The notes beneath the pieces are model-generated. The model made no database searches and had not been told where the DNA came from. It saw only the letters and a list, made by a program, of their open reading frames with translations. 64,000 nt of DNA from Deltaproteobacteria bacterium. Its GTDB lineage: Bacteria; Myxococcota_A; Polyangia; Fen-1088. Positions within the stretch are counted from its first letter, which is position 1, and every line of letters begins with the position of its first letter. Below are positions 1-64,000 of the stretch, piece by piece. The position numbers and the translations under genes were made by a program. Location of the stretch: NCBI GenBank assembly GCA_034439895.1, contig JAWXBF010000013.1, positions 1,888 through 65,887 on the forward strand, written 5' to 3'.

Positions 1-110
<110 letters not shown>

Positions 111-251
111 GGCCTGACGGTCCGCGAGGCTGGTTTGACGTGAATGCGACGCACCCACTGCCGAAAGGCCGGGTGCGTTTGCATTTTCAGCGTGTTTTCG
201 CGCGCGTGGGATTGTCTTGAGTCCCTCGGATACTCAAATTATACTCATGCC

Positions 252-410
252 ATGAGTAAGCGCTTGCAGGTGGTCATGGACGAAGCCGAATTGCGCGGTT
301 ACGAGCGCGCGGCCCGGGCCGCTGGCGTGCCGCTGTCCGAGTGGGTGCGCCGTGCGTTGCGCGACGCTCGGAACCCGGTGGCGGCGGTGATAAAGAGCTT
401 GCGGCTGTAA
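252..410 (+). CDS. Ribbon-helix-helix (CopG/VapB-like) antitoxin
   Basis: [39 protein letters not shown]... is a typical RHH antitoxin N-terminus (short beta-strand then two helices). ATG at 252 is the internal Met of the longer 144..410 ORF. A PIN fragment follows. Confidence 0.55.
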
Positions 411-485
411 GGGCCGCTGCGCGGCATCAGTTTCCTGCTCCCGACATCGATCAGATGCTTGCGGAAATCGAACAAGGATACGCAA

Positions 486-601
486 ATGTCAGCCCGGGAC
501 GCGTTGCACATCGCAATCATGGAACATCAACGAATCGACACCATTCTCAGCTTCGACCGGGGTTTTGATCGTCACCCTGGCATCCGTCGGCTAGCCCGAT
601 G
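486..601 (+). pseudogene. Truncated PIN-domain (VapC) toxin remnant; only the C-terminal ~38 residues remain
   Basis: Frame 0 gives [38 protein letters not shown], which matches the last helix-strand of VapC (D..IAA..........T.D..F.RI.GL). Only ~190 nt lie between the antitoxin stop and this stop, too short for a full ~130-aa PIN. The TGA stop overlaps the ATG of the next gene (ATGA). Confidence 0.45.
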
Positions 602-1546
602 AAACCGGACGCACACACCTGGACGCCCGGTTCAAAAGCGACGCGATTGCAGCGTGAGGTCGCGGAGTCCGAGACCGGGATGCGCCTTGATCAATACCTT
701 GCCGCTTCGTTTCCGGAGATCTCCCGACGCAAGGCCAGGACGCTGATCGATATTGGGGGCGTTTTTGTGGATGGACGGCGCGCGAAACAGGCGGGTCGAC
801 CGGTGGCGACGGGCCAGAAGGTCCATGTTCACCTTGGCGGGGCGATTGAACGGGCGGCACGGGGCGTGGGGCAGGCGGCGCGGGCTTCCGATGCGTCGCG
901 TCTTCCCCCGATTGAAGTGTTGTTCGAGGACGAGCACCTGATCGTGGTCGACAAGCCGGCCGGCCTTCTGACTGCGCCAACTCCGGAGAGCGATCGCAAC
1001 AATCTGGCGGATCAACTTGCACGACGTGAGCCTGGGACGCCAGCCCCGATCTACGTGGTGCACCGCTTGGATTTGCAGACGAGTGGCGTGTTGGTGTTGG
1101 GCAAGTCAACCACGGCAAACCGGCTGCTGTCCGAACGCTTCGCGGTCCACGCGATCGAGCGCCGTTATTGTGCGGTGGTATCTGGGGTATTCCCGGAAGA
1201 CGTGAAAGAGATCGCAAAGCCGGTGGGAGGGCGTCCGGCGCTCACGCATGTCATCGGCAGAACGCCGCTGGGAACCATCGCAACCTTGCTTGAGCTGCAA
1301 CTTGAAACGGGTCGCACGCATCAGATCCGATTGCACTGCGTGGGTCTTGGCCATGGTGTGCTGGGTGATCCAGAGGTAAAGGGCTTACCGGGGCTGCGTC
1401 CCCCGCGCATGGCGCTGCATGCCGCGGTTCTGGGGTTTGAGCACCCTGTTGGCGGCGAGAAATTGCGCTTCGAAAGACCCTGGCCGCCTCCGGATCTTGC
1501 CGAGTGGTTCGCCGCGATGACCGAGCGGCACGGGGTAGGGCCTTAG
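599..1546 (+). CDS. RluA-family 23S rRNA pseudouridine synthase with N-terminal S4 domain (RluD/RluC-like)
   Basis: S4-like [33 protein letters not shown]. Catalytic motif [15 protein letters not shown] (RluA family Asp). Pseudouridine synthase-like GRTHQIRLH. The start may instead be the internal Met at ~680. Confidence 0.85.
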
Positions 1547-1594
1547 CCAGGGAGCGCGCGGGACTGCGTACCGACGAAGGAACGCGCTAGACTG

Positions 1595-1828
1595 ATGTTT
1601 ATGACCGCACTCGCGAAACAGATCATCGACCAGGCGCTCCAGCTTGATGAAGAAGATCGCGCCGAGGTTGCCCACGAAATGCTGGCAAGCCTCGGCTCGG
1701 CGGAGGTCTCGCCGATATTCGCGCGCGAGTTGGAGAAGCGGATCCGAGATGTGGAATCCGGTGCCGTGAAACCGGTGTCCTGGTCCGAGGTTCAGGCCGA
1801 GCTCGAGATCCTCGCGCGTGGCCGCTGA
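1595..1828 (+). CDS. Type II antitoxin ('addiction module component', RelB/ParD-like partner of RelE/ParE)
   Basis: 77 aa, MTALAKQIIDQALQLDEEDRAEVAHEML...SWSEVQAELEIL. This is the typical small acidic antitoxin family. It overlaps the downstream toxin gene by 11 nt. Confidence 0.6.
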   Translation: MFMTALAKQIIDQALQLDEEDRAEVAHEMLASLGSAEVSPIFARELEKRIRDVESGAVKPVSWSEVQAELEILARGR

Positions 1829-2129
1829 GTCAGACGACCTCCTCCATCCGGAGGCTCGGACCGAACTCCGCGAAGCGGTCGCTTGGTATCGTGGGAAGGG
1901 AGCCGGCGCCATGGCGTTTGTCGCGCAAATCACCCGGATCATCGATGATCTTGTGAGGGGACCAAAGCGCTGGCCAGCCTTGCGCAATGTGAGTCCGCTC
2001 ATCCGCTATCGCGTGTTGCCCAAGAAGCACCCTTACACGATCTTCTATCGCGAAACCGCTACCAGCATTCTGATCCTGGCCTTCGCTCACCAGAAACGTC
2101 AGCCACTCTATTGGGTGTATCGGCATTGA
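1818..2129 (+). CDS. RelE/ParE-family type II toxin
   Basis: 103 aa, ...LIRYRVLPKKHPYTIFYRETATSILILAFAHQKRQP. The C-terminal RelE/ParE fold signature is present (R..V....Y.I.Y......I.IL...H). Overlaps the upstream antitoxin. Confidence 0.65.
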   Translation: MAAESDDLLHPEARTELREAVAWYRGKGAGAMAFVAQITRIIDDLVRGPKRWPALRNVSPLIRYRVLPKKHPYTIFYRETATSILILAFAHQKRQPLYWVYRH

Positions 2130-2212
2130 GTTCGCGAATTTTTCTTCAGGCGCTTGCCCACGTCCGAAGCGAGGAGCCGATCCGTTCGTGCAGTCACCAC
2201 TTTCGACACGCT

Positions 2213-3379
2213 CTACCCGGGCTCACGTTCGATGAGGCCCGCTGCGCCCATACCGCCGCCGATACACATCGTGATCACAGCCCAGCGACCCTTGCGTCGT
2301 TCCAGTTCGTGTAATGCGGTTGCGACCTGACGGGCGCCTGTGCATCCAAGCGGATGGCCAAGCGCAATGGCGCCGCCGTTGACGTTCACGCGCTCGGGCG
2401 GAAGTTGCAATTCGCGCATGCAGTACACTGCCTGTGAGGCAAAGGCCTCGTTGACCTCGAAAAGATCGATGTCGTCGATTTTCAGATGCGCCTTGGCGAG
2501 AAGCTTGCGCACGGCCGGAACAGGACCGATGCCCATGATGCCAGGCGGCACGCCGGCCACTGCGAAATGACGGAAGTAGGCGCGAATCTGTTTGGCCTGT
2601 TCACGGGCTTTCTCCGCCGACATCAGCACGACGGCTGCCGCGCCATCATTCAACGGTGAGGCATTTCCGGCTGTCACGGTTCCGCCTGGGTCGAAGGCGG
2701 GCTGCAATTTTCCGAGTTTTTCAATCGACGTATCGGCACGCGGACCCTCGTCCTTCTCGAAGACGATGTTCTTCCACGCGCCTTTTTCATAGACCCGCGT
2801 GGGCACGGCAACGATTTCGTGTGCCATGCGCCCGTCGGCCCATGCCGCCGATGCCTTGCGATGACTGTGATACGCAAACTCGTCCTGATCGGCCCGGCCG
2901 ATGCCGAACATTCGCGCAACGTTTTCGGCTGTGTTGCCCATCGGGATGTAAGCATCAGGGAAGGTGTCTACCAGCCTTGGGTTGAGCGCAACGGTGTGTC
3001 CGCCCATCGGTATGACAGAGAGGGATTCAACCCCGCCTGCAATCGCGGCATCAATCGCACCAACGGCGATGCGATCGGCCACCATCGAGACGGCCTGCAA
3101 GCCCGATGAACAAAATCGATTGATGGTCATGGCAGGCACCTCGTCAGGCAACCCCGCAAGGTGACCAATGAGACGCGCAACGTTGAGTCCCTGTTGGCCC
3201 TCGGGATTGGCGCACCCGATGATCAAGTCCTCGGCCCAGGCGGCGGGCATGTCGGCGCGGACAAGCGCTTCTCGAACCGCAACGGCGGCGAGATCATCGG
3301 GACGGGTATCCCGCAACATGCCCTTGGTTGCGCGGGCGATCGGTGTCCGAACGGCTGAAAGGATGGCTACGTCTCGCAT
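2213..3379 (-). CDS. fadA: Acetyl-CoA C-acyltransferase (3-ketoacyl-CoA thiolase)
   Basis: MRDVAILSAVRTPIARA..NRFCSSGLQAV (active-site Cys) ...NVNGGAIALGHPLGCTGARQ...ITMCIGGGMGAAGLIER are thiolase signatures. The start is taken at the internal Met (MRDVAIL) of the 2213..3451 ORF, 2 nt downstream of the fadB-like stop. Confidence 0.88.
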   Translation of the reverse strand: MRDVAILSAVRTPIARATKGMLRDTRPDDLAAVAVREALVRADMPAAWAEDLIIGCANPEGQQGLNVARLIGHLAGLPDEVPAMTINRFCSSGLQAVSMVADRIAVGAIDAAIAGGVESLSVIPMGGHTVALNPRLVDTFPDAYIPMGNTAENVARMFGIGRADQDEFAYHSHRKASAAWADGRMAHEIVAVPTRVYEKGAWKNIVFEKDEGPRADTSIEKLGKLQPAFDPGGTVTAGNASPLNDGAAAVVLMSAEKAREQAKQIRAYFRHFAVAGVPPGIMGIGPVPAVRKLLAKAHLKIDDIDLFEVNEAFASQAVYCMRELQLPPERVNVNGGAIALGHPLGCTGARQVATALHELERRKGRWAVITMCIGGGMGAAGLIEREPG

Positions 3380-3381
3380 GG

Positions 3382-5766
3382 TTAGTTCCGCAGGGGTTTG
3401 CTGGTTTGCAACATGTGTTGGATTCGAGCGCGGGTTTTTTCCTCGCCACACAACGAAAGGAAAACTTCGCGCTCGAGGTCGAGCAGGGTCTGTTCATCCA
3501 CCTTGGTTCCGGCTGGCACATCGCCACCCGACAGGATCTTGGCGAGGCCTGACGCCACCTTTGCATCGTGTTCCGAGATGCGATGGGCATCGGCAAGGTT
3601 GTGCAAGGCAGCGCGCAAAGTTGCAGCACCGACTGCGCCAATGACGCGGATCTGGCGGGGTGGGGGCGTGCGGAATCCGGCGCGTGCACGACCCAACACC
3701 AGCTCTTTGGCGTCGTGTAGCACATGCTCACGGCGCATCGATACCGAGTCTCCTTGCTGCAGGTAACCGAGTTCGCGGCCATCTTCGGCGCTTGTCGATA
3801 CCCGCGCGGTGGCCAGATACTCGAAAGGCTGGCGCACCAGCGACAAGAGATCGACATGCGGGTTGCCCGCCATGCGTCGCGCGGCACGGGCTGCCATTTC
3901 CATGGTGCCGCCACCCGCGGGAATTAGACCGACGCCCACTTCAACGCAACCGACGTACAGCTCGGCCGCGGCGCGGACTTCCTGGCAGGCCATCACGATT
4001 TCTGCGCCGCCGCCCAGCGCCAGTCCGAAGGGGGCGCAAACCACCGGCACCCGCGCATAGCGCAAGCGATTGCAGGCATTTTGGAAGGCGATCACCATCT
4101 CGTTTATCACCTTGTAGTTGTTCTGCGACAACGCGACCATCAGACCGAAGAGGTTCGCGCCCGCGCAGAAGGCAGAATCCGCATCGTTGCCGACCACGAG
4201 TCCCACCCCTTCACGTTCGGCGCGATCCACTGCCTTGTGAACCATCGTGACCATGTCGGGGTCGATGGCATTCATCTTTGCGTGGAATTCCAGGCAGAAC
4301 ACGCCGTCGCCGATGTCGAGCACCGAGGCGCTTGGGTTGCGTTCCACTTCGCCGCCCCATTTGCGAACCTCGGAAAGCACCAGGGCACGCGGATCGGGCG
4401 TGATTTCCTGGTAGCCGCCGATCTTGCGCAACTGCGACCGGGGGCTTGCGCCCTCTTGTTTAAAAAAGGTCGTTTCACCGGCCGCCAGGCGCTGTTTGAC
4501 CCACGCGGGCACAGAGAGTCCGTTGGTTTCCATCCGTGTCACGGTTTCAGCGACACCAAGCGCATCCCAGACAGCGAAGGGGCCACGTTCCCAGCCAAAG
4601 CCCCAGCACATGGCGTTGTCGATGTCGGAAATATCGTCAGAGATCTCACCCACGCGGTTGGCGGCGTAGATCAGGGTCTCGTCAATCACCTTGCGGGCAA
4701 GCTGCGAGGCGCGATCGTCCTTCGTGAAGAACTTGCGGAGGCGTTCATCCGGATCGTCCACGCCCTTCGTGGCACCGACGGAATCGAAACGTGGTTTCTT
4801 GAGAGGGACGTATTCAAAGGTGCCGAGATCCAGTTGCTGGATGTCGCCTTTTTTGTCCTTCTTGTAGAAGCCTTGCTTGGTCTTGCTGCCGAGCCACTTG
4901 TTCTCAACCAGCTTTGTCAGAATCGGGGATTCCGCAAAGACCGCGCGGCGCTCATCCTGCGCAAGCAATCCGTGACAGTTGCGTGACACGTGCACGAGCG
5001 TGTCGAGGCCAACCACGTCCGCGGTTCGGAAAATGGCGCTCTTCGGACGCCCGGTGGCCTTGCCGAAGATCAGATCGACTTCCTCGACCGTGTAACCCTC
5101 GGCGGCAGCCACATCGAGCGTTCGCAGCAGCGAAAAGGTCCCGATGCGATTGGCAATAAAGTTGGGGGTGTCCTTGGCCCAAACAACGCCCTTGCCGAGC
5201 ACCGTGGCGCACAGGTGCTGCGCGCGGGCGGCGTAGGCGTCGGTCGTTTCGGCTCCTGCCACAAGTTCGACGAGGGGCAGGTAGCGGGGCGGGTTGAAAA
5301 AGTGGGTGACCACAAAACGCTTTTTGAATTCGGCGCTGCGGCCTTCAATCAGCGAGGCGAGGGGCAGGCCGGAAGTATTGGACGCGATGAGGGCTTCGCC
5401 GCCGAGGGCATCCAGGCGGGCGAAAAGCTGGCGTTTGATGTCGAGGTTTTCCACGACCGCCTCGACCACGACATCGCAACGGGCGGCCTTTTCGAGATCG
5501 TCCTCGAGATTGCCGGTTCGAACGAGGGACTCGAATCGCCTGGAAAAGAACGAAGCCGGCTTGGAATCGGCCGTCCGGGTGAGCCCATCCTCGGCCACCT
5601 TGTTGCGGTTGGCGGCCGGCTGCGGAGGGTCGCCCGTCGGTTTGGGGACCACGTCAAGCAGCAGGACCTTGAGACCCGCATTGGCGAGGTGAGCGGCAAT
5701 CGCGGCCCCCATCACCCCTGCGCCCAGGACTGCCACCTCGTCGATTGGCTTGTTCACGTGTTTCAT
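3382..5766 (-). CDS. Bifunctional 3-hydroxyacyl-CoA dehydrogenase / enoyl-CoA hydratase (FadB/FadJ-like, domain order HAD-then-crotonase)
   Basis: N-terminal NAD-binding AVLGAGVMGAAIAAHLANAGLKVLLLDV plus the HAD C-terminal domain. C-terminal crotonase fold (VVGNDADSAFCAGANLFGL). Start at MKHVNKP (cat at 5764-5766). Confidence 0.85.
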   Translation of the reverse strand: MKHVNKPIDEVAVLGAGVMGAAIAAHLANAGLKVLLLDVVPKPTGDPPQPAANRNKVAEDGLTRTADSKPASFFSRRFESLVRTGNLEDDLEKAARCDVVVEAVVENLDIKRQLFARLDALGGEALIASNTSGLPLASLIEGRSAEFKKRFVVTHFFNPPRYLPLVELVAGAETTDAYAARAQHLCATVLGKGVVWAKDTPNFIANRIGTFSLLRTLDVAAAEGYTVEEVDLIFGKATGRPKSAIFRTADVVGLDTLVHVSRNCHGLLAQDERRAVFAESPILTKLVENKWLGSKTKQGFYKKDKKGDIQQLDLGTFEYVPLKKPRFDSVGATKGVDDPDERLRKFFTKDDRASQLARKVIDETLIYAANRVGEISDDISDIDNAMCWGFGWERGPFAVWDALGVAETVTRMETNGLSVPAWVKQRLAAGETTFFKQEGASPRSQLRKIGGYQEITPDPRALVLSEVRKWGGEVERNPSASVLDIGDGVFCLEFHAKMNAIDPDMVTMVHKAVDRAEREGVGLVVGNDADSAFCAGANLFGLMVALSQNNYKVINEMVIAFQNACNRLRYARVPVVCAPFGLALGGGAEIVMACQEVRAAAELYVGCVEVGVGLIPAGGGTMEMAARAARRMAGNPHVDLLSLVRQPFEYLATARVSTSAEDGRELGYLQQGDSVSMRREHVLHDAKELVLGRARAGFRTPPPRQIRVIGAVGAATLRAALHNLADAHRISEHDAKVASGLAKILSGGDVPAGTKVDEQTLLDLEREVFLSLCGEEKTRARIQHMLQTSKPLRN

Positions 5767-5870
5767 GGTGTTCTTGATTCTGAGATGCCGTGGGCAGAGG
5801 ATAGGTTGCCCGCCGAGATTTCCGATGCAGCCTCTTGATCGCGGGACGCCATTGACGCAAGCTGCCCGCC

Positions 5871-7355
5871 ATGCGCGTAACCTGTTATCGGAACCATCGG
5901 TTGGTTCTCGCAATTCTTTTGGTGCCGCTGTTTGCGACGGTCTTGCCCGCCGATGTCAAGGCGCAATCCGGGGCCGCGGCAGCGCCAGAGGATCCGGCGC
6001 TGAATGCGGCGAAGGCGGCCTTCGAAGAAGCCCAAACCTTGTACATCAAGGAAAACTGGGACGGTGCTGCTGCAAAGTTCATTGCTGCTTTCGAGGCCAA
6101 ACCATTTGCGGCGTTCTTGTTTAATGCAGGCGCTGCTTACGAGAAGGCGAATCGGGTTGAACTCGCGATTGACTACTACCAGCGTTACATCGCCAAGGAT
6201 CCAAATGCAAAAGACGCGAGGGATGTTGTCCTTCGCATCGACGGTCTCAAACGAAACCTTGCGCTGAAATCGGGCACCCCGCCGGCGCCCGGCCAGCCGG
6301 ACCAGCCCGTCTCGATGGCGATGTTGCCCGCCATCGAAACCAAGGGCCTCGTCATCATCGACTCGAAGCCCGCCGACGCGACGATCTATCTGAACGACAA
6401 GGCCAACGGTCCGCTCGGCAATACCCGCTGGGAAGGCTCACTCGCCCCCCATCCCGTAACAATCATACTGGAAGCCCGCGGCTTCAAGCCCGAGAAGCGC
6501 AAGATCAATCCCCGTCCCGACAAGATACTTGAGATCTACATCGCGCTTTCCGAGGAACACTTTTTGGGTTGGGTCGAGATTGCGTCCAACGTTGCGGGTG
6601 CCGAGATCTTTCTTGACCGCAAGGAGATAGGCTCGATAGGCAAGACCCCGTTCACAGGTCACGTCAAACCTGGCAAACACAAGATCTGGATCGAGAAAGC
6701 TGGCTACGAGACGCTGGAAAAAGACATCGAGGTCCTCCCCGGTACCGCCGCCAGTCACCAGTTTGATCTGAACCGTGTTTCGGTTGGTTGGGTGGCCGTG
6801 CGAGGCAAAAATTCGAAGGGTGCGAAGCTGCTTGTCGATGGCAAGTTCGCCTGCGACACCCCCTGCCAGCACGCTGTCCCGACTGGAACGCACGCGGTGC
6901 GGGTGACCAAGGAGGGCATGGAAGACTTCCAGAGCACGGTGAAGGTCGAACAAGCCATCCAGACCACCGTCGACCTGGTGTTTTCGCCGAAGCCGCCCAA
7001 GACACGGGCCTGGACGACGGCGGTCATCAGCGCAATTTTCCTGGGGGGTGGCATCTACATGGGTCTCGAAGCAAATAACCTCGAAGACGCGCTTCGCAAA
7101 GAGAGCAACGCGACCCCTCTGCCCGTGGGGGCGCCTCTCGTCGACAGCGGTGACGATCGGGTACTCAAGGGAAAAATCTATGCGATTGGCGCCGACGTGG
7201 CGTTCGGTCTTGCAGCCATCACGGGCGTCGTCTCGCTCGTGAACTTCCTGTCGTCGGGTCCGGCAAGCACCGGTGAAATGGACGAAAAGACGATCGGCTT
7301 TGCGCCCGTGCCCATGTCTGACGGTGGTGGATTCGCAGCCTCGGGGAGGTTTTAA
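5871..7355 (+). CDS. Secreted TPR- and PEGA-domain protein with C-terminal TM anchor
   Basis: Signal peptide LVLAILLVPLFATVLPADVKA. TPR-like AAYEKANRVELAIDYYQRYIAKDP. Two to three PEGA-like modules (GAEIFLDRKEIG...GKHKIWIEKAGYETLEKDIEV; AKLLVDGKFACDTPCQHAVPTGTHAVRVTKEGMEDF). A hydrophobic helix near the C-terminus. Confidence 0.6.
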   Translation: MRVTCYRNHRLVLAILLVPLFATVLPADVKAQSGAAAAPEDPALNAAKAAFEEAQTLYIKENWDGAAAKFIAAFEAKPFAAFLFNAGAAYEKANRVELAIDYYQRYIAKDPNAKDARDVVLRIDGLKRNLALKSGTPPAPGQPDQPVSMAMLPAIETKGLVIIDSKPADATIYLNDKANGPLGNTRWEGSLAPHPVTIILEARGFKPEKRKINPRPDKILEIYIALSEEHFLGWVEIASNVAGAEIFLDRKEIGSIGKTPFTGHVKPGKHKIWIEKAGYETLEKDIEVLPGTAASHQFDLNRVSVGWVAVRGKNSKGAKLLVDGKFACDTPCQHAVPTGTHAVRVTKEGMEDFQSTVKVEQAIQTTVDLVFSPKPPKTRAWTTAVISAIFLGGGIYMGLEANNLEDALRKESNATPLPVGAPLVDSGDDRVLKGKIYAIGADVAFGLAAITGVVSLVNFLSSGPASTGEMDEKTIGFAPVPMSDGGGFAASGRF

Positions 7356-7357
7356 TT

Positions 7358-8872
7358 ATGGAAACGAACTGGATGAAACCTCTGTTCAAGTGCAGCGCCG
7401 TGGTGGGTGCCCTGGTTATCGGAACCCTCGGCTGCGACTGGCGAAAGCTGGATGAAGCGGTTAGCAACGCCCCCGTCGTCGCCGTCGAGGCACCCGGTGG
7501 ATACGCCGCGGATGACGTGGGGCGTTTGATCGTACCGTTGCCTTACGATCCGACCACGCCGGCTGTGATTGGGCGCTACGCGTTTTTCGGACAGACCCGC
7601 TCAAGCGGTGGTGTGGCGGAATTCGATGCAGCCGGGAAGGTCTCGGTCTACGCCATTCCGGACGCAGCCCTTTCACCGATTATGGCGGAATCGATTAACT
7701 CCGCCATCTGGGTCGGACCCAGGGCGGGGACGTTGTTGGTGGGCACCCAGGGTTTCGGCGGTGCAGCGGATTCGGGTGCAACCTGGTTCCTGGAGATCGC
7801 CTTCGCACCCGGGGCTGCACCCGTTTTTGCGATTACACCGCATGTCTCGACCGTTCCTCCCAACGATGCTGTGGAACCGACTCCGGACAAATTCTGGGGT
7901 GCGGCACTTGCGGTGGGCGAGGTGACTGGCAATGCCTTTGCAGACCAGGTCGGAATGAGCCGTGACCACGTGGTCCTCATCGAAGACGGCCTCACGAGTG
8001 ACCCGAGTAAGCCTCTCATTTCCACCAGCGGGACCAACTGCGAGGTTTCCCTCGACCTCTTCACCCTGGGCGACGGGCGTGTGAAAGTGCCCCGGCCCCT
8101 GGCCATCGCGGACATCGCGGTGGGTGGCGCTTCCGAGATCCTGGTGGGGTTGCCATACGGCGTGGCGCCCAACAAGGGTGCGGTTCGCATCATGCGCAAG
8201 GTGCCGAAGGATCCGCTGAACCCAGCGCTCGGTTCTACCCTCGACTGTCCCAACGAGTTTGTCGCCGCGCCCGATGCAACACCCGAGAGCGCCGCCGGTT
8301 TCGGTTCGTCGATCGCGCCGCTCGATCTGGATGGCGATGGCAAAGACGAATCGCTGCTCGTCGGGTCGCCTCCCGATCGGGCCTACATCATCAAGGGCCC
8401 GATCGCTGTCGATGAAGATACGCTCAAGCGCAATTTGCATGCGCCGATTCCTGCGCAAATTACCGTGTTCCCACCTGCGCCCGCCGCGTCGTTCGGCCTC
8501 CGCGTTGACGCATTTGATTTCGACGGCCAACCGGGAGACGAAATCATCGTTTCGGCGCCCGACCAGGCTGATGGCACCAAGGCACAGGCCGGCCAGGTGT
8601 TTATATTCAAGTGGGACCCGGTTACAAGCAAGGCCATCTACCGGTCGTCGGTGAAAGACAACCAGAGCGAATCGCTTGCGATGTTGGGGTACGACATTGC
8701 GGGCATGCCGTTCGAGACACCCGCATGTGCAGGAACGGCGAAGGCCCCTCAAAAAGGAACGCTGTTGTTGGCGGGGACCCGTGCGGAGATCTTCACCTAT
8801 TTCCGAACGCCCGTCGCGCCCGGAATCGCCACACCGTTGTTGGCCGAAGTTCCCGATCCGCGCTGTCAGTAA
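7358..8872 (+). CDS. Lipoprotein with FG-GAP/integrin-alpha-like repeats
   Basis: Lipobox ALVIGTLGC. Repeated DLDGDGKDESLLVGSP / FDFDGQPGDEIIVSAP motifs (FG-GAP Ca-binding-like). 3-nt gap from the upstream gene. Confidence 0.55.
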   Translation: METNWMKPLFKCSAVVGALVIGTLGCDWRKLDEAVSNAPVVAVEAPGGYAADDVGRLIVPLPYDPTTPAVIGRYAFFGQTRSSGGVAEFDAAGKVSVYAIPDAALSPIMAESINSAIWVGPRAGTLLVGTQGFGGAADSGATWFLEIAFAPGAAPVFAITPHVSTVPPNDAVEPTPDKFWGAALAVGEVTGNAFADQVGMSRDHVVLIEDGLTSDPSKPLISTSGTNCEVSLDLFTLGDGRVKVPRPLAIADIAVGGASEILVGLPYGVAPNKGAVRIMRKVPKDPLNPALGSTLDCPNEFVAAPDATPESAAGFGSSIAPLDLDGDGKDESLLVGSPPDRAYIIKGPIAVDEDTLKRNLHAPIPAQITVFPPAPAASFGLRVDAFDFDGQPGDEIIVSAPDQADGTKAQAGQVFIFKWDPVTSKAIYRSSVKDNQSESLAMLGYDIAGMPFETPACAGTAKAPQKGTLLLAGTRAEIFTYFRTPVAPGIATPLLAEVPDPRCQ

Positions 8873-10779
8873 GATCCGGCAGGCGCATCGGTGGAGATCC
8901 CGTCGAGCGTTTCACGCACCAGTCGCGCAAGGGCCTCCGCACCAAAGGGTTTGTGCAGCAGCCGAAACCGGTTGCGCTCGATGATTGCCATGGCGTCGCC
9001 CTCGGCAAATCCAGAAATTAGAACGATCCGCAGTTCGGCATTTGTCATCCGAAGCTCTTCGGCGAAGCTTGCGCCGTTGCCATCGGGCAGGCGAATGTCG
9101 GACAGCAGCATCGCAAACTTCCGGCGACCATACAGGTCTCGGGCTTCGGTAACCGATCCAGCCGCTTCGACTGTGTAGCCGTGGTCTTCAAGGATGCGCC
9201 TGGTGAGGCGACGAACGGCCGGCTCGTCTTCGAGCAACAAGATCGCTTCGGTCCCACCCGCTGAGCTTTGCGAACGCGGAGCACCGACCAGCGTCGATAG
9301 CCGAGTGGTCGTCGGAAGGTAGATCGTGAACGTCGAGCCGATGCCAGCTTGACTTGTGACACGAATGGCGCCGCCCGCCTGGGTCACAATGCCATGGCAA
9401 GTCGCAAGGCCCAATCCACTGCCCTCGATCGGGCCCTTGGTCGTGAAGAACGGCTCGAAGATGCGAGCCATGATCTCGGGAGGAATGCCGCTGCCGGTGT
9501 CACTTACCTCGATGACCACAAAGGATTCCCCCTTGATCTCGTCGTGGCGCCCGTCTCGTTGTTCGCCCGGGCGAACGCAGATCCGCAAATCGCCTCCGTC
9601 AGGCATTGCAGCTTGAGCATTGAGGGTGAGGTTCAAGAGCACCAGTTGTAGTTGAGCCACATCCAATTCAACCGGGGCTGTTGCCGATGAAACATCAACG
9701 TCAAGCCTCACCCGTTCACCGGCGGCCCGCGCAAGGATCGTTTGGCACTGTGCGACGGCCGCATTGAGCGAAACCACCTGAGCGTTGGTCGGAACCTTCC
9801 GGCCGAAGGTGAGCAGCGTCCGGGTCAGTTCAGATGCGCGTTTGCAAGACGTCCTTACGTCCTCGGCAAGGTCCATTGCGTCTTCCGACCTGGCAAAAGC
9901 TGGGCGCATCAACTCGACCGAGGCGGAGATCACAAAAAGAATGTTGTTAAAGTCGTGTGCAACGCTTCCCGCCAACCGTGCAAGGGCTTCCATGCGTTGC
10001 GCGTGGTTCAGTTTTTCTTCAAGTTTCTTGCGCTCGGTGATATCCTGGACGCCGCCTGTCATACGAATCAGAACGCCGTCTTTGAGCTCGGGTCGTACGT
10101 GATCGCGTAACCAGCGGATCTCGCCGTCGGGACCGACAATGCGGTATTCGGCGACCATGGGCTTGCCTGCTGCAACCCCGGCGTATACCGGACCCAGTGT
10201 CGGAAGATCATCGGGATGGATGATGCTGGTCCACCCGCCTTTTTGGGCGACCTGAAGGGCGGTGTATCCGGTGGCACGTTCAAAGGAGCCGGCGACGATT
10301 GAGGGCGCAAGTGGTGTGCCTTCGCGGACCTCGGCGACGTAGATGTAGTCTGACGCAAGTTCTGTAAAAATACGAAACTGAGCTGCCTGCAGTTCAACGG
10401 CCTTTTGGTGTGAAATATCCATCGCCGTACCAGCGAGGCGCAGCGGACTGCCTTGTCCATCGCTTTCCACGCGACCCTTGCCTCCAATCCAGCGGACAGA
10501 ACCGTCCGGTTTCAGAATGCGATGTTCGATGGAAAAAGATTGCAACCGAGTTGCGAGTGCCTCCTCGATGGCTTTCTGAACGGCGTCTCGATCTTCCGGG
10601 TGCAACAGAGCCGAGAATTCGGCAACGTTCTTTGGGAAGGCAGACACGGGTACCCCAAACAGGAGACCCATCTCAAGCGACCAGTTGACCCTATCGCTGG
10701 CAATTTCCCATTGCCAAACCCCGACCCCTGCACCCTGGACAGCCCATCGAAGCTGTTCGAGCGTAAATTCCGCTTCCAT
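8866..10779 (-). CDS. Hybrid sensor histidine kinase/response regulator with PAS domains
   Basis: PAS-like N-terminal segments. H-box SVAHDFNNILFVI. HATPase (DTGSGIPPEIMARIFEPFFTTK...GSGLGLA). C-terminal receiver (ILLLEDEPAVRRL...LSDIRLPDGNG). Confidence 0.85.
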   Translation of the reverse strand: MEAEFTLEQLRWAVQGAGVGVWQWEIASDRVNWSLEMGLLFGVPVSAFPKNVAEFSALLHPEDRDAVQKAIEEALATRLQSFSIEHRILKPDGSVRWIGGKGRVESDGQGSPLRLAGTAMDISHQKAVELQAAQFRIFTELASDYIYVAEVREGTPLAPSIVAGSFERATGYTALQVAQKGGWTSIIHPDDLPTLGPVYAGVAAGKPMVAEYRIVGPDGEIRWLRDHVRPELKDGVLIRMTGGVQDITERKKLEEKLNHAQRMEALARLAGSVAHDFNNILFVISASVELMRPAFARSEDAMDLAEDVRTSCKRASELTRTLLTFGRKVPTNAQVVSLNAAVAQCQTILARAAGERVRLDVDVSSATAPVELDVAQLQLVLLNLTLNAQAAMPDGGDLRICVRPGEQRDGRHDEIKGESFVVIEVSDTGSGIPPEIMARIFEPFFTTKGPIEGSGLGLATCHGIVTQAGGAIRVTSQAGIGSTFTIYLPTTTRLSTLVGAPRSQSSAGGTEAILLLEDEPAVRRLTRRILEDHGYTVEAAGSVTEARDLYGRRKFAMLLSDIRLPDGNGASFAEELRMTNAELRIVLISGFAEGDAMAIIERNRFRLLHKPFGAEALARLVRETLDGISTDAPAGSY

Positions 10780-10885
10780 TGCGGCCCCATATTAACAACA
10801 TATGACCGAAATCCACCATGCACTTTGCGCCGAGATCGATCGAATGGCCAATTTGAACAACGACACTCTCGTGTAATGTAGAGCA

Positions 10886-12238
10886 ATGCGTCTTTCAACC
10901 CTACTCCGGCCGGACATTGAGGATGTCCTGCGCAACAACCCGGAGGAGGCGGCAGCCGTGGCGGAGGAGCTCCCGCCGGCAGATCTGGCGGAGACAATCG
11001 AGTCGCTCGATGACGGGCTGGCGGTGCGCTGGCTGGGCATGTTGAGCCGTGACGTTGCGGTCAAGGCGCTGGACCACATGGACCCCACCCGCCGGGTCGA
11101 GCTGTTCTCGAAGCTTGACCGAGTTCTGGCAGCCGACCTCGCTGCCGACATGTCGTCGGACGATCGCGCGGACATGTTCCAGAATCTCGAGCCTGAGCTG
11201 CGGAGCGACGTCCTCGGTCGCATGCCGGGGGCGGAATCCCGCGACATCCGGGATCTGATTCAATACCCGGAGAACACCGCCGGCGGCATCATGACCACGG
11301 ATTTCGTGGCGCTTTCCGCCGAATGGACCGTGGAAAAGGCGATCGAAGAGATCCGCCGCACGGCCGAAGAAACGGAAACCGTCTACGAGGTCTTCGCCGT
11401 GGATCCTTATGGCACCCTGGTTGGGTCGGTTTCGTTGCGCGACCTTCTGTTCGCGCGCGGAGCCCAGCTGGTTTCCGCGATCATGAACTCGGATGCGGTT
11501 TCGGTTCCTGCAGAAAAGGATCAGGAAGAAGTCGCCCAGATTTTCCAGCGCTACGACTTGCTTGCATTGCCGGTCGTCGATTCAAAACGAAAGCTGCTTG
11601 GCATTGTCACGGTCGATGACGTGGTTGACGTCATCAAGGAAGAGCAAGCCGAAGACATCCAGAAACTTGGCGCTGTTCGGCCAACCGAGGGAACGTATTT
11701 TCAAACGGACTTCTATACGTTTCTTCGCAGCCGCGCGGTGTGGCTGATCGTTTTGTTCATTGGACAAACCTTCACGGTGGGTTTGCTCAAGCGTTATGAG
11801 GGTGTGGTCAGTGCGGCGACCTTCGTTGCGTTCTTCATTCCGCTCATCATTTCATCCGCGGGCAACACGGGAAATCAGGCCGCGTCTCTTGTGATCCGTG
11901 GGATGGCCCTGGGTGAATTTACCACGGGCGACGCGTTTCGAATCTTGTGGCGTGAGACGCGCATCGGGTTGGCGTTGGGTGGCATCCTCGCCATGATGGG
12001 GCTTATTACGTCGCTGGTGCTTGCAAGCGAAGGTGGGGCAGGGTTGGCATTTTCGGTGGCGATTTCCCTGGTGTCTTGTGTTACGATTGGTTCGGTAGCG
12101 GGAGCGGGGTTGCCGCTGTTTATCCGGCGCATCGGATTTGACCCGGCCCTTGCATCGGGGCCTTTCATTGCGTCGATGCTGGATGTGATTGGGATTGTGA
12201 TCTACGTGCAGACGGCGATCTGGTTGATGGGGCTTTAG
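10886..12238 (+). CDS. mgtE: Magnesium transporter MgtE
   Basis: N-terminal MgtE-N domain. Tandem CBS domains. TM domain with GNTGNQAASLVIRGMALGE and the MgtE pore helices. Confidence 0.9.
   Translation: MRLSTLLRPDIEDVLRNNPEEAAAVAEELPPADLAETIESLDDGLAVRWLGMLSRDVAVKALDHMDPTRRVELFSKLDRVLAADLAADMSSDDRADMFQNLEPELRSDVLGRMPGAESRDIRDLIQYPENTAGGIMTTDFVALSAEWTVEKAIEEIRRTAEETETVYEVFAVDPYGTLVGSVSLRDLLFARGAQLVSAIMNSDAVSVPAEKDQEEVAQIFQRYDLLALPVVDSKRKLLGIVTVDDVVDVIKEEQAEDIQKLGAVRPTEGTYFQTDFYTFLRSRAVWLIVLFIGQTFTVGLLKRYEGVVSAATFVAFFIPLIISSAGNTGNQAASLVIRGMALGEFTTGDAFRILWRETRIGLALGGILAMMGLITSLVLASEGGAGLAFSVAISLVSCVTIGSVAGAGLPLFIRRIGFDPALASGPFIASMLDVIGIVIYVQTAIWLMGL
12206..12235. repeat. Direct repeat copy A (3' terminus of mgtE)
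   Basis: gtgcaGacggcgatctggTtgatggggctt, matching 13922..13951 at 28/30 positions. Confidence 0.7.
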
Positions 12239-12378
12239 GGGCGAGCAAGCCGCTACCGTTTATTACGGTGTGAATACCGCTCAACCGGTGACAGTGCGAA
12301 TTCTGCGCCTTGGCGCGGAATAAGGTGGCTAACCGAGGTCTGCTTTGGGTTAGTCTCGGGGCAGGGAACGGAGTGTTG

Positions 12379-13899
12379 ATGAAATTTCGGTCGCTATTGG
12401 TTAGTCCGGTGTTGTTCGCGCTGTTGTTTGCATGCTCGGACAGAGTGGCGCTCGACCTCCAGCCGAACGGAGGCACAGTCCCGACCGATTTTCCGAACGG
12501 GGGCGACATCGGCGTGATGGTTCCAGGACCTACCGGCGGAACCGGCGGCGGCGTGGTAGGCGGGACTGGCTCGGGTCCAACCGGTGGAACCAACGGCGGT
12601 GGTATCACCGTGGAACCAGGTTTTATAGATTTCGGTTTGGTCGCCGTGGGGTCTCAGATCTCGCGCTCGTTCACCATTCGCAATACAGGGTCCACGCCGC
12701 TCGCCCCGCTTGAGCTTCTATTTGGAGCCAATGCGACCCAATTCAGCCTAACAGACAATTGTGTCATCCCGCTCGCGCCTTACGTGTCGTGTGTGGTTTC
12801 GGTTTGGCTTACACCCACCGCTCCCGGCGTGGTGACTACAACGTTGACCGTGTCGTCGGCGACCGCGTCGTTTGTGGTGAAGCTATTCGGCTCCAGCGGC
12901 GGTCCGCCCTCGATCGCGTTGTCACCGAGCAGCCACGCGTTCGGAAACGTCGATCTGAATGCCACCAGCTTGCCGTCGTGGCAGTTCACCGTCACTGCGA
13001 CAGGAGGCACGCCCGGGACATATACCGGTGCTTTGTCGCTCACGATTCCAACCGGATTCAAGGTTGGGAAGGATACCTGTACAGGCCAGTCGCTTTCGCG
13101 TAACGGGGGTTCGTGCACGTTGCTTGTGCTGTCCGACGGCCGACCCGGGGTTTACAACGGTACGTTACGTGTGACGTCCGCCATGGGTGGTGAGGCGCTC
13201 GCTACGCTTACCATGTTCGCTTCGGGCGGTATGGTGACAGGCATGATCGGACACTGGCAGTTTGATGAAGGCTTCGGTACGGTCGTCAAGGACAGCTCGG
13301 TCAATGCGAATCACGGAACGGTTCGCCAGGGATCAACGTCGTCGGCCGCATTGCACCCCGCGCCGGTATGGGAAAGCGGCAAGAAGGGCCGTGCGCTGCG
13401 CATCGACGGGCTCGACGATTGGGTTAACGTTCCCGATTCGGATAGTATCGACAACACCGGTATCAACAATCAGGTTTCGATTTCCGCCTGGATCAAACTG
13501 GACCGGTACAACTCGCGCAGGCCGTACAACGTTGTGGCTCAGCGTCACATGGTTGGCACCCGTGTTGAGCAGTTCTTCATGGGTCTCAACAATGGCGCAC
13601 CGGCTGTTGGTATCAGCTTCTTCTATGGCATTGGTATAACCAACGTTCCGCTGAACGAGTGGGTGCACATGGCGATGACTTACGACGGCATCCAATAGTG
13701 CGGCTACATGAACGGCGTCGTGTTCGTCTGTCAGGACGTGGGCTGGCCTACCGCAACCGACAAAACGCCCTTCACCATGGGTGCTGGCATCGCCGTAGAA
13801 GATATCGACGAGCATATGGTTGGCCTCATCGACGAGGTCCGCCTGTACGACATCCAACTGTCGCCAGCGCAAATAGCCGGCTTGTACAACGCGCCCTAG
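12379..13899 (+). pseudogene. Lipoprotein with ASH/'choice-of-anchor' beta-sandwich and C-terminal LamG (concanavalin-like) domain, interrupted by an in-frame TAG at 13696-13698
   Basis: Lipobox LLFAC. Gly-rich linker. ...TYDGIQ*CGYMNGVVFV... then FTMGAGIAVEDIDEHMVGLIDEVRLYDIQLSPAQIAGLY fit the LamG consensus (TYDG..lrlYvNG....ftiGa...f.G.iDEvRiYnraLsaaEI). ORFs 12310..13698 and 13708..13899 are in the same frame, separated only by the TAG. Confidence 0.6.
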
Positions 13900-13921
13900 C
13901 CACGGCCGAATGCGATCTTGC

Positions 13922-13951
13922 GTGCAAACGGCGATCTGGCTGATGGGGCTT
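13922..13951. repeat. Direct repeat copy B (displaced degenerate copy of the mgtE 3' terminus)
   Basis: gtgcaAacggcgatctggCtgatggggctt, 23 nt after the LamG-gene stop. Matches 12206..12235. Confidence 0.7.
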
Positions 13952-14076
13952 CGATCTCCCGAAAGCACACAAAATCCATCTGTGTCACGCCGTGTTTAGC
14001 AGCCTCGGCCATTGCAATTCGAGTGGCCTCATCAACGGAAAGGCGGGTCACGGGGCTTTTTTCCTGGCTCGACACC

Positions 14077-14457
14077 TTATATCCGATGACCGCCGTCCAG
14101 CTTCCCCAACCGTTTATCAAACGTTCCGAGCGGAAGATGGCCAGCTTTCCGAGCCACCTCAAGAACTAGACAATCGGTGAACCCGAGGGAGGGGTGCTTT
14201 TTGAACGATTCGAGTGCGGACCCCACGACGTCGGCGTCCTGGAGTATCAGGTTTTTATGCAGCAATAGCATCTCGATTGCCCTGACAAGCTGAGTCGAGC
14301 TTAGGTCGTACACACTACTCAACACCCAGCCCGTCTCCTGTAGCACAAGGAGCGAAACCCAGGCGCCTCCTTTGATGAAGTCATCGGCCGCGGCAGACTG
14401 CTTTTCATCGTCCCTCGTGAGCAATCGGACGAGGACGTTGGTGTCAACGGCGCGCAT
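14077..14457 (-). CDS. vapC: PIN-domain toxin VapC
   Basis: MRAVDTNVLVRLLTRDD... is the N-terminal PIN acidic motif. 126 aa. Overlaps the upstream antitoxin by 14 nt. Confidence 0.8.
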   Translation of the reverse strand: MRAVDTNVLVRLLTRDDEKQSAAADDFIKGGAWVSLLVLQETGWVLSSVYDLSSTQLVRAIEMLLLHKNLILQDADVVGSALESFKKHPSLGFTDCLVLEVARKAGHLPLGTFDKRLGKLDGGHRI

Positions 14458-14704
14458 GTCGCTCCTTGATGTTGCGCTTGATCCCTTCCTTGAGTTCGGC
14501 GAGGGTCTTGGCCTTGGTGCCAGTCGGGAAGAGGGCTTTGTTTATTTCCTCCGAGCTGTACTGGCCCAACCGCCTCACCACGATCTTACCGTTCTCCTCG
14601 TCCCATTCGAGAACGGCGCCAGGGCCAACCCCAAGAATGCGCCGAACCTCGGCCGGAACGGAAATCTGACCTTGAGCAGTAACCTTCGATTTTGCAAGAG
14701 GCAT
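14444..14704 (-). CDS. vapB: AbrB/MazE/SpoVT-type antitoxin VapB
   Basis: MPLAKSKVTAQGQISVPAEVRRILGVGPGAVLEWDEENGKIVVRRL is a swapped-hairpin AbrB-like DNA-binding domain. Immediately 5' of vapC. Confidence 0.75.
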   Translation of the reverse strand: MPLAKSKVTAQGQISVPAEVRRILGVGPGAVLEWDEENGKIVVRRLGQYSSEEINKALFPTGTKAKTLAELKEGIKRNIKERHARR

Positions 14705-14996
14705 GGGACTACATTACCAGGGTAATGCGGAACGTGCAAACGGGCGGGTTCGACGGTAGCTTTTCGCCATGATTCTTTGTCCCCGGGCACAGTTCGAGTC
14801 CTGGTGGCGAGCGGGTGAACGATCAAGTCTATGTCCTTGCTCGCACAGTGGGGTATTGGCGCGCGCCTCCAAACCGAGCGCGATACAAAAGACGAAGCGG
14901 GGCTGAGCCTCCAACCCTCAGCGCTTGCCACCTGCCTGCTCTCCTTATGTCACGACGCAGATTTCGCACCGCGCCGCAAGCCCGCCGCCCGCCCAT

Positions 14997-15890
14997 TCAC
15001 GTCCCCGGAATCACGCGCTGAAACAACAGCGTCAACGCAAAACACCCCATCGCCATGAACGACAACGCCACCGTTCCACTGGCCGACAGAAACATCGCAT
15101 CCAGCAGGCTGATGCTGGCAATGAGCCATGGAACAGCAAAGCGCGGATTCGATTTGCGCTTACCAAGGCCAACCGCTGCCGCAACACCAATTGCGACTGC
15201 AACCGAGTACGCAAGGCTAACCGCCAGTCCCGCCAGCGAGATTTGCAACACGATTGCACCAAGCACAATCGGCACCAACATCAGCAACACTGGCCAGGTG
15301 CGACCCAGCGCGGCCTTGGTTTCGTGTTTCGCAATATAGGAAAGCCCGATCAAATGACAAAGCAACAGACCGGCCCCAATATACAGCAATGACTGGGGCG
15401 ACCCCGCTGTCCATCCCGCCGTGATGTAGACCGCCACGCGGCACAGTCCCATTAACAGCGGCGACAAAGCGTTCTTTTTGTGATGCAGATCGTAAGCCAG
15501 AATCAAACCCGTCAACGCGAGCGTCGCAAGGAAAGGGCGCCACGAAAAAAACATCCCAAGCCCCGACATCGTGCCCACAATCCCTACGCCCGCTGCCATC
15601 AAAACACCACCCAACACAAACACCGCCGTCGCCGAGATCAACCCCGCCGGAATCGGACGTTCCTTCCGGTGTTGAGCATCCCACCCCCGATCAAAGGCAT
15701 CGTTCAACACCATGCCGGCAACGTAAAGCAGCGACATCGCGATCGCCAGCGGAAGCAAAATTCGCAGATTAAGCGAGGCACCCGCAAGTGCAGCACCCGC
15801 AAATACGTTGGTCCACACCGTGGGCAGGTTTGAAACTCGCCCCAGTACCAGCACCGTTCGAAGGATCGATTGCGGCTTTGCGAGCGTCAT
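14997..15890 (-). CDS. UbiA-family aromatic prenyltransferase (EboC-like)
   Basis: Polytopic membrane protein. Asp-rich motif region LNDAFDRGWDAQHRKERPIPAGL (NDxxDxxxD-like). Start at MTLAKPQ, whose ATG overlaps the upstream stop as ATGA. Confidence 0.75.
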   Translation of the reverse strand: MTLAKPQSILRTVLVLGRVSNLPTVWTNVFAGAALAGASLNLRILLPLAIAMSLLYVAGMVLNDAFDRGWDAQHRKERPIPAGLISATAVFVLGGVLMAAGVGIVGTMSGLGMFFSWRPFLATLALTGLILAYDLHHKKNALSPLLMGLCRVAVYITAGWTAGSPQSLLYIGAGLLLCHLIGLSYIAKHETKAALGRTWPVLLMLVPIVLGAIVLQISLAGLAVSLAYSVAVAIGVAAAVGLGKRKSNPRFAVPWLIASISLLDAMFLSASGTVALSFMAMGCFALTLLFQRVIPGT

Positions 15891-17101
15891 CGTTGTTGTT
15901 CCACAACCCACTCCAGTTCGCGCGCGATCGCTTCGTCCACTGGCATGGCGCGGAGTTCGGCTGGCAACACGTCCCAGGTATAGGTCTCGACCTCAAGGTG
16001 TTGCGAAAGCGGTTCCCGATGGTGATGCGCCAGCAATTCGCGCACGAAATCGCCCGTGTTGTTGAACCCCGGACACAACCCCATCAAATTCGACTGAAAC
16101 AGAGGCACATGGAAATGAACTCGCCACCGTTCGTCACGCGGGCTCGGGTGTGCCGCCAGTGCTTCCGACAGATCCAGAAAACGTTGCAGACCACCCGCAG
16201 CATCCTGAATCACCGTTTGGTGTAGGTACACACCCTCCTCACCAAAACGTCGTAACACAGCAAGGCCTTCGGGCGAAGCCGGATAAAGCTCAAGGCCCGC
16301 CGTTATTTGCAATTTCAGGATCCGGACACCCGATTGGCGCACGCACGAAAGAATATCCGCGATCGACTCAAATTCGACTGCGGCGTGACAGGTATCCAGG
16401 CAGATACCGACGTGTCGCCGCAACGCAAGCTTTGCCTCGGCCAAAGATAGTCCCATTTGACCGGCCAGTGACTGCGCCGCTGCGTCTGAAAAAATCCACT
16501 CCGAAATGAAGTCGATCGCCTCGGCGTTGGTTTCCAGCAGACAATGCGGTTCAGGTTCAAGCGCGATTCCGATGATGGGTCCGCCCTCTTGGACGATTCC
16601 GACCAGGGTGGCAGCATGGCGGACGATGTTTTGCGCAATCGTCGCACGGACGCCCTCGCCATCGCGCAGGCGGAAACAACCAGGTACCGTGCTGATCGAG
16701 CCTTCAAGATCACCCGTTCTCGGCAGAAGGGCCGCCAGCAATCGCGCAAGTCTGTCGCTGTAGGTGACGCGTTCCTCCTCGGTCCAGTCCGGGCGGTAGA
16801 CCTGTTCCTTGACCGGTTGACCGTGAAAGGGGCCGTAGGGAAAGCCGTTGATCGTAAATACGTACATTCCCGACTCGGCGAGAAATTCGCGAAACGCCTG
16901 CAGCGTCGACGGTTCTTCCAGTTCAAGAGCCGCTTTTGCGGATAACCGCAATCCGATGCCGAAAGGGGCGTTCGGACTGACCCGCGCTTTCACGGAAACC
17001 GTGTGACGTTTCAGGTTGGCGAGGACCTCGGCCCAGCTTTCGCCCGGGTGGATGTTCGTGCAGTAGGTCAGATGACCCGCACGCGACCCCGCTTGCTTCA
17101 T
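15887..17101 (-). CDS. TIM-barrel sugar-phosphate isomerase/epimerase-like protein (EboE-like, xylose-isomerase-like fold)
   Basis: About 400 aa, HLTYCTNIHPGESWAEV... The size and the context between the DHQS-like and UbiA genes match EboE. Family assignment is by context and fold-level resemblance, not verified. ATGA overlap at both ends. Confidence 0.45.
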   Translation of the reverse strand: MKQAGSRAGHLTYCTNIHPGESWAEVLANLKRHTVSVKARVSPNAPFGIGLRLSAKAALELEEPSTLQAFREFLAESGMYVFTINGFPYGPFHGQPVKEQVYRPDWTEEERVTYSDRLARLLAALLPRTGDLEGSISTVPGCFRLRDGEGVRATIAQNIVRHAATLVGIVQEGGPIIGIALEPEPHCLLETNAEAIDFISEWIFSDAAAQSLAGQMGLSLAEAKLALRRHVGICLDTCHAAVEFESIADILSCVRQSGVRILKLQITAGLELYPASPEGLAVLRRFGEEGVYLHQTVIQDAAGGLQRFLDLSEALAAHPSPRDERWRVHFHVPLFQSNLMGLCPGFNNTGDFVRELLAHHHREPLSQHLEVETYTWDVLPAELRAMPVDEAIARELEWVVEQQR

Positions 17102-18345
17102 GCGCCAAGCGCCTCGCGCCGGGCGGAAGGCGCAACCGCGAGCTCCATTGCGCGATAGATCGCCTCGAAGCGTTCGACGGAAAGCGCGTGGACCTCGGTG
17201 CCCTTGCCGATGGCGGCCAGCATGGTGACGGTCAGATCTCCGCCCAGGTGCTCGCGGAAGTCCTCGATCCCAGCAAATACAGCGCGCTTGCCGTCAGGAC
17301 CTAACAACAACAGGGCTTCATGCCAGACGGGAAGTCCCAGCATACGCAACACGGCATCGATACGCACGGCGGCGGCCTCGGACAGTAGTCCAATCGCAGC
17401 CGAGTAACGACTGTCGGTGCCGATGCCAATGCCCACGGCCTCGCCGTGTCGCAATTCGTGGTGAGTCAACGATTCCAGCTTGTGAGCAGACCAATGTCCG
17501 AAATCCAGGGGCTTGGCACTGCCAAGCTCGAAAGGATCGCCGCCCTCTGCGATGTGTTGTAGATGCAGTTCGGCGCACCGTCGTACGAGATGTGCCACGG
17601 CTTCGGGTTGGCCGGTCGCGAGGGCGGGGGCGTTGCCCTCGATCCAGTCAAAAAACGCGGCATCCCGGATCAGGGCGACCTTGACTGCCTCGGCGTAGCC
17701 GGCGATTCGATCGCGTGCGGACAGCGTTGCCAGTAGATCAAAGTCGTTGATGACCGCAAAGGGTGGAAAAAATGTTCCGAGGTAATTCTTGGCGCCAAAG
17801 GCATTGACCCCGTTTTTGACCCCGACACCGGAATCGTTCTGGGACAGCACCGTGGTCGGCATGCGAACGGTGCGGACGCCGCGATGAATGGCTGCGGCTG
17901 CGTATCCAACCGCGTCGAGTACCGCGCCCCCACCCACGATCACCACGAACGACTGCCGATCGATTCGGTGCTCGAAAAAGGTGGTGTGCAACTTTGCGAG
18001 CAAGGTCGGATCGTTTTTGCAGGCTTCGCCGCCCGGAAACGACAGGGGAGCCGTGACCAGTTCGAGACGATCGGCGTGGGAACGGAAGTAGTTCTCGATG
18101 GCGCCCGTCAAATCCGGGTTCAGTTCAAGGACGCCGGCATCCACGATCACGATCGCGCGATGTCGGCGCTTTGGCTCAAGCGCCGTCAAGGTACGGACCA
18201 GCGACGGATTCGCGGGATCAAACGCGCCGCGCGTAAAACACACGTCGTAGCCGAAGGGCACCGCGAACTGCTGGCGGAGCGTGCCGGTCGAGTCCATTCG
18301 TTCATAGATAACATGTGACAGCCTGGGAGCCTTCGTCCCGAACAA
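17098..18345 (-). CDS. 3-dehydroquinate-synthase-like sugar phosphate cyclase (EboD-like)
   Basis: DHQS-family motifs VIVGGGAVLDAVGYAAA, GVRTVRMPTTVLSQNDSGVGVKNGVN and metal-binding H..E....H region. 415 aa. Confidence 0.7.
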   Translation of the reverse strand: MFGTKAPRLSHVIYERMDSTGTLRQQFAVPFGYDVCFTRGAFDPANPSLVRTLTALEPKRRHRAIVIVDAGVLELNPDLTGAIENYFRSHADRLELVTAPLSFPGGEACKNDPTLLAKLHTTFFEHRIDRQSFVVIVGGGAVLDAVGYAAAAIHRGVRTVRMPTTVLSQNDSGVGVKNGVNAFGAKNYLGTFFPPFAVINDFDLLATLSARDRIAGYAEAVKVALIRDAAFFDWIEGNAPALATGQPEAVAHLVRRCAELHLQHIAEGGDPFELGSAKPLDFGHWSAHKLESLTHHELRHGEAVGIGIGTDSRYSAAIGLLSEAAAVRIDAVLRMLGLPVWHEALLLLGPDGKRAVFAGIEDFREHLGGDLTVTMLAAIGKGTEVHALSVERFEAIYRAMELAVAPSARREALGA

Positions 18346-18371
18346 CCTTTTCTTCCGATCGCCGATAACCG

Positions 18372-20843
18372 TTGGTGCACTTGCCTATTTTCGTGGGTTC
18401 CCTGGCGTTTGGAATGGCGCTGGGTCTGATTTTGCCCCGCGAAGCCTTCCCGTGGACCGTGGGTGGCGTTAGCCTGGTTGCGATCGCCTTTGCCGCAAAG
18501 CGCTACGGGTTCATTGCGGGCATCCTGGTGCTCGTTTCTGGCGGTCTGTATGGGTCGATGCGTGCGACGGCGCACATCGACGGTCCGATTGGCGCAGCAC
18601 TCGCGATTGCGAGGACAGTACACGGGATGGGGCATGTCGATCTGGTGGAGTTGCGCGACGGACGTGGCCCGCGTCTCGTGTTGTCGTCCATTGCCTTTTC
18701 CGGGAAAGCCAGGGCCGGTTGGGATGAGCGGATCGAATTGTTCGTATCACACGGCACGACCTCCCTTTTGCCGGGCGACTGGGTTGCCTTTCAAGCGTTG
18801 CTCGAGGGTCCCCGTGGTTTCGCGAATCCGGGCGCAACCGACGGACGATTGAGCGCTGCCACCCGGGGCATTGTGGCGCGCGGCCATGTGAGTGCCACGG
18901 GGGAGCTTCGGATGGTGGCGCCGGGATCGTCGTGGGGTCCGCGCCGGCTCGCCCATCAGGCTCGGCAAGCCATGCGCAGACAACTCGAGCGTGCGCTCTC
19001 GGCCCAGGTCGCACTCTTTCTACGCACGGCCGTGTTGGGCGAACGTGCGGCCTCGGGAGCGGATGTCGAGGCCGGCTTCAAGGCCGCCGGGGCGACGCAC
19101 GCGCTGTCGGTCTCGGGACTGCACCTCGCTGCCGTTGCCGCAGTGTTGTTTTTGCTCGTGCGACGATTGTTTGGTTTGTCGACCCGCCTGAGCCTGCGCG
19201 CCAGTCCATCGTTGCTCGCAGCGCTTCTGTGCATACCCGCAGTCGTTTTTTATACGCTCGTAACCGGCGAAGCGATTGCCACCTGGCGATCGGCGCTGAT
19301 GGCGTCGGTCGTTTTCGGCGCACTGGTCGTCAATCGAAAATTCTCGCTCGCACACGGCGTTGCGATGGCGGCCCTGTTGGTGCTGATCGATTCACCGTTG
19401 TGGCTGATCGATCCGTCGTTTCAACTGTCCTTCGTTTCGGTTATTGCGCTTGGTCTGTTCTCCCGGGCGTTTGCCCCGCAAGAAGCGGTCGACGGTTCTG
19501 GACGCGGGTTGTGGTACGCGTCGCGTCGGTGGTTGTTGAGCGCGCTCGGGGCAACCACAGCCGCGGGGCTTTGCACGACACCTCTTGTCGCCCACCACTT
19601 CGGCGAGATAACGCCGGCTGCGTTCCTCGGCAACCTCGTTTTGACTCCCCAGGTCGAGCTGCTCATCGTTCCGCTCGGACTCTTTGGCGCCGTGCTTGCG
19701 CTCATCCATCCGATCCTCGGCTGGCTGCCGTTGTCACTGGCCGAATACGCGACGCGACTCGCCCTCGTCACCGCAGAGGCCTTCGCAAACCACGCCCCCA
19801 TCTGGCGTTGTCGCTATCCCAATCCCCTCGAAACGGCCTGTCTTACGCTCGGCGTGGCTTGCGCGTTGATGGCGTTTCGCAGCGTCCGTCAAGGCGCCGA
19901 ACCCCGACGGATCCGTCGCTGGATCAAGGTATCCGCGGTGTGGCTCGCAGGTGCGATCCTGTCGCTCTCGTATCGCGAGTTGTCTCGCAGGCTTTCGAAC
20001 GAGGTCGAGATCACCTTCATCGACGTGGGGCAAGGGGATGCGGCGCTGGTGATTGGGCCCCGCGGATTCGTGATGTTGGTGGATGGCGGCGGATTACCAG
20101 GCTCTGATTACGATGTGGGCAAACGGATCGTCGAACCGCTGTTGCGGCGCAAGGGCATCGCCAAAATCGATCTTGCGGTGCTGTCCCACGCGCATCCGGA
20201 CCACATGTTGGGCCTGATGCACGTTTTCGACCGATTCGAGATCACCACCCTCTGGGCGGCCGTTGCACCTGGCGAAAGTGAGCTCTTCGATGCGATGGTC
20301 AAACGCGGTCGAGAAAGAGGCACGCAAATGCCCATTCCGCTGCCGTTGTCTCGCGACGGGCTTGCCCTCGAACCGCTTGGACCCATGCTCTCCTCACCCG
20401 ATGGCCAGGGCGGATGGCGCGACACGATTGGCCGTCCCGAGGGCCTTGGCGCCAACGACGCATCCCTGAGTGTTCGGCTGTCGTTTGCGGGTCGCAGTGT
20501 TTTGTTTGCGGGCGACGTCGAGGCTGCGGGTGAAACCGAACTGTGCGGGCGTGATCGCGCGGGACTTTTCGGAAACGTCGGATTGCATGCGGACCTGCTG
20601 AAAGTGCCGCACCACGGAAGCCGGACGTCGTCATCGGCGGAGTTTCTTGATGCCGTGGCGCCGTCCATCGCGATCATTTCCGATGGCGTCAACAATCGCT
20701 TCGGATTTCCCCACGCCGAAGTTCTCGAGCGATACCAGGCGCGGCCGATCCGGTTGTTGCGAACCGATCAGTCGGGCGCAATCACGATTCGGATCGAGCC
20801 GTCTGGAAAAATCGACGCAACCTGCGTACTCGGATGTCGATAA
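18372..20843 (+). CDS. comEC: DNA internalization competence protein ComEC/Rec2 with C-terminal metallo-beta-lactamase domain
   Basis: N-terminal polytopic competence domain. C-terminal MBL (TFIDVGQGDAALV...LSHAHPDHMLGL...HHGSRTSSS...AIISDG). Confidence 0.85.
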   Translation: MVHLPIFVGSLAFGMALGLILPREAFPWTVGGVSLVAIAFAAKRYGFIAGILVLVSGGLYGSMRATAHIDGPIGAALAIARTVHGMGHVDLVELRDGRGPRLVLSSIAFSGKARAGWDERIELFVSHGTTSLLPGDWVAFQALLEGPRGFANPGATDGRLSAATRGIVARGHVSATGELRMVAPGSSWGPRRLAHQARQAMRRQLERALSAQVALFLRTAVLGERAASGADVEAGFKAAGATHALSVSGLHLAAVAAVLFLLVRRLFGLSTRLSLRASPSLLAALLCIPAVVFYTLVTGEAIATWRSALMASVVFGALVVNRKFSLAHGVAMAALLVLIDSPLWLIDPSFQLSFVSVIALGLFSRAFAPQEAVDGSGRGLWYASRRWLLSALGATTAAGLCTTPLVAHHFGEITPAAFLGNLVLTPQVELLIVPLGLFGAVLALIHPILGWLPLSLAEYATRLALVTAEAFANHAPIWRCRYPNPLETACLTLGVACALMAFRSVRQGAEPRRIRRWIKVSAVWLAGAILSLSYRELSRRLSNEVEITFIDVGQGDAALVIGPRGFVMLVDGGGLPGSDYDVGKRIVEPLLRRKGIAKIDLAVLSHAHPDHMLGLMHVFDRFEITTLWAAVAPGESELFDAMVKRGRERGTQMPIPLPLSRDGLALEPLGPMLSSPDGQGGWRDTIGRPEGLGANDASLSVRLSFAGRSVLFAGDVEAAGETELCGRDRAGLFGNVGLHADLLKVPHHGSRTSSSAEFLDAVAPSIAIISDGVNNRFGFPHAEVLERYQARPIRLLRTDQSGAITIRIEPSGKIDATCVLGCR

Positions 20844-20849
20844 CGACGC

Positions 20850-21929
20850 ATGACCCTATTTCGCGCGTTACTGATCCTGGTTTGCTCGGCCCACGTTGCT
20901 GGTTGTTCCCGTACACAACGGCCGCTGCACCCCCGGTCGATCGAATTTCAACGCCGCGGCGCCGAGGCACTTGCCCAGTCCGAATTTGATCGCGCAGCGG
21001 GTCTATTTTCCCTGGCGCTTGAATACGAACCTCGACTGCCCGAGGCTCACAACGGACTTGGATTGGTGGCACGAACGCGCGGGGATACGTTGTTGGCGGA
21101 AACGCTTTTTCGCCGCGCGCTCGCGATCAACCCGAACTTTGCCGAAGCCCACGTGAACCTCGGATGGATTCAATTTGAACGGCACAATCTTCCACTGGCC
21201 GCCCAACATTTCTCCCAGGCCCTCGCAATCGATCCGGGTTTTCCCGTGGCCAGGTTGGGCGCGGGGCAGACCGAACTCAGTCGAGGCCGACTCGAGACGG
21301 CGCACTGGCATCTTCGAAAACTCGTTGAGGTAAAACCGCGCGATGCGCACGGACATGGCGCATTGGCGCTTGTGCTCGCACGTCTGGGTCGGCCTGCCGA
21401 TGCGGAAGCGGAAGCACAAAGGGCGCTCGATCTTGAATCTGAAAATGCACTGGCGCACCGCGCGCGCGGCGAGATATTGATGGCAGGAGGACACGCGGAG
21501 GCCGCTGCGGAAGCCTTTCACAGAGCCTTGCATACCGATCCATCGGATGTCGATGCGCGACTGGGTCTTGCGACGGTCTTGATTGAAAAGGGTGATTTCA
21601 GTGCGGCCGCGGGTGAGCTTGAGCGGGCGCACGAATCCGCCCCCGAACGCGTCGAGGTGGCCTTCGTGCGTGCGTACCTTGAACTGCGACACAACAATCC
21701 GATGGGTGCGGAAAAAGCCGCGCGAGAAGCGCTACAAATGAACGCAGATTTTGTCGCCGCGCAGTTGATCCTGGCCGAGGCGCTATTGCGTCAGTCACGC
21801 AAAGTCGAAGGCCGCTCGACCCTGGTCGCATTCATCCGGTCCGCGCCGAATACCATGGAAAGGCAACGCGCCGCCGCCCAATCCTTGCTCGACGCGATGG
21901 ATCGGGGCGACAACGTGTACGGACGCTAG
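20850..21929 (+). CDS. TPR-repeat lipoprotein
   Basis: Signal/lipobox LILVCSAHVAGC. About eight TPR units (AHNGLGLV..., AEAHVNLGWI..., ALAHRARGEIL...). Confidence 0.6.
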   Translation: MTLFRALLILVCSAHVAGCSRTQRPLHPRSIEFQRRGAEALAQSEFDRAAGLFSLALEYEPRLPEAHNGLGLVARTRGDTLLAETLFRRALAINPNFAEAHVNLGWIQFERHNLPLAAQHFSQALAIDPGFPVARLGAGQTELSRGRLETAHWHLRKLVEVKPRDAHGHGALALVLARLGRPADAEAEAQRALDLESENALAHRARGEILMAGGHAEAAAEAFHRALHTDPSDVDARLGLATVLIEKGDFSAAAGELERAHESAPERVEVAFVRAYLELRHNNPMGAEKAAREALQMNADFVAAQLILAEALLRQSRKVEGRSTLVAFIRSAPNTMERQRAAAQSLLDAMDRGDNVYGR

Positions 21930-22480
21930 TTGCCGTGTCGTTTGGTGGGTACCGCGCCGATTCCCAGGCAACCGCCACACAACGGGATGCAGTTCGAGCG
22001 AAAGTCGCGGGTCACCCGCCATGAAGAACCACAGGCGACGCAGTTGAGGTTGCTGGTATTGGGGCGACCCACCGATGCCACGTCGAGGTTGTTCAAGGTT
22101 TCACGCGTCACCATGCCGACCAGAAATTGCCCCGTCACGACGGGCAAACAATCGACGGCGTTTTCGTCCATGATTCCTTCGGCTTCATCCACCGTGGTTT
22201 CGGGCGAGATACACAATACGGGCGAGCTCATGCAATCGGACACCATCGTGCCTGAACGCGCCGAGTGCAGGTCGCGATCGCAAACGATTCCGGTCAAACC
22301 ACCGTCGTCCACAACCAGAAAGAAGTTTACCTTCTTGTTGTCGGCAAGCCGAAGGGCGGCCGCGACGCCGGTGTCCGGTGTAACCGTAAAAAGATGCGTT
22401 CCCATCACTTCCGCAACCGAGCGGGACTCCGCGTCTTCCGCATTCGATTCCGATCGGCTCACCTTGCGATTGCTCGACAT
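21926..22480 (-). CDS. CBS-pair domain protein with C-terminal CxxC...CxxC zinc-ribbon-like tail
   Basis: Two CBS motifs (HLFTVTPDTGVAAALRL..., VSDCMSSPVLCISPETTVDEAEGIM). C-terminal NCVACGSSW...CIPLCGGC. Start at MSSNRK. Confidence 0.6.
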   Translation of the reverse strand: MSSNRKVSRSESNAEDAESRSVAEVMGTHLFTVTPDTGVAAALRLADNKKVNFFLVVDDGGLTGIVCDRDLHSARSGTMVSDCMSSPVLCISPETTVDEAEGIMDENAVDCLPVVTGQFLVGMVTRETLNNLDVASVGRPNTSNLNCVACGSSWRVTRDFRSNCIPLCGGCLGIGAVPTKRHGN

Positions 22481-22726
22481 GGTCTGCTCCTTTGGATTGG
22501 ACGCCCGGGTTGCGACGCCCACCCAATGAATCGCCCGAAAACCTGCGTCGCTTGGGGGTTGGATGCTTCAAGTCCCGTGCCAGATTCACGATCGTTGTGA
22601 TTACAGGTGGTTGGGCTATGCCGCGGCGAGCGGATCACCCGGAGATCTGACACGACTGTCAGGGTTTGCCCCCAAACTGTTGCGATCACATCTGCGACTT
22701 TTGCCCACCTACCGGCAAGGCAATGT

Positions 22727-24679
22727 TCAGTAGTCGATCGACAATTCGAGACCGACGGTGTGTTTCTCGAAGTTTTTGTCATCGAACGCGAATTCAACTG
22801 TGCTGCCGTTGTGCACGTAGTCATAGCGAAGGCCAAGGTCAACGTAGTCGCCTACCGGGTAGGCGAAGCTGACGGCCGTGGCAAATCGATTGTCTTTTCG
22901 GCGCAAGCGCATTTCGGTGCTGCGACCAAACGGGCCCGAGACTCGCAACACATTGTCGCCCTGGTAAGCAATCCTCTCGAAACTGAGTTCGACGGACAGA
23001 CGCAATTGCCCCCACGGCGTCGTCGTTCCGCTGATCGTTGCTGCATTCGAATGGTACGAATACGGCACGGTGTAAATGCCGGTCAGATTCTGTCGAACCG
23101 CTCCCAGATCAAGTTCGCGCGTGCCGATGTTTTCTCGCCGCGAACGCAATGAAACGTTTGCCCTTGCGCTTCGATAGCGGAACCGTTGTGTCAGCCGCAG
23201 GTCGCGTCGGGTACCTTCGTACAGGTCAAAGTCCGGATCCAGGGCGTTTTTTCTCGCCATTCGTAGTTCAAGCCAGGTGCTGGTGAAATGTCCTTCTTCC
23301 AGTCCAATCGACGGCATCAGCGAGAACACCGAAAGGAAGGGTGCAAAGGTTTCGATGCCCGCGATCTGGTATTCGCCCGACAGACCCAATCCTGCGTGAA
23401 ACGCGCCCGTTACGGTTTCGCTCAACAACGATGCATTGTGGACCTGCAAGCTAAAGTCATCCGCATCGGGATTCGAATACGCGATCTGATCGAGGGCGTA
23501 GCTTCCTTGCAAGGAAAACGCATCACGCCATTTGTGGGTGTAAACGGCTTCGGCGCTGGTCGTGAAGAAAAAGCTTTCCTTGTCGCCGTATTCCGCGTTG
23601 ACAACGTCGCTGCGCAGACCTCCCATAAGCAACACGTTCGAATCGTACCCGGATCCCGCCTGCGCCTGTAGCACCAACCCCGTGTTCTGCGCGGACAATC
23701 CCCATCCCAGCGCGGCTCGATAGGTTTGTGCCAGCGCTGCCGTTTCAGGGTCGATCTTCAAGTTCAAGGCGCGATCGAGATGGATTCGGGCTTCGTCGGC
23801 GCGATCGAGTCGGTAGTTCGCCATGGCGGCCTGATAGTGAAAGTCGGGATCATCTTCTGACAGCAACGCCGCTCGATTCAGGTGAAACCGTGCCACCTCG
23901 AAATTCCGCTGTCGGTAGTAGATCAATCCCAGCGCGAATTCGAGTTCGGCGCGATCGACAGCGGTGGCGCCGCGGGCTTCGGCCTCGGCAAGAGCCTTCT
24001 GGTAGAGCGCGATCGCCTCATGGGTTTTGCCTTCCCGGGTGGCCCGACTTCCGCCGTCGAGCGCGGCATCGATGTGGGTTTTCAATTCCAGCGTCGCTGC
24101 TTCGTCGATGTCCTGTTGCAATTCTTCGACATCTTCTTTGAACGCGTCCCGGTCGGGGGCTTGTTGCACCTCGGCCAGATGTTGTTTTGCCCGCGGGATC
24201 GTTTGTGCGTCGAAAGCGGCCTGTCCGGCATTGAGCAACGCAAGCGTCGAAAGCTCCGGCGCAAACTTGGCTGCCATCACAAAGGCCTGTTCGGCATCGA
24301 CATAGCGCTCAAGGGCGTAGTAGGTGGCCGCTTCGTTGAAGAACAACGACCCTTTGGAAGGCGGGTTCTGGGACTGCTTGGCCGCCGCAAAGGCTCGCAA
24401 CGCCTCTTCGTATCGTGTGGCACGAAAGCGCGCCATACCCAGTACGAAAAGAGCAGCGCCGTCGCCAGGCCGTGCGTCCAACATTGCGATGGCGCGGAAC
24501 GCCGCCCCATCGAAATCACCCGCTTTCATCAACCTTCGCGCACCGTCGAGCGGATCAAGCGCCGCTTGCCGGGTGGTGTCTTCCTGCGCCGAAGTGGGGA
24601 CTTGCGACCAAGCGCTGTCAGGCCCAACGAGAGCTAGCACGATCGCGAGCGTCAGGGATGGGCCCCGGGTTCGACTCAT
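22727..24679 (-). CDS. Outer-membrane protein: N-terminal TPR domain plus C-terminal beta-barrel (PgaA/BcsC/Slam-like architecture)
   Basis: Signal peptide LTLAIVLALVGPDSAWS. About 330 aa of TPR repeats. About 320 aa of alternating-hydrophobic beta-strand pattern ending in the aromatic residue ...LELSIDY*. Last gene of the ECF-sigma operon. Confidence 0.55.
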   Translation of the reverse strand: MSRTRGPSLTLAIVLALVGPDSAWSQVPTSAQEDTTRQAALDPLDGARRLMKAGDFDGAAFRAIAMLDARPGDGAALFVLGMARFRATRYEEALRAFAAAKQSQNPPSKGSLFFNEAATYYALERYVDAEQAFVMAAKFAPELSTLALLNAGQAAFDAQTIPRAKQHLAEVQQAPDRDAFKEDVEELQQDIDEAATLELKTHIDAALDGGSRATREGKTHEAIALYQKALAEAEARGATAVDRAELEFALGLIYYRQRNFEVARFHLNRAALLSEDDPDFHYQAAMANYRLDRADEARIHLDRALNLKIDPETAALAQTYRAALGWGLSAQNTGLVLQAQAGSGYDSNVLLMGGLRSDVVNAEYGDKESFFFTTSAEAVYTHKWRDAFSLQGSYALDQIAYSNPDADDFSLQVHNASLLSETVTGAFHAGLGLSGEYQIAGIETFAPFLSVFSLMPSIGLEEGHFTSTWLELRMARKNALDPDFDLYEGTRRDLRLTQRFRYRSARANVSLRSRRENIGTRELDLGAVRQNLTGIYTVPYSYHSNAATISGTTTPWGQLRLSVELSFERIAYQGDNVLRVSGPFGRSTEMRLRRKDNRFATAVSFAYPVGDYVDLGLRYDYVHNGSTVEFAFDDKNFEKHTVGLELSIDY

Positions 24680-25143
24680 TGCGCTCGTCGGGGCGAGGCG
24701 ATTCGATTGGCTCTGATTTCGCGCACGCGATCGCGAAGCCGTTGCCGTCGTTCGCGGACACGCGAAGGATCTCGCCGTTGCGATCGCAACTCTGCCCGGC
24801 GCTCACTTGCAGCAGGCTCCGCTCCGCCCAACTGGACCTTCTCGATCGGGAGTGGCTTTTCCGCGTTGTCGAATCGGGGTGTCGCGGGATCGGCCTTTTG
24901 CTGCCGACGTTCGGCTCGAATCCGGCTAATCACATCTTCGAAGGCTTCGCCGTCGTCAACCAGCGTTACGGTCGTACGACCCGCTCGTACCCGCCGTCGC
25001 TCTTGCCGCTCCTCCCGTCGAGCTTCGCGTTTTTCCAGGCGCTCGTCTATGGGCGATGGTTGTTTATCATCGGCAAGCGCAACACCCATTGGTCCGAAGC
25101 TCAGCATCGCAAGGGTTACCACTGTCATCGTGGAACGTTTCAT
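24676..25143 (-). CDS. Secreted Arg/Glu-rich low-complexity protein
   Basis: Signal peptide MKRSTMTVVTLAMLSFGPMGVALA. Mature part dominated by RRE/ERR runs. 4-nt overlaps with both neighbours. Confidence 0.5.
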   Translation of the reverse strand: MKRSTMTVVTLAMLSFGPMGVALADDKQPSPIDERLEKREARREERQERRRVRAGRTTVTLVDDGEAFEDVISRIRAERRQQKADPATPRFDNAEKPLPIEKVQLGGAEPAASERRAELRSQRRDPSRVRERRQRLRDRVREIRANRIASPRRAQ

Positions 25144-25790
25144 GATGCACCTTCCACCTGAAGCAAGATCTCCTGTTCGATCACCTGATCCGCGATCTCG
25201 GCCCGCGCCTTGACGCGATAAAGTCCTGGCTTTTCACCCCGCACGGCAACCGGTAATACGTTTTCACCGGCCTCAAGGGTACCGGGCCAACGAAAGCGCC
25301 GTTCGGCCATCGCTTCCCCCTTGCTAGAGAACGACAACCCTTCGGGCAGATCTACCTCGAACGTGACGTCTTCGACGCGGACTTCGGCGGTGAAGTTCAG
25401 GTGGATGACCGCGGTTCGCGACGAGGGCACGCTGTGGGCGAGGGCAGGGGCTGGTGCGATCTCTGCGATTTTCGGCATCGCCACGGTTGTCGTTGTCGTC
25501 CCGGTCGTCGCCATTTCGGCGGGCGGGTGCTGCATCGCCATCAAAAACGCAAACGTTGCCGCTCCGGTTGCGACGCCAACCGCAGGCCAGCCGAGCGCCG
25601 GATGTTCAGCAAACCACTGGCGTGCACGCTCGAACCAACCTTGCGGCTCCGGCGGTCCCGCTGCCACCAGTGTGCGATGCAGTCCCATCCGGAAATCGCG
25701 CCCGGGCAGGTCCTCAACGTGCGCCCGCAGCGCGCGCAGACGACGGCTGATATCCGCGTCGTCGTTGTGATTCAGATCGTTGGGATTCAT
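25140..25790 (-). CDS. Anti-sigma factor (single-pass membrane protein)
   Basis: Located directly 3' of the ECF sigma with ATGA overlap. N-terminal cytoplasmic helix region. One TM helix (PALGWPAVGVATGAATFAFLMA). Periplasmic C-terminal domain. Confidence 0.55.
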   Translation of the reverse strand: MNPNDLNHNDDADISRRLRALRAHVEDLPGRDFRMGLHRTLVAAGPPEPQGWFERARQWFAEHPALGWPAVGVATGAATFAFLMAMQHPPAEMATTGTTTTTVAMPKIAEIAPAPALAHSVPSSRTAVIHLNFTAEVRVEDVTFEVDLPEGLSFSSKGEAMAERRFRWPGTLEAGENVLPVAVRGEKPGLYRVKARAEIADQVIEQEILLQVEGAS

Positions 25791-26419
25791 CGGGTGCCTC
25801 TCGGTGCCAGGGGGGCTTCGTTGGGTTGGACGAGCTCGGATCGGTCAAGGTTCCGCTCGGACCCCAACAATCGACGCAGGTGTTCACGGGCTCGGTTTAG
25901 CCGGGACTTGACGGTCCCCAGCGCAACCTTTTCGATGGCCGCGATCTCGTCGTGGGACATCCCTTCGATATCGAACATGACGATGGTGCCTCGAAACTCG
26001 GGGGGCAATTGTTCGATGGCGCCCCACACCCGACGTCGTTCCTGTTCCTGTTCCAGACGGTGATCGGGCTGATTGGGCCCGTGGCCATCCAGATCAACCT
26101 GATCGTGCGTCCCAACCGTATAACTTTCTTCGACCGCGCGATTCCGGTGCGCACGGCTTTTCATTTCATCCAGAAATACGTTTCGAACGATCGCATAAAG
26201 CCAGGTCGAGAAGGCCGACGCAAAACGATAACTATTGATGGACTTGTACACCTTGATGATGGCGTCCTGAGCCAGATCGTCGGCCGCTGCGTCATCTTGT
26301 GCAAATGCGCGGGCGAAACGGCGGACTCGATCCAGGTGTTGGCCGATCAACGTCTCGAAAGCCCCCACATCGCCGCCCTGCGCCCTGGCAATAAGGTTGC
26401 GCTGAACATCGAGATCCAT
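25787..26419 (-). CDS. ECF (sigma-24 family) RNA polymerase sigma factor
   Basis: Region 2 (DDLAQDAIIKVYKSINSYRFASAFSTWLYAIVRN). Region 4 HTH (GMSHDEIAAIEKVALGTVKSRLNRAREHLR). Start taken at MDLDVQ; the 25787..26485 ORF extends further 5'. Confidence 0.85.
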   Translation of the reverse strand: MDLDVQRNLIARAQGGDVGAFETLIGQHLDRVRRFARAFAQDDAAADDLAQDAIIKVYKSINSYRFASAFSTWLYAIVRNVFLDEMKSRAHRNRAVEESYTVGTHDQVDLDGHGPNQPDHRLEQEQERRRVWGAIEQLPPEFRGTIVMFDIEGMSHDEIAAIEKVALGTVKSRLNRAREHLRRLLGSERNLDRSELVQPNEAPLAPRGTR

Positions 26420-26665
26420 CGATGTGTTGGGCGCGACCAGCTGGGCTTCATTTTCGTTCATGTTGATGAAGGTGGCCTCTGCCATGACATCGTTAGACGA
26501 CAGGCGGATGTTAAAGGTTCCCGGCGCAAGTCATTGAAAAAAGACGAGAAAATAAGTTTCTTTCGGGAACGTCGGGCCGCGGGATTCCGTCCTACGGACA
26601 GAACGAAACCAATCCGGTGCGAACGCAAAGCGTCCCCGGGGAACCCAACTGAGGAGAACGACACC

Positions 26666-27094
26666 ATGAAAACGATTCTTTTGACCGCCTTCCTTTGCTT
26701 GCCAGCCACCCTCGCTTTCGCTGAGCCCACACCAGCCGCCGCGGGAGCCGGTGAAGTGCGTGCGGATATTCGCGAGATTCGTCAAGATCGCCGAGAGCTG
26801 CACCAAGACCGCAAGGAGATTCGAGGCGACAAAAAAGAGCTGCGTCAGGATCGCAAGGAGATCCGCGGTGACAAGCAAGCGATGCACGCGGCGGCCGCGT
26901 CGGGCGATCGAAAGGCCTTCGCTGTGGCTCGCCACGAAATGCGCCAGGATCGCCGCGAGATGCGCCAGGATCGTCGTGAGTTGCGCGGCGACAAGCGTGA
27001 ATTGCACCAGGATCGTCGCGAGTTGAATCGCGACCGCCGCGAAACCCGTGGCGATATCCGTCAGGCTCGGCAGGCTCGCCGGGCCGGAAACTAA
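26666..27094 (+). CDS. Small secreted protein built of ~11-residue charged repeats (RQDRRELxxDRKEIRGDK)
   Basis: GAGGAG RBS 10 nt upstream of ATG 26666. Signal peptide MKTILLTAFLCLPATLAFA. The mature protein is all R/E/D/K heptad/undecad-like repeats. The underlying DNA is a ~33-bp imperfect tandem repeat. The annotated 25952..27094 ORF is an artefactual 5' extension, antisense to the sigma gene. Confidence 0.55.
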   Translation: MKTILLTAFLCLPATLAFAEPTPAAAGAGEVRADIREIRQDRRELHQDRKEIRGDKKELRQDRKEIRGDKQAMHAAAASGDRKAFAVARHEMRQDRREMRQDRRELRGDKRELHQDRRELNRDRRETRGDIRQARQARRAGN

Positions 27095-27172
27095 TTCGGC
27101 AAAAAGCAGTACCCCGTGGCCCGGATCCCTGAAACACAGGGGTTCGGGCTTTTTGTTGTATCGTGCGACGCC

Positions 27173-27943
27173 ATGAATCGCGTTGTCACTCGAATGCTCC
27201 CAGCACCCCTGTTGCTGGGTCTATTTTTCTCGTCTCCGACCGCTGCGGCACCGCCGGCCAAAACGGCTGCGGGGTTGCGCTTTGCTGCGAACGACAAACT
27301 GATCATCATCGGCGATTCGATCACGGATGCAGGTCGCAAACCTTCGGGCGAGGGATTGTTCGATGCCGTCGGCAAGGGGTGGGTGGCTCTTGTCGACGGT
27401 CTGCTTGGATCAGCCTATCCGGCGTTGCAGATCCGGGTCATCAACAAGGGCACAAGTGGTCACACCACGCGCGATCTAAAAGCGCGCTGGGACGCCGACG
27501 TTTTGGCGCCTTCGCCGCAGTGGGTGGTGGTCATGATCGGCACCAACGACGTGTGGCGACAGTTCGATGTGCCACGAATGAAGGAAGACGCCGTGCTGAT
27601 CGACGAGTACGAGAAAAACTTGGATGAACTCGTCAGCAAGACGATTCCTCGGGTCAAGGGCATGATCTTGATGACGCCGTTTTATATCGAGCCCAACAAG
27701 GGCGATGCGATGCGCGCCACGATGGATCGCTATGGCGCCGTGGTGAAGAAGCTCGCGGTGAAGTACAAGACGATGTTTGTCGACACCCAGGCTGCCTTTG
27801 ATGCCCTGATGCCGCATTATTATCCCGCGACGATCGCCTGGGATCGCGTGCATCCGAATCACATCGGCACAATGGCCCTGGCGCGTGCGTTTCTGGGGGT
27901 GGTTGGCTTTTCGTGGACCGGAGCGCCGTCGTTGAAGCATTGA
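27173..27943 (+). CDS. Secreted SGNH/GDSL-family hydrolase (lipase/acylesterase-like)
   Basis: Signal peptide, then block I LIIIGDSITDAG (catalytic Ser), block III GTND, and a C-terminal D..HP block (DRVHPNHIG). Confidence 0.8.
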   Translation: MNRVVTRMLPAPLLLGLFFSSPTAAAPPAKTAAGLRFAANDKLIIIGDSITDAGRKPSGEGLFDAVGKGWVALVDGLLGSAYPALQIRVINKGTSGHTTRDLKARWDADVLAPSPQWVVVMIGTNDVWRQFDVPRMKEDAVLIDEYEKNLDELVSKTIPRVKGMILMTPFYIEPNKGDAMRATMDRYGAVVKKLAVKYKTMFVDTQAAFDALMPHYYPATIAWDRVHPNHIGTMALARAFLGVVGFSWTGAPSLKH

Positions 27944-27967
27944 AGTCGGGGCTGGGGAGCGACGACG

Positions 27968-28744
27968 CTAATCCTTCGACAGCCCACCCAACCAGTCGAG
28001 CTCGCCGTCCATCGTGTCCAGCAACCCCATCCCGCGCTTGATCCAACCGCAAACGTAATACATATACCCCGTTGGCGCCTTCGGGTCTAGCAGCGACCGG
28101 GCGTTATCCAAAAAGTATTGATCCGCGTTCGGTCGCTTGAGCTCGAAGCCCGAACGGTAGGTGGCGTCGTAGCGCCTGCGGACCTGTTCGCAGCCCCGGT
28201 TGATGAGCGCCATTGCGGTGCCGTCGTTCTGGAAGTAGGTGAGCGACAGCTGGGTCGAGTCGCGTTCGACCGCGTACAGCGAACGATTCGCGTAAACCCA
28301 TCCCACCGACGACGACTCGTACATGAACTGTTTGGCGCCCTGTCCGACGACGAAAAATCGATAGAAAAAGAATTCGTAGTACTGGCGCGCTTCTTCGGCA
28401 TTTATGGCGTTGAACCAGGTCTTGATGAGATCCCGCTGTTTCTGCGACAGGTTTTCCCAGGCCGAGATGTGCACCGTCTGATCGCCCAGATTGGCCACAA
28501 GGATAAACTCCTTGAACGAAACGTCGATTTTTTCGCGATTGATGATCGAACTCACGCTGTAGTCCGTGTAGTTCTCGACCTGCTGGTTGAATGATCGCAG
28601 CTCGGTCAACACGCGATCCACGACGGTTTGTTCCGGAGGTGTTAACTCCGCGAACGTGGGGCGTTCGTTGGTGACCGTAAAGTCGCCACACGCCAACAGC
28701 AACAACAGGCCAAGGATTGCCGTTTTAGAAATGAAATGCGACAT
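27968..28744 (-). CDS. Hypothetical lipoprotein (compositionally atypical, lower GC)
   Basis: Lipobox LLLLLACGD. F/Y/N-rich sequence. Local GC is visibly lower (~52-55%) than the ~65% flanks. No recognisable domain. Confidence 0.45.
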   Translation of the reverse strand: MSHFISKTAILGLLLLLACGDFTVTNERPTFAELTPPEQTVVDRVLTELRSFNQQVENYTDYSVSSIINREKIDVSFKEFILVANLGDQTVHISAWENLSQKQRDLIKTWFNAINAEEARQYYEFFFYRFFVVGQGAKQFMYESSSVGWVYANRSLYAVERDSTQLSLTYFQNDGTAMALINRGCEQVRRRYDATYRSGFELKRPNADQYFLDNARSLLDPKAPTGYMYYVCGWIKRGMGLLDTMDGELDWLGGLSKD

Positions 28745-29711
28745 AGGCTGGCACCTCCAGTCTGTCGACCATGGCAACCGGCCGCAAGGCCTTGATGTCG
28801 ATGATCTCCGGGCCGCTGACGCGAGACATGTTGAACACGTGGTACCGAACTCGGATGCCCACGCTCAGCCAGCCCGTGAGTTGTTTGCCCAGCGTGAACC
28901 CGCCGCCAACGCCGGTGGTCCAGGTCGACTCTTGAAGCGGGTGAATCACAAGGTAACCACCAAAGACCGCGTCCAGGGACAAAAGCCAATCGCTGCTCGG
29001 CGACGTAAGGCGGAAGGTGGGACCGAGGGTGGTGTTGACGGCCCAGAATGCAATGCCCGTATCACCGAGACCTTGCCGGTATGGGTTTTCCGAACCGAAG
29101 ACGGCCAGCTCAAGACCGATTCGGCGGGTCAACCAGGCGCCAAGTTCCACTCCGCCGCCCATCCCGGCTTCCATGTCCGGGTCCACGAGCAAGGACGAGC
29201 CGCCGAAACTGACAGCGAAACGGAAAGGTCCGCTGCTCGGTTGATCTTCCGGTTCGGCGAACGGATCGAGTCGCTCGACGATAACCGGGCCGTCCTGCGT
29301 TTCCACGGGCCGCGGACGGCGTGGGCGTGCGGCGGGTCTCGGTACCTTCGGAACTGGCGTTTGGGGAAAGCGGGAATGAGAGGGCCGTGCGACGGTTCCC
29401 GGGGTGAGGATCGGCGCAGGAACAGGCAGCGGGTTCGTGGCAACCGTCGGTAGCGGGTTCGTGGCAACCGGTGGTAGCGGGGCGGGAGGCGGAGCCGGGA
29501 TGGCAACCGGTGGTGGCGTCGAGGGTCCGAAACTGCGGGCGGGCCGAACAACGGAATTCGCGGCTGAGGGGGCCAGGGCAGGTAACGGGGCTCCCCTGAC
29601 GAAAGGCCTGGATGGGCGGGCGATCGGTGCGGGTGCCGCATTTTGGGCGTGAGCGGTCGGCACGATGGTGATCGCGATCGCAATCCCGAGTGGCAATCCG
29701 AACCGCCTCAT
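28725..29711 (-). CDS. Outer-membrane beta-barrel protein with Pro-rich N-terminal linker
   Basis: Signal peptide LPLGIAIAITIVPTAHA. Long P/A-rich low-complexity region. C-terminal ~180 aa amphipathic beta-strands ending ...YVAFHF* with a C-terminal Phe. A 21-bp coding tandem repeat (VATNPLP x2). Confidence 0.5.
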   Translation of the reverse strand: MRRFGLPLGIAIAITIVPTAHAQNAAPAPIARPSRPFVRGAPLPALAPSAANSVVRPARSFGPSTPPPVAIPAPPPAPLPPVATNPLPTVATNPLPVPAPILTPGTVARPSHSRFPQTPVPKVPRPAARPRRPRPVETQDGPVIVERLDPFAEPEDQPSSGPFRFAVSFGGSSLLVDPDMEAGMGGGVELGAWLTRRIGLELAVFGSENPYRQGLGDTGIAFWAVNTTLGPTFRLTSPSSDWLLSLDAVFGGYLVIHPLQESTWTTGVGGGFTLGKQLTGWLSVGIRVRYHVFNMSRVSGPEIIDIKALRPVAMVDRLEVPAYVAFHF

Positions 29712-29857
29712 TCCGCTCCGATATCTATTACGATGACCGACCAAAACCTTTCACGTCGCTCAACATTATCGAAACAATTCTACTCCGATGGTCTAGTTTA
29801 CGCCCCCCGAACGCGCCATGCTGGTCGCTGTATCGGTCTTACTAGGTTCAAACGGCT

Positions 29858-31123
29858 GTGCTTTCCCGTCTTTCCGCCACCATCCTGGAGCACGGATTGC
29901 TTCAAAAGGGCGACCGTGTACTGGTGGGGTTATCCGGAGGACCCGATTCCTGGGCGCTTTTGCTAGGACTCCAAAAGCTCTCCGGTCGATTGCAGATCGC
30001 CATCGAGGCGGTTTGTGTGGACCATGGCCTTCGCTCTGAATCCGCGGCCGAGGCGAAGGCCGTTTCGGAGCAGTGCAAGTTGCGCGGGATTGTCTGTCAT
30101 ACGATTGGGCTGAAAGGGCTGAAGGGGCGGACCGGAACGGTGTCGATGGATGCCGCCCGGACAGCCCGGCTAGATGCCCTTCAAAAACTGGCACGGCGAC
30201 GAAAATGCAATCGCATCGCGCTCGGACACCACGCCGACGATCAGGCAGAGACCGTGTTGTTCCGAATCGTGCGGGGCACTGGAATTGCGGGGCTTTCCGG
30301 GATTCCGTATCAGCGCGACGCGTTCATTCGGCCCTTGCTGGACGTGCGGCGTTCCGAAATCGAAAAGTTTGTTCGCAAGCACGGCGTCGTGCCGATGCAA
30401 GATCCCAGCAACGCGAACCCTCGTTACGCACGAGCCCGAATCCGGCACACTTTGTTGCCGCTCTTGAGACAAGAAAACCCTCGCGTGGTCGATGCTCTTA
30501 TCGAACTTGCTCGACAGACGCGAAACGCGGAGCGCCCGGCAGCGTCCGCGGGATTGAACTTGCCGCGTGAGGCGGCACGCACCTTCGAAAAACTCCTGCG
30601 ATACAAAGGCGGCACCCAGGGCGTCGATGTTCCGGGAGGGCGCGTTGAAATTCGCTACGGGCAGTCGTCCTTTGTGCCGAGCCGAAAAAGTGTTGATCCG
30701 GTGGCCGTGCCGGGTAAGCCCCAGCGAATCACCAGCTCGGGCACCTACGAGGCTTCCAACCACACCCGGCTGCGCATTCGACTGGCAACCCGCACGCGAC
30801 CATCCGAGAAGGCGATCGCCTTTGACCCCCAACAGATTCTTTTGCCTCTCGTGTTGCGAACGCGCCAGCCCGGCGATCGCATGCGGCCAAGGGGCGGCGC
30901 GGGAAGCCGAAAACTTCAAGATTTGATGGTCGACGCCCGAATTCCACGACCTGAGCGTCCGAACTGGCCCGTCCTGACCGACGCAAACGGCACAATTCTC
31001 TTTATTCCGGGCTGTCGTCCGGCCGAATCCGGAAGGCCGAATGAGTCGACGCAACGTTGGCTGGTGGTGGAAATCGCAGGTGAAAAGGGGTCGCTTCGCC
31101 GGCCTGTGGAAAAAGGTTCGTGA
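29858..31123 (+). CDS. tilS: tRNA(Ile)-lysidine synthetase TilS
   Basis: PP-loop VLVGLSGGPDSWALL. ...IALGHHADDQAETVLFRIVRGTG. GTG start. Conserved position upstream of ftsH. Confidence 0.85.
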   Translation: MLSRLSATILEHGLLQKGDRVLVGLSGGPDSWALLLGLQKLSGRLQIAIEAVCVDHGLRSESAAEAKAVSEQCKLRGIVCHTIGLKGLKGRTGTVSMDAARTARLDALQKLARRRKCNRIALGHHADDQAETVLFRIVRGTGIAGLSGIPYQRDAFIRPLLDVRRSEIEKFVRKHGVVPMQDPSNANPRYARARIRHTLLPLLRQENPRVVDALIELARQTRNAERPAASAGLNLPREAARTFEKLLRYKGGTQGVDVPGGRVEIRYGQSSFVPSRKSVDPVAVPGKPQRITSSGTYEASNHTRLRIRLATRTRPSEKAIAFDPQQILLPLVLRTRQPGDRMRPRGGAGSRKLQDLMVDARIPRPERPNWPVLTDANGTILFIPGCRPAESGRPNESTQRWLVVEIAGEKGSLRRPVEKGS

Positions 31124-31209
31124 TTTCGCGGCTTCGCGAACGTTGACGGACCACCGATCGGAGACAATACTTTGGCGAAAGTCGACTTCTCGACCGGAAA
31201 GGACCCCGG

Positions 31210-33123
31210 GTGCGTCAAAGCCACAAGACATTCTTGCTCTGGATCATGCTCATCCTGGCATTCCTGATCGTATGGCAGTTGCTCAATCCGAAGAATCCGC
31301 TTGAGCCGGTGCAGTTCTCGCAATTCCTCTCGGATGTCGAGAAAAAGCCCGAATCCATTCGGAACCTCACGATCCAGATGAATGACAACTACGCCACCTA
31401 CACGGGTGAGACGAAGGCTGGCGAACGGTTTGTAACCAACGGGTACATCGGCGAACAGATCCTCGACAAGCTGTCGAAGTCGGGCATCGCGTACCAGATC
31501 CAGCGCGAGAACGAGGACAGCTTCTGGAAGCAGGTTCTCGTGGGTTGGTTGCCGATGGTCGTGTTCATCGTGCTTTTTCTGTTGTTCATGCGACAGCTTC
31601 AGGCGGGTGGTGGCAAGGCGATGAGCTTTGGCAAATCCCGCGCCAAGCTGCTTTCAGAAAACCAGAAGAAGATCACCTTCGCCGATGTGGCAGGCATCGA
31701 AGAGGCTCGCGACGAGGTTGAAGAAATCATCGCGTTCTTGCGCGATCCCAAGAAGTTCACCCGCCTCGGCGGCCGGATCCCCAAGGGCGTCTTGATGATG
31801 GGTCCTCCGGGTACCGGTAAGACGCTCCTCGCGCGAGCAATCGCGGGTGAAGCGGGGGTTCCCTTCTTCTCGATCTCGGGGTCGGACTTCGTCGAGATGT
31901 TCGTCGGCGTCGGTGCAAGCCGCGTGCGCGATCTTTTCGAGCAAGGCAAGAAGAACGCACCCTGCATCATATTCATAGACGAGATCGATGCGGTCGGTCG
32001 TCACCGTGGCGCAGGCCTCGGCGGTGGGCATGATGAACGCGAGCAAACCCTGAATCAGCTCCTCGTCGAAATGGACGGTTTCGAGTCGAATGACGGCGTC
32101 ATTCTGGTCGCTGCGACAAACCGACCCGATGTTCTGGATCCAGCTTTGTTGCGACCGGGCCGTTTTGATCGTCGGATCATCGTGCCGCGCCCCGACGTGA
32201 AAGGCCGCACGGGCATTCTCAAGGTTCACACCAAGAAGACCCCGCTTGAGGCCAACGTGGATCTGGAACTGTTGGCGCGCGGAACCCCCGGTTTCTCGGG
32301 CGCGGATCTCGAAAACCTCGTCAACGAGGCGGCGCTCTTGGCCGCTCGGGCCGACAAGGACCGCCTCAGTCAATCGGATTTCGAATCCGCCAAGGACAAG
32401 GTCCTCATGGGCCCGGAACGGCGTTCCATGATCATCAGTGACAAGGAAAAGCGGACGACCGCTTTCCATGAAGCCGGTCACGCCCTCGTGGGCAAGATGA
32501 TCAAGACCTCGGATCCGATCCACAAGGTCACGATCATTCCACGCGGTCGGGCGTTGGGTTTGACGCAGCAGCTGCCGACCGAAGATCGCCTGAACCTCTC
32601 CAAAGAAAACGCCGTCGATCAAATCTGTATCGCCATGGGCGGTCGCGTCGCGGAAGAGTTGGTCTTCAACCAGCTCACCACCGGTGCCTCCAACGACTTG
32701 CAGGTGGCAAGTGATCTGGCGCGCAAGATGGTTTGCGAATGGGGCATGTCCGAAAAGCTCGGCCCGCTGCACTTCGGCGGTCGCGACGAGATGGTATTCT
32801 TGGGTCGCGACATTCACGAGCAGCGCGAATACAGCGAACAAACGGCGATTGAAATCGACGCGGAAGTTCGCGTCATCATTATCGATGCCTACAAGCGCGC
32901 CAAACAGATCGTCGGCGAGCACCTCGACAAGCTCAAAAACCTCGCCAACGCTCTGCTCGAGTACGAAACCCTCGATGGCGCTGACATCGACCGGATCTTC
33001 GAGGGCAGGGCGCTTGACCGTCCGCCGGTCGTTTCGGCTCGCAAACGAGAGGAATCGGCGGCCGAAAAGGCGGACAAGCGTTCCTCGGGCATACTACCCA
33101 TGCCTGAACCTGAAAAAGCCTGA
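31210..33123 (+). CDS. ftsH: ATP-dependent zinc metalloprotease FtsH
   Basis: Two N-terminal TM helices. AAA module ([34 protein letters not shown]). Zn-binding HEAGHAL. Full-length FtsH architecture. Confidence 0.95.
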
Positions 33124-33185
33124 GCAGGACAGCGCCGCCGGGCAAGATTAGTGCTCACGGGCTTGTCTGGGATAGACTTGCCTCC

Positions 33186-34910
33186 ATGAAGCATATGTGG
33201 GCGATACTTGGTGTAATGGGATTCGTCAGCGTGGCGCCTTCTGCGGCTCGCGCCTGTGGCGGATTCTTTTGTTCACAACAGCCGGTGGATCAGTCGGGAG
33301 AACAGATCGTGTTCTCTCTTGAACCCGGAAAGGTGACCGCGCACATCCAGATCGCCTACACGGGGACCGCCAGCGATTTCTCGTGGGTGGTTCCAGTGTC
33401 GACCGCACCAACCAAGATCTCGGTTGGCTCGCAGGCTCTCTTTTCCGTCCTGAACAACACGACGAGCCCGGTGTTCCGGCTCGATTTCATGGGCAACGGT
33501 GGGCAGTGCTTCGCTTTTCCTGAATTCGCCGCCGGCAACGGGCCACCACGGGCAGCCAATGACGGCGTGACCGTTCTTGCCGAGGGCGAAGTTGGTCCGT
33601 TCAACTACGTGGTTCTCGAATCGACGGACGCCGTTCAATTGACGACCTGGCTGAAGGACAACGGCTTTGTCCAACCGCCCGAGGCAACCGAACTCATCGC
33701 GCACTACCTGAAGCTGAAGATGAAGTTCGTCGCGGTGAAGCTGAAGAAGGATGCGATGGTCGGCGAGATTCAGCCTCTCGTCTTGGAGATGGCGCAGACC
33801 GAACTTTGCATCCCGCTGGTTTTGACCCGCATTGCGGCCGTGAAGGACATGCCGGTGTTGGCCTACGTCTTCGGTTCGGCTCGCGCCTTTCCGAAAAACT
33901 GGTTTCACGTCGAACCCGATCTTTCGAAGGTCAACTGGCTGAACGGCGGAAGCAACTATCGTGCGGTCGCCACCGAGGCCATCGACGATGCTGCGGGCCA
34001 TGGCTTCATCACCGAGTTCGCAGGTGCAACGACCTCGCTGAGTTTGAAAGAGGCGCTCTATTCACCGAATCGCTTCAAGCTCGACGCGCTTCGTGCGACT
34101 TCGGATCCGGTGGACTTCCTGCAGGCCTTGCTCTCGCAGGGATTTCCACGCGACGCTGCGATGCAAGCACTCTTGCGGAAACACATCCCGATGCCGGCGA
34201 CGTTGGTTGCCAAGGGCATCATGGAACGCGATTTCTACAACAACCTTGAGATGTATCGCGCCGACCTCGTTGCGGCAGGCTTCAAATTTGATCCCACGGC
34301 CTTCGTGGCGGATCTGCAAACCCGCATCATCGATCCGTTGATTCTCGCGCAGTCCATGATCGACAAGCAGCCCTATCTCACCCGGTTGTTGTCGACGGTA
34401 TCGCCCGCCGAGATGTCGCGCGATCCGCTGTTCCATCTCAATCCGGAAATGCCACCTGTCAGCAATATTCACACGGCCAAGTTTTACGGTCAGTGCGGCA
34501 ACGACGGTACAATCACCGAAGCCAAGGTTGAACTGCCCGATGGCGAAGTCCTGAATTTGCCCGGCAGCGTTCGGCTTTACGGCGGCGACTACGTTTGGCC
34601 CTACGCCAAACGGATTCCAGCTGCAAAACGCATCTCCCTCGTCGGCGCCTCGGGTCCGCCCGTGTATTTGGCCAAGTCCCAGACTGCGGCCATCGACATG
34701 ATGCTCAACAATGAGGACCCCACCTCGGTTCGAGGCAAGGTGATTGTGGTGCCGGGTACCGACAAGAATTCGGTGCCTGAAAGCGCCGAGACCAATCTTG
34801 ACTCGTCCGGTGGCCTTTGTGCTGTTGGCGGCTCCGGCGGCAACGGCCTCGTCGTGTTCCTGGCATTCGTCGGACTCGTGTTGCGTTTGCGCAAGCGGCG
34901 CCAAAACTGA
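33186..34910 (+). CDS. DUF2330-like secreted protein with MYXO-CTERM-type C-terminal sorting signal
   Basis: N-terminal signal peptide followed by ACGGFFC, characteristic of DUF2330. C-terminus ...SSGGLCAVGGSGGNGLVVFLAFVGLVLRLRKRRQN* (Cys, then Gly-rich, then TM helix, then basic tail) matches the MYXO-CTERM pattern. Confidence 0.55.
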   Translation: MKHMWAILGVMGFVSVAPSAARACGGFFCSQQPVDQSGEQIVFSLEPGKVTAHIQIAYTGTASDFSWVVPVSTAPTKISVGSQALFSVLNNTTSPVFRLDFMGNGGQCFAFPEFAAGNGPPRAANDGVTVLAEGEVGPFNYVVLESTDAVQLTTWLKDNGFVQPPEATELIAHYLKLKMKFVAVKLKKDAMVGEIQPLVLEMAQTELCIPLVLTRIAAVKDMPVLAYVFGSARAFPKNWFHVEPDLSKVNWLNGGSNYRAVATEAIDDAAGHGFITEFAGATTSLSLKEALYSPNRFKLDALRATSDPVDFLQALLSQGFPRDAAMQALLRKHIPMPATLVAKGIMERDFYNNLEMYRADLVAAGFKFDPTAFVADLQTRIIDPLILAQSMIDKQPYLTRLLSTVSPAEMSRDPLFHLNPEMPPVSNIHTAKFYGQCGNDGTITEAKVELPDGEVLNLPGSVRLYGGDYVWPYAKRIPAAKRISLVGASGPPVYLAKSQTAAIDMMLNNEDPTSVRGKVIVVPGTDKNSVPESAETNLDSSGGLCAVGGSGGNGLVVFLAFVGLVLRLRKRRQN

Positions 34911-34912
34911 GC

Positions 34913-35728
34913 ATGAATACGAGCCGTGGTGAGCAGGCAAAGCCCATCCTGGTGGGTGTTCTCAACCTGACACCAGACTCGTTTTCGGACGGTGGCCGGC
35001 ATGGTGACGTGGAAAGCGCCGTGCAGGCCGCGCTCGCGATGGCCGAGGCCGGTGCCTCCTGGATCGATGTGGGCGGCGAATCGACTCGACCCGGTGCGGT
35101 CGCGGTGGATGCACGCACCGAGATCGATCGGGTCATCCCGGTGATTGAACTTCTTGCGTCACGGCTTCCTCCCGGCATTCGCATTTCGATTGATACGTAC
35201 AAGGCAGAAACCGCGGCGGCAGCGATCACCGCCGGCGCCACGATCGTGAACGATGTCTCCGGCGGACAGATGGATCCCGAGATTCTTCGGGTCGGCAGTG
35301 GCGTCACCCTGGTCCTTGGTCACATGCGTGGGACGCCCGCGTCCATGATGGCACATGCGCCGTTCGAAGATGTGGTGGCGGAGGTACAGGCCGACCTTGA
35401 GCAGTGCATTCGTGCGGCTCGAAAGCGGGGATGCAAGGACGTCTGGTGGGATCCGGGCATTGGCTTCGGCAAAGGACTAGATGAAAATCTTGCACTCATC
35501 CGGCAGGTGGCGGCGATGAAAACGGCGCTTGGGTGTCCGGTCATGGTGGGCGTGTCACGCAAACGTTTCATCGGAGAACTAACGGGACGTCCGGTCAACA
35601 ACCGTGTTTTCGGGACCGCAGCGGCCGTTGCCAGCCTCGTATGGTCGGGCGTAGACGCAGTGCGGGTTCATGACGTCCCCGAGATGATGGACGTGGTGGA
35701 AGTGGCCTCGGCCATTGCAACGCCTTGA
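34913..35728 (+). CDS. folP: Dihydropteroate synthase
   Basis: ILVGVLNLTPDSFSDGG...WIDVGGESTRPGA. Pterin-binding fold. Conserved ftsH-folP-glmM neighbourhood. Confidence 0.9.
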   Translation: MNTSRGEQAKPILVGVLNLTPDSFSDGGRHGDVESAVQAALAMAEAGASWIDVGGESTRPGAVAVDARTEIDRVIPVIELLASRLPPGIRISIDTYKAETAAAAITAGATIVNDVSGGQMDPEILRVGSGVTLVLGHMRGTPASMMAHAPFEDVVAEVQADLEQCIRAARKRGCKDVWWDPGIGFGKGLDENLALIRQVAAMKTALGCPVMVGVSRKRFIGELTGRPVNNRVFGTAAAVASLVWSGVDAVRVHDVPEMMDVVEVASAIATP

Positions 35729-35781
35729 GAATGCCGGTTTCTTTACCAACGGCATGGGCGCGCTAGACTGCAATACTGAAT

Positions 35782-37149
35782 ATGACCATACGCAAGCTTT
35801 TTGGAACGGACGGGATTCGCGGGGTTGCCAACCAGTATCCCATGACAGCCGAAGTCGCGATGCGGCTTGGGATGGCGGTGGCGCAACGTTTCCGTAGCAC
35901 AGGCCGTCGCGGCCGAATTGTCATCGGCAAAGACACCCGCCTGTCGGGCTACATGCTGGAGAGCGCACTCGAAGCGGGTATCGTCGCGGCCGGAGCCGAC
36001 GTGATGTTGGTGGGACCGTTGCCAACGCCCGGTATCGCTTTCATCACCTCGTCGATGCGAGCCGATGCAGGCGTGGTCATCAGTGCTTCGCACAATCCCT
36101 ATCAAGACAACGGCATCAAGCTCTTTGCAGCCGACGGGTTCAAATTGCCCGACGAGGTCGAGCTTGAGATCGAGCATTCGATGGCCGGCATCCTGGACGG
36201 TGTGACGACCTTTGCCGCCGCGAGCGATGACATTGGCAAAGCCTTTCGCATTGATGATGCCGAGGGTCGCTACATCCAGTCGCTGAAAAATGCCTTTCCA
36301 AAACAGTTCACCCTCGACGGCGTGCGCATTGTGGTGGATTGCGCAAATGGCGCGGCCTATCAGGTCGCACCTCGAGTTTTCCAGGAACTCGGGGCGGAGG
36401 TCATCGACATCGCCGCCGAGCCCAACGGGCGCAACATCAACGACCGTTGCGGCGCCTTGCATCCCGAAAATGCGGCGATGCAGGTTCGCCACACGCGCGC
36501 TGAAATCGGCGTCTCGCTGGATGGCGATGCCGACCGGGTGATGTTGACCGACGAACAGGGTCAACTCGTTGACGGCGATCAGATGATGGCTATACTGGCC
36601 ACGCGTTTGTTGAAGACGGACAGCCTCCCGGGCGCAACCCTGGTTGCAACCGTGATGTCGAACCTTGGTCTGGAACGCGCAATCGAAGCACAGGGCGGCA
36701 AGCTATTGCGGACCGCTGTTGGTGATCGCTATGTGGTCGAGGCGATGCGCGCTGGCGGATTCACGCTCGGCGGTGAACAATCGGGGCACGTCGTCTCGTT
36801 GCAACACGCAACCACGGGCGACGGGATCGTCGCCGCCTTGTTGGTGCTGGCCGTGATGAAACAGGAAGAAAAATCGCTTTCCGAGCTTGCCCGCGTGATG
36901 ACGCGATATCCGCAGGTGTTGAAGAACTTCAAGGTGGGGAAAAAGACTCCAATCGAGGATCTGCCGAGGGTTCAACGGGCCATTGCCGATGTCGAGGCGC
37001 AATTGGGTTCAGAGGGGCGCGTACTGGTCCGATACTCCGGAACCGAATCGAAAGCCCGCGTCATGATCGAGGGCACCGATGAATCGTCCATCAACGCGCA
37101 GGCGGACGAGATCTCGCGCGTGATGCAGTCCGAGCTGGCGGAATCCTAA
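35782..37149 (+). CDS. glmM: Phosphoglucosamine mutase
   Basis: [17 protein letters not shown]. Active-site [15 protein letters not shown]. Four-domain alpha-D-phosphohexomutase. Confidence 0.95.
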
Positions 37150-37153
37150 ACGC

Positions 37154-37903
37154 ATGGCGCCCGCGGTTCGTCTGCACGTCAACGTCGATCACGTTGCCAC
37201 CATCCGACAGCAACGGGACACCAAATTTCCGGACCCCGTCGCGGCGGCGATCCTGTGTGAGCTTGCGGGTGCCGACGGCATCACCGTGCACCTGCGGGAA
37301 GATCGCAGGCACATCCAGGATCGCGACGTTCGGATCTTGCGTGACACGGTTCGAGTTGTCTTTAATCTTGAAATGGCCCTGACGCCGGAAATGTTGGACA
37401 TCGCCTGCAATATCAAACCCGACGTGTGCACCCTCGTTCCCGAACAGCGACACGAAAGGACCACCGAAGGCGGACTGGATGTGCTTGGGGCAGGACAATC
37501 GCTGCGAGACGGCGTTGCCCGTTTGCGCGCAGCAGGAATTGACGTGAGTCTGTTCATCGACCCAACGTCGGCAGCGGTCGAGGCGTCCAAGTACGTGGGC
37601 GCCAGCACCGTCGAATTGCACACCGGCGACTACTGCCATGCCCCGTTGCTTTCCCGTGCTGCGGATGAAGAACTGGCCCGCCTGTTTCAGGCCGCACAGG
37701 CTGCGGAGGCACACAAGCTCAAACTCGCAGCGGGACATGGGCTCGACTACGTGAACGTGGCGCGCGTGGCTGCGCTGCCAAATCTGGAAGAACTGAACAT
37801 CGGTCACGCCCTGGTGGCGCGGGCCGTACTCGTTGGGATGGATGCGGCGGTACGTGAAATGCGACACGCCATCGCTGCCGGTCTGCGGTGGAGCGCGGAA
37901 TAA
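37154..37903 (+). CDS. pdxJ: Pyridoxine 5'-phosphate synthase
   Basis: [13 protein letters not shown]...[17 protein letters not shown]...TLVPE...EGGLDV. Full-length PdxJ TIM barrel. Confidence 0.92.
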
Positions 37904-37904
37904 T

Positions 37905-39440
37905 ATGTCACTGGTGCTGACGGCCGAACAGCTCCGGCGCACGGACACATGGGCCATCGAAACCCTCGGGTTGCCGGGCATGGTGTTGATGGAGAATGCC
38001 GGGCGCGGCGTGGTACGCATGATTCAACGCAAGCTCAAGTTTTCGGGCGAAAGCGTCCGAAAAACCAAGGTGGCTGTGGTTTGCGGTGCGGGCCAAAACG
38101 GTGGCGACGGATTTGTCATCGCAAGGCATCTGTCGCTCGCGGGCGCCGAGGTTCGGGTTCTGATGGCCTTGCCGGATGCCGTGAGCTCGGGCGATGCCCT
38201 GGCGAACCGCGAGGTACTGCGGCGCATGGGCACCGTCCCCATCGAGGCGTGTTCATCCGAAGATACGGAAACGATTTGGACTCATCGGCTGCATGGCGCC
38301 CGCGTCATTGTGGATGCCATTTTTGGAACCGGACTTTCGCGGCCCGTCACGGGCGTCCCGGCCATCGCGATCGCCGCCATGAACCAGCACAAAAGCGCAA
38401 TGCGAGTCGCCGTCGATATCCCCTCGGGTTGTGATGCCGATACCGGACGCGTACTCGGCATAGCGGTGCAAGCGCATCACACGGGGACCGTCGCCGCTCG
38501 GAAACTGGGCATGTCCATCCATCCCGACGCGCCCACGGGTGAAGTCGAGGTCATTGGGCTCGGCGTGCCACTGTACACTCCGGCAGACCGAGGCCCGTAC
38601 GCGCGGTGGCTCGAGTCCGACGCGATCCGTGCGTTGTTGCCTCGTCCACCATTGGGCGCTCACAAGGGAAGCCGTGGTCACGTGTTGTTGGTCGCGGGGT
38701 CACCGGGCAAAACCGGAGCCGCGGCGCTGTGCGCTCGCGCCGCGCAGCGGGGTGGGGCGGGGCTAGTCACAATCGCGGTGTCTGCCTCGATGCAAGCGGA
38801 CATGGATGCCAGGGTGCAAGAGGCCATGACCCTCGCCGTGGACGCGACCGATCCGAGCGCACTCGTCGGCAGGGCATCGGACTACGCTGCGATCGCGGTT
38901 GGGCCGGGCATGGCCACCGATCCTTCATGGAAGGCTGTTGTGTTACATTTGGCTCGTGAGGTTACCGGCCCTCTCGTGTTGGATGCCGATGCGCTGAACC
39001 ACCTTGGACCGGCGTTTGGCGCCGAGCTTGCGCATGCGGCTGGTCCACGAATCGTCACACCCCATCCCGGCGAAGCCGCCCGTTTGCTGGCCACGACAAC
39101 CGCGGCCGTCGCCGCGGATCGCGTTGGCGCTGTTCGTCGCCTTGCCCGCGAGGGTCAGTGCGTCGCGGTGCTGAAGGGTGCACGCACGTTGATCGCCACC
39201 TCCGATGGTAGTTTGTTCATCAATCCTGCCGCCGATCCAGCCCTTGCCACCGCAGGGAGTGGCGACGTGTTGACGGGCCTCATCACCGCGCTTTGCGCGC
39301 AGGGTCTGTCGGCAGTCGACGCGGCCTGCGTCGGCGTATTTGCCCATGCAGCGGCTGCGACCGATGCGCGGGCCACACTCGGCACCGGAAATCTCATCGC
39401 CGGCGACTTGCCCGAAGCGATCGCACGCTGGATCGGTTAG
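37905..39440 (+). CDS. nnr: Bifunctional NAD(P)H-hydrate epimerase/ADP-dependent dehydratase (YjeF N- and C-terminal domains)
   Basis: N-terminal VVCGAGQNGGDGFVIARHL. C-terminal carbohydrate-kinase-like GHVLLVAGSPGKTGAAALCARAA...GSGDVLTGLI. ATG 1 nt after the pdxJ stop. Confidence 0.88.
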   Translation: MSLVLTAEQLRRTDTWAIETLGLPGMVLMENAGRGVVRMIQRKLKFSGESVRKTKVAVVCGAGQNGGDGFVIARHLSLAGAEVRVLMALPDAVSSGDALANREVLRRMGTVPIEACSSEDTETIWTHRLHGARVIVDAIFGTGLSRPVTGVPAIAIAAMNQHKSAMRVAVDIPSGCDADTGRVLGIAVQAHHTGTVAARKLGMSIHPDAPTGEVEVIGLGVPLYTPADRGPYARWLESDAIRALLPRPPLGAHKGSRGHVLLVAGSPGKTGAAALCARAAQRGGAGLVTIAVSASMQADMDARVQEAMTLAVDATDPSALVGRASDYAAIAVGPGMATDPSWKAVVLHLAREVTGPLVLDADALNHLGPAFGAELAHAAGPRIVTPHPGEAARLLATTTAAVAADRVGAVRRLAREGQCVAVLKGARTLIATSDGSLFINPAADPALATAGSGDVLTGLITALCAQGLSAVDAACVGVFAHAAAATDARATLGTGNLIAGDLPEAIARWIG

Positions 39441-39523
39441 CGAGTGCATCGTCAAGTTTTCCAACGCAAAGGTGGGATGTTCAGTTTTTTGCGCCATCGC
39501 TGGTTTTCCCGTGAGATGGGGCG

Positions 39524-42082
39524 ATGGACTCATCCACCCTGGTCGGTCGGCGTGACAGCTGGCGAGGTCTCGACGCCGCACTTGAGCGCGCCATACGATT
39601 CGAGGCTCCGCAGTTTGCGACGGTGATAGGCCCAGCCGGCAGCGGGAAAACCTTGTTGCTCGATTCCTGGTTGCGCGATGTTGCGGCCCGTGGACATTAT
39701 CGCACCGTCCGGGTTGCCTGCGGTCGACATGCTCGCGGATCTTCGGCCCATGTTGATCGTCGCTCCCTGGTTGGCATCTGGCTGCGCGAACGCTTCGGAT
39801 TTGATGATTCCCTGGATCGCGAATCGGCGCTATCCATGTTTCGTGCGCAGTTGCAGGCAGTGTTTGCCGACCGAAGGGTAACCGAGATCGCAGCATTCCT
39901 CGCACCCTATGTCGGGCTTGATATTCCGAGGGGTCCGCTTGCCGTTGCGCTCACGGATCGACCTGGGCACGATACCGATGAGCTTGTTCGAGCCGTGCTG
40001 GCGCGATTTCTGGAAGAGGATGCGCGTGATACGCCCCAGGTTGTCGTGCTTGAAAATATCGACGCCGCCGATGAAAGCTCACTCGATCTCATCGAAAGTT
40101 TGGGACGCGAACTGGGACAGGCGCCTCTGCTTTTTGTCTGTTCTGCCCGTCCCGATTTGCGTGTGCGGCGACCTGCATGGGGACGACAGGGTGGCAGTTT
40201 CGTACGCATCGAACTTGAGCCTCTGGGTCGCAACGACATGGCTGAGATCGCCCGAAGTCTTGCAGAGCCTTCCGTGCTGGGCACTGCTGAAATAGAGCCG
40301 CTACTCGGACGCGCCAAGGGCAACCCTGGACAGCTTGTACAATTGATTCGCAACGGTCTACAGACGGATCTGTCGCAGCCGGGATTGCATCGCCACACCG
40401 TACCGACTGCGAATGAAAACGCTGCCCTGCGCATTGCCGAGTTGACGCCTGCCGAACGCGAGCTGTTGGGAAGAGGCTCGTCTTTCGGATCGTTGTTTTG
40501 GACAGGTGGTCTTGTGGCACTTGGCCGCATCGGAACGCGCCCGATTGATCCGACGACGGTGTTCGCACCGGATCCCTCCATCGATGATGTTCGCCATGTG
40601 CTGGGCGATCTGGAAACGCGCGGATTTGTCATGCAGTTGCCGGAATCGTCGCTATCCGGCGAAACCGAGTGGACCTTCTGCCATTCTGCGGAACGCGCGT
40701 TACTGGGAGGCCTTGTTGATCCCGAAGTCATGCGTCGCCGCCGCCTGTTTGCAGCCCAGTGGCTCGAAGGCCGCGTTGGCGCTGAAGATCTTCACGAACG
40801 GTTCGAATTACTGGCCACCTTGTTTGAGGGTGGTGGAGACCACCGACGCGCCGGGGAGTGCTACGTTATGGGCGGCACGCGCGCCCACGATGAAGGTCGC
40901 CTCGAAGAGGCAAGAACGCTGTATTTGCGCGGTGTTAGGCTGCTAGATCTCGACGATTCCGTTTACAAAATGGACGCCTTGCACAAGCTTGGCGACTTGA
41001 CCGCGCGGATGGGCCGTGCGCGCGAATCGCTCGCCCACTTTTCCGAGATGCTTCAAATCGCCTGGCGTTTGGATCTGCCCGCCAAAGGTGGTGCGGCCCA
41101 TTGCCGAATCGGCCGGTTGCATCGCGGCCTGGGTAGCTACAACGTGGCGTTGCGCCATCTCGAGCTCGGTCGTGTGCTGTTTATTCTGGCAGATGACGAA
41201 GCCGGTGTTGCCGGATGTCTGGATGATTTGGGCCGCGTCGCGATGTTGTTGGGAGACATCGACGAGGCCATGCGACGCCATCGATCCGCGCTCGCCATTC
41301 GTGAGACGCTTGGCGATGATCGCGGTCGCGCGTTGACCGTGTCGTGGCTGGGCCTGTGTGAGATGCAACGGGGCGAGCTGTTGGCCGCCGAACGTTGTTT
41401 CAAAGCCGCACTCGAATTGTCTCGGCGGGCCGACAATCCTCAGGGGATCGCATTTGCGCTGATGGATCTGGCTGGCGTTGAACGTGAAATGAGCCGACCC
41501 GATCGTGCCCATCTCTTGCTTCAAGAAGCCAAGACGCTGGTCCATGTGCTGGGCGAACCCCTGACCGAGGCCCACCTCGGCATTCAGATTGGAGAGTGTC
41601 TCCTTTTGATGGGACAACCGAGGGCAGCTGAACCCGAACTGCTGGTGGCACGGGATCTGGCGACACGATTTGGAACCAAGCGCCTGATGTCACAGGCGCA
41701 GCGGGCCCTGGCCGAGGCGCATCTGCTTCGGGGCGACGCCGTCGGCGCGCGGGATCTGGCAGAAAAAGCACTCGAGATCGCCGAACAAATCGAAGTGCCT
41801 TCATTGACGGGCGCAGCCTTGCGGGTGATGGCCAGCGCAGAATCAGCGGGGGCTCCCGGTGATGGCGACCGGGGCGGGCCGCGAGAACTCTTTGATCGGG
41901 CCGTCGAAGTTCTCGGGGATCGGGGCTCCGAACTGGAGCTGGGTCGAGTGCTTTCGGCCTATGCAGAATTCGAGCAGAAGACCGGACGCGATCGCGCCGC
42001 CGATGAACTGCGAATCGCTGCGGCTGGCATCCGGGCCCGCGGTTGGAACGACGATAGCGTCGGACTGTTCGACCGCGTGTAG
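39524..42082 (+). CDS. STAND-type NTPase (AAA16-like P-loop) with C-terminal TPR array; no HTH detected
   Basis: Walker A VIGPAGSGKTLLL. Walker B VVVLENIDAADESS. Long helical TPR region (DALHKLGDL..., HCRIGRLHRGLGSYNVA..., GCLDDLGRVAML..., TVSWLGLCEMQRG..., FALMDLAGVER...). Confidence 0.6.
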   Translation: MDSSTLVGRRDSWRGLDAALERAIRFEAPQFATVIGPAGSGKTLLLDSWLRDVAARGHYRTVRVACGRHARGSSAHVDRRSLVGIWLRERFGFDDSLDRESALSMFRAQLQAVFADRRVTEIAAFLAPYVGLDIPRGPLAVALTDRPGHDTDELVRAVLARFLEEDARDTPQVVVLENIDAADESSLDLIESLGRELGQAPLLFVCSARPDLRVRRPAWGRQGGSFVRIELEPLGRNDMAEIARSLAEPSVLGTAEIEPLLGRAKGNPGQLVQLIRNGLQTDLSQPGLHRHTVPTANENAALRIAELTPAERELLGRGSSFGSLFWTGGLVALGRIGTRPIDPTTVFAPDPSIDDVRHVLGDLETRGFVMQLPESSLSGETEWTFCHSAERALLGGLVDPEVMRRRRLFAAQWLEGRVGAEDLHERFELLATLFEGGGDHRRAGECYVMGGTRAHDEGRLEEARTLYLRGVRLLDLDDSVYKMDALHKLGDLTARMGRARESLAHFSEMLQIAWRLDLPAKGGAAHCRIGRLHRGLGSYNVALRHLELGRVLFILADDEAGVAGCLDDLGRVAMLLGDIDEAMRRHRSALAIRETLGDDRGRALTVSWLGLCEMQRGELLAAERCFKAALELSRRADNPQGIAFALMDLAGVEREMSRPDRAHLLLQEAKTLVHVLGEPLTEAHLGIQIGECLLLMGQPRAAEPELLVARDLATRFGTKRLMSQAQRALAEAHLLRGDAVGARDLAEKALEIAEQIEVPSLTGAALRVMASAESAGAPGDGDRGGPRELFDRAVEVLGDRGSELELGRVLSAYAEFEQKTGRDRAADELRIAAAGIRARGWNDDSVGLFDRV

Positions 42083-42091
42083 AGTGGATTC

Positions 42092-43117
42092 GTGATTTCG
42101 CTCGCGGCACTTCTGTTCATCCAGGCCAACCTGGTGACGGTCCAGGCCTCGCCCGAGGAGTCCTGTCCTTCGGGGCCGCAGGTTGCCGATGCCCTTGCGT
42201 TGCGGGTTCCGGGTTTGTTGGTTGATGCGTTGCCACCTCAAGCTCAGCCTGCCAACCCCACGGCTGAGCTCGCCGAGGGACTCGTGTTGCGATTGGCGAC
42301 TGGGGACGCGACGCTGACCGTTGAACTCGTGGATCGCGCAGGACAGGTGCGACTCGTGCGCCGGTTGCCGCAATCTCAAAACGTCACACCTGCAAGTTGC
42401 GCCACGCTCGCCGATACCGTTGCCCTCGTGGCGTTGCGCTTTTTGACCGACCTCGGTGTGGTGGTGGGTGATCTGCCCGCGCAGCCCGCGTCGCCCACAA
42501 CACACCCGAAGCCGCTTGCCAATGAACCTAAAGTTCAACTTGAAGAAACATTGAAAAGCGCGGGGGAACCCCGGCCAAAAACAGCGCCCTCCCGTCCATC
42601 GCTCCGTCGCATCGAACTTGATCTCGCGTTCGGAGCACAGACCGGTCGGCCCGCCCTCGAGGTGGCACTATCGGCGCGTCACCTTTTCACCGGAATCGCC
42701 CCGTGGCTGGCAGAGATGCGGCTGACCGCAAATAATCCCGAGTCCCTAGAGTGGCAGAACGCCGACCAGTCCGAGGGCTCGGCCACGCTGTCGAGCTACG
42801 GACTGGAAGCAGCACTTGGAAAGCGTTGGGTTGGCGCCGACGCACGTCAAGCATGGGATCTCGCCGGATGGGGGGCAGTGCGGTGGCTTCGGGTTCGCGA
42901 AGGAGGCGAGGCCGAGCGGCTTCAGAATGCTGCTGCAGGCGCGGCGGGAGGTCAGGTTGCCTGGTCAGTTGCCGTTGCAGAACGGCTATTCGTGCGCGTG
43001 ACGGCCCGGGTTGGGATGAACCTGTCGCGACACGTACTGGAAGGGCCAGACGGCGCCATCTATGACACAGCGCGCCTTCGTGGTACGATCAATGTTGGCC
43101 TCGGTGCGCGATTTTGA
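42092..43117 (+). CDS. Hypothetical secreted protein (possible beta-barrel, C-terminal Phe)
   Basis: N-terminal signal peptide ISLAALLFIQANLVTVQA. No recognisable domain. Ends ...GTINVGLGARF*. GTG start 10 nt after the STAND gene stop. Confidence 0.35.
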   Translation: MISLAALLFIQANLVTVQASPEESCPSGPQVADALALRVPGLLVDALPPQAQPANPTAELAEGLVLRLATGDATLTVELVDRAGQVRLVRRLPQSQNVTPASCATLADTVALVALRFLTDLGVVVGDLPAQPASPTTHPKPLANEPKVQLEETLKSAGEPRPKTAPSRPSLRRIELDLAFGAQTGRPALEVALSARHLFTGIAPWLAEMRLTANNPESLEWQNADQSEGSATLSSYGLEAALGKRWVGADARQAWDLAGWGAVRWLRVREGGEAERLQNAAAGAAGGQVAWSVAVAERLFVRVTARVGMNLSRHVLEGPDGAIYDTARLRGTINVGLGARF

Positions 43118-43171
43118 TGAAAACCCGAACGCCCTGTCTCATACACTTTCAGTAACCCCGGTAGAACCGCC

Positions 43172-43819
43172 TTGCCAGTCGACCTTCACAGTATTCCGAC
43201 CGAATCCGTCCGCGGCGACGGAGGCGATCCCGTCGGCGATGAAAACGACTCGGCTTTGGTCTCCCGCTGTTGCCGAGGTGACCACAGCGCCTGGCGGGCG
43301 CTTTACGATCGCCATTTCCGGTCGGTTTACCGCTTCGTCAGTTCACTCGGTGTTCCCATCTCCGAACGCGAAGACGCAACCCAGGACGTGTTCATTGCGA
43401 TCTACCGCAGCTTGCCGAGATTTCGGGGCGATTCGCGTTTTTCAACGTGGGTGTATCGCATCACAGCCCGCCATGTTTCGCGCCTCGCACGACGGCGGCG
43501 GGCGAGGGAAATGCTGGGCGTATTGTTGCTCCGGGAGCCAACCCGAAATAGTCCGCAGGATCTGGCCGAGCAACACAGCGACGCGGATTTTGTGGATCGC
43601 CTGCTTTCACGACTCAACCCGAAGAAGCGGACCGCACTGGTGTTATTTGAGGTCGAAGGGCTTTCTGTCGAGGAGATCGCTCAGGTCGTCGATTGCCCCG
43701 TGAACACCGTCTGGTCGCGTATTCACCACGCCCGTTCCGAGCTCGCGAAGCTTGCCAGGCTGGCGGTGCGCGATGATTTGCGACCCGCCGCTTCGGTCCG
43801 CGCCGAGGGCGAACCATGA
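43172..43819 (+). CDS. ECF-family RNA polymerase sigma factor
   Basis: Region 2 DATQDVFIAIYRSLPRFRGDSRFSTWVYRITARH. Region 4 GLSVEEIAQVVDCPVNTVWSRIHHARSEL. Confidence 0.85.
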   Translation: MPVDLHSIPTESVRGDGGDPVGDENDSALVSRCCRGDHSAWRALYDRHFRSVYRFVSSLGVPISEREDATQDVFIAIYRSLPRFRGDSRFSTWVYRITARHVSRLARRRRAREMLGVLLLREPTRNSPQDLAEQHSDADFVDRLLSRLNPKKRTALVLFEVEGLSVEEIAQVVDCPVNTVWSRIHHARSELAKLARLAVRDDLRPAASVRAEGEP

Positions 43820-44931
43820 GCGACCTTCGTCCCGACTCGCAATGGCAGGACGCCTTGCAGAACGATGCCGATCCGGCTTTGCAACGCGTTGGCGAAGGCC
43901 TTCTTGCATCCCAATCGCGAGGCACGGATGAGCTCCTGCGGCGTCGGGTTTGGAGCCGGGTTGCAAGTCCACCTCCCGAACGCGGTCGCCGAATAGGCAT
44001 CCTGGCTCTATTGCTTTCAACGACGGCGGTTGCGGCCGGTCTGTTTTGGTTCGTCGGACCGCCCGTGATTGATCCTGCCCCTATCGTATCCCGCTCGGCA
44101 CCGATCAAAGCGAATATCGAGAAGTCCGAGGAACCGCTCGTCATTGCCGAGTCGCTCCGAACCGGACCGGGCGAACGGCTCGGCATTCACCTTGCCAATG
44201 GCGCCCGCGTCGATCTTGCTCCCGAGACCCATTTTCACGTCAGAGTCGAAGGCGCACCTGAATTGCAAGCAGGTCGCATCGGACTGCAAGTTCCGCCGCA
44301 AAGGCCGGAGGCTCCCTTCGTCGTGATGGCGGGTCCTTATCGCGTTCGGGTCGTGGGAACACGCTTCTCAATCGAGATGAACGCAGAACAGGTCGCCGTC
44401 GGTGTGATCGAAGGTGTGGTCGAGGTGGAACGTGAGGGCCGTGTGGTGCGTTTGCGTGCAGGCCAATCCTGGTCGGGCTCGATCACCAAACTGCATCGGG
44501 AACCCGAACGTCGTCGCCCAAACGTTGCCATCAAATCAACCTCGGTTGAGCTCGGTGAGCAGGCGCGGCAAGCTCTGGCGGCGGGCAACGTGGAAGAGGC
44601 GCTGCGCTTGCTATCCCAGTTGTCGCGCAAGGATGATCCCGCCGGTGAAAATGCGGTTTACGAAAGCGCACGCCTGGTTCGGGATCGGCTCAAGCAACCC
44701 CGTGAGGCCTTGCGGATCTGGCGCAGCTATCGCATCCGTTTCCCCAACGGCATGTTGCGCGCCGAGGTGGATCTCAACATCGTGGAAACGTTGGCCCAGC
44801 TTGGCAGTCGCGATCGAGCGCTTGTCGAAGCCGAGGACTTCTTGCATCGCCATCCCCAAAGCGAACGTCGGATGGAGGTAGAAGGGCTGGTCAAGGCCTT
44901 GCGAGGCGGCAGTGCGATCGAATCGCGTTAG
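43816..44931 (+). CDS. FecR-domain anti-sigma factor / sensor with C-terminal TPR-like helices
   Basis: ATGA overlap with the sigma gene. One TM helix IGILALLLSTTAVAAGLFWFV. FecR-like beta segment (LANGARVDLAPETHFHV...GPYRVRVVGTRFSIE...GVIEGVVEVE). Confidence 0.7.
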   Translation: MSDLRPDSQWQDALQNDADPALQRVGEGLLASQSRGTDELLRRRVWSRVASPPPERGRRIGILALLLSTTAVAAGLFWFVGPPVIDPAPIVSRSAPIKANIEKSEEPLVIAESLRTGPGERLGIHLANGARVDLAPETHFHVRVEGAPELQAGRIGLQVPPQRPEAPFVVMAGPYRVRVVGTRFSIEMNAEQVAVGVIEGVVEVEREGRVVRLRAGQSWSGSITKLHREPERRRPNVAIKSTSVELGEQARQALAAGNVEEALRLLSQLSRKDDPAGENAVYESARLVRDRLKQPREALRIWRSYRIRFPNGMLRAEVDLNIVETLAQLGSRDRALVEAEDFLHRHPQSERRMEVEGLVKALRGGSAIESR

Positions 44932-46000
44932 GCGAATCGCATCACGCACAGGGTGGGGCCTGTTTGCCCTCGCGTTGATTGGATGTACGGAAACCCTGCG
45001 GGTCGGAGATCGCAACGGGGCCTCGCAAGGCGGCTCGGGTGGCCAGACTGAGGAGCCCGACGCGTCGGCTCACGATGGCGGACACAGCGGCGGCGGGCCC
45101 AAGAATCGCTGCGAATACCGGGAGCGCCTGTCGTTCCAGCGTGGGCAGGCCATGTTGCTTGTATTGCTGCAACGCTCGACCTCCATGTTGTCGCCGTTTG
45201 ATGGCGAGACACGCCTTGGGGCAGCCCATCGCGCCTTGCTCGCGGCGACGGTGGGTGTTCACGCCGCAATTGGCCTCGTCGATTTCCCGGCTATCAACAC
45301 CGATTGCGGTGCGCGTCTCCTGGTGCCGCCGGTTGATCTCGCGCGAGAAGGCACGCTACAGAGGGCGTTTCGATGCGATCTTCCATTTCAGTACAACCGT
45401 TGTTTCGAAACGTCCGACATGGTTCCGACGGCGGAAGCGCTGGACGAGGTGGAGCGCTTTTTTCGATCGTTTATCGACGGTTCGATCGAACGACGGGTAT
45501 TGCTCATCACCGACGGCGATCCGACCTGCGATCGGGAATCGAATGATCCCTGTGCCCGGGCCATTGCCAAGACCTCTGCCTTGATGGCTTTGCACCATGC
45601 GAAAACGCAGCTCATCGGGATCGGTGGCGCGGCAGAAAGGACAACCTGCCTAGGCCAGATCGCGCTCGCTGGCGGAACCGCAACACCGGATGGCGTCGGG
45701 TTTCCTGTTGCGCACAACTTCAGTGAACTTCAGTCTACGGTGAAGCGGCAGATCGAGGAACTCGACGAGAAGACCTGCACCTTGAAGGTCAATGCCGGGT
45801 TCACCGATCCGGCAACCCTCGACGTGACCATCCAGGGTCGGAGTGTCCGATATGATCCGACTGGACGGGTGGGCTGGAACGTCGAAAACGATGGGCTACT
45901 TCGCTTTGTGGGCGAGGATTGTCGTCACCTGCGTGACGCTCGAACGCAAGACGTTTCTGTGTACCGCTGCTGTTCGGCAGAAGACGCCTGTTCGAGATAA
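44912..46000 (+). CDS. Lipoprotein with von Willebrand factor A-like domain
   Basis: Lipobox LALIGC. MIDAS-like segment VLLITDGDPTC. Overlaps the anti-sigma gene 3' end by 20 nt. Confidence 0.5.
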   Translation: MRSNRVRRIASRTGWGLFALALIGCTETLRVGDRNGASQGGSGGQTEEPDASAHDGGHSGGGPKNRCEYRERLSFQRGQAMLLVLLQRSTSMLSPFDGETRLGAAHRALLAATVGVHAAIGLVDFPAINTDCGARLLVPPVDLAREGTLQRAFRCDLPFQYNRCFETSDMVPTAEALDEVERFFRSFIDGSIERRVLLITDGDPTCDRESNDPCARAIAKTSALMALHHAKTQLIGIGGAAERTTCLGQIALAGGTATPDGVGFPVAHNFSELQSTVKRQIEELDEKTCTLKVNAGFTDPATLDVTIQGRSVRYDPTGRVGWNVENDGLLRFVGEDCRHLRDARTQDVSVYRCCSAEDACSR

Positions 46001-46087
46001 ATTTTGATGATCCGACTACAAGGTGGCCCCATACGAGGTGGCCGCCCTGAATCGGGGCGACTGCAACCTCTATGGAGTGTAACGATC

Positions 46088-46855
46088 ATGATCACGCGTA
46101 ACGTTTTCGGCCTCGCCTTGTCGGCCGTATTTTTGATCTCTGTCGCCAGCAACTGTGACGATGGCGGCAACACCCTTTCGTCGGACGGGGGCAATTCAGG
46201 CTCGGATGCCGAAGCCGGCGGAAACACTGGCACCGGCACTGGCACGGGTGGAAACAACAACGGAGGAAACGGCGGTGTGGCTGCCGGCGGTTCCAGTTCG
46301 ACAGGTGGTGCGGTTGCGACAGGCGGTGCGGCAGCCGGTGGCTTCGGCGGACAGGGAACCGGTGGAAATGCCACGGGCGGTGCTCGAACTGGCGGTGCAC
46401 CTGGTACGGGTGGTGCTCCCATTGTCGATCTCACCTGCAATCCCGGCGCAAGCTGTCAGGCCAATGCAACCTGCAATGGCGCTTGCCAGGTACAACAAGG
46501 TGGCATCGGCAGTCGCGCATGTTCATGCGTCAACGGCAATCTCACCTGTGGCATGTGCATGCCCGTGAACGTCGGAAATCCGATGGCATGCCCGGCCAAT
46601 CCTCAGGGTGCGGCCTGTGGTGGATTGAACAATTGCCAAATCGGACAGAACCCGCGAAACAACTGCCTGTGCATAAGCAACAAACTCGTTTGTCCGGATG
46701 AAGCGCCTCCGGCCAACACACCGGACTGTGTCAGCAACGTGGAGTTCTCGGTTTGCCCAACCGAAGGCGCTTACTGCGCGCGCAGCGACGAGGAGTTCTG
46801 CTACTGCACGTCGGTTGGTGGAAACCAGCGCTGGCTCTGCAGGTTTCGCCAGTAA
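46088..46855 (+). CDS. Secreted Gly-rich / Cys-rich protein
   Basis: Signal peptide. ~90-aa (GGxT/GGNxG)n linker. ~150-aa domain with >20 Cys (CNPGASCQANATCNGACQ...CSCVNGNLTCGMCMP...). Confidence 0.45.
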   Translation: MITRNVFGLALSAVFLISVASNCDDGGNTLSSDGGNSGSDAEAGGNTGTGTGTGGNNNGGNGGVAAGGSSSTGGAVATGGAAAGGFGGQGTGGNATGGARTGGAPGTGGAPIVDLTCNPGASCQANATCNGACQVQQGGIGSRACSCVNGNLTCGMCMPVNVGNPMACPANPQGAACGGLNNCQIGQNPRNNCLCISNKLVCPDEAPPANTPDCVSNVEFSVCPTEGAYCARSDEEFCYCTSVGGNQRWLCRFRQ

Positions 46856-46902
46856 CGATCGGCAACCCGGTGCTCCGGGTAAATTCCCCTATCCGGAGCC
46901 CG

Positions 46903-48270
46903 TTATTTTTTCTTCAGCTCATCAAGCTTGACGAGAACCCGATCAAGCGTGTACTTCGGGACCAGGAAGACTTCCTCGCGACCCGAAGTTTGCACGTTGT
47001 AGCTTTGATCGTCCGCCGTGGTCTTGCCAACCTTCAGCGTGCAGCCACCTTTGAGCTTGCTCTTCGCGACGATGGTCGCCGACGGCTTGTCGAGTCCCGT
47101 CGCCGCCGGTGCAAACGATTCAGCCATCGCCGTGGCCTTGAGCTCCGCAAACGCTGCCAGGACGGCCGCGTGTTTGCTGGTGTCGAGCTCTGCCGCTGGC
47201 TTCGCGAACTTCCAGTCCGTGCTGCTTGCGCCCGTTCGGACAAGCTGGAACGGCTCGCTCTTTCGTGACACGTCCACCTGTGTCAGCTCGGATTCCGGCA
47301 GGTTACACAGGACTTTTTCGCGGAACTCAATGGGACGCTTGTTCACATGATCAAGGCTGTACTTCTTGGCAAGAAACACCTGCGGGTTGCCTTCTTTTTG
47401 CACGTAGAAGTCTTCTTCGCCCTTTTTGTTGCCGATCCACAGCGATTGCACGCCACCGCCAACCGTAACACTGACTTTGAGAGCAGGGGCGTCGAGTCCT
47501 GTTTCACCGACAGCCGCGCCATCCGCAAAGTCGGTTGCACGAAAGCTGTAGAGCGCATTGATAAGGCCGCTTGCGATCGTCTTGTCGAGCGGATCGATTT
47601 TGATGGATGACTCCTTGAGCGTCCATTCCGCCGGGGGGGCAGAGGGGGCACCCGCCGCCACGGCAGGCGCTGCGGCGCGTTCCATCACAATCTTCGAGCC
47701 ATCCTTGGCCACAACCTCAAGTCGCGTCGCCTTGTCTTCTTCAAACTTCAAGACGGTCTTGTCGCGCCAGGCTGCGGCGTCCTTGTCGAACTTCCACTTG
47801 AGCGAGCCGACGGCTTGCCAAACTGCATCTTTGCCTTCGACGCGCACGAGGGTCTGGTTGCCGTTGACCTTTCCGATGCGCAGGGTGGCCACTAACGTCG
47901 AGCCCTTCTTGATGTCAAGTTTGAGAGAAGCGTCATCCACCTCCATCTCGGCGTGCTTGGACTTTTGATCCGTAACCACCGATCCAAACTTCAACCCGGC
48001 AATCGCATCAAAGGCTTCCTTCGCAGCATCAGCTTCAGCGGCATAGGCTACCGGCTCGGTGACGGCGTAGCTGTCGCCTTTCCGTACGACGGTTGTGCTC
48101 TTGCCATCCCTGGTGATGGTCAGCGTGTCGAAGGCGTCCTTGTCGAGCTTGGCGATGGGGCGTTCCGACTCACCGGTACGCACCCCTTTATCAGGGGACT
48201 TCAACACCATCATGGTCAGCCCCAAAAGTCCGGCAAATAGCGCGCCGGCGAGCAGCGTCTTCTTGTTCAT
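46903..48270 (-). CDS. DUF4340-family protein (GldG-associated periplasmic component)
   Basis: Signal/TM MNKKTLLAGALFAGLLGLTMMV. Lys-rich beta-rich protein. Invariably found next to GldG-type ABC auxiliary genes; here it is the last gene of the operon. Confidence 0.55.
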   Translation of the reverse strand: MNKKTLLAGALFAGLLGLTMMVLKSPDKGVRTGESERPIAKLDKDAFDTLTITRDGKSTTVVRKGDSYAVTEPVAYAAEADAAKEAFDAIAGLKFGSVVTDQKSKHAEMEVDDASLKLDIKKGSTLVATLRIGKVNGNQTLVRVEGKDAVWQAVGSLKWKFDKDAAAWRDKTVLKFEEDKATRLEVVAKDGSKIVMERAAAPAVAAGAPSAPPAEWTLKESSIKIDPLDKTIASGLINALYSFRATDFADGAAVGETGLDAPALKVSVTVGGGVQSLWIGNKKGEEDFYVQKEGNPQVFLAKKYSLDHVNKRPIEFREKVLCNLPESELTQVDVSRKSEPFQLVRTGASSTDWKFAKPAAELDTSKHAAVLAAFAELKATAMAESFAPAATGLDKPSATIVAKSKLKGGCTLKVGKTTADDQSYNVQTSGREEVFLVPKYTLDRVLVKLDELKKK

Positions 48271-48307
48271 GGCTTCTCCCTGAATCCGTAGTACGAACCG
48301 GTTGAGA

Positions 48308-50017
48308 TTAGAGTTTCATGTTGTTGCGGCGCGTGCGACGGATCCGCCAGCGCACCACCCCAAACATACAAAAGGCGAAGGGAAGCCCCACGACGTTTCC
48401 CCAACGCATGACGTCGGCTGACATTTCCCCCTCGAAGGTGATGGGGCGTGCGCTCATGGTCTTGTTGCGCAGCGGCGTGAGGGTCTCATCCTCGACCACC
48501 CATCGAACTGCGCCGAGCGCGAGGATGGCACCGTTCTGGTACAGCTGAAACAACGGATGGCGAGACATGCCGACGAACTCGTCGTTCGTGAAGTCCGAGT
48601 CGCCCATGACCAGCAGTCGAACGGGCTTCGCCGACTCACCGGCAGGAGGCGGTACGGCATCGTTCAACGTGGGTGGCGGTGCAGCACCTGCGAATGCGCT
48701 CTTGAGTTTGCCCTGGTACGCATAGCCGTAAGCAAAGGGACCACGCTCGTTGGAGGGCTTGTACTCTTCGGTTGGGTTAAGAATGAAAAAACCCGTGTGT
48801 CGCCAGGCTTCCGGCGTTGAGGCCGCGATTCGCCACAACTTGGCACCGGCAGGTGTGCCATTCTTCAGGTTGCCGACAAGTTCCACCGAGCTAGAAAAGG
48901 GGAACACCACGCCGCGGAGACCGTTCAAGAAAGACAGCTCGGATTTCTCTTCAAGCTGTGCAAATGCAAACGGCGGAGCCTGCAACATCATCATCTGACC
49001 GTTCATCGGCACCGCACCCATCGCGACCGACTCAGGCTCGAAGATAAAATCCTCGTGGACCTTGAAGCCGTAGCCTTCAAGCAGCGGACCCATGCCGTGT
49101 TGATTCGCCTGGCCCATCTTGATCTGCGGCTGATTCGGCATCTGCATGCCGCCCATGTTGGGGCTTGTCATCGCCATGCCATCGACCAGCAAGATGGCGC
49201 CTTTGCCCGACATGATGAAGCGATCGATCTCGCGCAGGGCCTTTTCATCCAACGCTTGCTTGGGACCACCCACAAAAAGAGCGTCGATGTCCGCTCCAAT
49301 TTGCGCATTCGACAGATCAACGCTCGAGGTCTCGAACTCGGCATCCAAAACTTGTTTGAGTGCCTGAAGACCAGCGTTGGGCTCGATCTCGCCATGACCC
49401 GTGGCGAAGGCGACCTTCTTCTTTCCCTGCGTTAGCTTCTTGATGAGAGACGTGATCTGGTATTCAAGACCTTCGGCCTGTGCAACCTGAGGGATCGCTT
49501 CTTTCTTGTCGTTGAATTCGAGACACATGCCGAGGTAGTAGGTGCCCACCTCAAACTTACCTTCGCGCATGACCTGAATCTGCATCGGTTGCACCTGGCA
49601 GTCCGAGGCGACCTGCTTCTTCTCTTCGTCAGTTGCCGGATCGATCGCTTCCCAGCGGAACTTGTTGCTGGCCGTGGCGTACTCCGAGATCGTGTCGCGC
49701 AGGTAGCGTCCAACGGTCTTGAGTTCCGGCGGCAGATCCTCGGAGATGAACACCTTGACGTTCATGTAGTCGGGCAACGCCTTCACGAGCGCGCGCGACT
49801 CGTTGGAGATCGTGTACACCTTGGCGTCGGTCAGGTCGATTCGACCAAAGAGTCGGGTCGAGATCAGGTTGACGGCAACGATGCCACCCACAATGAAGAG
49901 GGTGTACAGGATGGCGTTCCCGGCATGGGCGGCCTTCTTGGGCGTAACCGCGGAAACAACGGGCGCCGTTTCTTTGGGTGTGTTTTCGCTTTCGTTGGAC
50001 ATGGCGTCTACTTCCAC
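48308..50017 (-). CDS. GldG-like ABC-transporter auxiliary component (ABC-type uncharacterized transport system)
   Basis: N-terminal TM. Large periplasmic domain. C-terminal TM helix (VVGLPFAFCMFGVVRW). Overlaps the upstream permease gene by 10 nt. Confidence 0.6.
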   Translation of the reverse strand: MEVDAMSNESENTPKETAPVVSAVTPKKAAHAGNAILYTLFIVGGIVAVNLISTRLFGRIDLTDAKVYTISNESRALVKALPDYMNVKVFISEDLPPELKTVGRYLRDTISEYATASNKFRWEAIDPATDEEKKQVASDCQVQPMQIQVMREGKFEVGTYYLGMCLEFNDKKEAIPQVAQAEGLEYQITSLIKKLTQGKKKVAFATGHGEIEPNAGLQALKQVLDAEFETSSVDLSNAQIGADIDALFVGGPKQALDEKALREIDRFIMSGKGAILLVDGMAMTSPNMGGMQMPNQPQIKMGQANQHGMGPLLEGYGFKVHEDFIFEPESVAMGAVPMNGQMMMLQAPPFAFAQLEEKSELSFLNGLRGVVFPFSSSVELVGNLKNGTPAGAKLWRIAASTPEAWRHTGFFILNPTEEYKPSNERGPFAYGYAYQGKLKSAFAGAAPPPTLNDAVPPPAGESAKPVRLLVMGDSDFTNDEFVGMSRHPLFQLYQNGAILALGAVRWVVEDETLTPLRNKTMSARPITFEGEMSADVMRWGNVVGLPFAFCMFGVVRWRIRRTRRNNMKL

Positions 50018-50718
50018 TTCCGGGATTCAAGAGAGACGGTTGCGATCATCAAGCACGCGGCGATGACCGAGACGTAATACAGAACGTCGCGAGAGTCGAT
50101 GACCCCGCGTGCGATCGAGTTAAAGTGATCATCGATGGACAGGAAGGACATCAACGGTTGCAAGGCAACGGGCGCCATCGGTACCACGCGGCCGCAAAGG
50201 TAAAGCGCGAACGAGATCGCAAAGGCGAGGATGAACGCCACGATCTGATTCTTTGTGAGCGCCGATGACATGACGCCTATCGCAGCGAAGGCTCCGCCCA
50301 TCAGCAGCAGGCCGAAATAACCGCCATACGTGGCACCCTTGTCGAGGTCGCCAACCGAATCGATCGAGAACGCATAGACCAGTGTCGTCCCCACCATGGC
50401 GCCTATCAAAGTGAGGGCGGCGAGGTACTTCCCAACCACCACTTCCCAGTCGCGAACGGGCAGGGTGATGAGAAGTTCCAGTGAGCCACTGCTCTTTTCT
50501 TCCGCCAGAAGGCGCATCGTGATGGCCGGAATGAAGAAGCAAAAGAGGATCGGCGTGAGCTGAAAGTACGCCCGCATTTCAGCCTGTTTTTCGACCATCA
50601 AGCCACTGAAAAATAACCAGCCCGCGAGCAACAGGTAAGCGGTCACCACGATGTAGGCGACGGGTGAATTGAAGTAGGTCCGAATTTCGCGCTTGGAAAT
50701 GGCCAGTGCTGCGCTCAT
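50008..50718 (-). CDS. ABC-2 family transporter permease (GldF-like)
   Basis: MSAALAISKREIRTYFNSPVAYIVVTAYLLLAGWLFF. Six predicted TM helices. Confidence 0.7.
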   Translation of the reverse strand: MSAALAISKREIRTYFNSPVAYIVVTAYLLLAGWLFFSGLMVEKQAEMRAYFQLTPILFCFFIPAITMRLLAEEKSSGSLELLITLPVRDWEVVVGKYLAALTLIGAMVGTTLVYAFSIDSVGDLDKGATYGGYFGLLLMGGAFAAIGVMSSALTKNQIVAFILAFAISFALYLCGRVVPMAPVALQPLMSFLSIDDHFNSIARGVIDSRDVLYYVSVIAACLMIATVSLESRKWK

Positions 50719-50732
50719 GTGAAATCTCCGTC

Positions 50733-51722
50733 TCAGGCGTCTTGCGAGGGGTTGGTTGCACCAGCGGACGCAACGTCGCCGGTGGTCAGGTGGCGGAAGA
50801 CATCTTCCAGACTTGCAGCCTGTCGAGCGAGCTCGAGCAGCGGCCACTTGTTGTCGACGGCGGCGCGGTAGATCTCCTTACGCAGATCATCCTTGCCACG
50901 GCCGTCAATGGCGAATTCCAGCGAGCCATCTTCTGCCTCGCCGGGAAGGCACTCGGAAACACCGGTCATCGTGAGGATGCGCTGGCGAATCGCTTCTGCC
51001 GGCGTGCCGTTCTTCTCCACAACCAGTCGGTAACGTGCGCCTTTTTCGCGGGCGCGCAGCGAATCGGGCGTTCCGTCCGCCACCAGTTTGCCGCCCGAGA
51101 TAATGAGCACGCGGCTGCAGGTGGCCTGCACCTCGGGCAAAATGTGGGTCGACAAGATGACGGTCTTTTCCTTGCCGAGATCTTTGATGAGTTTGCGAAT
51201 CTCGACGATCTGATTTGGGTCGAGGCCGCTGGTCGGTTCGTCGAGGATCAGGATATCGGGATCGTGCAACATGGCCTGGGCGAGTCCGAGTCGCTGCCGA
51301 TAGCCGCGAGACAACTCGCCGACCAGCTTGCCTGCAACACCCTGCAGACCACACTTTTCCCCGACAATCTTGATGCGCTCGGCACGTAGAGCCGACGACA
51401 TGCGCCGCATCTCGCCCACGAAGTTTAAGTACTCGCGCACCGACATGTCCCGGTAAATGGGCGTGTCTTCGGGCAAGTAACCGATGCGTCTGCGCACTTC
51501 AAGTGAGTCCTCGTAGACATCGTGGCCCGCCACTTCTGCGCGGCCTGCGGTGGGCGCGAGGAAGCACGTGAGCATTTTCATCGTGGTCGATTTGCCAGCA
51601 CCGTTGGGTCCCAGAAATCCAAGCACTTCGCCCTTGTGTACGTTGAACGTGACGCCCTGGACGGCTTTGAACTGACCGTACTGCTTGGTCAGGTTCTCGA
51701 CGCGAATCATGACCTCTGACAT
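50733..51722 (-). CDS. ABC transporter ATP-binding protein (GldA-like)
   Basis: Walker A GFLGPNGAGKSTTMKML. ABC signature LSRGYRQRLGLAQAM. Walker B ILILDEPTSGLD. GAGGA RBS before ATG (cat at 51720-51722). Confidence 0.9.
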   Translation of the reverse strand: MSEVMIRVENLTKQYGQFKAVQGVTFNVHKGEVLGFLGPNGAGKSTTMKMLTCFLAPTAGRAEVAGHDVYEDSLEVRRRIGYLPEDTPIYRDMSVREYLNFVGEMRRMSSALRAERIKIVGEKCGLQGVAGKLVGELSRGYRQRLGLAQAMLHDPDILILDEPTSGLDPNQIVEIRKLIKDLGKEKTVILSTHILPEVQATCSRVLIISGGKLVADGTPDSLRAREKGARYRLVVEKNGTPAEAIRQRILTMTGVSECLPGEAEDGSLEFAIDGRGKDDLRKEIYRAAVDNKWPLLELARQAASLEDVFRHLTTGDVASAGATNPSQDA

Positions 51723-51907
51723 CGAAATTTCCTCATGGATTGGCGGAGTTGTGGTGGTGGTGGATTTGACGGGCAGCCCCAGAACGGGGTTCGGACAGGC
51801 TTTATTCCCATTTCCAACAAATTGTTGGGCAGAAAGCGGGATCAGTGAGTATTGCGCCTGGCCCGGAGTGTCAAGTCCCGCGCGATGACGCAAAGCAACT
51901 TGTCCGA

Positions 51908-54304
51908 CTATTCAAGGACGGGCGGATCGATCGGAACAATGATTCCGCAGTCCGCATCGAAGAGATTCGCCTTGGCAAGGCAGCTCGAGGGACAGCAACC
52001 ATCGGAAACCGCAGAACAGGTCGTGACAGGCTCCTGCGCACAACGAGCCGTACATTTGGTGGGATCGCCGAGCAACACCGCTTTGGTGCAGGCATCGGCG
52101 TCGTTGCTGCACTGGGTGGGGCAGCTTGAGGGTGGATCGCAGGTCTCGCCGGTTTCCCGAATGCCGTTGCCGCAAACCGCAGCACAATCCGAATCGGTCG
52201 CCGCGCCACACGCCGAAGGACAGCAGCCGTCTCCGGGTGCACAGGCCGTGATGTTCGTGAACGCGCACACCCGCGTGCAATCATCGTTGTTGCCGGAAAC
52301 GACATCCTGGGTGCAGGCGTTGTTGTCGTTGCAGGTCGCCGGACATGCCCCGGGGTTGCCAGCCGTGATCGCGCGGTCGCATTTCTCTGGAGATTCGACC
52401 ACCCGATTGCCGCATACCGGGGCGCAGTCATTGTCATTGCTGGCGTTGCAGCCGACGGGACAACAACCATCTCCGCCCGTGCAGGTGTTGGTCTGTCGCA
52501 GCGCACATTCAGCGGTGCAAAGTGCCGAAGAGCCCTGCAGCTCGAAGCGCGAGCATCCCTCGGCCATGGGGCACGCCGTGGGGCAGGCACCGGGCATTCC
52601 CGCAGCGATGGCCTTGTCACACCGCTCGGTGCCACCTTCGTATACTGCGTTTCCACACGAAGGTTCACAATCACCATCGTTGTTCGCATTTCCGCCGGGC
52701 GGGCAACACTTGTCGCCATCGGTAAACGAAGTCGTCGACTCAAATACGCAGCGTGCGCTGCACGTACCCGCGGACAGCAAGGTGTCGCGGGTACAGGGAT
52801 CGTTGTCGTTGCAGGCGACGGAACAGCGGTCACCTGCGGGTGTCTGCGCGCCCGTATCACAGGTTTCGTTGTTGTCTTTCACGTTGTCGCCACAGGTTGC
52901 GGAACAATCAGAGTCGGTCACGGACGTGCAACCCGTGGGGCAACAGGCATCATTGGTCTTGCACGTTTGAACAGTCGTTGTCTCACAACGGGCAGAGCAA
53001 TCACCAGCGCTGCCCTGTAGCGAGCGCTGGAGGCAGCCCTCGGACGCACAACTGACGGGACAAGAACCGGGTGTGCCGGCGGGTATCGCCTTGTCGCATG
53101 ATTCACCCGTTTCGACGACGCCGTTACCGCACACTTTCGGGCAATCGGAATCCACGAAGGCGTTGGCGCCTGGGAGGCAGCAACCGTCGCCACCCTGCAG
53201 CGCGGTGATGGGGGTGCTCTTGCACTCGGCATTGCAAGCGTTTCCCGTCAGTATATCGGTCGTACAGGCCTTGCCATCATCACAGCCCATCGGACAGGCG
53301 CCCGCTGACTTGGGTGACAGACCCGTATCACATTTTTCCAGGTCTTCGAGTTCGCCGTTGCCGCAAACCACAAGACAGTCCGAATCGCTGCTATGGCTTG
53401 CACCCGCCGGACAACAACCGTCGCCGGCAATCCGGGACCGTACCTCGCGGTTCACACAACGGGCTGAACAGGTATTGGCCGAGAGCAAGATATCCGTGCT
53501 GCAGGCATTGTTATCCTGGCAATCGGACGCTGTCGGGCAAGCACCGGGTTGTCCCCGCACGATCGCGCGGTCACACGTTTCGCCGGCTTCGATGGTCCCG
53601 TTGCCGCAGCTTGCGGAGCAATCGCGATCGGTTTCGTTCGTGCCGTCGGAGGGGCAACAGCCATCCCCCGCCGCGAAGGTTCGCACCTCGGTGTATTGGC
53701 ATTCAAGCGTACAGTCCTTGCCCGCGGGGGCGTCCGCGGTACAGGCAATCGCATCGTTGCACGCGCTCTGTGGGCAGGCGAACGGTGCTCCGGACTCGTT
53801 CTTGGTGTCACACGTTTCGCCCGGATCCAGTTTGCCGTTCCCACAGCGCGCACCTGGAAAAGGCACGCCACCGTCGTCCTGTCCCGCGCCGCCATCGCCA
53901 CCCAGCGGGGCTGCGGGGCAGGGGCCAGAGCAGAAAAGGCGAATCATCACGTCTTTGCGTATCCCTTCCTCAAGGGCAAACGACTCTTCGCCAAGCGCCA
54001 GTGCAGTGCCGGAAACTGCCAACCCCTGAACGGCTATCATCACCTGGCCCGTCAGCGAAGGCGGCAAAGCGATCGAAAAATCGGTCGGGAATGACAGGGA
54101 TCCCTCCGCCTTGAAATCGTGGCGGGCGGCAAAGCTTCCGACGCGCAAATCGGTACGAAGCGTGGTGATATGGCCTGCAAGGCGCACATCGCCGAGATCG
54201 ACATTGACGATAAGCGAGGTGTCGTTCGATCGATTGCAGCCAGCGATGGCGAGCCACGTTCCAACCAAGATCGTGAGGGCTTTGCCGCTAGTCAACTCGA
54301 ACAT
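51908..54304 (-). CDS. Large lipoprotein composed of ~9 'Myxococcus cysteine-rich repeats'
   Basis: Lipobox LAIAGC. N-terminal beta-rich domain. Then repeated ~60-aa units CGNGxxExGExCD...C...AC...C...C.C......GDGCCP.....DSDC. Typical Myxococcota disulfide-rich repeat. 17-nt overlap with the upstream gene. Confidence 0.6.
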   Translation of the reverse strand: MFELTSGKALTILVGTWLAIAGCNRSNDTSLIVNVDLGDVRLAGHITTLRTDLRVGSFAARHDFKAEGSLSFPTDFSIALPPSLTGQVMIAVQGLAVSGTALALGEESFALEEGIRKDVMIRLFCSGPCPAAPLGGDGGAGQDDGGVPFPGARCGNGKLDPGETCDTKNESGAPFACPQSACNDAIACTADAPAGKDCTLECQYTEVRTFAAGDGCCPSDGTNETDRDCSASCGNGTIEAGETCDRAIVRGQPGACPTASDCQDNNACSTDILLSANTCSARCVNREVRSRIAGDGCCPAGASHSSDSDCLVVCGNGELEDLEKCDTGLSPKSAGACPMGCDDGKACTTDILTGNACNAECKSTPITALQGGDGCCLPGANAFVDSDCPKVCGNGVVETGESCDKAIPAGTPGSCPVSCASEGCLQRSLQGSAGDCSARCETTTVQTCKTNDACCPTGCTSVTDSDCSATCGDNVKDNNETCDTGAQTPAGDRCSVACNDNDPCTRDTLLSAGTCSARCVFESTTSFTDGDKCCPPGGNANNDGDCEPSCGNAVYEGGTERCDKAIAAGMPGACPTACPMAEGCSRFELQGSSALCTAECALRQTNTCTGGDGCCPVGCNASNDNDCAPVCGNRVVESPEKCDRAITAGNPGACPATCNDNNACTQDVVSGNNDDCTRVCAFTNITACAPGDGCCPSACGAATDSDCAAVCGNGIRETGETCDPPSSCPTQCSNDADACTKAVLLGDPTKCTARCAQEPVTTCSAVSDGCCPSSCLAKANLFDADCGIIVPIDPPVLE

Positions 54305-54968
54305 CCCAGTTGCCAAGGGTTGTTTTGGGAACATCATTGTCTTCGGCCGAAAGCGCCAGCACAAGGGCCGCGCCTCCGACCACAACCACCGCCCCAACTG
54401 CAGACCAGAACCACCAGGTGTGTACCACGCTTTGATCGTTCGCCACGGACTCCTGAGGCTCGACAAGCAACGCCTCGGGTTGATTCGCCGGTTGTGGTAC
54501 GGAAGGCGGCATTGCAATGGGATCCGCTTCGGCACGGGCGGCCGGGGTGGCTTTGATCTGCTTCTCCAGTTCGTCGATGCGGGTCTGCACGTCGTTTCTG
54601 TGCGGGCTTTCCGGCGCGGTCGACAAATATCGACGGTAGAAGAACAGGGCGCGCTCAGCATGGCCAAGTTGCCGGTACGACTGCGCGATGTTGAAGAGGA
54701 ACACCGGGTCGTTCTTCAGTTCGTAAGCCTTGCGGTACTCCCCGATGGCGTCCTCGAATCGACCCAGGTTGTAATGGGTTGTGCCAGCTTGAAAATGCCC
54801 CTTCGATTCGGTGGTCGCCACATCGTCGTTACCGTTGTCGTTGCCGTTGTCGTTACCCCCATCCGCCTGTGCGAAAGAAACCGGGATCAAAGTCGCAACG
54901 AACAGCACCACCAAACGCAACACGTTCAGGCATCGAGACAGTGCGATTGATGGCAAAGGAAACAACAA
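54288..54968 (-). CDS. Membrane-anchored TPR-like protein with (GND)n tract
   Basis: Signal peptide. GGNDNGNDNGNDD tract encoded by 9-bp tandem repeats. TPR pair (YNLGRFEDAIGEYRKAYELKNDPVFLFNIAQSYRQLGHAERALFFYRRYL). Pro-rich linker. C-terminal TM helix. Confidence 0.45.
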   Translation of the reverse strand: MLFPLPSIALSRCLNVLRLVVLFVATLIPVSFAQADGGNDNGNDNGNDDVATTESKGHFQAGTTHYNLGRFEDAIGEYRKAYELKNDPVFLFNIAQSYRQLGHAERALFFYRRYLSTAPESPHRNDVQTRIDELEKQIKATPAARAEADPIAMPPSVPQPANQPEALLVEPQESVANDQSVVHTWWFWSAVGAVVVVGGAALVLALSAEDNDVPKTTLGNWDVRVD

Positions 54969-55078
54969 TAAGCTCAGGGGAAGTTAAAACTACCCGTTCA
55001 TCATGAGCGGCCTGGATCGGGCTGTCAAACCAGCCGCGTCCGGTGTGACACGGCTGTCATAGCGCAGCCTTTCGAGGA

Positions 55079-56818
55079 CTAGTCCAGCGGTGGCTTGCGG
55101 AGTTTTACAGCCTGGAAAAGCAGACCGTCGCGTGCCTCGATTGCCTGTGCCCATCGGCTAACCACGTTCGCCGCGGCGGGACTCAAGGGCCGTCCCTGCA
55201 ACCTCGACCGAACATGGTCGACAATGCGATCTTTGAGATCGGCCTCGGTTCCAAGTTGAGTCAACTCGCCCCGCGAGAGTCCCCGCAATGGCGGACAGGC
55301 CTTGTCCATCACACGCAAGGCCAAGACCGTTCGCGCGACCACGCCTACGTCGACGCCGGTCTCAAGCTCGGTTTCAAGATCAGCGGCGAGCACCATCGTC
55401 TCATCGCCCAGGTTGGCGATGTCTTCGGGCCGAATGCCGAGCACCGCCAAAAGCGCCATGCTGGTGGCTGCGCGCTCGATCGCAGCCGATGCGCGCGCGA
55501 TGTCGGCAAGCGAGGCAAAGGGTCTTGATTCATCCGTCGATGCGCCTTTGCTCGTGGGGTCGAGACGGGTGGGATAAACCGGTCGACGGCGGTTCAAGAA
55601 CGCCAACACCTCGGCATCGTCGGGCTCGAAAAATCCCATTGCCAAGACGCGGGTACCATCTGCGCGCAACGAGGCCCGGGACAACACCGCGAAGGGTTGT
55701 TCGCGCTTCAAGGTCGCAACAACCTCGCCAACCTTCGTGATCAACGTTGCACCGACGCGGAAGATCCGCAGAAGTCCGATGGTCTCAAGCGCCGAACACG
55801 CCTTGTCATCATTCGAGCCGGCGCAGATATGTTCAAGGCCAAGATCAAGGGTGGACCGCATGCGGGTCAAAGCATCGCGAATCGCATCCTCGTCCGTGGG
55901 ACGAATGCGCTCGGCCGCCAACACACGGTTCGACAGGAACACGATCTCGCCATGCAATTCGGCGAGCATCGCGGGATCTGTGATGAGGGCTGCGGCCCGG
56001 GTGAAAAGCGAATCGTCGGTGATTGCATCGACCAGCGCAAGGGGTCCTCGCAGCACATCGACTTTGTCGGCTTCGTCCGCAACGGTCGCCGAGTGTCGCT
56101 TGTCTCGTCCTTCGCCAATCTTCACCGAGTTGGGATCGATCGCGCGGTAGATTTCGAGCGCTTCGTAGTAATCCGCGAATCCAAGGTCTTGCATGCGGCC
56201 CGTACGCCAGCGCAAGGACATCTCTTCAAGTTCCGAATCCAGCTCGTCCGGAATGCCCACCATCAGCTGACGCGCCTGTTCCACGTCGGTTTCATAAAGC
56301 GACATGATGAGGCGCTGCGTGATACGTTGCTCTTCCTCGTCGCCGCGCAGATCCAGCTGGAACGAACCATCGGGCGTATTCCAGAATACGTTTTCAGGAT
56401 CTTCCGGCGGCATCTCGGTGATGGGGTTGTAGATGCGGGCCCGTTGCCGCAGCAGGAACGCCATCAACTCGATGTCGATGCCCATCAGCCATTCATAGAT
56501 GCGCTCCGAGGGGGCATCCACCATCGCGGCCAACCAAGCTTGGGCCGCGCGCGGTGAGATCTGATCGCGATCCCACAGGGCAAAATCAAGGGCAGTCTGG
56601 ACCTGCTCTGCCGAACCGTGGCGAAGAATCTCGATCGCATCGGGAAAGCCGCGCTCGGCAACGATATAAAAAAATTCGTCGCCGGGCAGAGCGCGAATGG
56701 CGGCCTCGGGATCGTCCGAGTCGAGCAATTCGTCGCCGCGTCGGGAACGTTTCATGCGCAGAAGCTGCGCGCGATACCGGGACAGGTTGACGATGTCCGC
56801 GCCTTCAGAACGCGTCAT
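55079..56818 (-). CDS. Hypothetical 579-aa protein, translationally coupled to the PP2C-cNMP phosphatase
   Basis: No recognisable catalytic motif. Acidic, mostly helical. Its ATG overlaps the phosphatase stop (ATGA at 56815-56818). Confidence 0.4.
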   Translation of the reverse strand: MTRSEGADIVNLSRYRAQLLRMKRSRRGDELLDSDDPEAAIRALPGDEFFYIVAERGFPDAIEILRHGSAEQVQTALDFALWDRDQISPRAAQAWLAAMVDAPSERIYEWLMGIDIELMAFLLRQRARIYNPITEMPPEDPENVFWNTPDGSFQLDLRGDEEEQRITQRLIMSLYETDVEQARQLMVGIPDELDSELEEMSLRWRTGRMQDLGFADYYEALEIYRAIDPNSVKIGEGRDKRHSATVADEADKVDVLRGPLALVDAITDDSLFTRAAALITDPAMLAELHGEIVFLSNRVLAAERIRPTDEDAIRDALTRMRSTLDLGLEHICAGSNDDKACSALETIGLLRIFRVGATLITKVGEVVATLKREQPFAVLSRASLRADGTRVLAMGFFEPDDAEVLAFLNRRRPVYPTRLDPTSKGASTDESRPFASLADIARASAAIERAATSMALLAVLGIRPEDIANLGDETMVLAADLETELETGVDVGVVARTVLALRVMDKACPPLRGLSRGELTQLGTEADLKDRIVDHVRSRLQGRPLSPAAANVVSRWAQAIEARDGLLFQAVKLRKPPLD

Positions 56819-58095
56819 TCGTCGAACAACACGTCAGAAGGTAGTTCAACGGCTCCAGCTTCCTGGCGTGCACCCGAGAGATCAGCGGTTGTCTTGCGCA
56901 ATCGATCCGCAAGCACCTGTACGAAGCTCCACAAGAGCTTGACGGCCAGGGGAGGATGCTTCCGGATGATCTCGTAGAAGTCCTTGCGGGACAGCACGAG
57001 GATACGCGATTTTTCTTCTGCGGTCGCACTGGCGGAACGCGGTGTGCGATCCACAAGCGCCATTTCACCGAGGTGTGCGCCGCTTTCGAGGTAGGTGATG
57101 AAGGTCTCATCCTTGTGCAGGCGAATCTTGCCGCGCAGGATGATGAACAGATCGTCTCCGGGATCGCCTTCTTGTAATACGATTTGACCGGGTTCATAGT
57201 CGACCGCGGTTGTCAGGTTCAACACCCGCATGACCTCGCGGTAGGTCAGGTAGCGGAACAGCGGCATGTGCCGCAAGACATCGATGCGTCGGTTGAGTTC
57301 TTCGCTGCGCTGCGATTGCGCGTCGTCGACATCGCGATGTACGCGCAACGAAATGGCGGTGATGTTGTCGTGCCCACCACCGGAATTGGCGAGGTCGATG
57401 AACTTCTGGGGCAAGCCCGTCACGTCATCTTCGGAGGCAAGAATCTCGAGCGTCTTGTCGTCATCGAGGTAGTGCGACAGGCCATCCGAACAAAGCAAAA
57501 ACTGATCGCCTGGCAGAATGTCGAAGTCGATGGTGTCGACCTGAACGCGCTCGTACACGCCAACGGCGCGGGTCACGGCATTCTTGAATGACGCGTAGGG
57601 TGAGGTCGCGAGGGTTTCCTTGGTGACTTTGCCGCGACGGATGAGCTCGTTGACGAGCGAATGGTCTTCGGTGAGCTGGACGACCTGATTCTTTCGAACG
57701 AGGTAAATGCGGCTGTCACCGACGTGTGCGATGAAGCCGCGGTCCTTGACGACGAGCAGGGCGGAGAGGGTGGTGCCCATGCCACGCTTGTCGGCCTCGT
57801 CCTGGCCTTTTTGGAAAACGGCGGTACAGGCGGCCAGAACGGCCTCCTCGAGAACGGTTAGAACGTCCTGTGTTTCGGCCTTGCCATTGGCGTAGGCCTC
57901 AATGGTGGGGCGATCTTCTTCCACGACGCGACGCATCTCGTGGACGGCGATATGCGAGGCGACCTCACCGGATGCGTGTCCACCCATGCCGTCGGCAACA
58001 ATAAACAGTCGGAGTTTCTTGTCGACGAGGAAGTTGTCCTCGTTGTGTTCGCGCTTCTTGCCAACGTCCGTGGCCGCCCAAAAGCTAAGTTCCAT
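56815..58095 (-). CDS. PP2C-family Ser/Thr phosphatase fused to a C-terminal cyclic-nucleotide-binding (cNMP/CAP-like) domain
   Basis: PP2C motifs FWAATDVGKKREHNEDNF, FIVADGMGGHASGEVAS, MGTTLSALLV, VGDSRIYLV, LLCSDGLS, GGHDNITAI. C-terminal cNMP domain FRYLTYREVMRVL...YEPGQIVLQEGDPGDDLFIILRGKIRL...GEMALVDRTPRSASATA. Start at MELSFW (cat at 58093-58095). Confidence 0.8.
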   Translation of the reverse strand: MELSFWAATDVGKKREHNEDNFLVDKKLRLFIVADGMGGHASGEVASHIAVHEMRRVVEEDRPTIEAYANGKAETQDVLTVLEEAVLAACTAVFQKGQDEADKRGMGTTLSALLVVKDRGFIAHVGDSRIYLVRKNQVVQLTEDHSLVNELIRRGKVTKETLATSPYASFKNAVTRAVGVYERVQVDTIDFDILPGDQFLLCSDGLSHYLDDDKTLEILASEDDVTGLPQKFIDLANSGGGHDNITAISLRVHRDVDDAQSQRSEELNRRIDVLRHMPLFRYLTYREVMRVLNLTTAVDYEPGQIVLQEGDPGDDLFIILRGKIRLHKDETFITYLESGAHLGEMALVDRTPRSASATAEEKSRILVLSRKDFYEIIRKHPPLAVKLLWSFVQVLADRLRKTTADLSGARQEAGAVELPSDVLFDE

Positions 58096-58249
58096 TTGAA
58101 TTGCTTCGCCTTGCTCGGACGTGGGGACGACCGAAAGTTTCGTAGAGGCTAAACGGGTACCACCGTTCCCGGTGACGGGCAAGTACGCAGACCTGACGAG
58201 GGCGCGACTTGACACGCCGGGTCAGCATCGAAGCCGATCGTCTGCGATC

Positions 58250-58278
58250 TTGACATCTGGCACGCCGCTCCGTACAAC
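58250..58278 (+). promoter_or_regulatory. Putative sigma-70 promoter of the tRNA cluster
   Basis: TTGACA (58250-58255), 17-nt spacer, TACAAC (58273-58278), 12 nt before the first tRNA 5' end. A second TTGACA lies at 58209. Confidence 0.35.
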
Positions 58279-58290
58279 AACGGGCCTTCT

Positions 58291-58361
58291 TCGGGGATCG
58301 TCTAACGGCAGGACGCGAGTTTCTGGTTCTCGCTATTGGGGTTCGAATCCCTATCCCCGAA
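58291..58361 (+). tRNA. tRNA-Gln: tRNA-Gln (anticodon CTG)
   Basis: Cloverleaf: acceptor TCGGGGA/TCCCCGA, D-arm GTCT..GGAC, anticodon arm CGAGT-ttCTGgt-TCTCG with a U·U closing mismatch, T-arm TGGGG-TTCGAAT-CCCTA. CCA not encoded. Confidence 0.65.
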
Positions 58362-58382
58362 CACAATTTAATATCGAACCAC

Positions 58383-58453
58383 TCGGGGATCGTCTAATGG
58401 CAGGACGCAGGCCTTTGGAGCCTGCTATCAAGGTTCGACCCCTTGTCCCCGAA
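58383..58453 (+). tRNA. tRNA-Gln: tRNA-Gln (anticodon TTG)
   Basis: Acceptor TCGGGGA/TCCCCGA. Anticodon arm CAGGC-ctTTGga-GCCTG. T-arm CAAGG-TTCGACC-CCTTG. Same acceptor/D-arm as the first tRNA. Confidence 0.75.
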
Positions 58454-58502
58454 CATTCCCGTGCTTCTTCCCTGGCTTGAAAAACTGAATATCGAACTTT
58501 CC

Positions 58503-58574
58503 GGCCCCATAGTCTAGCGGTTAGGACGGCGCCCTCTCACGGCGCAGTCCCGGGTTCAATTCCCGGTGGGGTCA
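58503..58574 (+). tRNA. tRNA-Glu: tRNA-Glu (anticodon CTC)
   Basis: GGCCCCATAGTCTAGCGGTTAGGAC-GGCGC-ctCTCac-GGCGC-...-CCCGGGTTCAATTCCCGG-TGGGGTC-A. Closely resembles bacterial tRNA-Glu. Confidence 0.75.
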
Positions 58575-58660
58575 CAACTTTTCGCCGGCGCTTGCGCGAC
58601 CTTGCGTGTCGCAAAACCGCGGGTTTCGGGTGAACCGGGGCTCGGCTCTACAAAAGCGGG

Positions 58661-58942
58661 ATGGCTGGCGTGCCGATTCTAGAATCCATACTGATGGGCG
58701 CCAGCAAGACCGAATCTCCAATTCCGGAAGCCCGAGTGGACGATTTGAACCTGTCGAGCGAAACCGATTCGGCCACGTGGCGCGGACGGCTTGATACCAT
58801 GGCCGAACGTCGACTTGCCCAAGCACGTGCCCGGCTTGAGGCAATGGGGATCGTGGACCGAAATGGACAACTCGTGTCCGACGAGTTGCCCTCCGACATG
58901 CAGCCGGGCTCGCTAGCCAGCGTGACCCTCCAACCGAATTAG
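58661..58942 (+). CDS. Hypothetical small protein (weak call)
   Basis: 93-aa ORF in the tRNA-OsmC spacer. No motif. Could be non-coding. Confidence 0.2.
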   Translation: MAGVPILESILMGASKTESPIPEARVDDLNLSSETDSATWRGRLDTMAERRLAQARARLEAMGIVDRNGQLVSDELPSDMQPGSLASVTLQPN

Positions 58943-58984
58943 CTATCCTCGACGGAGCAGCGAACGACTTCAGATCGACTTCGT

Positions 58985-59434
58985 TCACGGCGACGACAGG
59001 ACCTTGACCCGCACGTCCAGCCCCGCGCGGACGCTTTGGGTCACCGTGCAGAAGTCCTCGAACGAGGGGATGCATTTTTCGAGCGCAGCCCCGTCCACAC
59101 CCGGGCCGGGATCCAGTTCCACGTCCAGGTGGCCGATCCGGATCCGCTTTTGTTCATTGCGGACCAGCGTCACGTGAACCCGTGCCTTCACCCCCGTCGG
59201 CATCGCACCGGCGCGCTTCATGCAAAAGGTCAGGCTTGCTGCCAAACAGTTACCAACGGCGGCCGCCAGAAAACGCGCAGCACTGGGAGCGGCATCCTGT
59301 CCAAGTGGGGCAGGCTCGTCCATGCGCACCTCGGCGTACTGTTCTTTGTCGAAACGGACGCGAAACTCGAAGCCCTCCACTTGCTCGACCGAAATGTTGA
59401 ATTCTGCAGCGACCGTTTCCGTTGGGGTACCCAT
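58985..59434 (-). CDS. OsmC/Ohr-family peroxiredoxin-like protein
   Basis: AAAVGNCLAASLTFC and a second conserved Cys region (CIPSFEDFCTVTQS). About 149 aa, typical OsmC size. Confidence 0.7.
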   Translation of the reverse strand: MGTPTETVAAEFNISVEQVEGFEFRVRFDKEQYAEVRMDEPAPLGQDAAPSAARFLAAAVGNCLAASLTFCMKRAGAMPTGVKARVHVTLVRNEQKRIRIGHLDVELDPGPGVDGAALEKCIPSFEDFCTVTQSVRAGLDVRVKVLSSP

Positions 59435-59451
59435 GTTTATTGGAGCCCAGT

Positions 59452-60063
59452 TTAGGCGTTATGGGTTCGCAGAAAAGACGAAACCGCGGCGAATATTTCG
59501 GCATCCACGTCGGCCTGGGTTTGATTGCGTTGCTTCAAGGCTGTCTTCGTCACCTGCAGCGAGTGATCACCGCCGTCCACAACAAACAAGGTGCTGGCGG
59601 CGGTCATCTGGCGGCGCACATTTTCCAAGTCATCCAGCGGGCTGAGCGGATCGCGGGTGCCCTGCACAAAAAGAATCGGGGACCGCAATTGCAGCAGGCA
59701 CTGTGCACGCAGTTCCGCCTTGTCTCCGGTGCCAAGGGGAAAACCAAAGCAGATCAATGCCGCAACCCGGTCGGGCAGGGCGCCCGCACCATGGCAGCCG
59801 ATGCGAGAGCCCATCGACTTGCCAGCAAGGACCACCTTGCCCTTGTGTTGCGTTTTGTTGCAGGCGTCATCGATGGCGGCGATATGTGCGGCGATTAACA
59901 CCGACTGTCGATCGGGACGCTTCGATCCTGCCAGCATGTAAGGGTAGTCAAACGTGTGTACGTCGCCTATCGCAGTCAGGCGCTCGCGCCAGGCCATCAT
60001 CCATGGGTGACGGCTGGGCGCGCCGGCCCCATGGGCGAAAACGATGACGCGAGAATCGAACAT
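59452..60063 (-). CDS. Alpha/beta-hydrolase (predicted esterase, KANL3/Tex30-like)
   Basis: VIVFAHGAGAPSRHPWM... Nucleophile elbow GKSMGSRIG. C-terminal His region DGGDHSL. About 200 aa single-domain hydrolase. Start at MFDSRVIVF. Confidence 0.6.
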   Translation of the reverse strand: MFDSRVIVFAHGAGAPSRHPWMMAWRERLTAIGDVHTFDYPYMLAGSKRPDRQSVLIAAHIAAIDDACNKTQHKGKVVLAGKSMGSRIGCHGAGALPDRVAALICFGFPLGTGDKAELRAQCLLQLRSPILFVQGTRDPLSPLDDLENVRRQMTAASTLFVVDGGDHSLQVTKTALKQRNQTQADVDAEIFAAVSSFLRTHNA

Positions 60064-60140
60064 GGGTTGGGGATAGCACCGTGGTTGATGCCCTTGCAAT
60101 CATGACGGAATTGGTTCAGGGTCTATTTGTTCGGTAACAA

Positions 60141-61580
60141 ATGGGCAGCAATGCTCCTTTGGACTATTTAGCGGGGGATTTTATCGTGAAACGATTGGGA
60201 TTCGTTTTTCTTGCGGGTTTGGTTTTCGGCTGTGGTTCGGATGGAACGTCGACTCCGAACGATGCCACGGTTGGAAGAAACGACGCCGAACCCGATGCCG
60301 GAACCGATGCGAATGCCATCGATGAAGCCGGTCCGACGAAACTGTCCCTGGCAGTCACGGTGCGCCTTCAGGTCACGCCTCCGCCCTATGTTTTCGGGTA
60401 CGTCTTTCCCACCAGCCATTCGTTTTCGCTCACTGTGGACAAGGACGGAAAAGGTATCATCGGATCGCAGGGATTTGCCGTACGGGTAACCATGGACAAG
60501 ACCGGTAACGTGTGGCGTATCAAGAAGCCCATGTCGATCTCGGCGCCACATTCGTCCTACTACGGATGCGGGGACTCGCCGATCATCGTGTACGAAACCC
60601 TCGAAATCAGGGCCGGTAGCAATTGCACCGGGACGGTCTCTGGATCGGCTGGGGCAGCCCGAGAGGACACGTTCACCATGGCGCCTTTCACAGGGACGCT
60701 CACCTGTGTGCCGGATGAACGTCCTCGTTTCTGGACGCCAAGTGCGAACGTCGCACCGTCACCGCTACCCCCGCCGATTTGGATCGGGTTGCCGTTGCCG
60801 CCAAGCGCGCACTACGTAAACAAGCCACTCATCGCCGACGCGAAGGCTTCCATGGTTCACGTCGAAAGTGGAACCGTCTATCCGCTGATTCCAATCCAGA
60901 ATGAGGGTTCTGTATCGACATTCCATGAACCCTCCATCCTGAAGCGACCCGGCCACTACATGATCAGGGCAGAAACAATCTTTGTGGACTTCAACGGCGA
61001 CTCGCCGGTCGATTCCGTACTACATCAATCGGAGTCCGCCGGCCCGGCTATTCCTGTGCTCACCGATCCTGGATTCGACGTCCCGGTGGCGTCGGGGCTC
61101 GCGATCAACGCTCTCTTTGTGGATGCCACATCCTTCACGGTTATTGATGGTAAGCGATCTCTGTTGCTGCTTCCGGGCTACAACAACGGGGGATCTGCCG
61201 CTTTCAGGATCCCCCTTAAAGTCGGGGTTCTTAACCTTCGTTTCAAATTTCGTCGGGTTTGGGATCGAAATGCGATCGAACGAACACCGACCGTTGCGAT
61301 CGGTGTCCTTGGCACCAGTCCGGCATTTGCGGAATTGCCAGTTCATACGGGCGAGGGTGAGCCGGTTGAATATCAAATACCCAGCGAATCAGCGAAGCGC
61401 CCTCTCCAGATCGGGCCCGTCCTGGAGGCAGAGATCCCACTCTCAATGCTCGGTCCGTCGATCACCGATGCTTCTGAGGTTTACGTATTCTTCGTCGGCC
61501 GGATTAGCCCGCGTTGTTCAGGCGGGGTACTTTTCGGATTCGCGCCCGGCATCCTCATCGATAACCTGCGCGTTGAGTGA
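60141..61580 (+). CDS. Hypothetical lipoprotein (lower-GC)
   Basis: Lipobox LAGLVFGC. No recognisable domain. GC ~55% versus ~65% background. Confidence 0.45.
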   Translation: MGSNAPLDYLAGDFIVKRLGFVFLAGLVFGCGSDGTSTPNDATVGRNDAEPDAGTDANAIDEAGPTKLSLAVTVRLQVTPPPYVFGYVFPTSHSFSLTVDKDGKGIIGSQGFAVRVTMDKTGNVWRIKKPMSISAPHSSYYGCGDSPIIVYETLEIRAGSNCTGTVSGSAGAAREDTFTMAPFTGTLTCVPDERPRFWTPSANVAPSPLPPPIWIGLPLPPSAHYVNKPLIADAKASMVHVESGTVYPLIPIQNEGSVSTFHEPSILKRPGHYMIRAETIFVDFNGDSPVDSVLHQSESAGPAIPVLTDPGFDVPVASGLAINALFVDATSFTVIDGKRSLLLLPGYNNGGSAAFRIPLKVGVLNLRFKFRRVWDRNAIERTPTVAIGVLGTSPAFAELPVHTGEGEPVEYQIPSESAKRPLQIGPVLEAEIPLSMLGPSITDASEVYVFFVGRISPRCSGGVLFGFAPGILIDNLRVE

Positions 61581-64000
61581 TCATCCTATCGGCTTGATCC
61601 GGGCCATTTGCAATGCGAATTGTTTGTCCTTGCGAGCGACAGCGAAGACCGGGCTGTACTTCGGCCAGAACGCCAGATGGGGCGATCGTTCATCCACGGC
61701 GCGTTCAAGCAAGGTGAAGAAGGCATCCATCTGTCCGAGGCCCAGGTGAACCAGGGCCGGATTGAAGGAAGGCATCGGCGCATCCGCAAGCAACGTGTGC
61801 AGCGTTTCGGTCGCTTCGTTGCTTTTTTTCAGCACACCCTGGGTGAAGCCGAGCAGGGCCACGTAAAGTGGCGTCTTGCCGTCGGTCAATCGAACGGCCG
61901 TCTGGAATGATTCCAGTGCTTTTTCGGGCTTGCCCGCACCAAACCAGATCTCGCCGGAAATATGGTGTCCGCGCGAAAACTCGGGATTGCGTTTCATCAC
62001 CTCGACGATTTGTTTCTCGGCCTCACCTTGCCGGCCTTGCAGGTGAAGAAACCAGGCCAGGTCGGCACCGAAGACCGCTGACAGAGGATCCAGATCGACC
62101 GCACGTTTCATTGACGCCAGCACCTCGGCTGGTTGGCCGAGCGCCATCAAGTTTGCGCAGCGCCAGTGGTGCGCTTGACCCAAGTTTGCATTCCGTTGCA
62201 CCGCGCGTGCGTACAGTTGTTCTGACTTTACGAAATCCCAGCTGTAGAAAAACGTCGGCAAGGCCAGTGCCACCAGGGCTTCGGGTAAATCGGGCTCCAG
62301 CTCCATCGCCTTCTCGGCCGCAAACAGCGCCCGTTCGGCGGATTCGCGCGGGGGTGTACGCGAGTAATACGAAATAAGTGCCTGCGTGTTCGAGAGACCA
62401 CAAAAGGCGAGCGCAAAGCGCGGGTCCATTTTGATTGCCGTCTTGAAGTGAAATTCAGCCAGCGCCAGCTCCGAGGGCGTGCGACGAAACAGAGCCGCGC
62501 GCCCGCGCAAATATTCGTCGTAGCTTTGTACGCTGGAGGTCGAGGCTGTTTTCAGTTCCTTCTCCTCGCTTTGGCTGATCTGCACGTCGACGCCGTGAGC
62601 AACCGATGCCGCGATTTCGTTTTGAATTGCGAAAACGTCGGACACCTCGCGTTGGAACGTTTCGGCCCACGTGGCAACGCCGCTGACCACGTCCAGAAGG
62701 CGCGCGGAAATTTTGAGACGCGCACCCACCCTCTGCACGGTGCCCTCGACCAGCGCGTCGACGTTCAAGGCTTTACCAATCTCCATTGTGCTGACCGCCT
62801 TGCCCTTGAACTGAAATGCGGAAGTGCGGGACACCACGCGCAAGCCCTTGAGCCGTGTCAGACGGTCGATGATCTCGTCGGCGATGCCATCGCTGTAATA
62901 TTCATTCTCTGGATCGCCGCCGACGTTCTCGAAAGGCAACACGGCAATTCCGCTCAAGCCGCGACCGAGTTTGCCCAGCCAACCTTTTTGGTATGCGACG
63001 CCGGTCACCGTGGTGGCAGCAACGACGCCCGTTGACACAATCAACACCGTTCGCCGTGTGGTTCGCGGTTGCACGGGCGGCATCGTGATCGCGGGAGCGG
63101 GACCTGGGGGGGCAGTGGGTGAAACCGGCGTCATGAACTCGACCGGCCGAACCCGGTTGCCGTAGGGTGTCGTGCCGGATGCGGGAAGCGTATCGTTGAC
63201 AGGGGCCGGTGCCGATAGACGGTGGCTGACGTAGGCCACGCCGGAAACTTCCTTGAGTGCCGCCAGCAGATCCAACATGGAGGCGTAACGGTCGTTCGGC
63301 GATTTTGCGAGACACGTCAACACCAGTGCTTCTAGCGCGGCAGAAATCGATGGATCGATGGACCGCAGAGGTGGTGGTGGCATGTTGATATGCATGACCA
63401 CCAGTTCGCCAAAGCCCTCTGAAAAGAATGGCGGACGTCCCACGGCCATCTCGTGCAGGATGATGCCGAGTGAATAGATGTCGCTGCGGGCATCGAGCTC
63501 TTTCGTAGCACGGCACTGTTCGGGCGACATGTAGACCGGCGTGCCGATCAACATGCCGGAGTTGGTCTTCACGGATGATCCCGGGGTCGCCACCTGAAGT
63601 TTTGCGATGCCGAAGTCGAGGACCTTGATGAACTCACGTTCAACTTCGGGCAGATTGACGATGAACAAATTTTCGGGTTTCAGATCGCGGTGGATGATCC
63701 CCTTGCGGTGAGCCGCGCCAACGGCCGACGCGATCTGTTGGCTGAACTCGAACAACTGATCCAGTGGAAGTCGACCCTGGCGCCTGATTCGCGCCGCCAC
63801 CGATTCACCCTCGAGGAACTCCATCACGAGGTAGGGGGTCCCATCCTCCGTGGTTCCGGAATCCAGGATCTCGATCAAATTGGGGTGGCGGATCGCATTG
63901 GCAGCTCGCGCTTCGTTGAGAAAGCGGCCCAAAACCTGCGTGTCGCGATCAAAACCGTTGTGCAGGACCTTGATGGCGACCTTGCGTCCGATCTCGGGAT
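61581..64000 (-). CDS. Ser/Thr protein kinase with TM helix, TolB-N-like domain and C-terminal TPR array (5' end beyond window)
   Basis: In-frame continuation to the window edge encodes ...IGRKVAIKVLHNG (kinase subdomain II Lys). HRDLKPEN, DFG, GTPVYMSPE. TM RRTVLIVSTGVVAATTV. GIAVLPFENVGGDPENEYYSDGIADEI. Then TPR repeats to the stop at 61581. Confidence 0.85.
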   Translation of the reverse strand, partial: PEIGRKVAIKVLHNGFDRDTQVLGRFLNEARAANAIRHPNLIEILDSGTTEDGTPYLVMEFLEGESVAARIRRQGRLPLDQLFEFSQQIASAVGAAHRKGIIHRDLKPENLFIVNLPEVEREFIKVLDFGIAKLQVATPGSSVKTNSGMLIGTPVYMSPEQCRATKELDARSDIYSLGIILHEMAVGRPPFFSEGFGELVVMHINMPPPPLRSIDPSISAALEALVLTCLAKSPNDRYASMLDLLAALKEVSGVAYVSHRLSAPAPVNDTLPASGTTPYGNRVRPVEFMTPVSPTAPPGPAPAITMPPVQPRTTRRTVLIVSTGVVAATTVTGVAYQKGWLGKLGRGLSGIAVLPFENVGGDPENEYYSDGIADEIIDRLTRLKGLRVVSRTSAFQFKGKAVSTMEIGKALNVDALVEGTVQRVGARLKISARLLDVVSGVATWAETFQREVSDVFAIQNEIAASVAHGVDVQISQSEEKELKTASTSSVQSYDEYLRGRAALFRRTPSELALAEFHFKTAIKMDPRFALAFCGLSNTQALISYYSRTPPRESAERALFAAEKAMELEPDLPEALVALALPTFFYSWDFVKSEQLYARAVQRNANLGQAHHWRCANLMALGQPAEVLASMKRAVDLDPLSAVFGADLAWFLHLQGRQGEAEKQIVEVMKRNPEFSRGHHISGEIWFGAGKPEKALESFQTAVRLTDGKTPLYVALLGFTQGVLKKSNEATETLHTLLADAPMPSFNPALVHLGLGQMDAFFTLLERAVDERSPHLAFWPKYSPVFAVARKDKQFALQMARIKPIG

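Follow-up and report, generated by a model that had tools for sequence, protein, structure and literature searches.

The end of mgtE occurs twice in the window, the whole 64,000-nt stretch of DNA that was analysed, and the second copy (copy B) is most likely a fossil mgtE terminus that has no function and lies inside a hypervariable islet. The full account that we favor, in which the old gene end was displaced by homology-facilitated illegitimate recombination (HFIR) with its anchor in mgtE and deletions came later, has in our judgment about an even chance of being correct. Since the dead copy of the mgtE end lies among recombination scars and does not mark the footprint of an element, the repeat appears to be an ordinary by-product of genome shuffling. 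The first-pass annotation had proposed that an element of 1.7 kb integrated site-specifically and gave the gene a replacement 3' end (attL/attR). This integrase-driven reading was mostly not supported, as the LamG gene that the copies enclose is resident, no recombinase was found in the islets or among the window ORFs scanned, the edges of the repeat are breakpoints, and no attP-like copy was found.

Copy A (CGTGCAGACGGCGATCTGGTTGATGGGGCTT, then TAG) and copy B (CGTGCAAACGGCGATCTGGCTGATGGGGCTT, then CGA) are identical at 29 of 31 positions, so the 28/30 repeat originally reported is one base longer. The additional ~10 nt of weaker upstream similarity are real and slight: TCTTG-CGTG aligns with TCTA-CGTG, and allowing for one mismatch and one indel, the copy then extends to ~36 nt. 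Translated in one frame, copy B gives the same peptide as copy A (VQTAIWLMGL); both mismatches are synonymous (CAG/CAA and TTG/CTG), and the last codon, CTT, is common to the two copies. The repeat had been described as far beyond chance, which held: scanning the 64 kb at up to three mismatches returned copies A and B only, and none of 100 dinucleotide shuffles gave any match. Nine independently assembled contigs (ENA, JGI and Logan) were 99.9-100% identical over 10.8-15 kb where they overlapped, with copy A unchanged in all nine and copy B unchanged in all six that reach its position, and this agreement excludes mis-assembly, which had been named as a possible refutation. Chance similarity or an assembly artefact has the small size of the repeat in its favor and nothing else; against the shuffling result, the nine agreeing assemblies, and the identical peptide with synonymous differences only, its probability is negligible.

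Table 1. Features of the interval between mgtE and the UbiA/EboC-like gene (positions in the window).
Feature	Position	Strand	Description or basis
mgtE (450 aa), conserved left frame gene	10886..12238	+	Pfam MgtE_N, CBS, MgtE
Copy A	12205..12235	+	Functional last 10 mgtE codons (VQTAIWLMGL), then TAG GGGC; allele CAG/TTG/CTT
DUF1552 (HXXSHH) gene 3' end relic	12237..12275	+	Reads GASKPLPFITV, then stop; L002 homology
LamG/ASH lipoprotein gene, pseudogenised	12382..13899	+	Laminin_G_3 profile
LamG downstream sequence common to L002	13900..13915	+	Alignment ends at window 13915 / L002 8542
Copy B	13916..13951	+	Non-coding relic, most likely of the mgtE 3' end; strong part 13921-13951, weak extension 13916-13920
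p', N-terminal ~40-codon relic of small gene	13949..14072 (124 nt)	-	Homology to L002
vapC (PIN), intact	14077-14457	-	Pfam PIN, E = 5e-13, full profile
vapB (AbrB/MazE-type), intact	14444-14704	-	MazE_antitoxin E = 8e-10; TIGR01439 AbrB
UbiA/EboC-like prenyltransferase, conserved right frame gene, first of ebo-like cluster	14997..15911	-	Pfam UbiA

The identity of mgtE is clear from NCBIfam TIGR00400 (381.5 bits vs a cut-off of 232.75), and the synteny upstream of the gene is kept in relatives, with 85.6-92.4% DNA identity in mgtE among related genomes. Directly after its stop codon lies the DUF1552 relic (36 nt, 12239-12274; 39 nt with the junction bases), 36 of 39 positions of which are identical to positions 5320-5358 of the sister genome L002, the end of an intact 505-aa DUF1552 gene (...EGASKPLPFVTV, then stop). 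L002 also carries a DUF1552 relic of ~90 nt at the corresponding place upstream of its LamG gene. An in-frame TAG at 13696-13698 breaks up the LamG gene of the window; at this fixed nonsense codon L002 has CAG and an intact 527-aa gene. The Laminin_G_3 profile is matched at positions 2-90 before this stop and 96-151 after it, with the frame unchanged, and the gene call is split (439 + 63 aa) in all assemblies that span the gene. Thus, the statement that only the LamG gene lies between the copies was right about the presence of that gene, but it overlooked the interruption and the DUF1552 relic.

No stop codon remains in copy B, which reads on into the antisense of p'; this relic is 88.7% identical to L002 5490-5613 and 82.3% identical to L002 9169-9281, and by tblastn it shows 76-79% identity over 38-42 aa. 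In L002 the full-length p gene encodes 82-90 aa; there, and in contigs L018-L020, it forms a pair with a gene for a 311-aa HExxH protein. Compared with the L002 arrangement, in which the core is followed by TAG, a spacer, and the second p copy (p2), ~126 nt are missing. Because the 124-nt p' relic intervenes, vapBC does not adjoin copy B, contrary to the first-pass annotation. The antitoxin gene vapB precedes the PIN toxin gene vapC and overlaps it by 14 nt, as in type II toxin-antitoxin systems. The module is lineage-specific islet content; it is absent from the outgroup genome L016, which carries PemK and an antitoxin instead, and was not found in L002.

Three junctions around the repeat, each with its flanks recognizable in the relatives, were observed directly. 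At J1, a 6-nt microhomology (AGGGGC) joins the mgtE stop region to the DUF1552 relic. At J2 (13915/13916), a TG(C/T)GA microhomology joins the LamG downstream sequence to position -36 of mgtE (TGTGA in mgtE), and beyond this breakpoint L002 runs on in sequence homologous to L016. At J3, CTT fuses copy B to the interior of p. Each junction thus adjoins a gene fragment and a short microhomology (2-6 nt, suggestive, though each is weak evidence by itself and of a length fairly frequent by chance), and copy B is bounded on either side by junctions that appear, from the alignments, to be illegitimate. The edges of copy B are breakpoints into other sequence and do not mark where a foreign segment ends, so its length of 31-36 nt reflects erosion and not an att core.

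We compared the window with L002, represented by a 10-kb contig with 185 nt of mgtE, and with L016. All three genomes share mgtE, and the window and L016 share UbiA-EboE-DHQS-ComEC, but the intervening genes differ in all three; the window is homologous to L016 up to 12234 and again from 14985 onward. In each of the three genomes mgtE has LamG genes on its downstream side, L016 carrying three tandem LamG paralogs, and no second mgtE end was found in L016 (best non-self score 14, vs 30 in the window). The presence of LamG after mgtE in every available genome of the clade, together with the repeat-free outgroup, indicates that LamG is resident and not delivered cargo. The first-pass annotation had suggested comparing mgtE loci of relatives, and the arrangement of L016 is essentially the one that it had named as refuting its own proposal.

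A displaced mgtE end was also present in L002. This relic (ATCTGG-TGATGGGGCTGTAGGGGGCA, at ~9022-9047) matches the mgtE end of its own genome at 17 of 17 positions, with a self-BLAST E value of 0.005 and a score of 38 vs a background of 28 or less. It keeps the stop codon and ~6 nt of native downstream sequence, the stop codon of p2 lies 14 nt further on, and the relic supports the view that adjacency of mgtE and a convergent p gene would be ancestral. On its left, the relic is fused, with an ATC microhomology at the junction, to TCACGTCCCCGGAATCA, which corresponds to the stop codon and last codons of UbiA (window 14997-15013; identical in L016). Because L002 and the window have further 16-17-mers in common by chance, this 17-nt match is convincing by its position only. 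The UbiA end at this place suggests that the inserted block was a whole islet from a chromosome with the same frame genes and not a mobile element. The displaced ends begin at different positions of mgtE (-31 to -36 in the window vs -21 in L002), and the last codon agrees within each genome (CTT/CTT in the window, CTG/CTG in L002), an agreement indicating that the events are lineage-specific and recurrent.

Genomic islands, ICEs, and IMEs integrate into the 3' ends of protein genes and restore them, and integrase-less CIMEs form by accretion, as with ICESt1/ICESt3 at fda. The mgtE locus resembles the att pairs of such elements in repeating the final ~30 nt of a gene that is kept intact, which is the classic footprint, in the short gene-bearing segment bracketed by the repeat, and in the nearby toxin-antitoxin module, vapBC here and PemK in L016, modules of this kind being frequent in islands. 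Copies A and B would then be a CIME-like attL/attR pair left by a tyrosine or serine integrase that targets the mgtE 3' end and that was lost or acts in trans, and repeated integration would account for the relic in L002. The mgtE terminus was hit in two lineage-specific events, one in the window and one in L002, and that both fell within the last 21-38 nt of the gene is a coincidence which a site-specific mechanism would make more natural. We nevertheless regard this origin as distinctly unlikely. Unlike in ICEs, IMEs, and CIMEs, the bracketed gene is resident, being found after mgtE in the repeat-free L016; the edges of the repeat break into other genes; the boundaries of the displaced ends vary by genome; and in L002 a piece of the chromosomal UbiA gene closes the block that precedes the relic.

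Searches for the machinery and the products of integration agreed with this assessment. The first-pass annotation had noted that no integrase is present, and no integrase, recombinase, or transposase domain was detected in the 12.2-15 kb interval, in the gene calls from ~0.9 to 22 kb, or in 30 ORFs scanned from 20-64 kb, and the search of relatives that it had proposed likewise yielded none in the L002 and L016 islets. Scans for further copies of the core, which might have pointed to att sites, gave no match in viral contigs and none in plasmids, only partial matches to Erwinia jumbo phages among phages (E = 0.01), and, in metagenome contigs scanned exactly or with degeneracy, 0 matches and then 9 unrelated ones that are attributable to chance. 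In none of the relatives does mgtE run straight into the sequence that lies right of copy B, and the 'empty' arrangement, with mgtE followed directly by p, was found in no genome, p homologs being very rare: their search returned three tiny contigs only, each with an HExxH-p pair and without mgtE. Identity among mgtE relatives in a protein search drops from 100% directly to 63%; the 90% MgtE cluster consists of two sequences, the other one being L016, and contains no read-through (excised-state) variant. Five other mgtE loci lacked a duplicated terminus. Under an att/excision model, the empty site would read mgtE...GATGGGGCTT/CGATCTCCCG and the circle ...CCGAATGCGATCTTG-core-TAGGGGCGAGCAAGCC.

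A related and quite improbable idea is that the last ~40 nt of mgtE (ACGTGCARACGGCGATCTGGYTGATGGGGCTK-TAG-GGGC) serve as an attachment site reused in this Polyangia/Myxococcota lineage by a recombinase that is encoded elsewhere and acts in trans. The LamG block, the two-component system with DUF1552, and the HExxH/p block would then be integrase-less cassettes that accrete in tandem behind mgtE and subsequently decay. Inspected by eye, the core showed no dyad symmetry, and a Xer/dif-like or integron attC-like core was rejected on this basis.

The favored history would proceed as follows. In an ancestor of the lineage, the convergent small gene p would have lain directly after mgtE. Chromosomal DNA of a related strain, comprising mgtE and an islet with the DUF1552 relic and LamG, may then have recombined homologously within the mgtE anchor, and the far end of the donor DNA, just past LamG, would have been joined illegitimately at a microhomology ~36-38 nt upstream of the recipient mgtE stop codon. 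This last step is what is named HFIR or 3'-end displacement; we infer the mechanism itself, as well as the donor and the order of events. The resulting order would be the functional mgtE end (copy A), the LamG block, the old mgtE end (copy B), and p. Deletions at microhomologies would afterwards have taken away the stop codon along with the spacer and the 3' portion of p (J3), and LamG probably gained its nonsense mutation later. Two features expected of HFIR were found, namely a conserved anchor bordering a variable block and a displaced, non-coding 3' end of the anchor distal to the newer block. The LamG blocks of the window and of L002 both carry the DUF1552 relic, which could instead reflect one older event with gene conversion afterwards.

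The displaced end might alternatively have arisen in situ, by a tandem or template-switch duplication that ran head-to-tail from ~36 nt before the mgtE stop codon to just past LamG, with a later deletion that removed the second LamG, ran into p, and left the 31-36-nt piece of mgtE. Such a duplication plus decay is unlikely. The lineage-specific CTT is found in both copies, and the other states of copy B are common to L002, a tree-like pattern; the junction of the UbiA and mgtE 3' ends in L002 is topologically head-to-tail, as expected of a tandem; L002 carries two paralogous p copies that are 89-90% identical; and LamG has been amplified in tandem in the L016 islet. Yet the two tandem halves of L002 share almost nothing but p, and neither a second LamG nor a second DUF1552-relic copy is traceable in the window. 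This origin would also need an independent large deletion in the window to bring copy B beside p, whereas in L002 an mgtE end with its native stop codon and downstream bases already stands beside p2.

That copy B acts as a cis element, a regulatory or RNA motif common to the mgtE 3' end, is very improbable. The only point for it is that a short ORF called on the minus strand has copy B in its tail. The Rfam scan of the window yielded three tRNAs only, with no M-box upstream of mgtE and no match at copy B, and no promoter or terminator call overlapped the copy. Moreover, copy B is absent from L016, is differently truncated in L002, and lies among gene debris. The suggestion of the first-pass annotation that the segment might be a decayed integrative remnant or a short segmental duplication survives in part: copy B most likely is a dead mgtE end displaced by rearrangement, and site-specific integration of an element is not supported.

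HFIR with 3'-end displacement and orphan downstream genes has been proposed for the effector-immunity arrays of Vibrio type VI secretion systems (T6SS) and for Rhs/CDI loci (PMC5361080, which cites de Vries & Wackernagel 2002, Prudhomme et al. 2002, and Jackson et al. 2009). Like those loci, the mgtE locus has a conserved anchor next to a variable block; beyond the newer block stands a displaced piece of the anchor's 3' end, and after it an orphaned small gene (p'). The junctions show short, suggestive microhomology, no integrase was found, and the arrangement recurs in sister lineages. Unlike them, it has a housekeeping transporter gene, mgtE, as its anchor, and its displaced piece is tiny (31-36 nt) and further eroded. 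The likeness is drawn from the sequences of three genomes.

In an uncultured myxobacterial lineage, the locus documents 3'-end displacement of housekeeping genes, left as apparent relics of the gene ends of mgtE, DUF1552, and UbiA. So far such displacement has been discussed mostly at loci of polymorphic toxins; here it identifies the interval from mgtE to the ebo genes as a hot spot of recombination. The mgtE-end relic implies no new biology or mechanism. It provides a cautionary case: a highly significant repeat of a gene 3' end, with synonymous differences only and near a toxin-antitoxin module, resembles an att pair, yet comparison with two related genomes points to recombination debris, and island-finding pipelines based on flanking repeats would mis-call this locus.

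Several further candidates were considered and set aside. Copy B matches the functional mgtE end of L002 at 30 of 30 nt, but less weight was given to its interpretation as a foreign allele: the two sites cannot be polarised with so distant a genome as L016, the pattern would be equally tree-like for a fossil of the lineage's own gene end, and the within-genome agreement of the last codon points to lineage-specific events. A third mgtE-end copy at L002 6775-6804 scored 25, equal to background, and was better explained by the ~90-nt DUF1552 3' relic; a degenerate core beside the first p copy of L002 (GGTGATGTGTTGGGGTCTT) likewise did not rise above background. The read-on of copy B (RSPESTQNPSVSRRV, then stop) was considered as an ancestral MgtE tail, since many homologs run 2-15 aa past MGL, and it proved to be the antisense of the truncated p'.

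The first-pass annotation had described a direct repeat of the mgtE 3' end, and this was confirmed: 29 of 31 positions are identical between 12205-12235 (copy A, the final ten codons of mgtE) and 13921-13951 (copy B). Copy B encodes, in the matching frame, the same peptide, VQTAIWLMGL, and both differences (CAG/CAA and TTG/CTG) are synonymous. The mgtE gene is genuine (Pfam MgtE_N, CBS and MgtE; NCBIfam TIGR00400, scoring above cut-off). The repeat core occurs only twice in the 64 kb with up to three mismatches allowed, and none of 100 dinucleotide-preserving shuffles gave a core match. The same MgtE was found on nine independently assembled contigs (ENA, JGI and Logan), which, where they overlap (10.8-15 kb), match the window at 99.9-100% identity; copy A is unchanged in all nine, and copy B in all six that reach far enough. 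Because the shuffles yielded no match and the nine assemblies agree, the repeat is real and non-random and is no assembly artefact, which excludes the mis-assembly that the annotation had named as a possible refutation. Chance, an artefact or a functional motif are, taken jointly, extremely improbable explanations; no tRNA, Rfam family, promoter or terminator call overlaps either copy. GC content is flat throughout the region.

Features around the two copies of the mgtE terminus (window coordinates unless L002, the sister genome, is named)
Feature	Coordinates	Strand	Remarks
mgtE	10886-12238		copy A at its 3' end
DUF1552 (HXXSHH) 3' relic	12239-12274		36 nt; reads GASKPLPFITV*; directly after mgtE stop
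LamG/ASH lipoprotein gene	12382-13899		between the copies; broken by in-frame TAG at 13696-13698
p'	13949-14072	minus	N-terminal third of small gene p; right of copy B
vapC/vapB pair	14077-14704		intact; beyond p'
UbiA/EboC-like gene	14997-15911	minus	then EboE and dehydroquinate-synthase-like gene
HExxH protein (311 aa), then p (~90 aa)	L002 5380-6597	minus	conserved two-gene module
Composite relic	L002 9004-9047		3-dmu-9_3-mt-like fragment, TCAC, 17 nt of UbiA 3' end, ~25 nt of mgtE 3' end with stop

The sequence around copy B is in decay. The Laminin_G_3 profile matches the LamG gene to position 90 before the TAG and from position 96 after it, in one frame, and the gene is called as two pieces (439 and 63 aa) in every assembly long enough. 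Since every covering assembly has the TAG, it is a fixed nonsense mutation that makes LamG a pseudogene; in L002, where the codon is CAG, the gene is intact (527 aa). The segment after the mgtE stop is a gene-end relic, because it matches the 3' end of the intact L002 DUF1552 gene (3839-5356) at 36/39 positions. The vapBC pair, previously placed directly beyond copy B, is separated from it by p', a truncated relic of a small gene, p, that is convergent with mgtE and 82-90 aa long in L002.

Apart from two closer genomes, full-length MgtE relatives reach only ~63% identity; the loci of these keep the upstream synteny and have heme-biosynthesis genes downstream of mgtE. The closer genomes are L002, the MAG 'Myxococcales bacterium GL111_DN_concoct_63' (92% identity over the final 185 nt of mgtE), and L016, a 94.5-kb JGI contig, which was used as the outgroup because of its 85.6% identity over mgtE and upstream sequence (2,236 nt) and 83% on the UbiA side. 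The window and L016 have a common frame, PAS-kinase/mgtE ... UbiA/EboE/DHQS/ComEC; L002 has the mgtE end, and its contig ends short of UbiA. Within this frame lies a variable islet. It consists of the DUF1552 relic, LamG pseudogene, mgtE relic, p' and vapBC in the window; of a DUF6242_C protein, three tandem LamG paralogs, a 3-dmu-9_3-mt-like gene and PemK with its antitoxin in L016; and of a two-component system, DUF1552, p1 (a copy of p), the 311-aa HExxH protein, a DUF1552 relic, intact LamG, a 3-dmu fragment and p2 (another p copy) in L002. The L002 DUF1552 relic is ~90 nt long (6750-6840). The L016 LamG/ASH paralogs (12836-17245; 410, 515 and 499 aa; mutually 83-86% identical in parts) are a local gene amplification within the same islet. 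The contents of the three islets show that LamG is a resident gene on the downstream side of mgtE across the clade. L016 has no second mgtE end (best non-self score 14 versus 30 in the window), so LamG follows mgtE there without the repeat, which is essentially the refuting observation that the annotation had named.

The annotation had read the repeats as attL and attR of an integrated element. A decayed att pair would account for a repeated gene terminus, and we consider it quite unlikely. Scans for integrase, recombinase or transposase domains found none in the window islet, in the gene calls from ~0.9 to 22 kb, in 30 more ORFs from 20-64 kb, or in the L002 and L016 islets, where the integrase targeting mgtE that was to be sought in relatives is likewise lacking. 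The core was missing from the viral contigs and plasmids searched and gave only marginal partial matches in phages; metagenome-contig scans returned none, then nine unrelated chance matches. Judged by eye only, the core shows none of the dyad symmetry typical of dif or attC sites. A recombined 'empty site' would encode a read-through MgtE, and the 90% MgtE protein cluster holds the L016 variant only and no such form. None of five other mgtE loci has a duplicated terminus. With no recombinase or attP-like core found and LamG resident in L016, site-specific insertion of a 1.7-kb element is not supported. The fallback offered alongside it, a decayed remnant or short duplication, is close in spirit to what follows.

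Three junctions surround the repeat. At J1 (12236-12242), the mgtE stop region TAGGGGC passes into the DUF1552 relic through a 6-nt microhomology; the intact DUF1552 gene reads ...GAAGGGGC there. J2 (13915/13916) is the end of L002 homology downstream of LamG: L002 runs on in sequence also found after the third LamG gene of L016, the window continues as TCTTG plus copy B, and TG[C/T]GA is common to both partners. At J3 (13951/13952), copy B ends with CTT and enters the interior of p; the gene itself has CCCTTCAATCTCCCG at this place. Because J2 and J3 flank it, copy B is a 31-36-nt island between two breakpoints, and it owes its length to erosion and not to the size of a recombination core.

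A parallel relic was found in L002 at ~9022-9047 (ATCTGG-TGATGGGGCTGTAGGGGGCA), with a 17/17 exact match to that genome's own mgtE terminus (self-BLAST E = 0.005; local alignment score 38 versus a background of at most 28). It is placed between LamG and p2, as copy B is between LamG and p'. The relic still has its stop codon and some six bases of native downstream sequence, and the p2 stop comes 14 nt further on, as would be expected of an ancestral convergent mgtE/p adjacency. Directly to its left, TCACGTCCCCGGAATCA is identical to the UbiA stop and last codons (window 14997-15013; L016). A 17-mer match is not rare between these sequences (at least one other occurs by chance); this one is meaningful by position, being exactly the right-frame terminus fused to the left-frame terminus. 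The fusion of these termini shows that the block between mgtE and the L002 relic was a whole islet from a same-frame chromosome, cut 17 nt into UbiA, rather than a mobile element bounded by ends of its own. Both frame genes' termini are joined head-to-tail in L002. There is a slim chance that a site-specific activity underlies the recurrence of events at the mgtE terminus.

Codon states at the mgtE ends
Sequence	Gln	Leu	Last Leu
Window copy A	CAG	TTG	CTT
Window copy B	CAA	CTG	CTT
L002 functional end	CAA	CTG	CTG
L002 relic	absent	-TG	CTG
L016	CAG	TTG	CTG

Copy B is exactly the L002 functional mgtE end over 30 nt. A foreign allele was considered on the strength of this match and then downgraded, L016 being too diverged to polarise the two sites. 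Copy B has CTT in common with copy A and two states in common with L002, so in the simplest tree-like reading it would be a fossil of its own lineage's mgtE end. The last codon agrees between copies within each genome and differs between the window and L002, and the relics start at different points (-31 to -36 in the window versus -21 in L002), which suggests that each lineage underwent an event of its own.

Homology-facilitated illegitimate recombination is the best-supported explanation of copy B, and we give it an even chance of being correct. Related-strain DNA would pair within mgtE as the anchor, and the heterologous islet that it carries would be added, its far end being joined through microhomology to a point a few dozen bases before the recipient mgtE stop. 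The old terminus would thereby be pushed downstream, and p, once its neighbour, would move along with it. Deletions at microhomologies (J3 and probably J1) and the LamG nonsense mutation would later have left a decaying islet. The same model has been proposed for T6SS effectors, whose sequential displacement leaves behind 3' remnants as well as orphan immunity genes, and for the displacement of Rhs C-termini (PMC5361080). The likeness includes p. In L002 and on three unrelated soil/farmland metagenome contigs, the full-length gene forms a pair with that of the 311-aa HExxH protein, so p' and p2, which adjoin the mgtE relics, are orphans. The two proteins may be a toxin/immunity-like pair; Pfam and NCBIfam gave no match for the HExxH protein, and p had no matches. 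Duplication in situ (tandem or template-switch) with subsequent deletion also belongs to the illegitimate-recombination class, but it fits the adjacency of relic and p in both genomes less well and is unlikely. Copy B adds one more case to a known class of recombination scar and serves mainly as a warning to those who call islands from repeats.

An ebo-like cluster (14997-18345, minus) makes up the right frame of the islet and is followed by ComEC (18372-20843). Its UbiA-like prenyltransferase matches SCO3242 and EboC best in NCBIfam, both below cut-off; EboE scores 422 bits (NF035939, cut-off 250) and the 3-dehydroquinate-synthase-like protein 553 bits (PRK06203). Upstream of mgtE (10780-10885) there is no M-box (Mg2+) riboswitch or other Rfam family, and the sole Rfam matches in the window are tRNA-Gln(CTG), tRNA-Gln(TTG) and tRNA-Glu(CTC) at 58291-58575. 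A 26-nt imperfect inverted repeat (10873-10898/14692-14717, 81% complementary) overlaps the mgtE and vapB start codons and resembles in quality other chance inverted repeats of the region. A second toxin-antitoxin pair (Unstab_antitox and ParE_toxin, ~1595-2129, from gene calls at 710-1244 of contig L003) is flanked by pseudouridine synthase and thiolase genes and is missing there in L016. A PAS-histidine kinase-receiver hybrid gene (8866-10779, minus) lies between an FG-GAP gene and mgtE, likewise in L016; in the ~63%-identity relatives L013 and L015, FG-GAP is directly followed by mgtE, without this gene. The PAS-kinase gene is a second clade-specific insertion adjoining mgtE.

Follow-up and report, generated by a model that had tools for sequence, protein, structure and literature searches.

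Three genes on the minus strand of the window, by which the whole 64-kb stretch of DNA analysed here is meant, form a compact cassette. Its features, in the direction of transcription, are as follows.

17098-18345, minus strand: eboD, encoding a 3-dehydroquinate synthase (DHQS)-like sugar-phosphate cyclase of 415 aa from TTG 18345 (NCBI MDZ4693715.1)
17098-17101, minus strand: ATGA, in which the eboD stop overlaps the eboE start, read from the sequence
15887-17101, minus strand: eboE, encoding an EboE-family protein of 404 aa, a putative xylose-isomerase-like TIM barrel (MDZ4693714.1)
15887-15890, minus strand: ATGA, in which the eboE stop overlaps the eboC start, read from the sequence
14997-15890, minus strand: eboC, encoding a UbiA-family membrane prenyltransferase of 297 aa from ATG (MDZ4693713.1)

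An alternative start of eboD at ATG 18297, used by NCBI and by some gene callers, gives a protein of 399 aa, and the longest open reading frame of eboC starts at GTG 15911. The first-pass annotation had described a minus-strand trio coupled by ATGA overlaps, and both overlaps were read at 17101-17098 and 15890-15887. The identical D-E-C block, overlaps included, was present in at least nine independent metagenome contigs and is therefore no assembly artefact. The possibility that D-E-C is a decaying remnant was also considered, and was ruled out by intact open reading frames in at least nine contigs and by omega values of 0.05-0.12.

The product of the first gene scored 553 bits against NCBIfam NF004852 (PRK06203; cutoff 333), compared with 541 bits for EboD of the six-gene cluster L012, and contains the Pfam domains DHQ_synthase and DHQS_C. 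The motifs GGGxxxD, PTT...K.G.N, ExxK, HxxxH and HGEAV are legible in its sequence, and omega against locus L011 was 0.054. Consistent with its proposed identity as EboD and not AroB, it was 54-58% identical to the EboD proteins of six-gene ebo clusters and scored 202 bits against the aroB model TIGR01357, under the cutoff of 305. Judged by these comparisons of sequence, the first gene is an EboD-type DHQS-like cyclase; that NCBI still names it 3-dehydroquinate synthase is a weakness of the annotation. The only solved relatives of EboD belong to the DHQS superfamily (DHQS, EEVS/ValA 4P53, DDGS 5TPR and DOIS 2D2X), with which it shares its fold family and its NAD+/metal motifs. These solved sugar-phosphate cyclases are much more remote from the window EboD (79-149 bits) than is the EboD model (553 bits), and the best match to a solved DHQS among PDB sequences reached 149 bits only. 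According to one published account (PMC12904256), EboD is an inosose synthase whose substrate is mannose 6-phosphate, unlike that of other sugar-phosphate cyclases of the superfamily.

The product of the second gene matched NCBIfam NF035939 (TIM_EboE) with 422 bits, above the curated cutoff of 250, over profile positions 1-378 of 379, and its match to Pfam AP_endonuc_2 was sub-threshold only. The EboE alignment (35 sequences) contained 64 invariant columns, and omega was 0.084. Searches of PDB sequences with the 35-sequence profile or with the single sequence yielded no match to EboE, and an AlphaFold2 single-sequence model (mean pLDDT 45, pTM 0.36) was too poor for use. The profile match identifies the predicted TIM-barrel protein as EboE, as the first-pass annotation had called it and as its NCBI name, 'metabolite traffic protein EboE', also states.

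The product of the third gene matched Pfam UbiA with 52 bits. Its NDxxDxxxD motif (residues 63-71), Y56 and R151 were kept in at least 97% of 120 homologues, and omega was 0.116. Scores were below the cutoffs of the quinone, haem and ChlG prenyltransferase models (32 bits against 275 for TIGR01474, 27 against 210 for CyoE/CtaB TIGR01473, and 29-37 against 313-436 for ChlG). The curated profile did not assign the protein to EboC: it reached 92 bits against the NCBIfam EboC model NF035940, under its cutoff of 250, but its gene is coupled to eboE, and it is 45-50% identical to the UbiA proteins encoded directly 3' of eboE in FABDEC, DECAB and DEC-F'B'A' clusters. UbiA proteins from within six-gene ebo clusters of the clade were also below the NF035940 cutoff, at 92-105 bits. 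Because these bona fide cluster members fail the cutoff too, NF035940 is too narrow for the clade, and the NCBIfam EboC model overlooks the whole FABDEC/DEC-type clade. The window UbiA is accordingly classed, on identity and gene position, as an orthologue of EboC from six-gene ebo clusters.

The cassette lies between a conserved left flank and a zone in which it differs from unsplit relatives, as listed below.

31210-33123: FtsH, further left-flank anchor (tblastn, 78.5% identity to L012 FtsH)
29858-31123: TilS, further left-flank anchor (tblastn, 49% identity to L012 TilS)
21926-22522, minus strand: CBS-domain gene, second left-flank anchor (tblastn, 55% identity to L012 CBS)
18372-20843, plus strand: comEC, left-flank synteny anchor (Pfam DUF4131, Competence and Lactamase_B)
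18346-18371: divergent intergenic gap between eboD and comEC, 26 bp, or 74 bp with the eboD start at 18297
12239-14996: breakpoint and insertion zone from eboC to the convergent mgtE; eboF-eboB-eboA sits here in unsplit relatives
14444-14704, minus strand: MazE-type antitoxin, within the breakpoint zone
14077-14457, minus strand: PIN toxin, within the breakpoint zone
12379-13899, plus strand: Laminin_G_3 gene with an in-frame stop, within the breakpoint zone

The reported position of the cassette beside comEC and a toxin-antitoxin (TA) patch was accurate, with comEC divergent at 18372-20843 and the MazE/PIN pair at 14704-14077. The gap between eboD and comEC is presumed to be a shared promoter region. 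A consensus promoter scan of this gap (18346-18371) gave nothing above chance, and in promoter and terminator consensus scans of 13900-18800 sites were no commoner than in shuffled sequence. As had also been claimed, eboA, eboB and eboF are absent from the window: tblastn with queries from four reference clusters found no homologue or remnant in the 64 kb. A search for a remnant of an FMN-dehydrogenase gene in the window returned tblastn noise only, and no aro, ubi or men genes were found near the cassette. The breakpoint zone varies between relatives. In L101, mgtE follows eboC after 2 nt, and in L011 the TA module is a different one and there are three Laminin_G_3 paralogues.

Unsplit counterparts of the locus were found in other genomes. 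In L012 and L013 the FtsH-TilS-CBS-comEC left flank is as in the window, comEC is likewise divergent from eboD-eboE-eboC, and the block is followed by a convergent eboF-eboB-eboA and then by sigma70-methyltransferase-PSD. In L018, from a GTDB Myxococcales metagenome-assembled genome (MAG), F'B'A' comes directly after eboC and the right flank is the same as in L012 and L013. Among the matches listed from a GTDB genome scan with the EboE alignment, which do not include the window's own MAG, 54 of 80 loci kept D-E-C together as a block and eight of the 80 showed the full DEC-F'B'A' pattern. D-E-C is the usual sub-block in clusters of the FABDEC, DECABF and DEC-F'B'A' types, and in convergent clusters D-E-C and A-B-F are separate transcription units. 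Four unrelated GTDB genomes among the listed matches (L052, L073, L084 and L090) had D-E-C without eboA, eboB or eboF in the roughly 9 kb to each side of it. These four genomes are JAICQL01 (Polyangiaceae), CAMYKZ01 (Afifella), CAZSNL01 (Hyphomicrobiales) and JBGOSW01 (Binatia). The gene order D-E-C has been described before, as have ebo genes that are split up or scattered, and in the ebo literature physical clustering is not obligatory: the genes count towards the system wherever in the genome they lie (PMC5133447, section 3.2).

The search for eboA, eboB and eboF beyond the window, which the first-pass annotation had proposed, found them as MDZ4695594-96, which share the organism label and accession block of the window proteins. 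A homologue search with L012 EboB listed matches of 74-78% identity, among them P0229, which led to locus L098. In the EboF homologue database, clustered at 90% identity, the L098 EboF cluster includes NCBI MDZ4695596.1 from "Deltaproteobacteria bacterium", so that the EboF of the window organism lies within L098 EboF's own cluster; the other relatives of L098 EboF in this database are at most 69% identical. The contig of MDZ4695596.1 reads PSD-MT-sigma70-EboA-EboB-EboF-orf417 (accessions MDZ4695592-98), where orf417 (tag SGI86_10650) is a clade-specific 417-aa gene translationally coupled to eboF. The three ebo genes of this second locus are as follows.

Second locus, other contig: eboA, EboA domain (MDZ4695594)
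Second locus, other contig: eboB, TatD family (MDZ4695595)
Second locus, other contig: eboF, alkaline phosphatase family (MDZ4695596)

Several observations connect the two loci. The window proteins are MDZ4693702-29 (eboC, eboE and eboD being MDZ4693713-15) and carry the same organism label as the A-B-F proteins. The window accessions precede the A-B-F locus by 1,884, a distance smaller than the approximately 2,130 genes preceding SGI86_10650, and by this locus-tag arithmetic both loci fall within one assembly. The exact EboF protein was present in ERZ27246977, ERZ505514, 3300032456, SRR6448205 and 3300020219, all five of which also hold the exact EboE and EboC of the window. In ERZ505514 the two contigs were covered to similar depth, D-E-C at 4.47x and A-B-F at 5.50x. 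The tetranucleotide correlation of the window was 0.97 with the A-B-F locus L184, 0.96 with the window's 87-94% relative and 0.81 with L012. From accessions, label, co-occurrence, coverage and composition, and bearing in mind that MAG binning can err, we infer that eboA, eboB and eboF very probably lie at a second locus of the same genome.

The two-locus layout is conserved in three lineages of the clade. L011 (D-E-C only) and L192 (A-B-F only) both come from JGI 3300081833, and L101 (E-C, then mgtE) and L099 (A-B-F only) both come from JGI 3300017788. Synonymous divergence was alike between the two loci, pair by pair (dS 0.60-0.77 versus 0.49-0.69, and 1.3-1.6 versus 1.4-1.8). Omega was 0.03-0.23 across all six ebo genes, indicating purifying selection.

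Collectively, these data make it highly likely that a complete six-gene ebo system was split into two loci by rearrangement in this clade and that the cassette is its eboD-eboE-eboC sub-operon. The first-pass annotation had proposed a stripped-down ebo cassette; its naming of EboD, EboE and EboC stands, while its minimal or variant pathway does not, as D-E-C is a normal sub-block and eboA, eboB and eboF are at the second locus. In the proposed history, the ancestral layout of these uncultured "Deltaproteobacteria"/Myxococcota-like bacteria would have been comEC beside eboD-eboE-eboC, a convergent eboF-eboB-eboA, and then sigma70-methyltransferase-PSD. A chromosomal rearrangement would have cut between the convergent genes eboC and eboF, after which the D-E-C arm remained with comEC, as in the window, and the A-B-F arm with sigma70-methyltransferase-PSD on the other contig.

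It is very unlikely that D-E-C acts as a stand-alone pathway to a prenylated cyclitol-derived lipid, for instance a prenylated hydroxybenzene formed by dehydration of the EboD product, without eboA, eboB and eboF. The translational coupling of the trio, its persistence as a block, its transcription apart from A-B-F in convergent clusters and the four GTDB loci with D-E-C only would all agree with such a pathway. Against it, an intact A-B-F arm is under purifying selection alongside D-E-C in all three lineages of the clade, no examined genome was shown to be without eboA, eboB and eboF altogether, and deletion of eboB or eboF in Stieleria abolishes the product (bioRxiv 10.64898/2026.05.21.724671). 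A related interpretation, which we regard as unlikely, is that the clean break between D-E-C and A-B-F, maintained under selection in three lineages, reflects functional modularity, with D-E-C sufficient on its own to make a cyclitol-derived head group and prenylate it, and with A-B-F as a tailoring or export module under separate regulation. The D-E-C-only loci of the four unrelated GTDB genomes fit this interpretation. Under the same interpretation, a sigma-70 gene precedes A-B-F, which is fused at the level of transcription to the clade-specific, membrane-anchored 417-aa protein. If it were true, the product of the clade would differ from thallusin.

All data are metagenomic and batch-submitted MAGs have adjacent accession blocks, which would allow the D-E-C and A-B-F contigs to come from different co-occurring relatives, the window genome then being truly without eboA, eboB and eboF. 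This origin is highly improbable: complementary halves would have to be paired in three separate lineages and sample sets, with matching dS ladders, a tetranucleotide correlation of 0.97 and similar coverage; their flanks would have to match exactly those on the two sides of the unsplit cluster; and the locus-tag arithmetic places both loci in one assembly. Database names suggest instead a role in primary metabolism, with the DHQS-like gene as the shikimate aroB (MDZ4693715.1 is '3-dehydroquinate synthase' at NCBI) and the UbiA as a quinone or haem prenyltransferase (JGI names its relatives '4-hydroxybenzoate polyprenyltransferase'). That assignment is almost certainly wrong, given the sub-cutoff scores (TIGR01357 202/305, TIGR01474 32/275, CyoE 27/210), the 149 bits of the best solved DHQS, the tight coupling of the DHQS-like gene to eboE, the presence of its orthologues inside ebo clusters and the lack of aro, ubi or men genes nearby.

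For the split six-gene system, substrates and product can be proposed by analogy with other organisms. EboE, EboB, EboF and EboA would convert a cyclitol and L-aspartate into a hydroxylated quinoline-carboxylate, which the membrane enzyme EboC would farnesylate and may also cyclise, giving a saccharoquinoline/thallusin-type meroterpenoid. For thallusin, eboB, eboC, eboE and eboF were each required, EboC farnesylates trihydroxyquinaldate, and aspartate is incorporated into the product; the link between ebo and thallusin rests on one 2026 preprint (bioRxiv 10.64898/2026.05.21.724671).

The closest known systems are the FABDEC, DECABF and DEC-FBA ebo clusters of Pseudomonadota, Myxococcota and others, which have the same six families, the D-E-C sub-block and stop/start overlaps. 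Their proteins are 45-58% identical to those of the window, and unsplit Myxococcales-type clusters have both flanks in common with the split loci. Unlike in these clusters, the six genes of the window organism are not one operon: the arms lie at separate loci, with the A-B-F arm on another contig, a TA pair and a surface-protein gene stand in place of A-B-F, and in the window clade orf417 is coupled to eboF. In Planctomycetota, for example the thallusin producer Stieleria maiorica, ebo genes are scattered, and in Arenibacter and Adhaeribacter the operons are partly split; these genes are functional though not fully clustered (PMC5133447, section 3.2). Compared with such arrangements, the split in the window organism is clean, with two three-gene sub-operons and eboA retained. 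The EDB ("edible") cluster of Pseudomonas fluorescens NZI7 is a Pseudomonadota-type ebo variant whose eboD and eboC homologues are needed for the phenotype (PMC12904256); likened to the window by description only, it differs in being one contiguous cluster with three extra genes.

The locus is an ordinary new member of the known ebo system. A three-gene ebo-like locus in a single window or contig is no ground for postulating a minimal pathway, as the partner arm can sit elsewhere in the genome, and cluster definitions like that of the thallusin preprint (bioRxiv 10.64898/2026.05.21.724671), with a minimum of four genes at one location, would overlook both halves. Two stable sub-operons, D-E-C and A-B-F, make up the ebo system and are separable without loss of selection on either, a view useful for the design of heterologous expression and for genome-mining rules.

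The eboD, eboE and eboC genes of the window are followed on the same strand by a toxin-antitoxin (TA) pair:

18345-17098, minus strand: eboD, DHQS-like cyclase, 415 aa from TTG 18345 (longest ORF)
17101-15887, minus strand: eboE, TIM-barrel protein, 404 aa
15890-14997, minus strand: eboC, UbiA-family protein, 297 aa
14704-14077, minus strand: MazE-type antitoxin and PIN toxin, downstream of eboC

As described in the first-pass annotation, the three genes are coupled ORFs: their coordinates and a reading of the sequence placed ATGA stop/start overlaps at both junctions (17101-17098 and 15890-15887), and the cassette was found divergent from comEC (start at 18372) and beside the TA pair. This tight coupling suggests stoichiometric co-production of the three proteins. 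Identical D-E-C blocks were recovered from metagenomes on nine or more independent contigs. The start of eboD is ambiguous, since NCBI, like some gene callers, starts the gene at ATG 18297 (399 aa) rather than TTG 18345; the gap to comEC is therefore 26-74 bp, from just 26 bp between the longest-ORF starts (18346-18371) to 74 bp with the NCBI start. Either at least one start has probably been called too far 5', or coding sequence contains the promoters. The D-E-C promoter presumably sits in this very short divergent region common to comEC, in which consensus promoter scans detected nothing above chance.

Profile searches, together with a calibration for EboC, upheld the proposed identities of all three proteins. 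The eboD product contained both DHQS Pfam domains and reached 553 bits with the NCBIfam model NF004852 (cutoff 333) and 202 bits on the aroB model TIGR01357, below its cutoff of 305; a complete six-gene ebo cluster likewise contains a DHQS-like gene for which NF004852 was the top-scoring model, at 541 bits. Its closest solved structures were DHQS, EEVS, DDGS and DOIS (79-149 bits). EboE matched NF035939 (TIM_EboE) at 422 bits (cutoff 250) over nearly the entire profile, and neither sequence nor profile searches detected a solved relative. The eboC product scored 52 bits on Pfam UbiA, 92 bits on the NCBIfam EboC model NF035940 (cutoff 250) and 97 bits on the SCO3242 family (cutoff 260). As a calibration, four UbiA proteins from genuine six-gene clusters, each encoded immediately downstream of eboE (P0008, P0067, P0064 and P0010), were scored on the EboC model and fell in the same range of 92-105 bits. 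The window protein thus resembles the EboCs of six-gene clusters, though it lies under the cutoff; since these score equally low, the weak score reflects the clade and a narrow model, and by this comparison it is no evidence against EboC identity. Every tested EboC from FABDEC- or DEC-type clusters reached merely 92-105 bits, and PGAP consequently gives these proteins generic UbiA prenyltransferase names; Ebo labels already exist in NCBI for two of the six proteins.

The window UbiA retains an NDxxDxxxD motif (residues 63-71), together with Tyr56 and Arg151, both of them conserved in ≥97% of the 120 homologues compared. For the EboC homologue UbiA-297, a Tyr-56 in the substrate pocket and a conserved Arg have been reported (PMC9235831); equivalence of these residues is only suggested.

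In agreement with the first-pass annotation, the 64-kb window contained neither homologues nor remnants of eboA, eboB and eboF. The annotation's reading of a minimal, stripped-down pathway did not hold at genome level, where the A-B-F arm very probably occupies a second locus (MDZ4695592-98). In the related contigs L012 and L013, whose UbiA is 50% identical to that of the window, the order is FtsH-TilS-CBS-comEC, divergent eboD-E-C, convergent eboF-B-A, then sigma70-methyltransferase (MT)-PSD; L012 and the window's contig derive from one metagenome. The window shares the FtsH, TilS, CBS and comEC flank, and L018, a GTDB Myxococcales MAG, shares the right flank. These common flanks indicate that the joined convergent cluster is ancestral for the group. 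Relative to L012, ~7 kb has been inserted in the window between TilS and the CBS gene (22727-26500), where an ECF sigma factor, a TPR protein of 650 aa and two small ORFs are encoded. A second ECF sigma factor, paired with FecR, is found at 43172-44931.

An EboB match (P0229) led to contig L098, which reads PSD-MT-sigma70-eboA-eboB-eboF with no D-E-C beyond, and has a tetranucleotide correlation of 0.96 with the window. Its EboF shares a 90%-identity cluster with MDZ4695596.1 (alkaline phosphatase family, [Deltaproteobacteria bacterium]). That exact protein was found on ten contigs, all with the order PSD-MT-sigma70-eboA-eboB-eboF-orf417 followed by PPO-UROD, including one of 144 kb (ERZ27246977) and others from ERZ505514, 3300032456, SRR6448205 and 3300020219; the exact EboE and EboC of the window were present in all five samples. 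One of these contigs, L184, showed a tetranucleotide correlation of 0.97 with the window, and coverage in ERZ505514 was 4.47x and 5.50x for the contigs of the two arms. The window proteins (MDZ4693702-29) bear the same organism label as the A-B-F arm and precede orf417 (SGI86_10650) by 1,884 accessions. Because the locus tag implies some 2,130 preceding genes, more than this distance, we infer from accession and locus-tag arithmetic that both loci belong to one assembly.

Two sister lineages showed the same division. The 87-94% relative (JGI 3300081833) carries D-E-C alone on L011 and A-B-F alone on L192; the 78% relative (JGI 3300017788) has E-C on L101 and A-B-F alone on L099. Synonymous divergence was alike at both loci within each lineage pair (0.60-0.77 versus 0.49-0.69; 1.3-1.6 versus 1.4-1.8). 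We conclude that a rearrangement split the ebo cluster between eboC and eboF before the three lineages diverged. None of the six ebo genes is decaying: omega between the window and L011 was 0.054 for eboD, 0.084 for eboE and 0.116 for eboC, comparable with comEC (0.115) and mgtE (0.034), and between L184 and L192 it was 0.225 for eboA, 0.031 for eboB and 0.049 for eboF.

The former breakpoint has become a hotspot for insertions. On L101, mgtE follows eboC by 2 nt and the junction is empty (L101:2297-2299). The convergent eboC/mgtE junction of the window (12239-14996) holds the MazE/PIN pair and one Laminin_G_3 gene, and that of L011 (10895-18250) a PemK-type TA system, a VOC-like gene, three Laminin_G_3 paralogues and a DUF6242 gene. 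The window Laminin_G_3/ASH-domain surface-protein gene (12379-13899, plus strand) is interrupted by a TAG codon in frame (13696-13698); the homology with the L011 paralogues extends beyond it to 13896, and callers split the gene into 439 aa and 63 aa. Recovery of this TAG in several independent assemblies rules out sequencing error, leaving a true pseudogene or read-through of the stop as the explanations.

Among the matches listed, 80 GTDB loci, retrieved with the EboE alignment, were classified by gene order. D-E-C was contiguous in 54; 12 had the full FABDEC pattern, mostly in Burkholderiales, and 8 the full DEC|F'B'A' pattern, with the second arm convergent. This convergent arrangement, whole or truncated at a contig end, occurred in Myxococcales, Polyangiaceae, Haliangiales and Rokuibacteriota, and DECAB(F) forms in Alphaproteobacteria. 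UbiA homologues of 45-50% identity lay in FMN_dh-F-A-B-D-E-C (L007, L008, L014) or D-E-C-A-B (L009) clusters; locus L039 carries E-C only. Yurchenko et al. 2016 (PMC5133447, section 3.2) had previously catalogued the FABDEC, DECABF and DEC|F'B'A' orders, which makes D-E-C a normal order in this ebo branch. The same paper describes operons that are physically split, as well as ebo genes that are not clustered in Planctomycetes. The window locus is thus part of the known ebo system, in a split arrangement of an already described kind. An FMN-dependent dehydrogenase gene (PF01070) lies directly 5' of eboF in L007 (3190-4308), L008 (3227-4351), L014 (3208-4323), L071 and L079; it could be an accessory oxidoreductase of the FABDEC cluster type, and is absent from the window.

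Outside the window, orf417 (L184:11398-12651, plus strand; 417 aa) has an ATGA overlap with the eboF stop and also occurs on L098, L192 and L182-L191. It is annotated in NCBI as hypothetical protein SGI86_10650 (MDZ4695597.1), with a hydrophobic N-terminal segment and no Pfam match, and is conserved in this clade only, where its copies are 76-89% identical and evolve under purifying selection (omega 0.07-0.09). It may represent a seventh, clade-specific gene of the A-B-F arm. Four unrelated loci (L052, L073, L084 and L090, from Polyangiaceae, Afifella, Hyphomicrobiales and Binatia) carry D-E-C with no eboA, eboB or eboF within ~9 kb on either side. These loci and the eboF-coupled orf417 point towards D-E-C and A-B-F as functionally separable modules, a reading we hold to be quite improbable.

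A 2026 preprint without peer review (10.64898/2026.05.21.724671) reports that ebo genes co-occur with production of thallusin, an algal morphogen, in 35 tested strains from four phyla, none of them Myxococcota, plus cyanobacteria; that the quinoline core incorporates L-aspartate; and that EboC farnesylates 6,7,8-trihydroxyquinaldate. The EboC of the present clade is <50% identical to the assayed EboCs. On this literature, the second locus would supply the remaining tailoring genes, and the window D-E-C genes would most likely account for the cyclase reaction, prenylation and one undefined tailoring reaction in a thallusin-type pathway.

Follow-up and report, generated by a model that had tools for sequence, protein, structure and literature searches.

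Organization and conservation of the gene module

Pairs of an ECF sigma factor and an anti-sigma factor are the commonest reporters of envelope events in bacteria, and the input to the anti-sigma factor is often obscure. In the 64,000-nucleotide stretch of DNA analyzed here (the window), genes for such a putative pair are followed by genes for a small secreted protein (X) and for an outer-membrane protein with a TPR domain and a beta-barrel. This locus raises the question whether the barrel protein takes part in signaling to the sigma factor, exports a cargo or is one of the outputs under sigma control. A first-pass annotation had described a four-gene module on the minus strand, and open reading frames for all four genes were found where it had placed them:

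22727-24679, minus strand: TPR and beta-barrel outer-membrane protein gene (650 aa)
24676-25143, minus strand: small secreted protein X gene (155 aa)
25140-25790, minus strand: putative membrane anti-sigma gene (216 aa)
25787-26485, minus strand: ECF sigma gene (232 aa from the first ATG; Pfam Sigma70_r2 and Sigma70_r4_2)
25829-25854, minus strand: internal ECF-type promoter motif GGAAC-N17-CGTC, located in the window in the 3' tail of the sigma gene
26496-26522, minus strand: ECF-type promoter motif GGGAAC-N17-CGTC before the sigma gene (exact match)
26565-26591, plus strand: ECF-type promoter motif GGGAAC-N17-CGTC toward the divergent gene (exact match)
26669-27094, plus strand: divergent secreted-protein gene (141 aa)
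27118-27160, plus strand: intrinsic terminator after the divergent gene (14-bp stem with 9 GC pairs, then TTTTTGTTGT)

The originally proposed span of 22727-26485 proved correct for the four genes and too narrow for the module, which extends to the divergent gene and its candidate promoter. This fifth gene and the internal promoter motif had been omitted.

All 20 related loci that cover the upstream region (individual loci are designated by L numbers) retained the sigma gene first, then the genes for the anti-sigma, the small secreted protein and the TPR-barrel, in agreement with the earlier proposal of one functional module. These loci originated from cultured Myxococcia (Corallococcus, Archangium, Pyxidicoccus, Hyalangium, Vitiosangium), Anaeromyxobacter MAGs, a Polyangia MAG and uncultured relatives; M. 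xanthus itself was not among them. Gene order held down to 24-28% identity of the barrel (L027). The module is real and conserved across the Myxococcota. In the literature, no description matching a Myxococcus ECF/TPR/barrel module or rpoE1 was found. As the first-pass annotation had stated, the three internal junctions (25787-25790, 25140-25143, 24676-24679) each read ATGA. Such overlaps were not kept in relatives: in L003, the genes are instead separated by gaps of 21, 3, and 12 nt. The ATGA overlaps reflect tight coupling, and the evidence for linkage proper is the synteny. Other 4-nt overlaps were frequent in this genome (17098-17101, 43816-43819, and 56815-56818, as read from the ORF table).

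Two neighboring genes were considered as module members and rejected. L004, a close relative, is the only locus in which a CBS-domain gene (21926-22522) lies alongside the module, and a gene for a TPR lipoprotein (20850-21929) adjoins ComEC wherever it is present (L003, L004). Rfam and tRNA scans yielded no match inside the module.

The sigma factor and its putative anti-sigma factor

The sigma protein matched the Pfam models Sigma70_r2 (4.7e-17, 62 bits), Sigma70_r4_2 (3.7e-13, 49 bits), and Sigma70_ECF (2.7e-5, 24.6 bits against a cutoff of 21.1), as well as the NCBIfam sigma70-ECF superfamily model TIGR02937 (103.7 bits against a cutoff of 42.9). It contains sigma2 and sigma4 regions only and matches ECF profiles, as is characteristic of ECF (group IV) sigma factors. 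Its best NCBIfam matches included the RpoE, SigE, SigM, and SigW models, with all equivalog models scoring far under their cutoffs (RpoE TIGR02939, 107 against 236), and no matching numbered ECF group was found in the main text of the ECF reclassification paper. Translation probably starts at ATG 26461 (224 aa) rather than at ATG 26485, because the latter is out of frame in the relative L004 (86-90% identical). The C-terminal tail past region 4.2 is not conserved and holds the internal promoter motif.

The next gene has general characteristics of an anti-sigma gene: it lies directly downstream of the ECF sigma gene and encodes a protein with a cytoplasmic N-terminus and a single TM helix. This sigma/anti-sigma arrangement was identical in all related loci. 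Short cytoplasmic helices (aa 8-62) precede the TM helix (aa 64-86, nt 25533-25601). A disordered linker (aa 91-112) then leads to a periplasmic eight-stranded beta-sandwich (aa 118-213, nt 25152-25439). The latter is an Ig-like domain and the best-conserved part of the protein, with invariant columns that include W168, P169, G170, and A182-R184; this conservation implies a conserved partner. The window protein showed no match in Pfam or NCBIfam and no Cys/His motif, such as the H-x3-C-x2-C zinc motif in the N-terminal domain of ZAS (class I ASD) anti-sigma factors. A zf-HC2 domain is present in the Polyangia homologue (L006), of which the ZAS helices are missing in the window protein, where only the distal cytoplasmic helices remain. 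Sigma binding by the window protein is therefore putative, and its assignment as an anti-sigma factor is based on position, topology, and the zf-HC2 domain of the Polyangia homologue.

Promoter motifs at three positions in the module

Inspection of the region upstream of the sigma gene for an ECF promoter motif, as recommended in the first-pass annotation, identified one there and others elsewhere in the module. In total, the motif GG(G)AAC-N16/17-CGTC, a new finding, is present three times. Exact GGGAAC-N16/17-CGTC occurred only twice in the 64-kb window; both copies lie in the 183-bp intergenic region and point outward. Motif density was 2.5/kb upstream of sigma vs 0.12/kb elsewhere. On the sigma side, 10 nt separate the end of the -10 element from ATG 26485 and approximately 35 nt separate it from ATG 26461, and the motif occupies an equivalent place in L001, L003, L004, and L015. 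Of 18 related loci examined, 13 contained a divergent-facing motif; in the window, L001, and L010 it lies 44-78 nt upstream of the ATG of the divergent gene. A fourth, relaxed match (13315-13340) lies within an ORF; such matches were no more numerous than expected by chance, and it was rejected as a promoter.

The internal motif stops 38 nt short of the anti-sigma ATG (25790) and was present at the equivalent position in all related loci (20/20). Among the 19 loci with an assignable sigma frame, its offset relative to the reading frame was 0 in 16 and 1 in three; in the window it is 1. The tail peptides encoded across the motif differ between loci and are not conserved. Conservation of this internal promoter motif within a coding tail, in two reading frames, represents a clean case of DNA-level selection overlying coding sequence. 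The three motifs match cognate promoters of the GGAAC-N16/17-CGT type, and this sigma factor would be expected to use them at its own operon.

Secreted protein X and the divergent gene

X carries a signal peptide, with predicted cleavage after VALA24, a conserved motif of approximately 29 residues (aa 51-79, nt 24907-24993, RVRAGRTTVTLVDDGEAFEDVISRIRAER), and, C-terminal to this motif, a low-complexity tail rich in R and E. With 42% R+E+D+K, 33 Arg, and the signal peptide, X fits its earlier description as a highly charged secreted protein. In 15 loci and in L027, the anti-sigma and barrel genes flank a gene of the same type (signal peptide, motif, and low-complexity tail), and the family motif reads hV[RK]xSxxV[DT]VI[AD]..E.V[DE][TD][IV][IL].R[LM]R. 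Across the phylum, only the short motif (about 25-29 residues) is retained, while the disordered tail shifts from R/E-rich to P/G-rich; no match was found in Pfam or NCBIfam. Retention of a short motif next to a variable tail is typical of a linear motif that docks on a folded partner. TPRs and the edges of beta-sandwiches are folded partners of such motifs.

The divergent gene, preceded by a Shine-Dalgarno sequence (GAGGAG) 8 nt before its ATG, encodes a 141-aa protein with a signal peptide (..LAFA/EP), two blocks of the heptad repeat [RK]E[IL][RH][QG]D[RK], and a composition of 45% R+E+D+K. A homologue in L001 is 45% identical. The same position is taken by a secreted K/A/E-repeat protein in L003, by a Cys-containing lipoprotein of approximately 345 aa in Myxococcia, and by a Cys-rich lipoprotein in Anaeromyxobacter. 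Neither the divergent protein nor these lineage-specific lipoproteins matched any Pfam or NCBIfam model.

The TPR-barrel outer-membrane protein

As proposed earlier, the 650-aa protein combines TPRs with a beta-barrel. A signal peptide precedes a TPR solenoid (aa 44-330, nt 23690-24550) and a barrel (aa 334-649, nt 22730-23680), which the AF2 model resolves into helices and 16 strands, respectively. The C-terminus (...SIDY) does end in Tyr, and a C-terminal aromatic residue (Y/W/F) was found in nearly all homologues (e.g., ...IDY, ...FDY, ...FAW). Pfam matches were restricted to TPR families at residues 45-320 or thereabouts, and the full-length profile matched generic TPR proteins only. The barrel domain is represented by about 340 representative clusters, and its relatives in named genomes were all Myxococcota. 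No sequence homology of the barrel to any PDB chain was found, and OmpG, CymA, FadL, or general-porin membership, which would have argued for an unrelated porin function, was not supported by sequence. The barrel protein belongs to an undescribed family that lacks both a Pfam model and a solved relative. Many conserved charged residues (R491, R514, R594, D596, R598, K639) occupy alternating non-hydrophobic strand positions. A net lumen charge of approximately -1 (12 R, 4 K, 7 D, 10 E), estimated from strand alternation, points to no preference for a polyanionic or polycationic cargo.

The first-pass annotation had likened this protein to PgaA, BcsC, and Slam. The first two comparisons held at the level of architecture. 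TPRs with a 16-strand barrel, as used to characterize the PgaA/BcsC/AlgE/PelB porins, were found in the AF2 model; the AlgE barrel has 18 strands. As in BcsC, PgaA, and PelB, a periplasmic TPR solenoid at the N-terminus is joined to a C-terminal 16-strand barrel in a single polypeptide, an architecture that has been described for PgaA (PMC9603273). In Foldseek searches, BcsC was the sole solved chain aligned over both domains (E 4.6e-9, with a TM of merely 0.25), and its TPR region is far longer. Alignment with hhalign to the E. coli PgaA and BcsC proteins gave probabilities below 1%, a comparison of low power as the templates were single sequences, and the Pfam barrel families of polysaccharide porins did not match.

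The likeness to Slam did not hold. The Slam/DUF560 (type 11 secretion) family (PMC8406197) shares a TPR region followed by a barrel, as well as adjoining secreted proteins or lipoproteins as possible cargo. However, no DUF560, TPR_Slam, PF04575, or PF24575 match was obtained, and the neighboring proteins are devoid of folded cargo domains such as Slam substrates typically carry. The 16 strands of the model also differ from the 14 of Slam barrels.

Proposed function and alternatives

The reading that we prefer, at a probability of roughly 45%, is a sigma-driven envelope signaling unit found across the Myxococcota, in which the Ig-like domain of the anti-sigma factor, X, and the TPR-porin would cooperate. 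The TPR domain would extend from the outer membrane into the periplasm and join the strongly conserved Ig-like domain and the X motif in one trans-envelope complex. This complex would set anti-sigma stability in response to outer-membrane status or to that of something moving through the barrel, by analogy with RseA-RseB and FecA-FecR signaling without the TonB elements. Once released by the anti-sigma factor, the sigma factor would transcribe the anti-sigma-X-barrel unit, providing feedback, along with the divergent gene for a secreted effector or lipoprotein and, in this lineage, the sigma gene itself. Such a unit is supported by gene order in 20 loci, by conservation of the periplasmic domain and the X motif, by two exact intergenic motifs and an internal one in 20/20 loci, and by a divergent gene with its own terminator. 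Evidence against it is the lack of ZAS helices in the window anti-sigma factor, the absence of site-1 and site-2 protease genes from the operon, the lack in Myxococcia of a clean CGTC -10 upstream of the sigma gene itself, and a barrel-family member (L028) without a sigma gene alongside, which indicates that the barrel can function outside the sigma circuit. Moreover, if barrel and X are mere outputs of the regulon, their co-transcription with the regulators would be expected just as much.

In a stress regulon without a dedicated complex, the sigma/anti-sigma pair would respond to general envelope stress, the barrel would be a porin or structural OMP induced by stress, X and the divergent protein would act as periplasmic polyelectrolytes or chaperone-like buffers, and all would be co-encoded for co-expression only. 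SigmaW, sigmaE, and SigX-OprF are self-regulated ECF systems that carry main targets. That self-regulated ECF operons often include their own main targets (PMC7826278) and that the divergent output varies by lineage both suit this explanation. However, strict phylum-wide order of four genes exceeds the usual retention for co-expression, as does retention of the X motif and the anti-sigma periplasmic domain, and a TPR arm of approximately 290 residues serves nothing in a plain porin; we regard a plain stress regulon as unlikely. In a further reading, the TPR-barrel is an exporter whose production is merely timed by the sigma/anti-sigma pair: as a BcsC/PgaA/PelB-type translocon, the protein would pass a polymer made by enzymes encoded elsewhere, or thread X, the divergent protein, or both through its 16-strand pore to the surface. 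The architectural match to BcsC over both domains and to PgaA by description (PMC9603273), the conserved charged strand residues, suggestive of a constrained lumen, the unfolded or extended polyelectrolyte character of X and the divergent protein, and a sigma-type promoter motif serving barrel and X in every lineage are all compatible with export. Nevertheless, this function had been assigned by analogy from architecture only and was not supported; no cargo came to light. The absence of a synthase or glycosyltransferase nearby, already noted in the first-pass annotation, was confirmed for the large ORFs scanned on either side; neither these enzymes nor PgaB/BcsZ-like or OPX genes were found in scanned ORFs or related loci, and cognate synthase and periplasmic processing genes were absent from the window ORFs scanned and from L001, L003, and L027. 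In contrast to the BcsC, PgaA, and PelB systems, the barrel gene is set within an ECF sigma operon, and genes for a synthase, a c-di-GMP receptor, or a polymer-modifying enzyme are lacking nearby. Since the barrel has no sequence relationship to polysaccharide porin families and a product that varies between lineages is odd for a dedicated cargo, export is less probable than signaling, though a serious rival to it.

C-termini of OMPs act on DegS/RseA, and MucE acts on AlgW/MucA. By analogy with these sigmaE and AlgU systems, the TPR-barrel might be a sentinel substrate of BAM: on failure of OMP assembly, the unassembled protein would build up in the periplasm and trigger anti-sigma cleavage through its C-terminus. 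The conserved C-terminal aromatic residue and co-encoding with the anti-sigma factor fit this proposal, but such a residue is generic to almost all OMPs and hence uninformative, no gene for a DegS/AlgW-like protease lies nearby, and X and the long TPR region are left unexplained. An assembly reporter is accordingly very improbable.

The preferred signaling unit has a more far-reaching version, for which the odds seem poor: a TonB-independent, Myxococcota-specific surface signaling system in which TPR-porin, docking X, and anti-sigma Ig-like domain form one trans-envelope sensor that reports outer-membrane or surface status directly to the ECF sigma factor, with feedback through the internal promoter. 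X might then possibly thread through or cap the pore, as RcsF or CsgF do elsewhere. The module provides a compact, phylum-wide case in which likely partners of an anti-sigma factor are encoded right beside it, with cultured, genetically tractable carriers (Corallococcus, Archangium) and three matching promoter motifs as ready-made reporters. If the barrel is a sensor, it would define a new route from surface to sigma factor; if it serves export, a BcsC-like porin would be operating without a synthase.

RpoE-RseA-RseB(-RseC) and AlgU-MucA-MucB share with the module the succession of ECF sigma factor, single-pass anti-sigma factor, and secreted accessory protein(s), as well as a self-regulating sigma-type promoter of the GGAAC...-10 class. 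In contrast to RseA-type operons, the module has an anti-sigma factor whose periplasmic domain is an Ig-like sandwich unrelated to RseA; in place of RseB/MucB, it encodes as accessories a disordered motif protein and a TPR-barrel of the outer membrane, and a phylum-wide internal promoter motif in the sigma 3' tail serves the anti-sigma unit. FecI-FecR-FecA and SigX-CfrX-CmpX-OprF resemble the module in the genetic linkage of an ECF sigma factor and an anti-sigma factor to a barrel protein of the outer membrane, as described for SigX/OprF (PMC7826278), which suggests information flow from outer membrane to transcription. Unlike these systems, the module contains no TonB-dependent transducer, FecR domain, or mechanosensitive channel. 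A genuine, unrelated FecR-type ECF module is located elsewhere in the window (43172-44931).

Gene Layout and Conservation of the Module

The ORF table contained all four minus-strand genes claimed in the first-pass annotation, at the coordinates claimed there and with the anatomy correctly described. Together with a divergent fifth gene and its signals, the module comprised the following features:

25787-26485, minus strand: ECF-type sigma gene (ORF, 232 aa; Pfam Sigma70_r2, Sigma70_r4_2, Sigma70_ECF)
25140-25790, minus strand: anti-sigma gene (ORF, 216 aa)
24676-25143, minus strand: gene for the small secreted protein X (ORF, 155 aa)
22727-24679, minus strand: TPR-barrel gene (ORF, 650 aa)
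25829-25854, minus strand: internal promoter motif (relaxed form) within the sigma gene's 3' tail, 38 nt ahead of the anti-sigma start codon
26669-27094, plus strand: divergent gene for a 141-aa secreted protein, with a good Shine-Dalgarno sequence
27118-27150, plus strand: strong terminator of the divergent gene's own

The 4-nt overlaps reported at the three internal junctions were each read in the sequence as ATGA. Since such overlaps were frequent in the ORF tables of the source genome, and short gaps took their place in relatives, they indicated tight packing and nothing unusual. In the sigma ORF, the earliest ATG (26485) lay just 10 nt past a -10 element and was out of frame in L004, an 86-90% identical relative, so that ATG 26461 is probably the true start codon and would leave a leader of about 28 nt.

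A genome scan yielded 21 loci, whose titles were all Myxococcota (a Myxococcales MAG, Corallococcus, Archangium, Pyxidicoccus, Hyalangium, Vitiosangium, Myxococcaceae, Anaeromyxobacter(aceae), and a Polyangia MAG). In every locus that covered the upstream DNA, tblastn matches to the sigma factor and the 216-aa protein lay immediately upstream of the barrel gene. Three metagenomic relatives shared this arrangement, at barrel identities of 44% (L001), 35% (L003), and 24-28% (L027); one barrel-family member (L028) lacked the sigma context. The module is real, conserved, and uncharacterized, with no description of it found in the searchable literature, and represents a tractable, phylum-wide system.

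The flanks consisted of housekeeping genes. One side carried ComEC, a TPR lipoprotein, and a CBS protein; the other carried a GDSL lipase, two unknown genes, TilS, FtsH, DUF2330, and an ORF that is presumably GlmM. ComEC, TilS, and FtsH neighbors recurred in L001 and L003.

The Outer-Membrane TPR-Barrel Protein

A TPR domain followed by a C-terminal beta-barrel had been proposed for the 650-aa product. Its only Pfam matches, to TPR families, fell in the N-terminal half, and word-indexed searches retrieved seven relatives with the full protein and five with the barrel domain. A confident AlphaFold2 model (11 sequences, mean pLDDT 86.9) agreed with the proposal, with a helical TPR solenoid at residues 44-330 and 16 beta strands at residues 334-649. 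Periplasmic turns of the barrel measured 2-6 residues and both of its ends were on the periplasmic side. The C-terminal end (...SIDY) carried the expected terminal Tyr.

The label "PgaA/BcsC/Slam" given in the first-pass annotation held as a description of architecture and failed as an assignment to a sequence family. PgaA combines TPRs with a 16-strand barrel (PMC9603273), and E. coli BcsC was the sole solved chain that Foldseek aligned over both domains (E 4.6e-9, TM 0.25, alignments of 636-713 columns). In sequence comparisons, 30 barrel domains matched no Pfam family above noise, including DUF560/Slam and the PgaA, BcsC, and alginate-export barrel families, and a search of PDB sequences with the barrel profile was empty. 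Alignment of family profiles with E. coli PgaA and BcsC by hhalign gave probabilities below 1%, a comparison of low power with single-sequence templates. When the barrel profile was searched exhaustively with HMMER, it recovered 341 representative clusters, 242 of them at E<=1e-10; almost all measured 450-700 residues and had the barrel at the C-terminus. The barrel proteins are a coherent, moderate-size TPR-barrel family described in no library searched here.

The Anti-sigma Factor and Protein X

Neither of the two middle proteins of the window matched a family in Pfam or NCBIfam. The best-conserved portion of the anti-sigma protein was its periplasmic beta-sandwich domain. A Polyangia homologue carried an N-terminal zf-HC2 (zinc anti-sigma) domain above the Pfam threshold, which links the family to genuine anti-sigma factors. 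The window's protein and most relatives had neither the zinc motif nor the initial helices and retained the segment RLRALR...LHRxLVAAGPP; we infer that the window's protein binds sigma. One homologue (P0041) had the precomputed Pfam accession PF27334. In a Pfam scan of 31 anti-sigma members, P0041 included, no family was significant. The anti-sigma protein or its periplasmic domain may already belong to a newly added Pfam family.

Protein X, described beforehand as secreted and RE-rich, indeed had a signal peptide, 42% charged residues, and 33 Arg. A small gene between the anti-sigma and barrel genes was present in every locus, and its products combined a signal peptide, one conserved motif (HVRSSHTVDVIAPGEQVDTILGRMR as a Myxococcia example, RVRAGRTTVTLVDDGEAFEDVISRIRAER in the window), and a low-complexity tail, which was rich in R/E in the window's clade and in P/G/R in Myxococcia.

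Promoter Motifs and the Divergent Gene

An ECF-type motif, whose presence upstream of the sigma gene had been proposed as a check, was found there, with further copies within the module. The 64 kb window contained exactly two copies of GGGAAC-N16/17-CGTC (0.67 expected window-wide), both within the 183 bp that separate the sigma gene from the divergent ORF and each facing outward. Relaxation to GGAAC added two matches in the window; one, inside an unrelated ORF, was within chance expectation and was rejected, and the other was the internal motif at 25829-25854. Over the 350 bp preceding sigma the motif density was 2.5 per kb, as compared to 0.12 per kb in the rest of the loci.

The internal motif was found at the equivalent position in 20 of 20 related loci examined, in the stretch that encodes the sigma protein's C-terminal tail, which is not conserved. 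Among the 19 loci with an assignable sigma frame, its codon offset was 0 in 16 and 1 in three; the offset in the window was 1. The tail peptides encoded by the motif differed (GT..SS versus xN..LV). Occurrence in two frames with differing peptides indicated conservation at the DNA level, and the main role of the sigma tail may be to accommodate the internal promoter. A motif facing the divergent gene was present in 13 of 18 loci examined, 44-78 nt upstream of its ATG in the window, L001, and L010, and a motif before sigma itself was clear only in the window's clade, L001, L003, L004, and L015. Site class, positions, and conservation suggest that the module's sigma factor uses these sites.

The 141-aa divergent protein consisted of two blocks of the heptad [RK]E[IL][RH][QG]D[RK] and had a homologue in L001. 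Its position was occupied by a K/A/E-repeat secreted protein in L003, a ~345-aa Cys-containing lipoprotein in Myxococcia, and a Cys-rich lipoprotein in Anaeromyxobacter. Retention of the promoter while its target changes fits a lineage-specific output. In two Anaeromyxobacter(aceae) MAGs (L021:4726-6079, minus strand; L024:4753-6105, minus strand), the divergent position held no secreted protein; it encoded ~90-aa and 352-aa proteins, presumably PqqD-like and ATP-grasp-like from their appearance, and the outward-facing motif was absent there.

Proposed Mechanism and Alternatives

The module is best classed among ECF sigma/anti-sigma envelope modules, its set of partners being undescribed. We assign a probability of about 0.45 to a sigma circuit in which a trans-envelope complex controls anti-sigma stability. 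Sigma freed from the anti-sigma factor would fire the internal promoter (anti-sigma, X, and barrel genes) and the divergent promoter and, in the window's lineage, also sigma's own promoter. On the simplest reading, the beta-sandwich, the short X motif, and the TPR arm hanging off the barrel would form the single complex that governs anti-sigma stability. Such a circuit would work in like manner to RpoE-RseA-RseB and FecI-FecR-FecA, although the module belongs to neither: the sequence features that define these systems were tested for and not found.

By analogy, the module might instead be a sigma-controlled exporter whose cargo is a distant polymer or disordered neighbor proteins, a reading that we regard as doubtful. 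At the outer membrane the barrel protein resembles BcsC and PgaA in architecture, but it is no member of either group, as their defining sequence features were likewise looked for and not found. Among the ORFs scanned in the window and related loci there was no polysaccharide synthase, glycosyltransferase, or OPX gene, in line with the earlier observation that no synthase or glycosyltransferase accompanies the module. Whether the barrel protein and X are regarded as regulator or as output, their co-transcription under sigma is predicted; a plain stress regulon without a dedicated complex appears rather unlikely, and a reporter of outer-membrane protein assembly very unlikely.

Other Loci in the Window

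A second, unrelated ECF module (43172-46000, plus strand) and two ORFs near the GDSL lipase gene were also recorded:

42092-43117: unknown 341-aa ORF, just upstream of the second ECF module
43172-43819, plus strand: sigma gene (Sigma70_r2/r4_2/ECF)
43816-44931, plus strand: FecR-domain anti-sigma gene with C-terminal TPR, in 4-nt overlap with the sigma gene
44912-46000, plus strand: 362-aa protein, no family
28725-29744, minus strand: 339-aa ORF, no Pfam family, with a signal peptide and a long Pro-rich region
27968-28777, minus strand: 269-aa secreted or lipoprotein-like protein, no Pfam family

The C-terminal part of the 339-aa ORF had alternating hydrophobic residues and ended in ...VAFHF; it may be a small outer-membrane barrel. 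As called, this ORF and its 269-aa neighbor overlap by ~50 nt, so that one start is probably wrong. The longest form of the GDSL-lipase ORF (27116-27943, plus strand) began at GTG 27116, which falls within the hairpin of the divergent gene's terminator, and its real start is probably the downstream ATG at the signal-peptide-like MNRVVTRMLP....

Genes for a DHQ-synthase-like protein, an unknown ~400-aa protein, and a UbiA prenyltransferase adjoined ComEC in the window (14997-18345, minus strand) and in L003 (13775-17359), and may encode a quinone or other prenylated-aromatic pathway. A tRNA cluster (58291-58575, plus strand) comprised Gln(CTG), Gln(TTG), and Glu(CTC), and, among further genes for envelope proteins, one for a secreted TPR and PEGA-domain protein (5871-7355, plus strand) was followed by one for an FG-GAP-repeat lipoprotein-like protein (7358-8872, plus strand).
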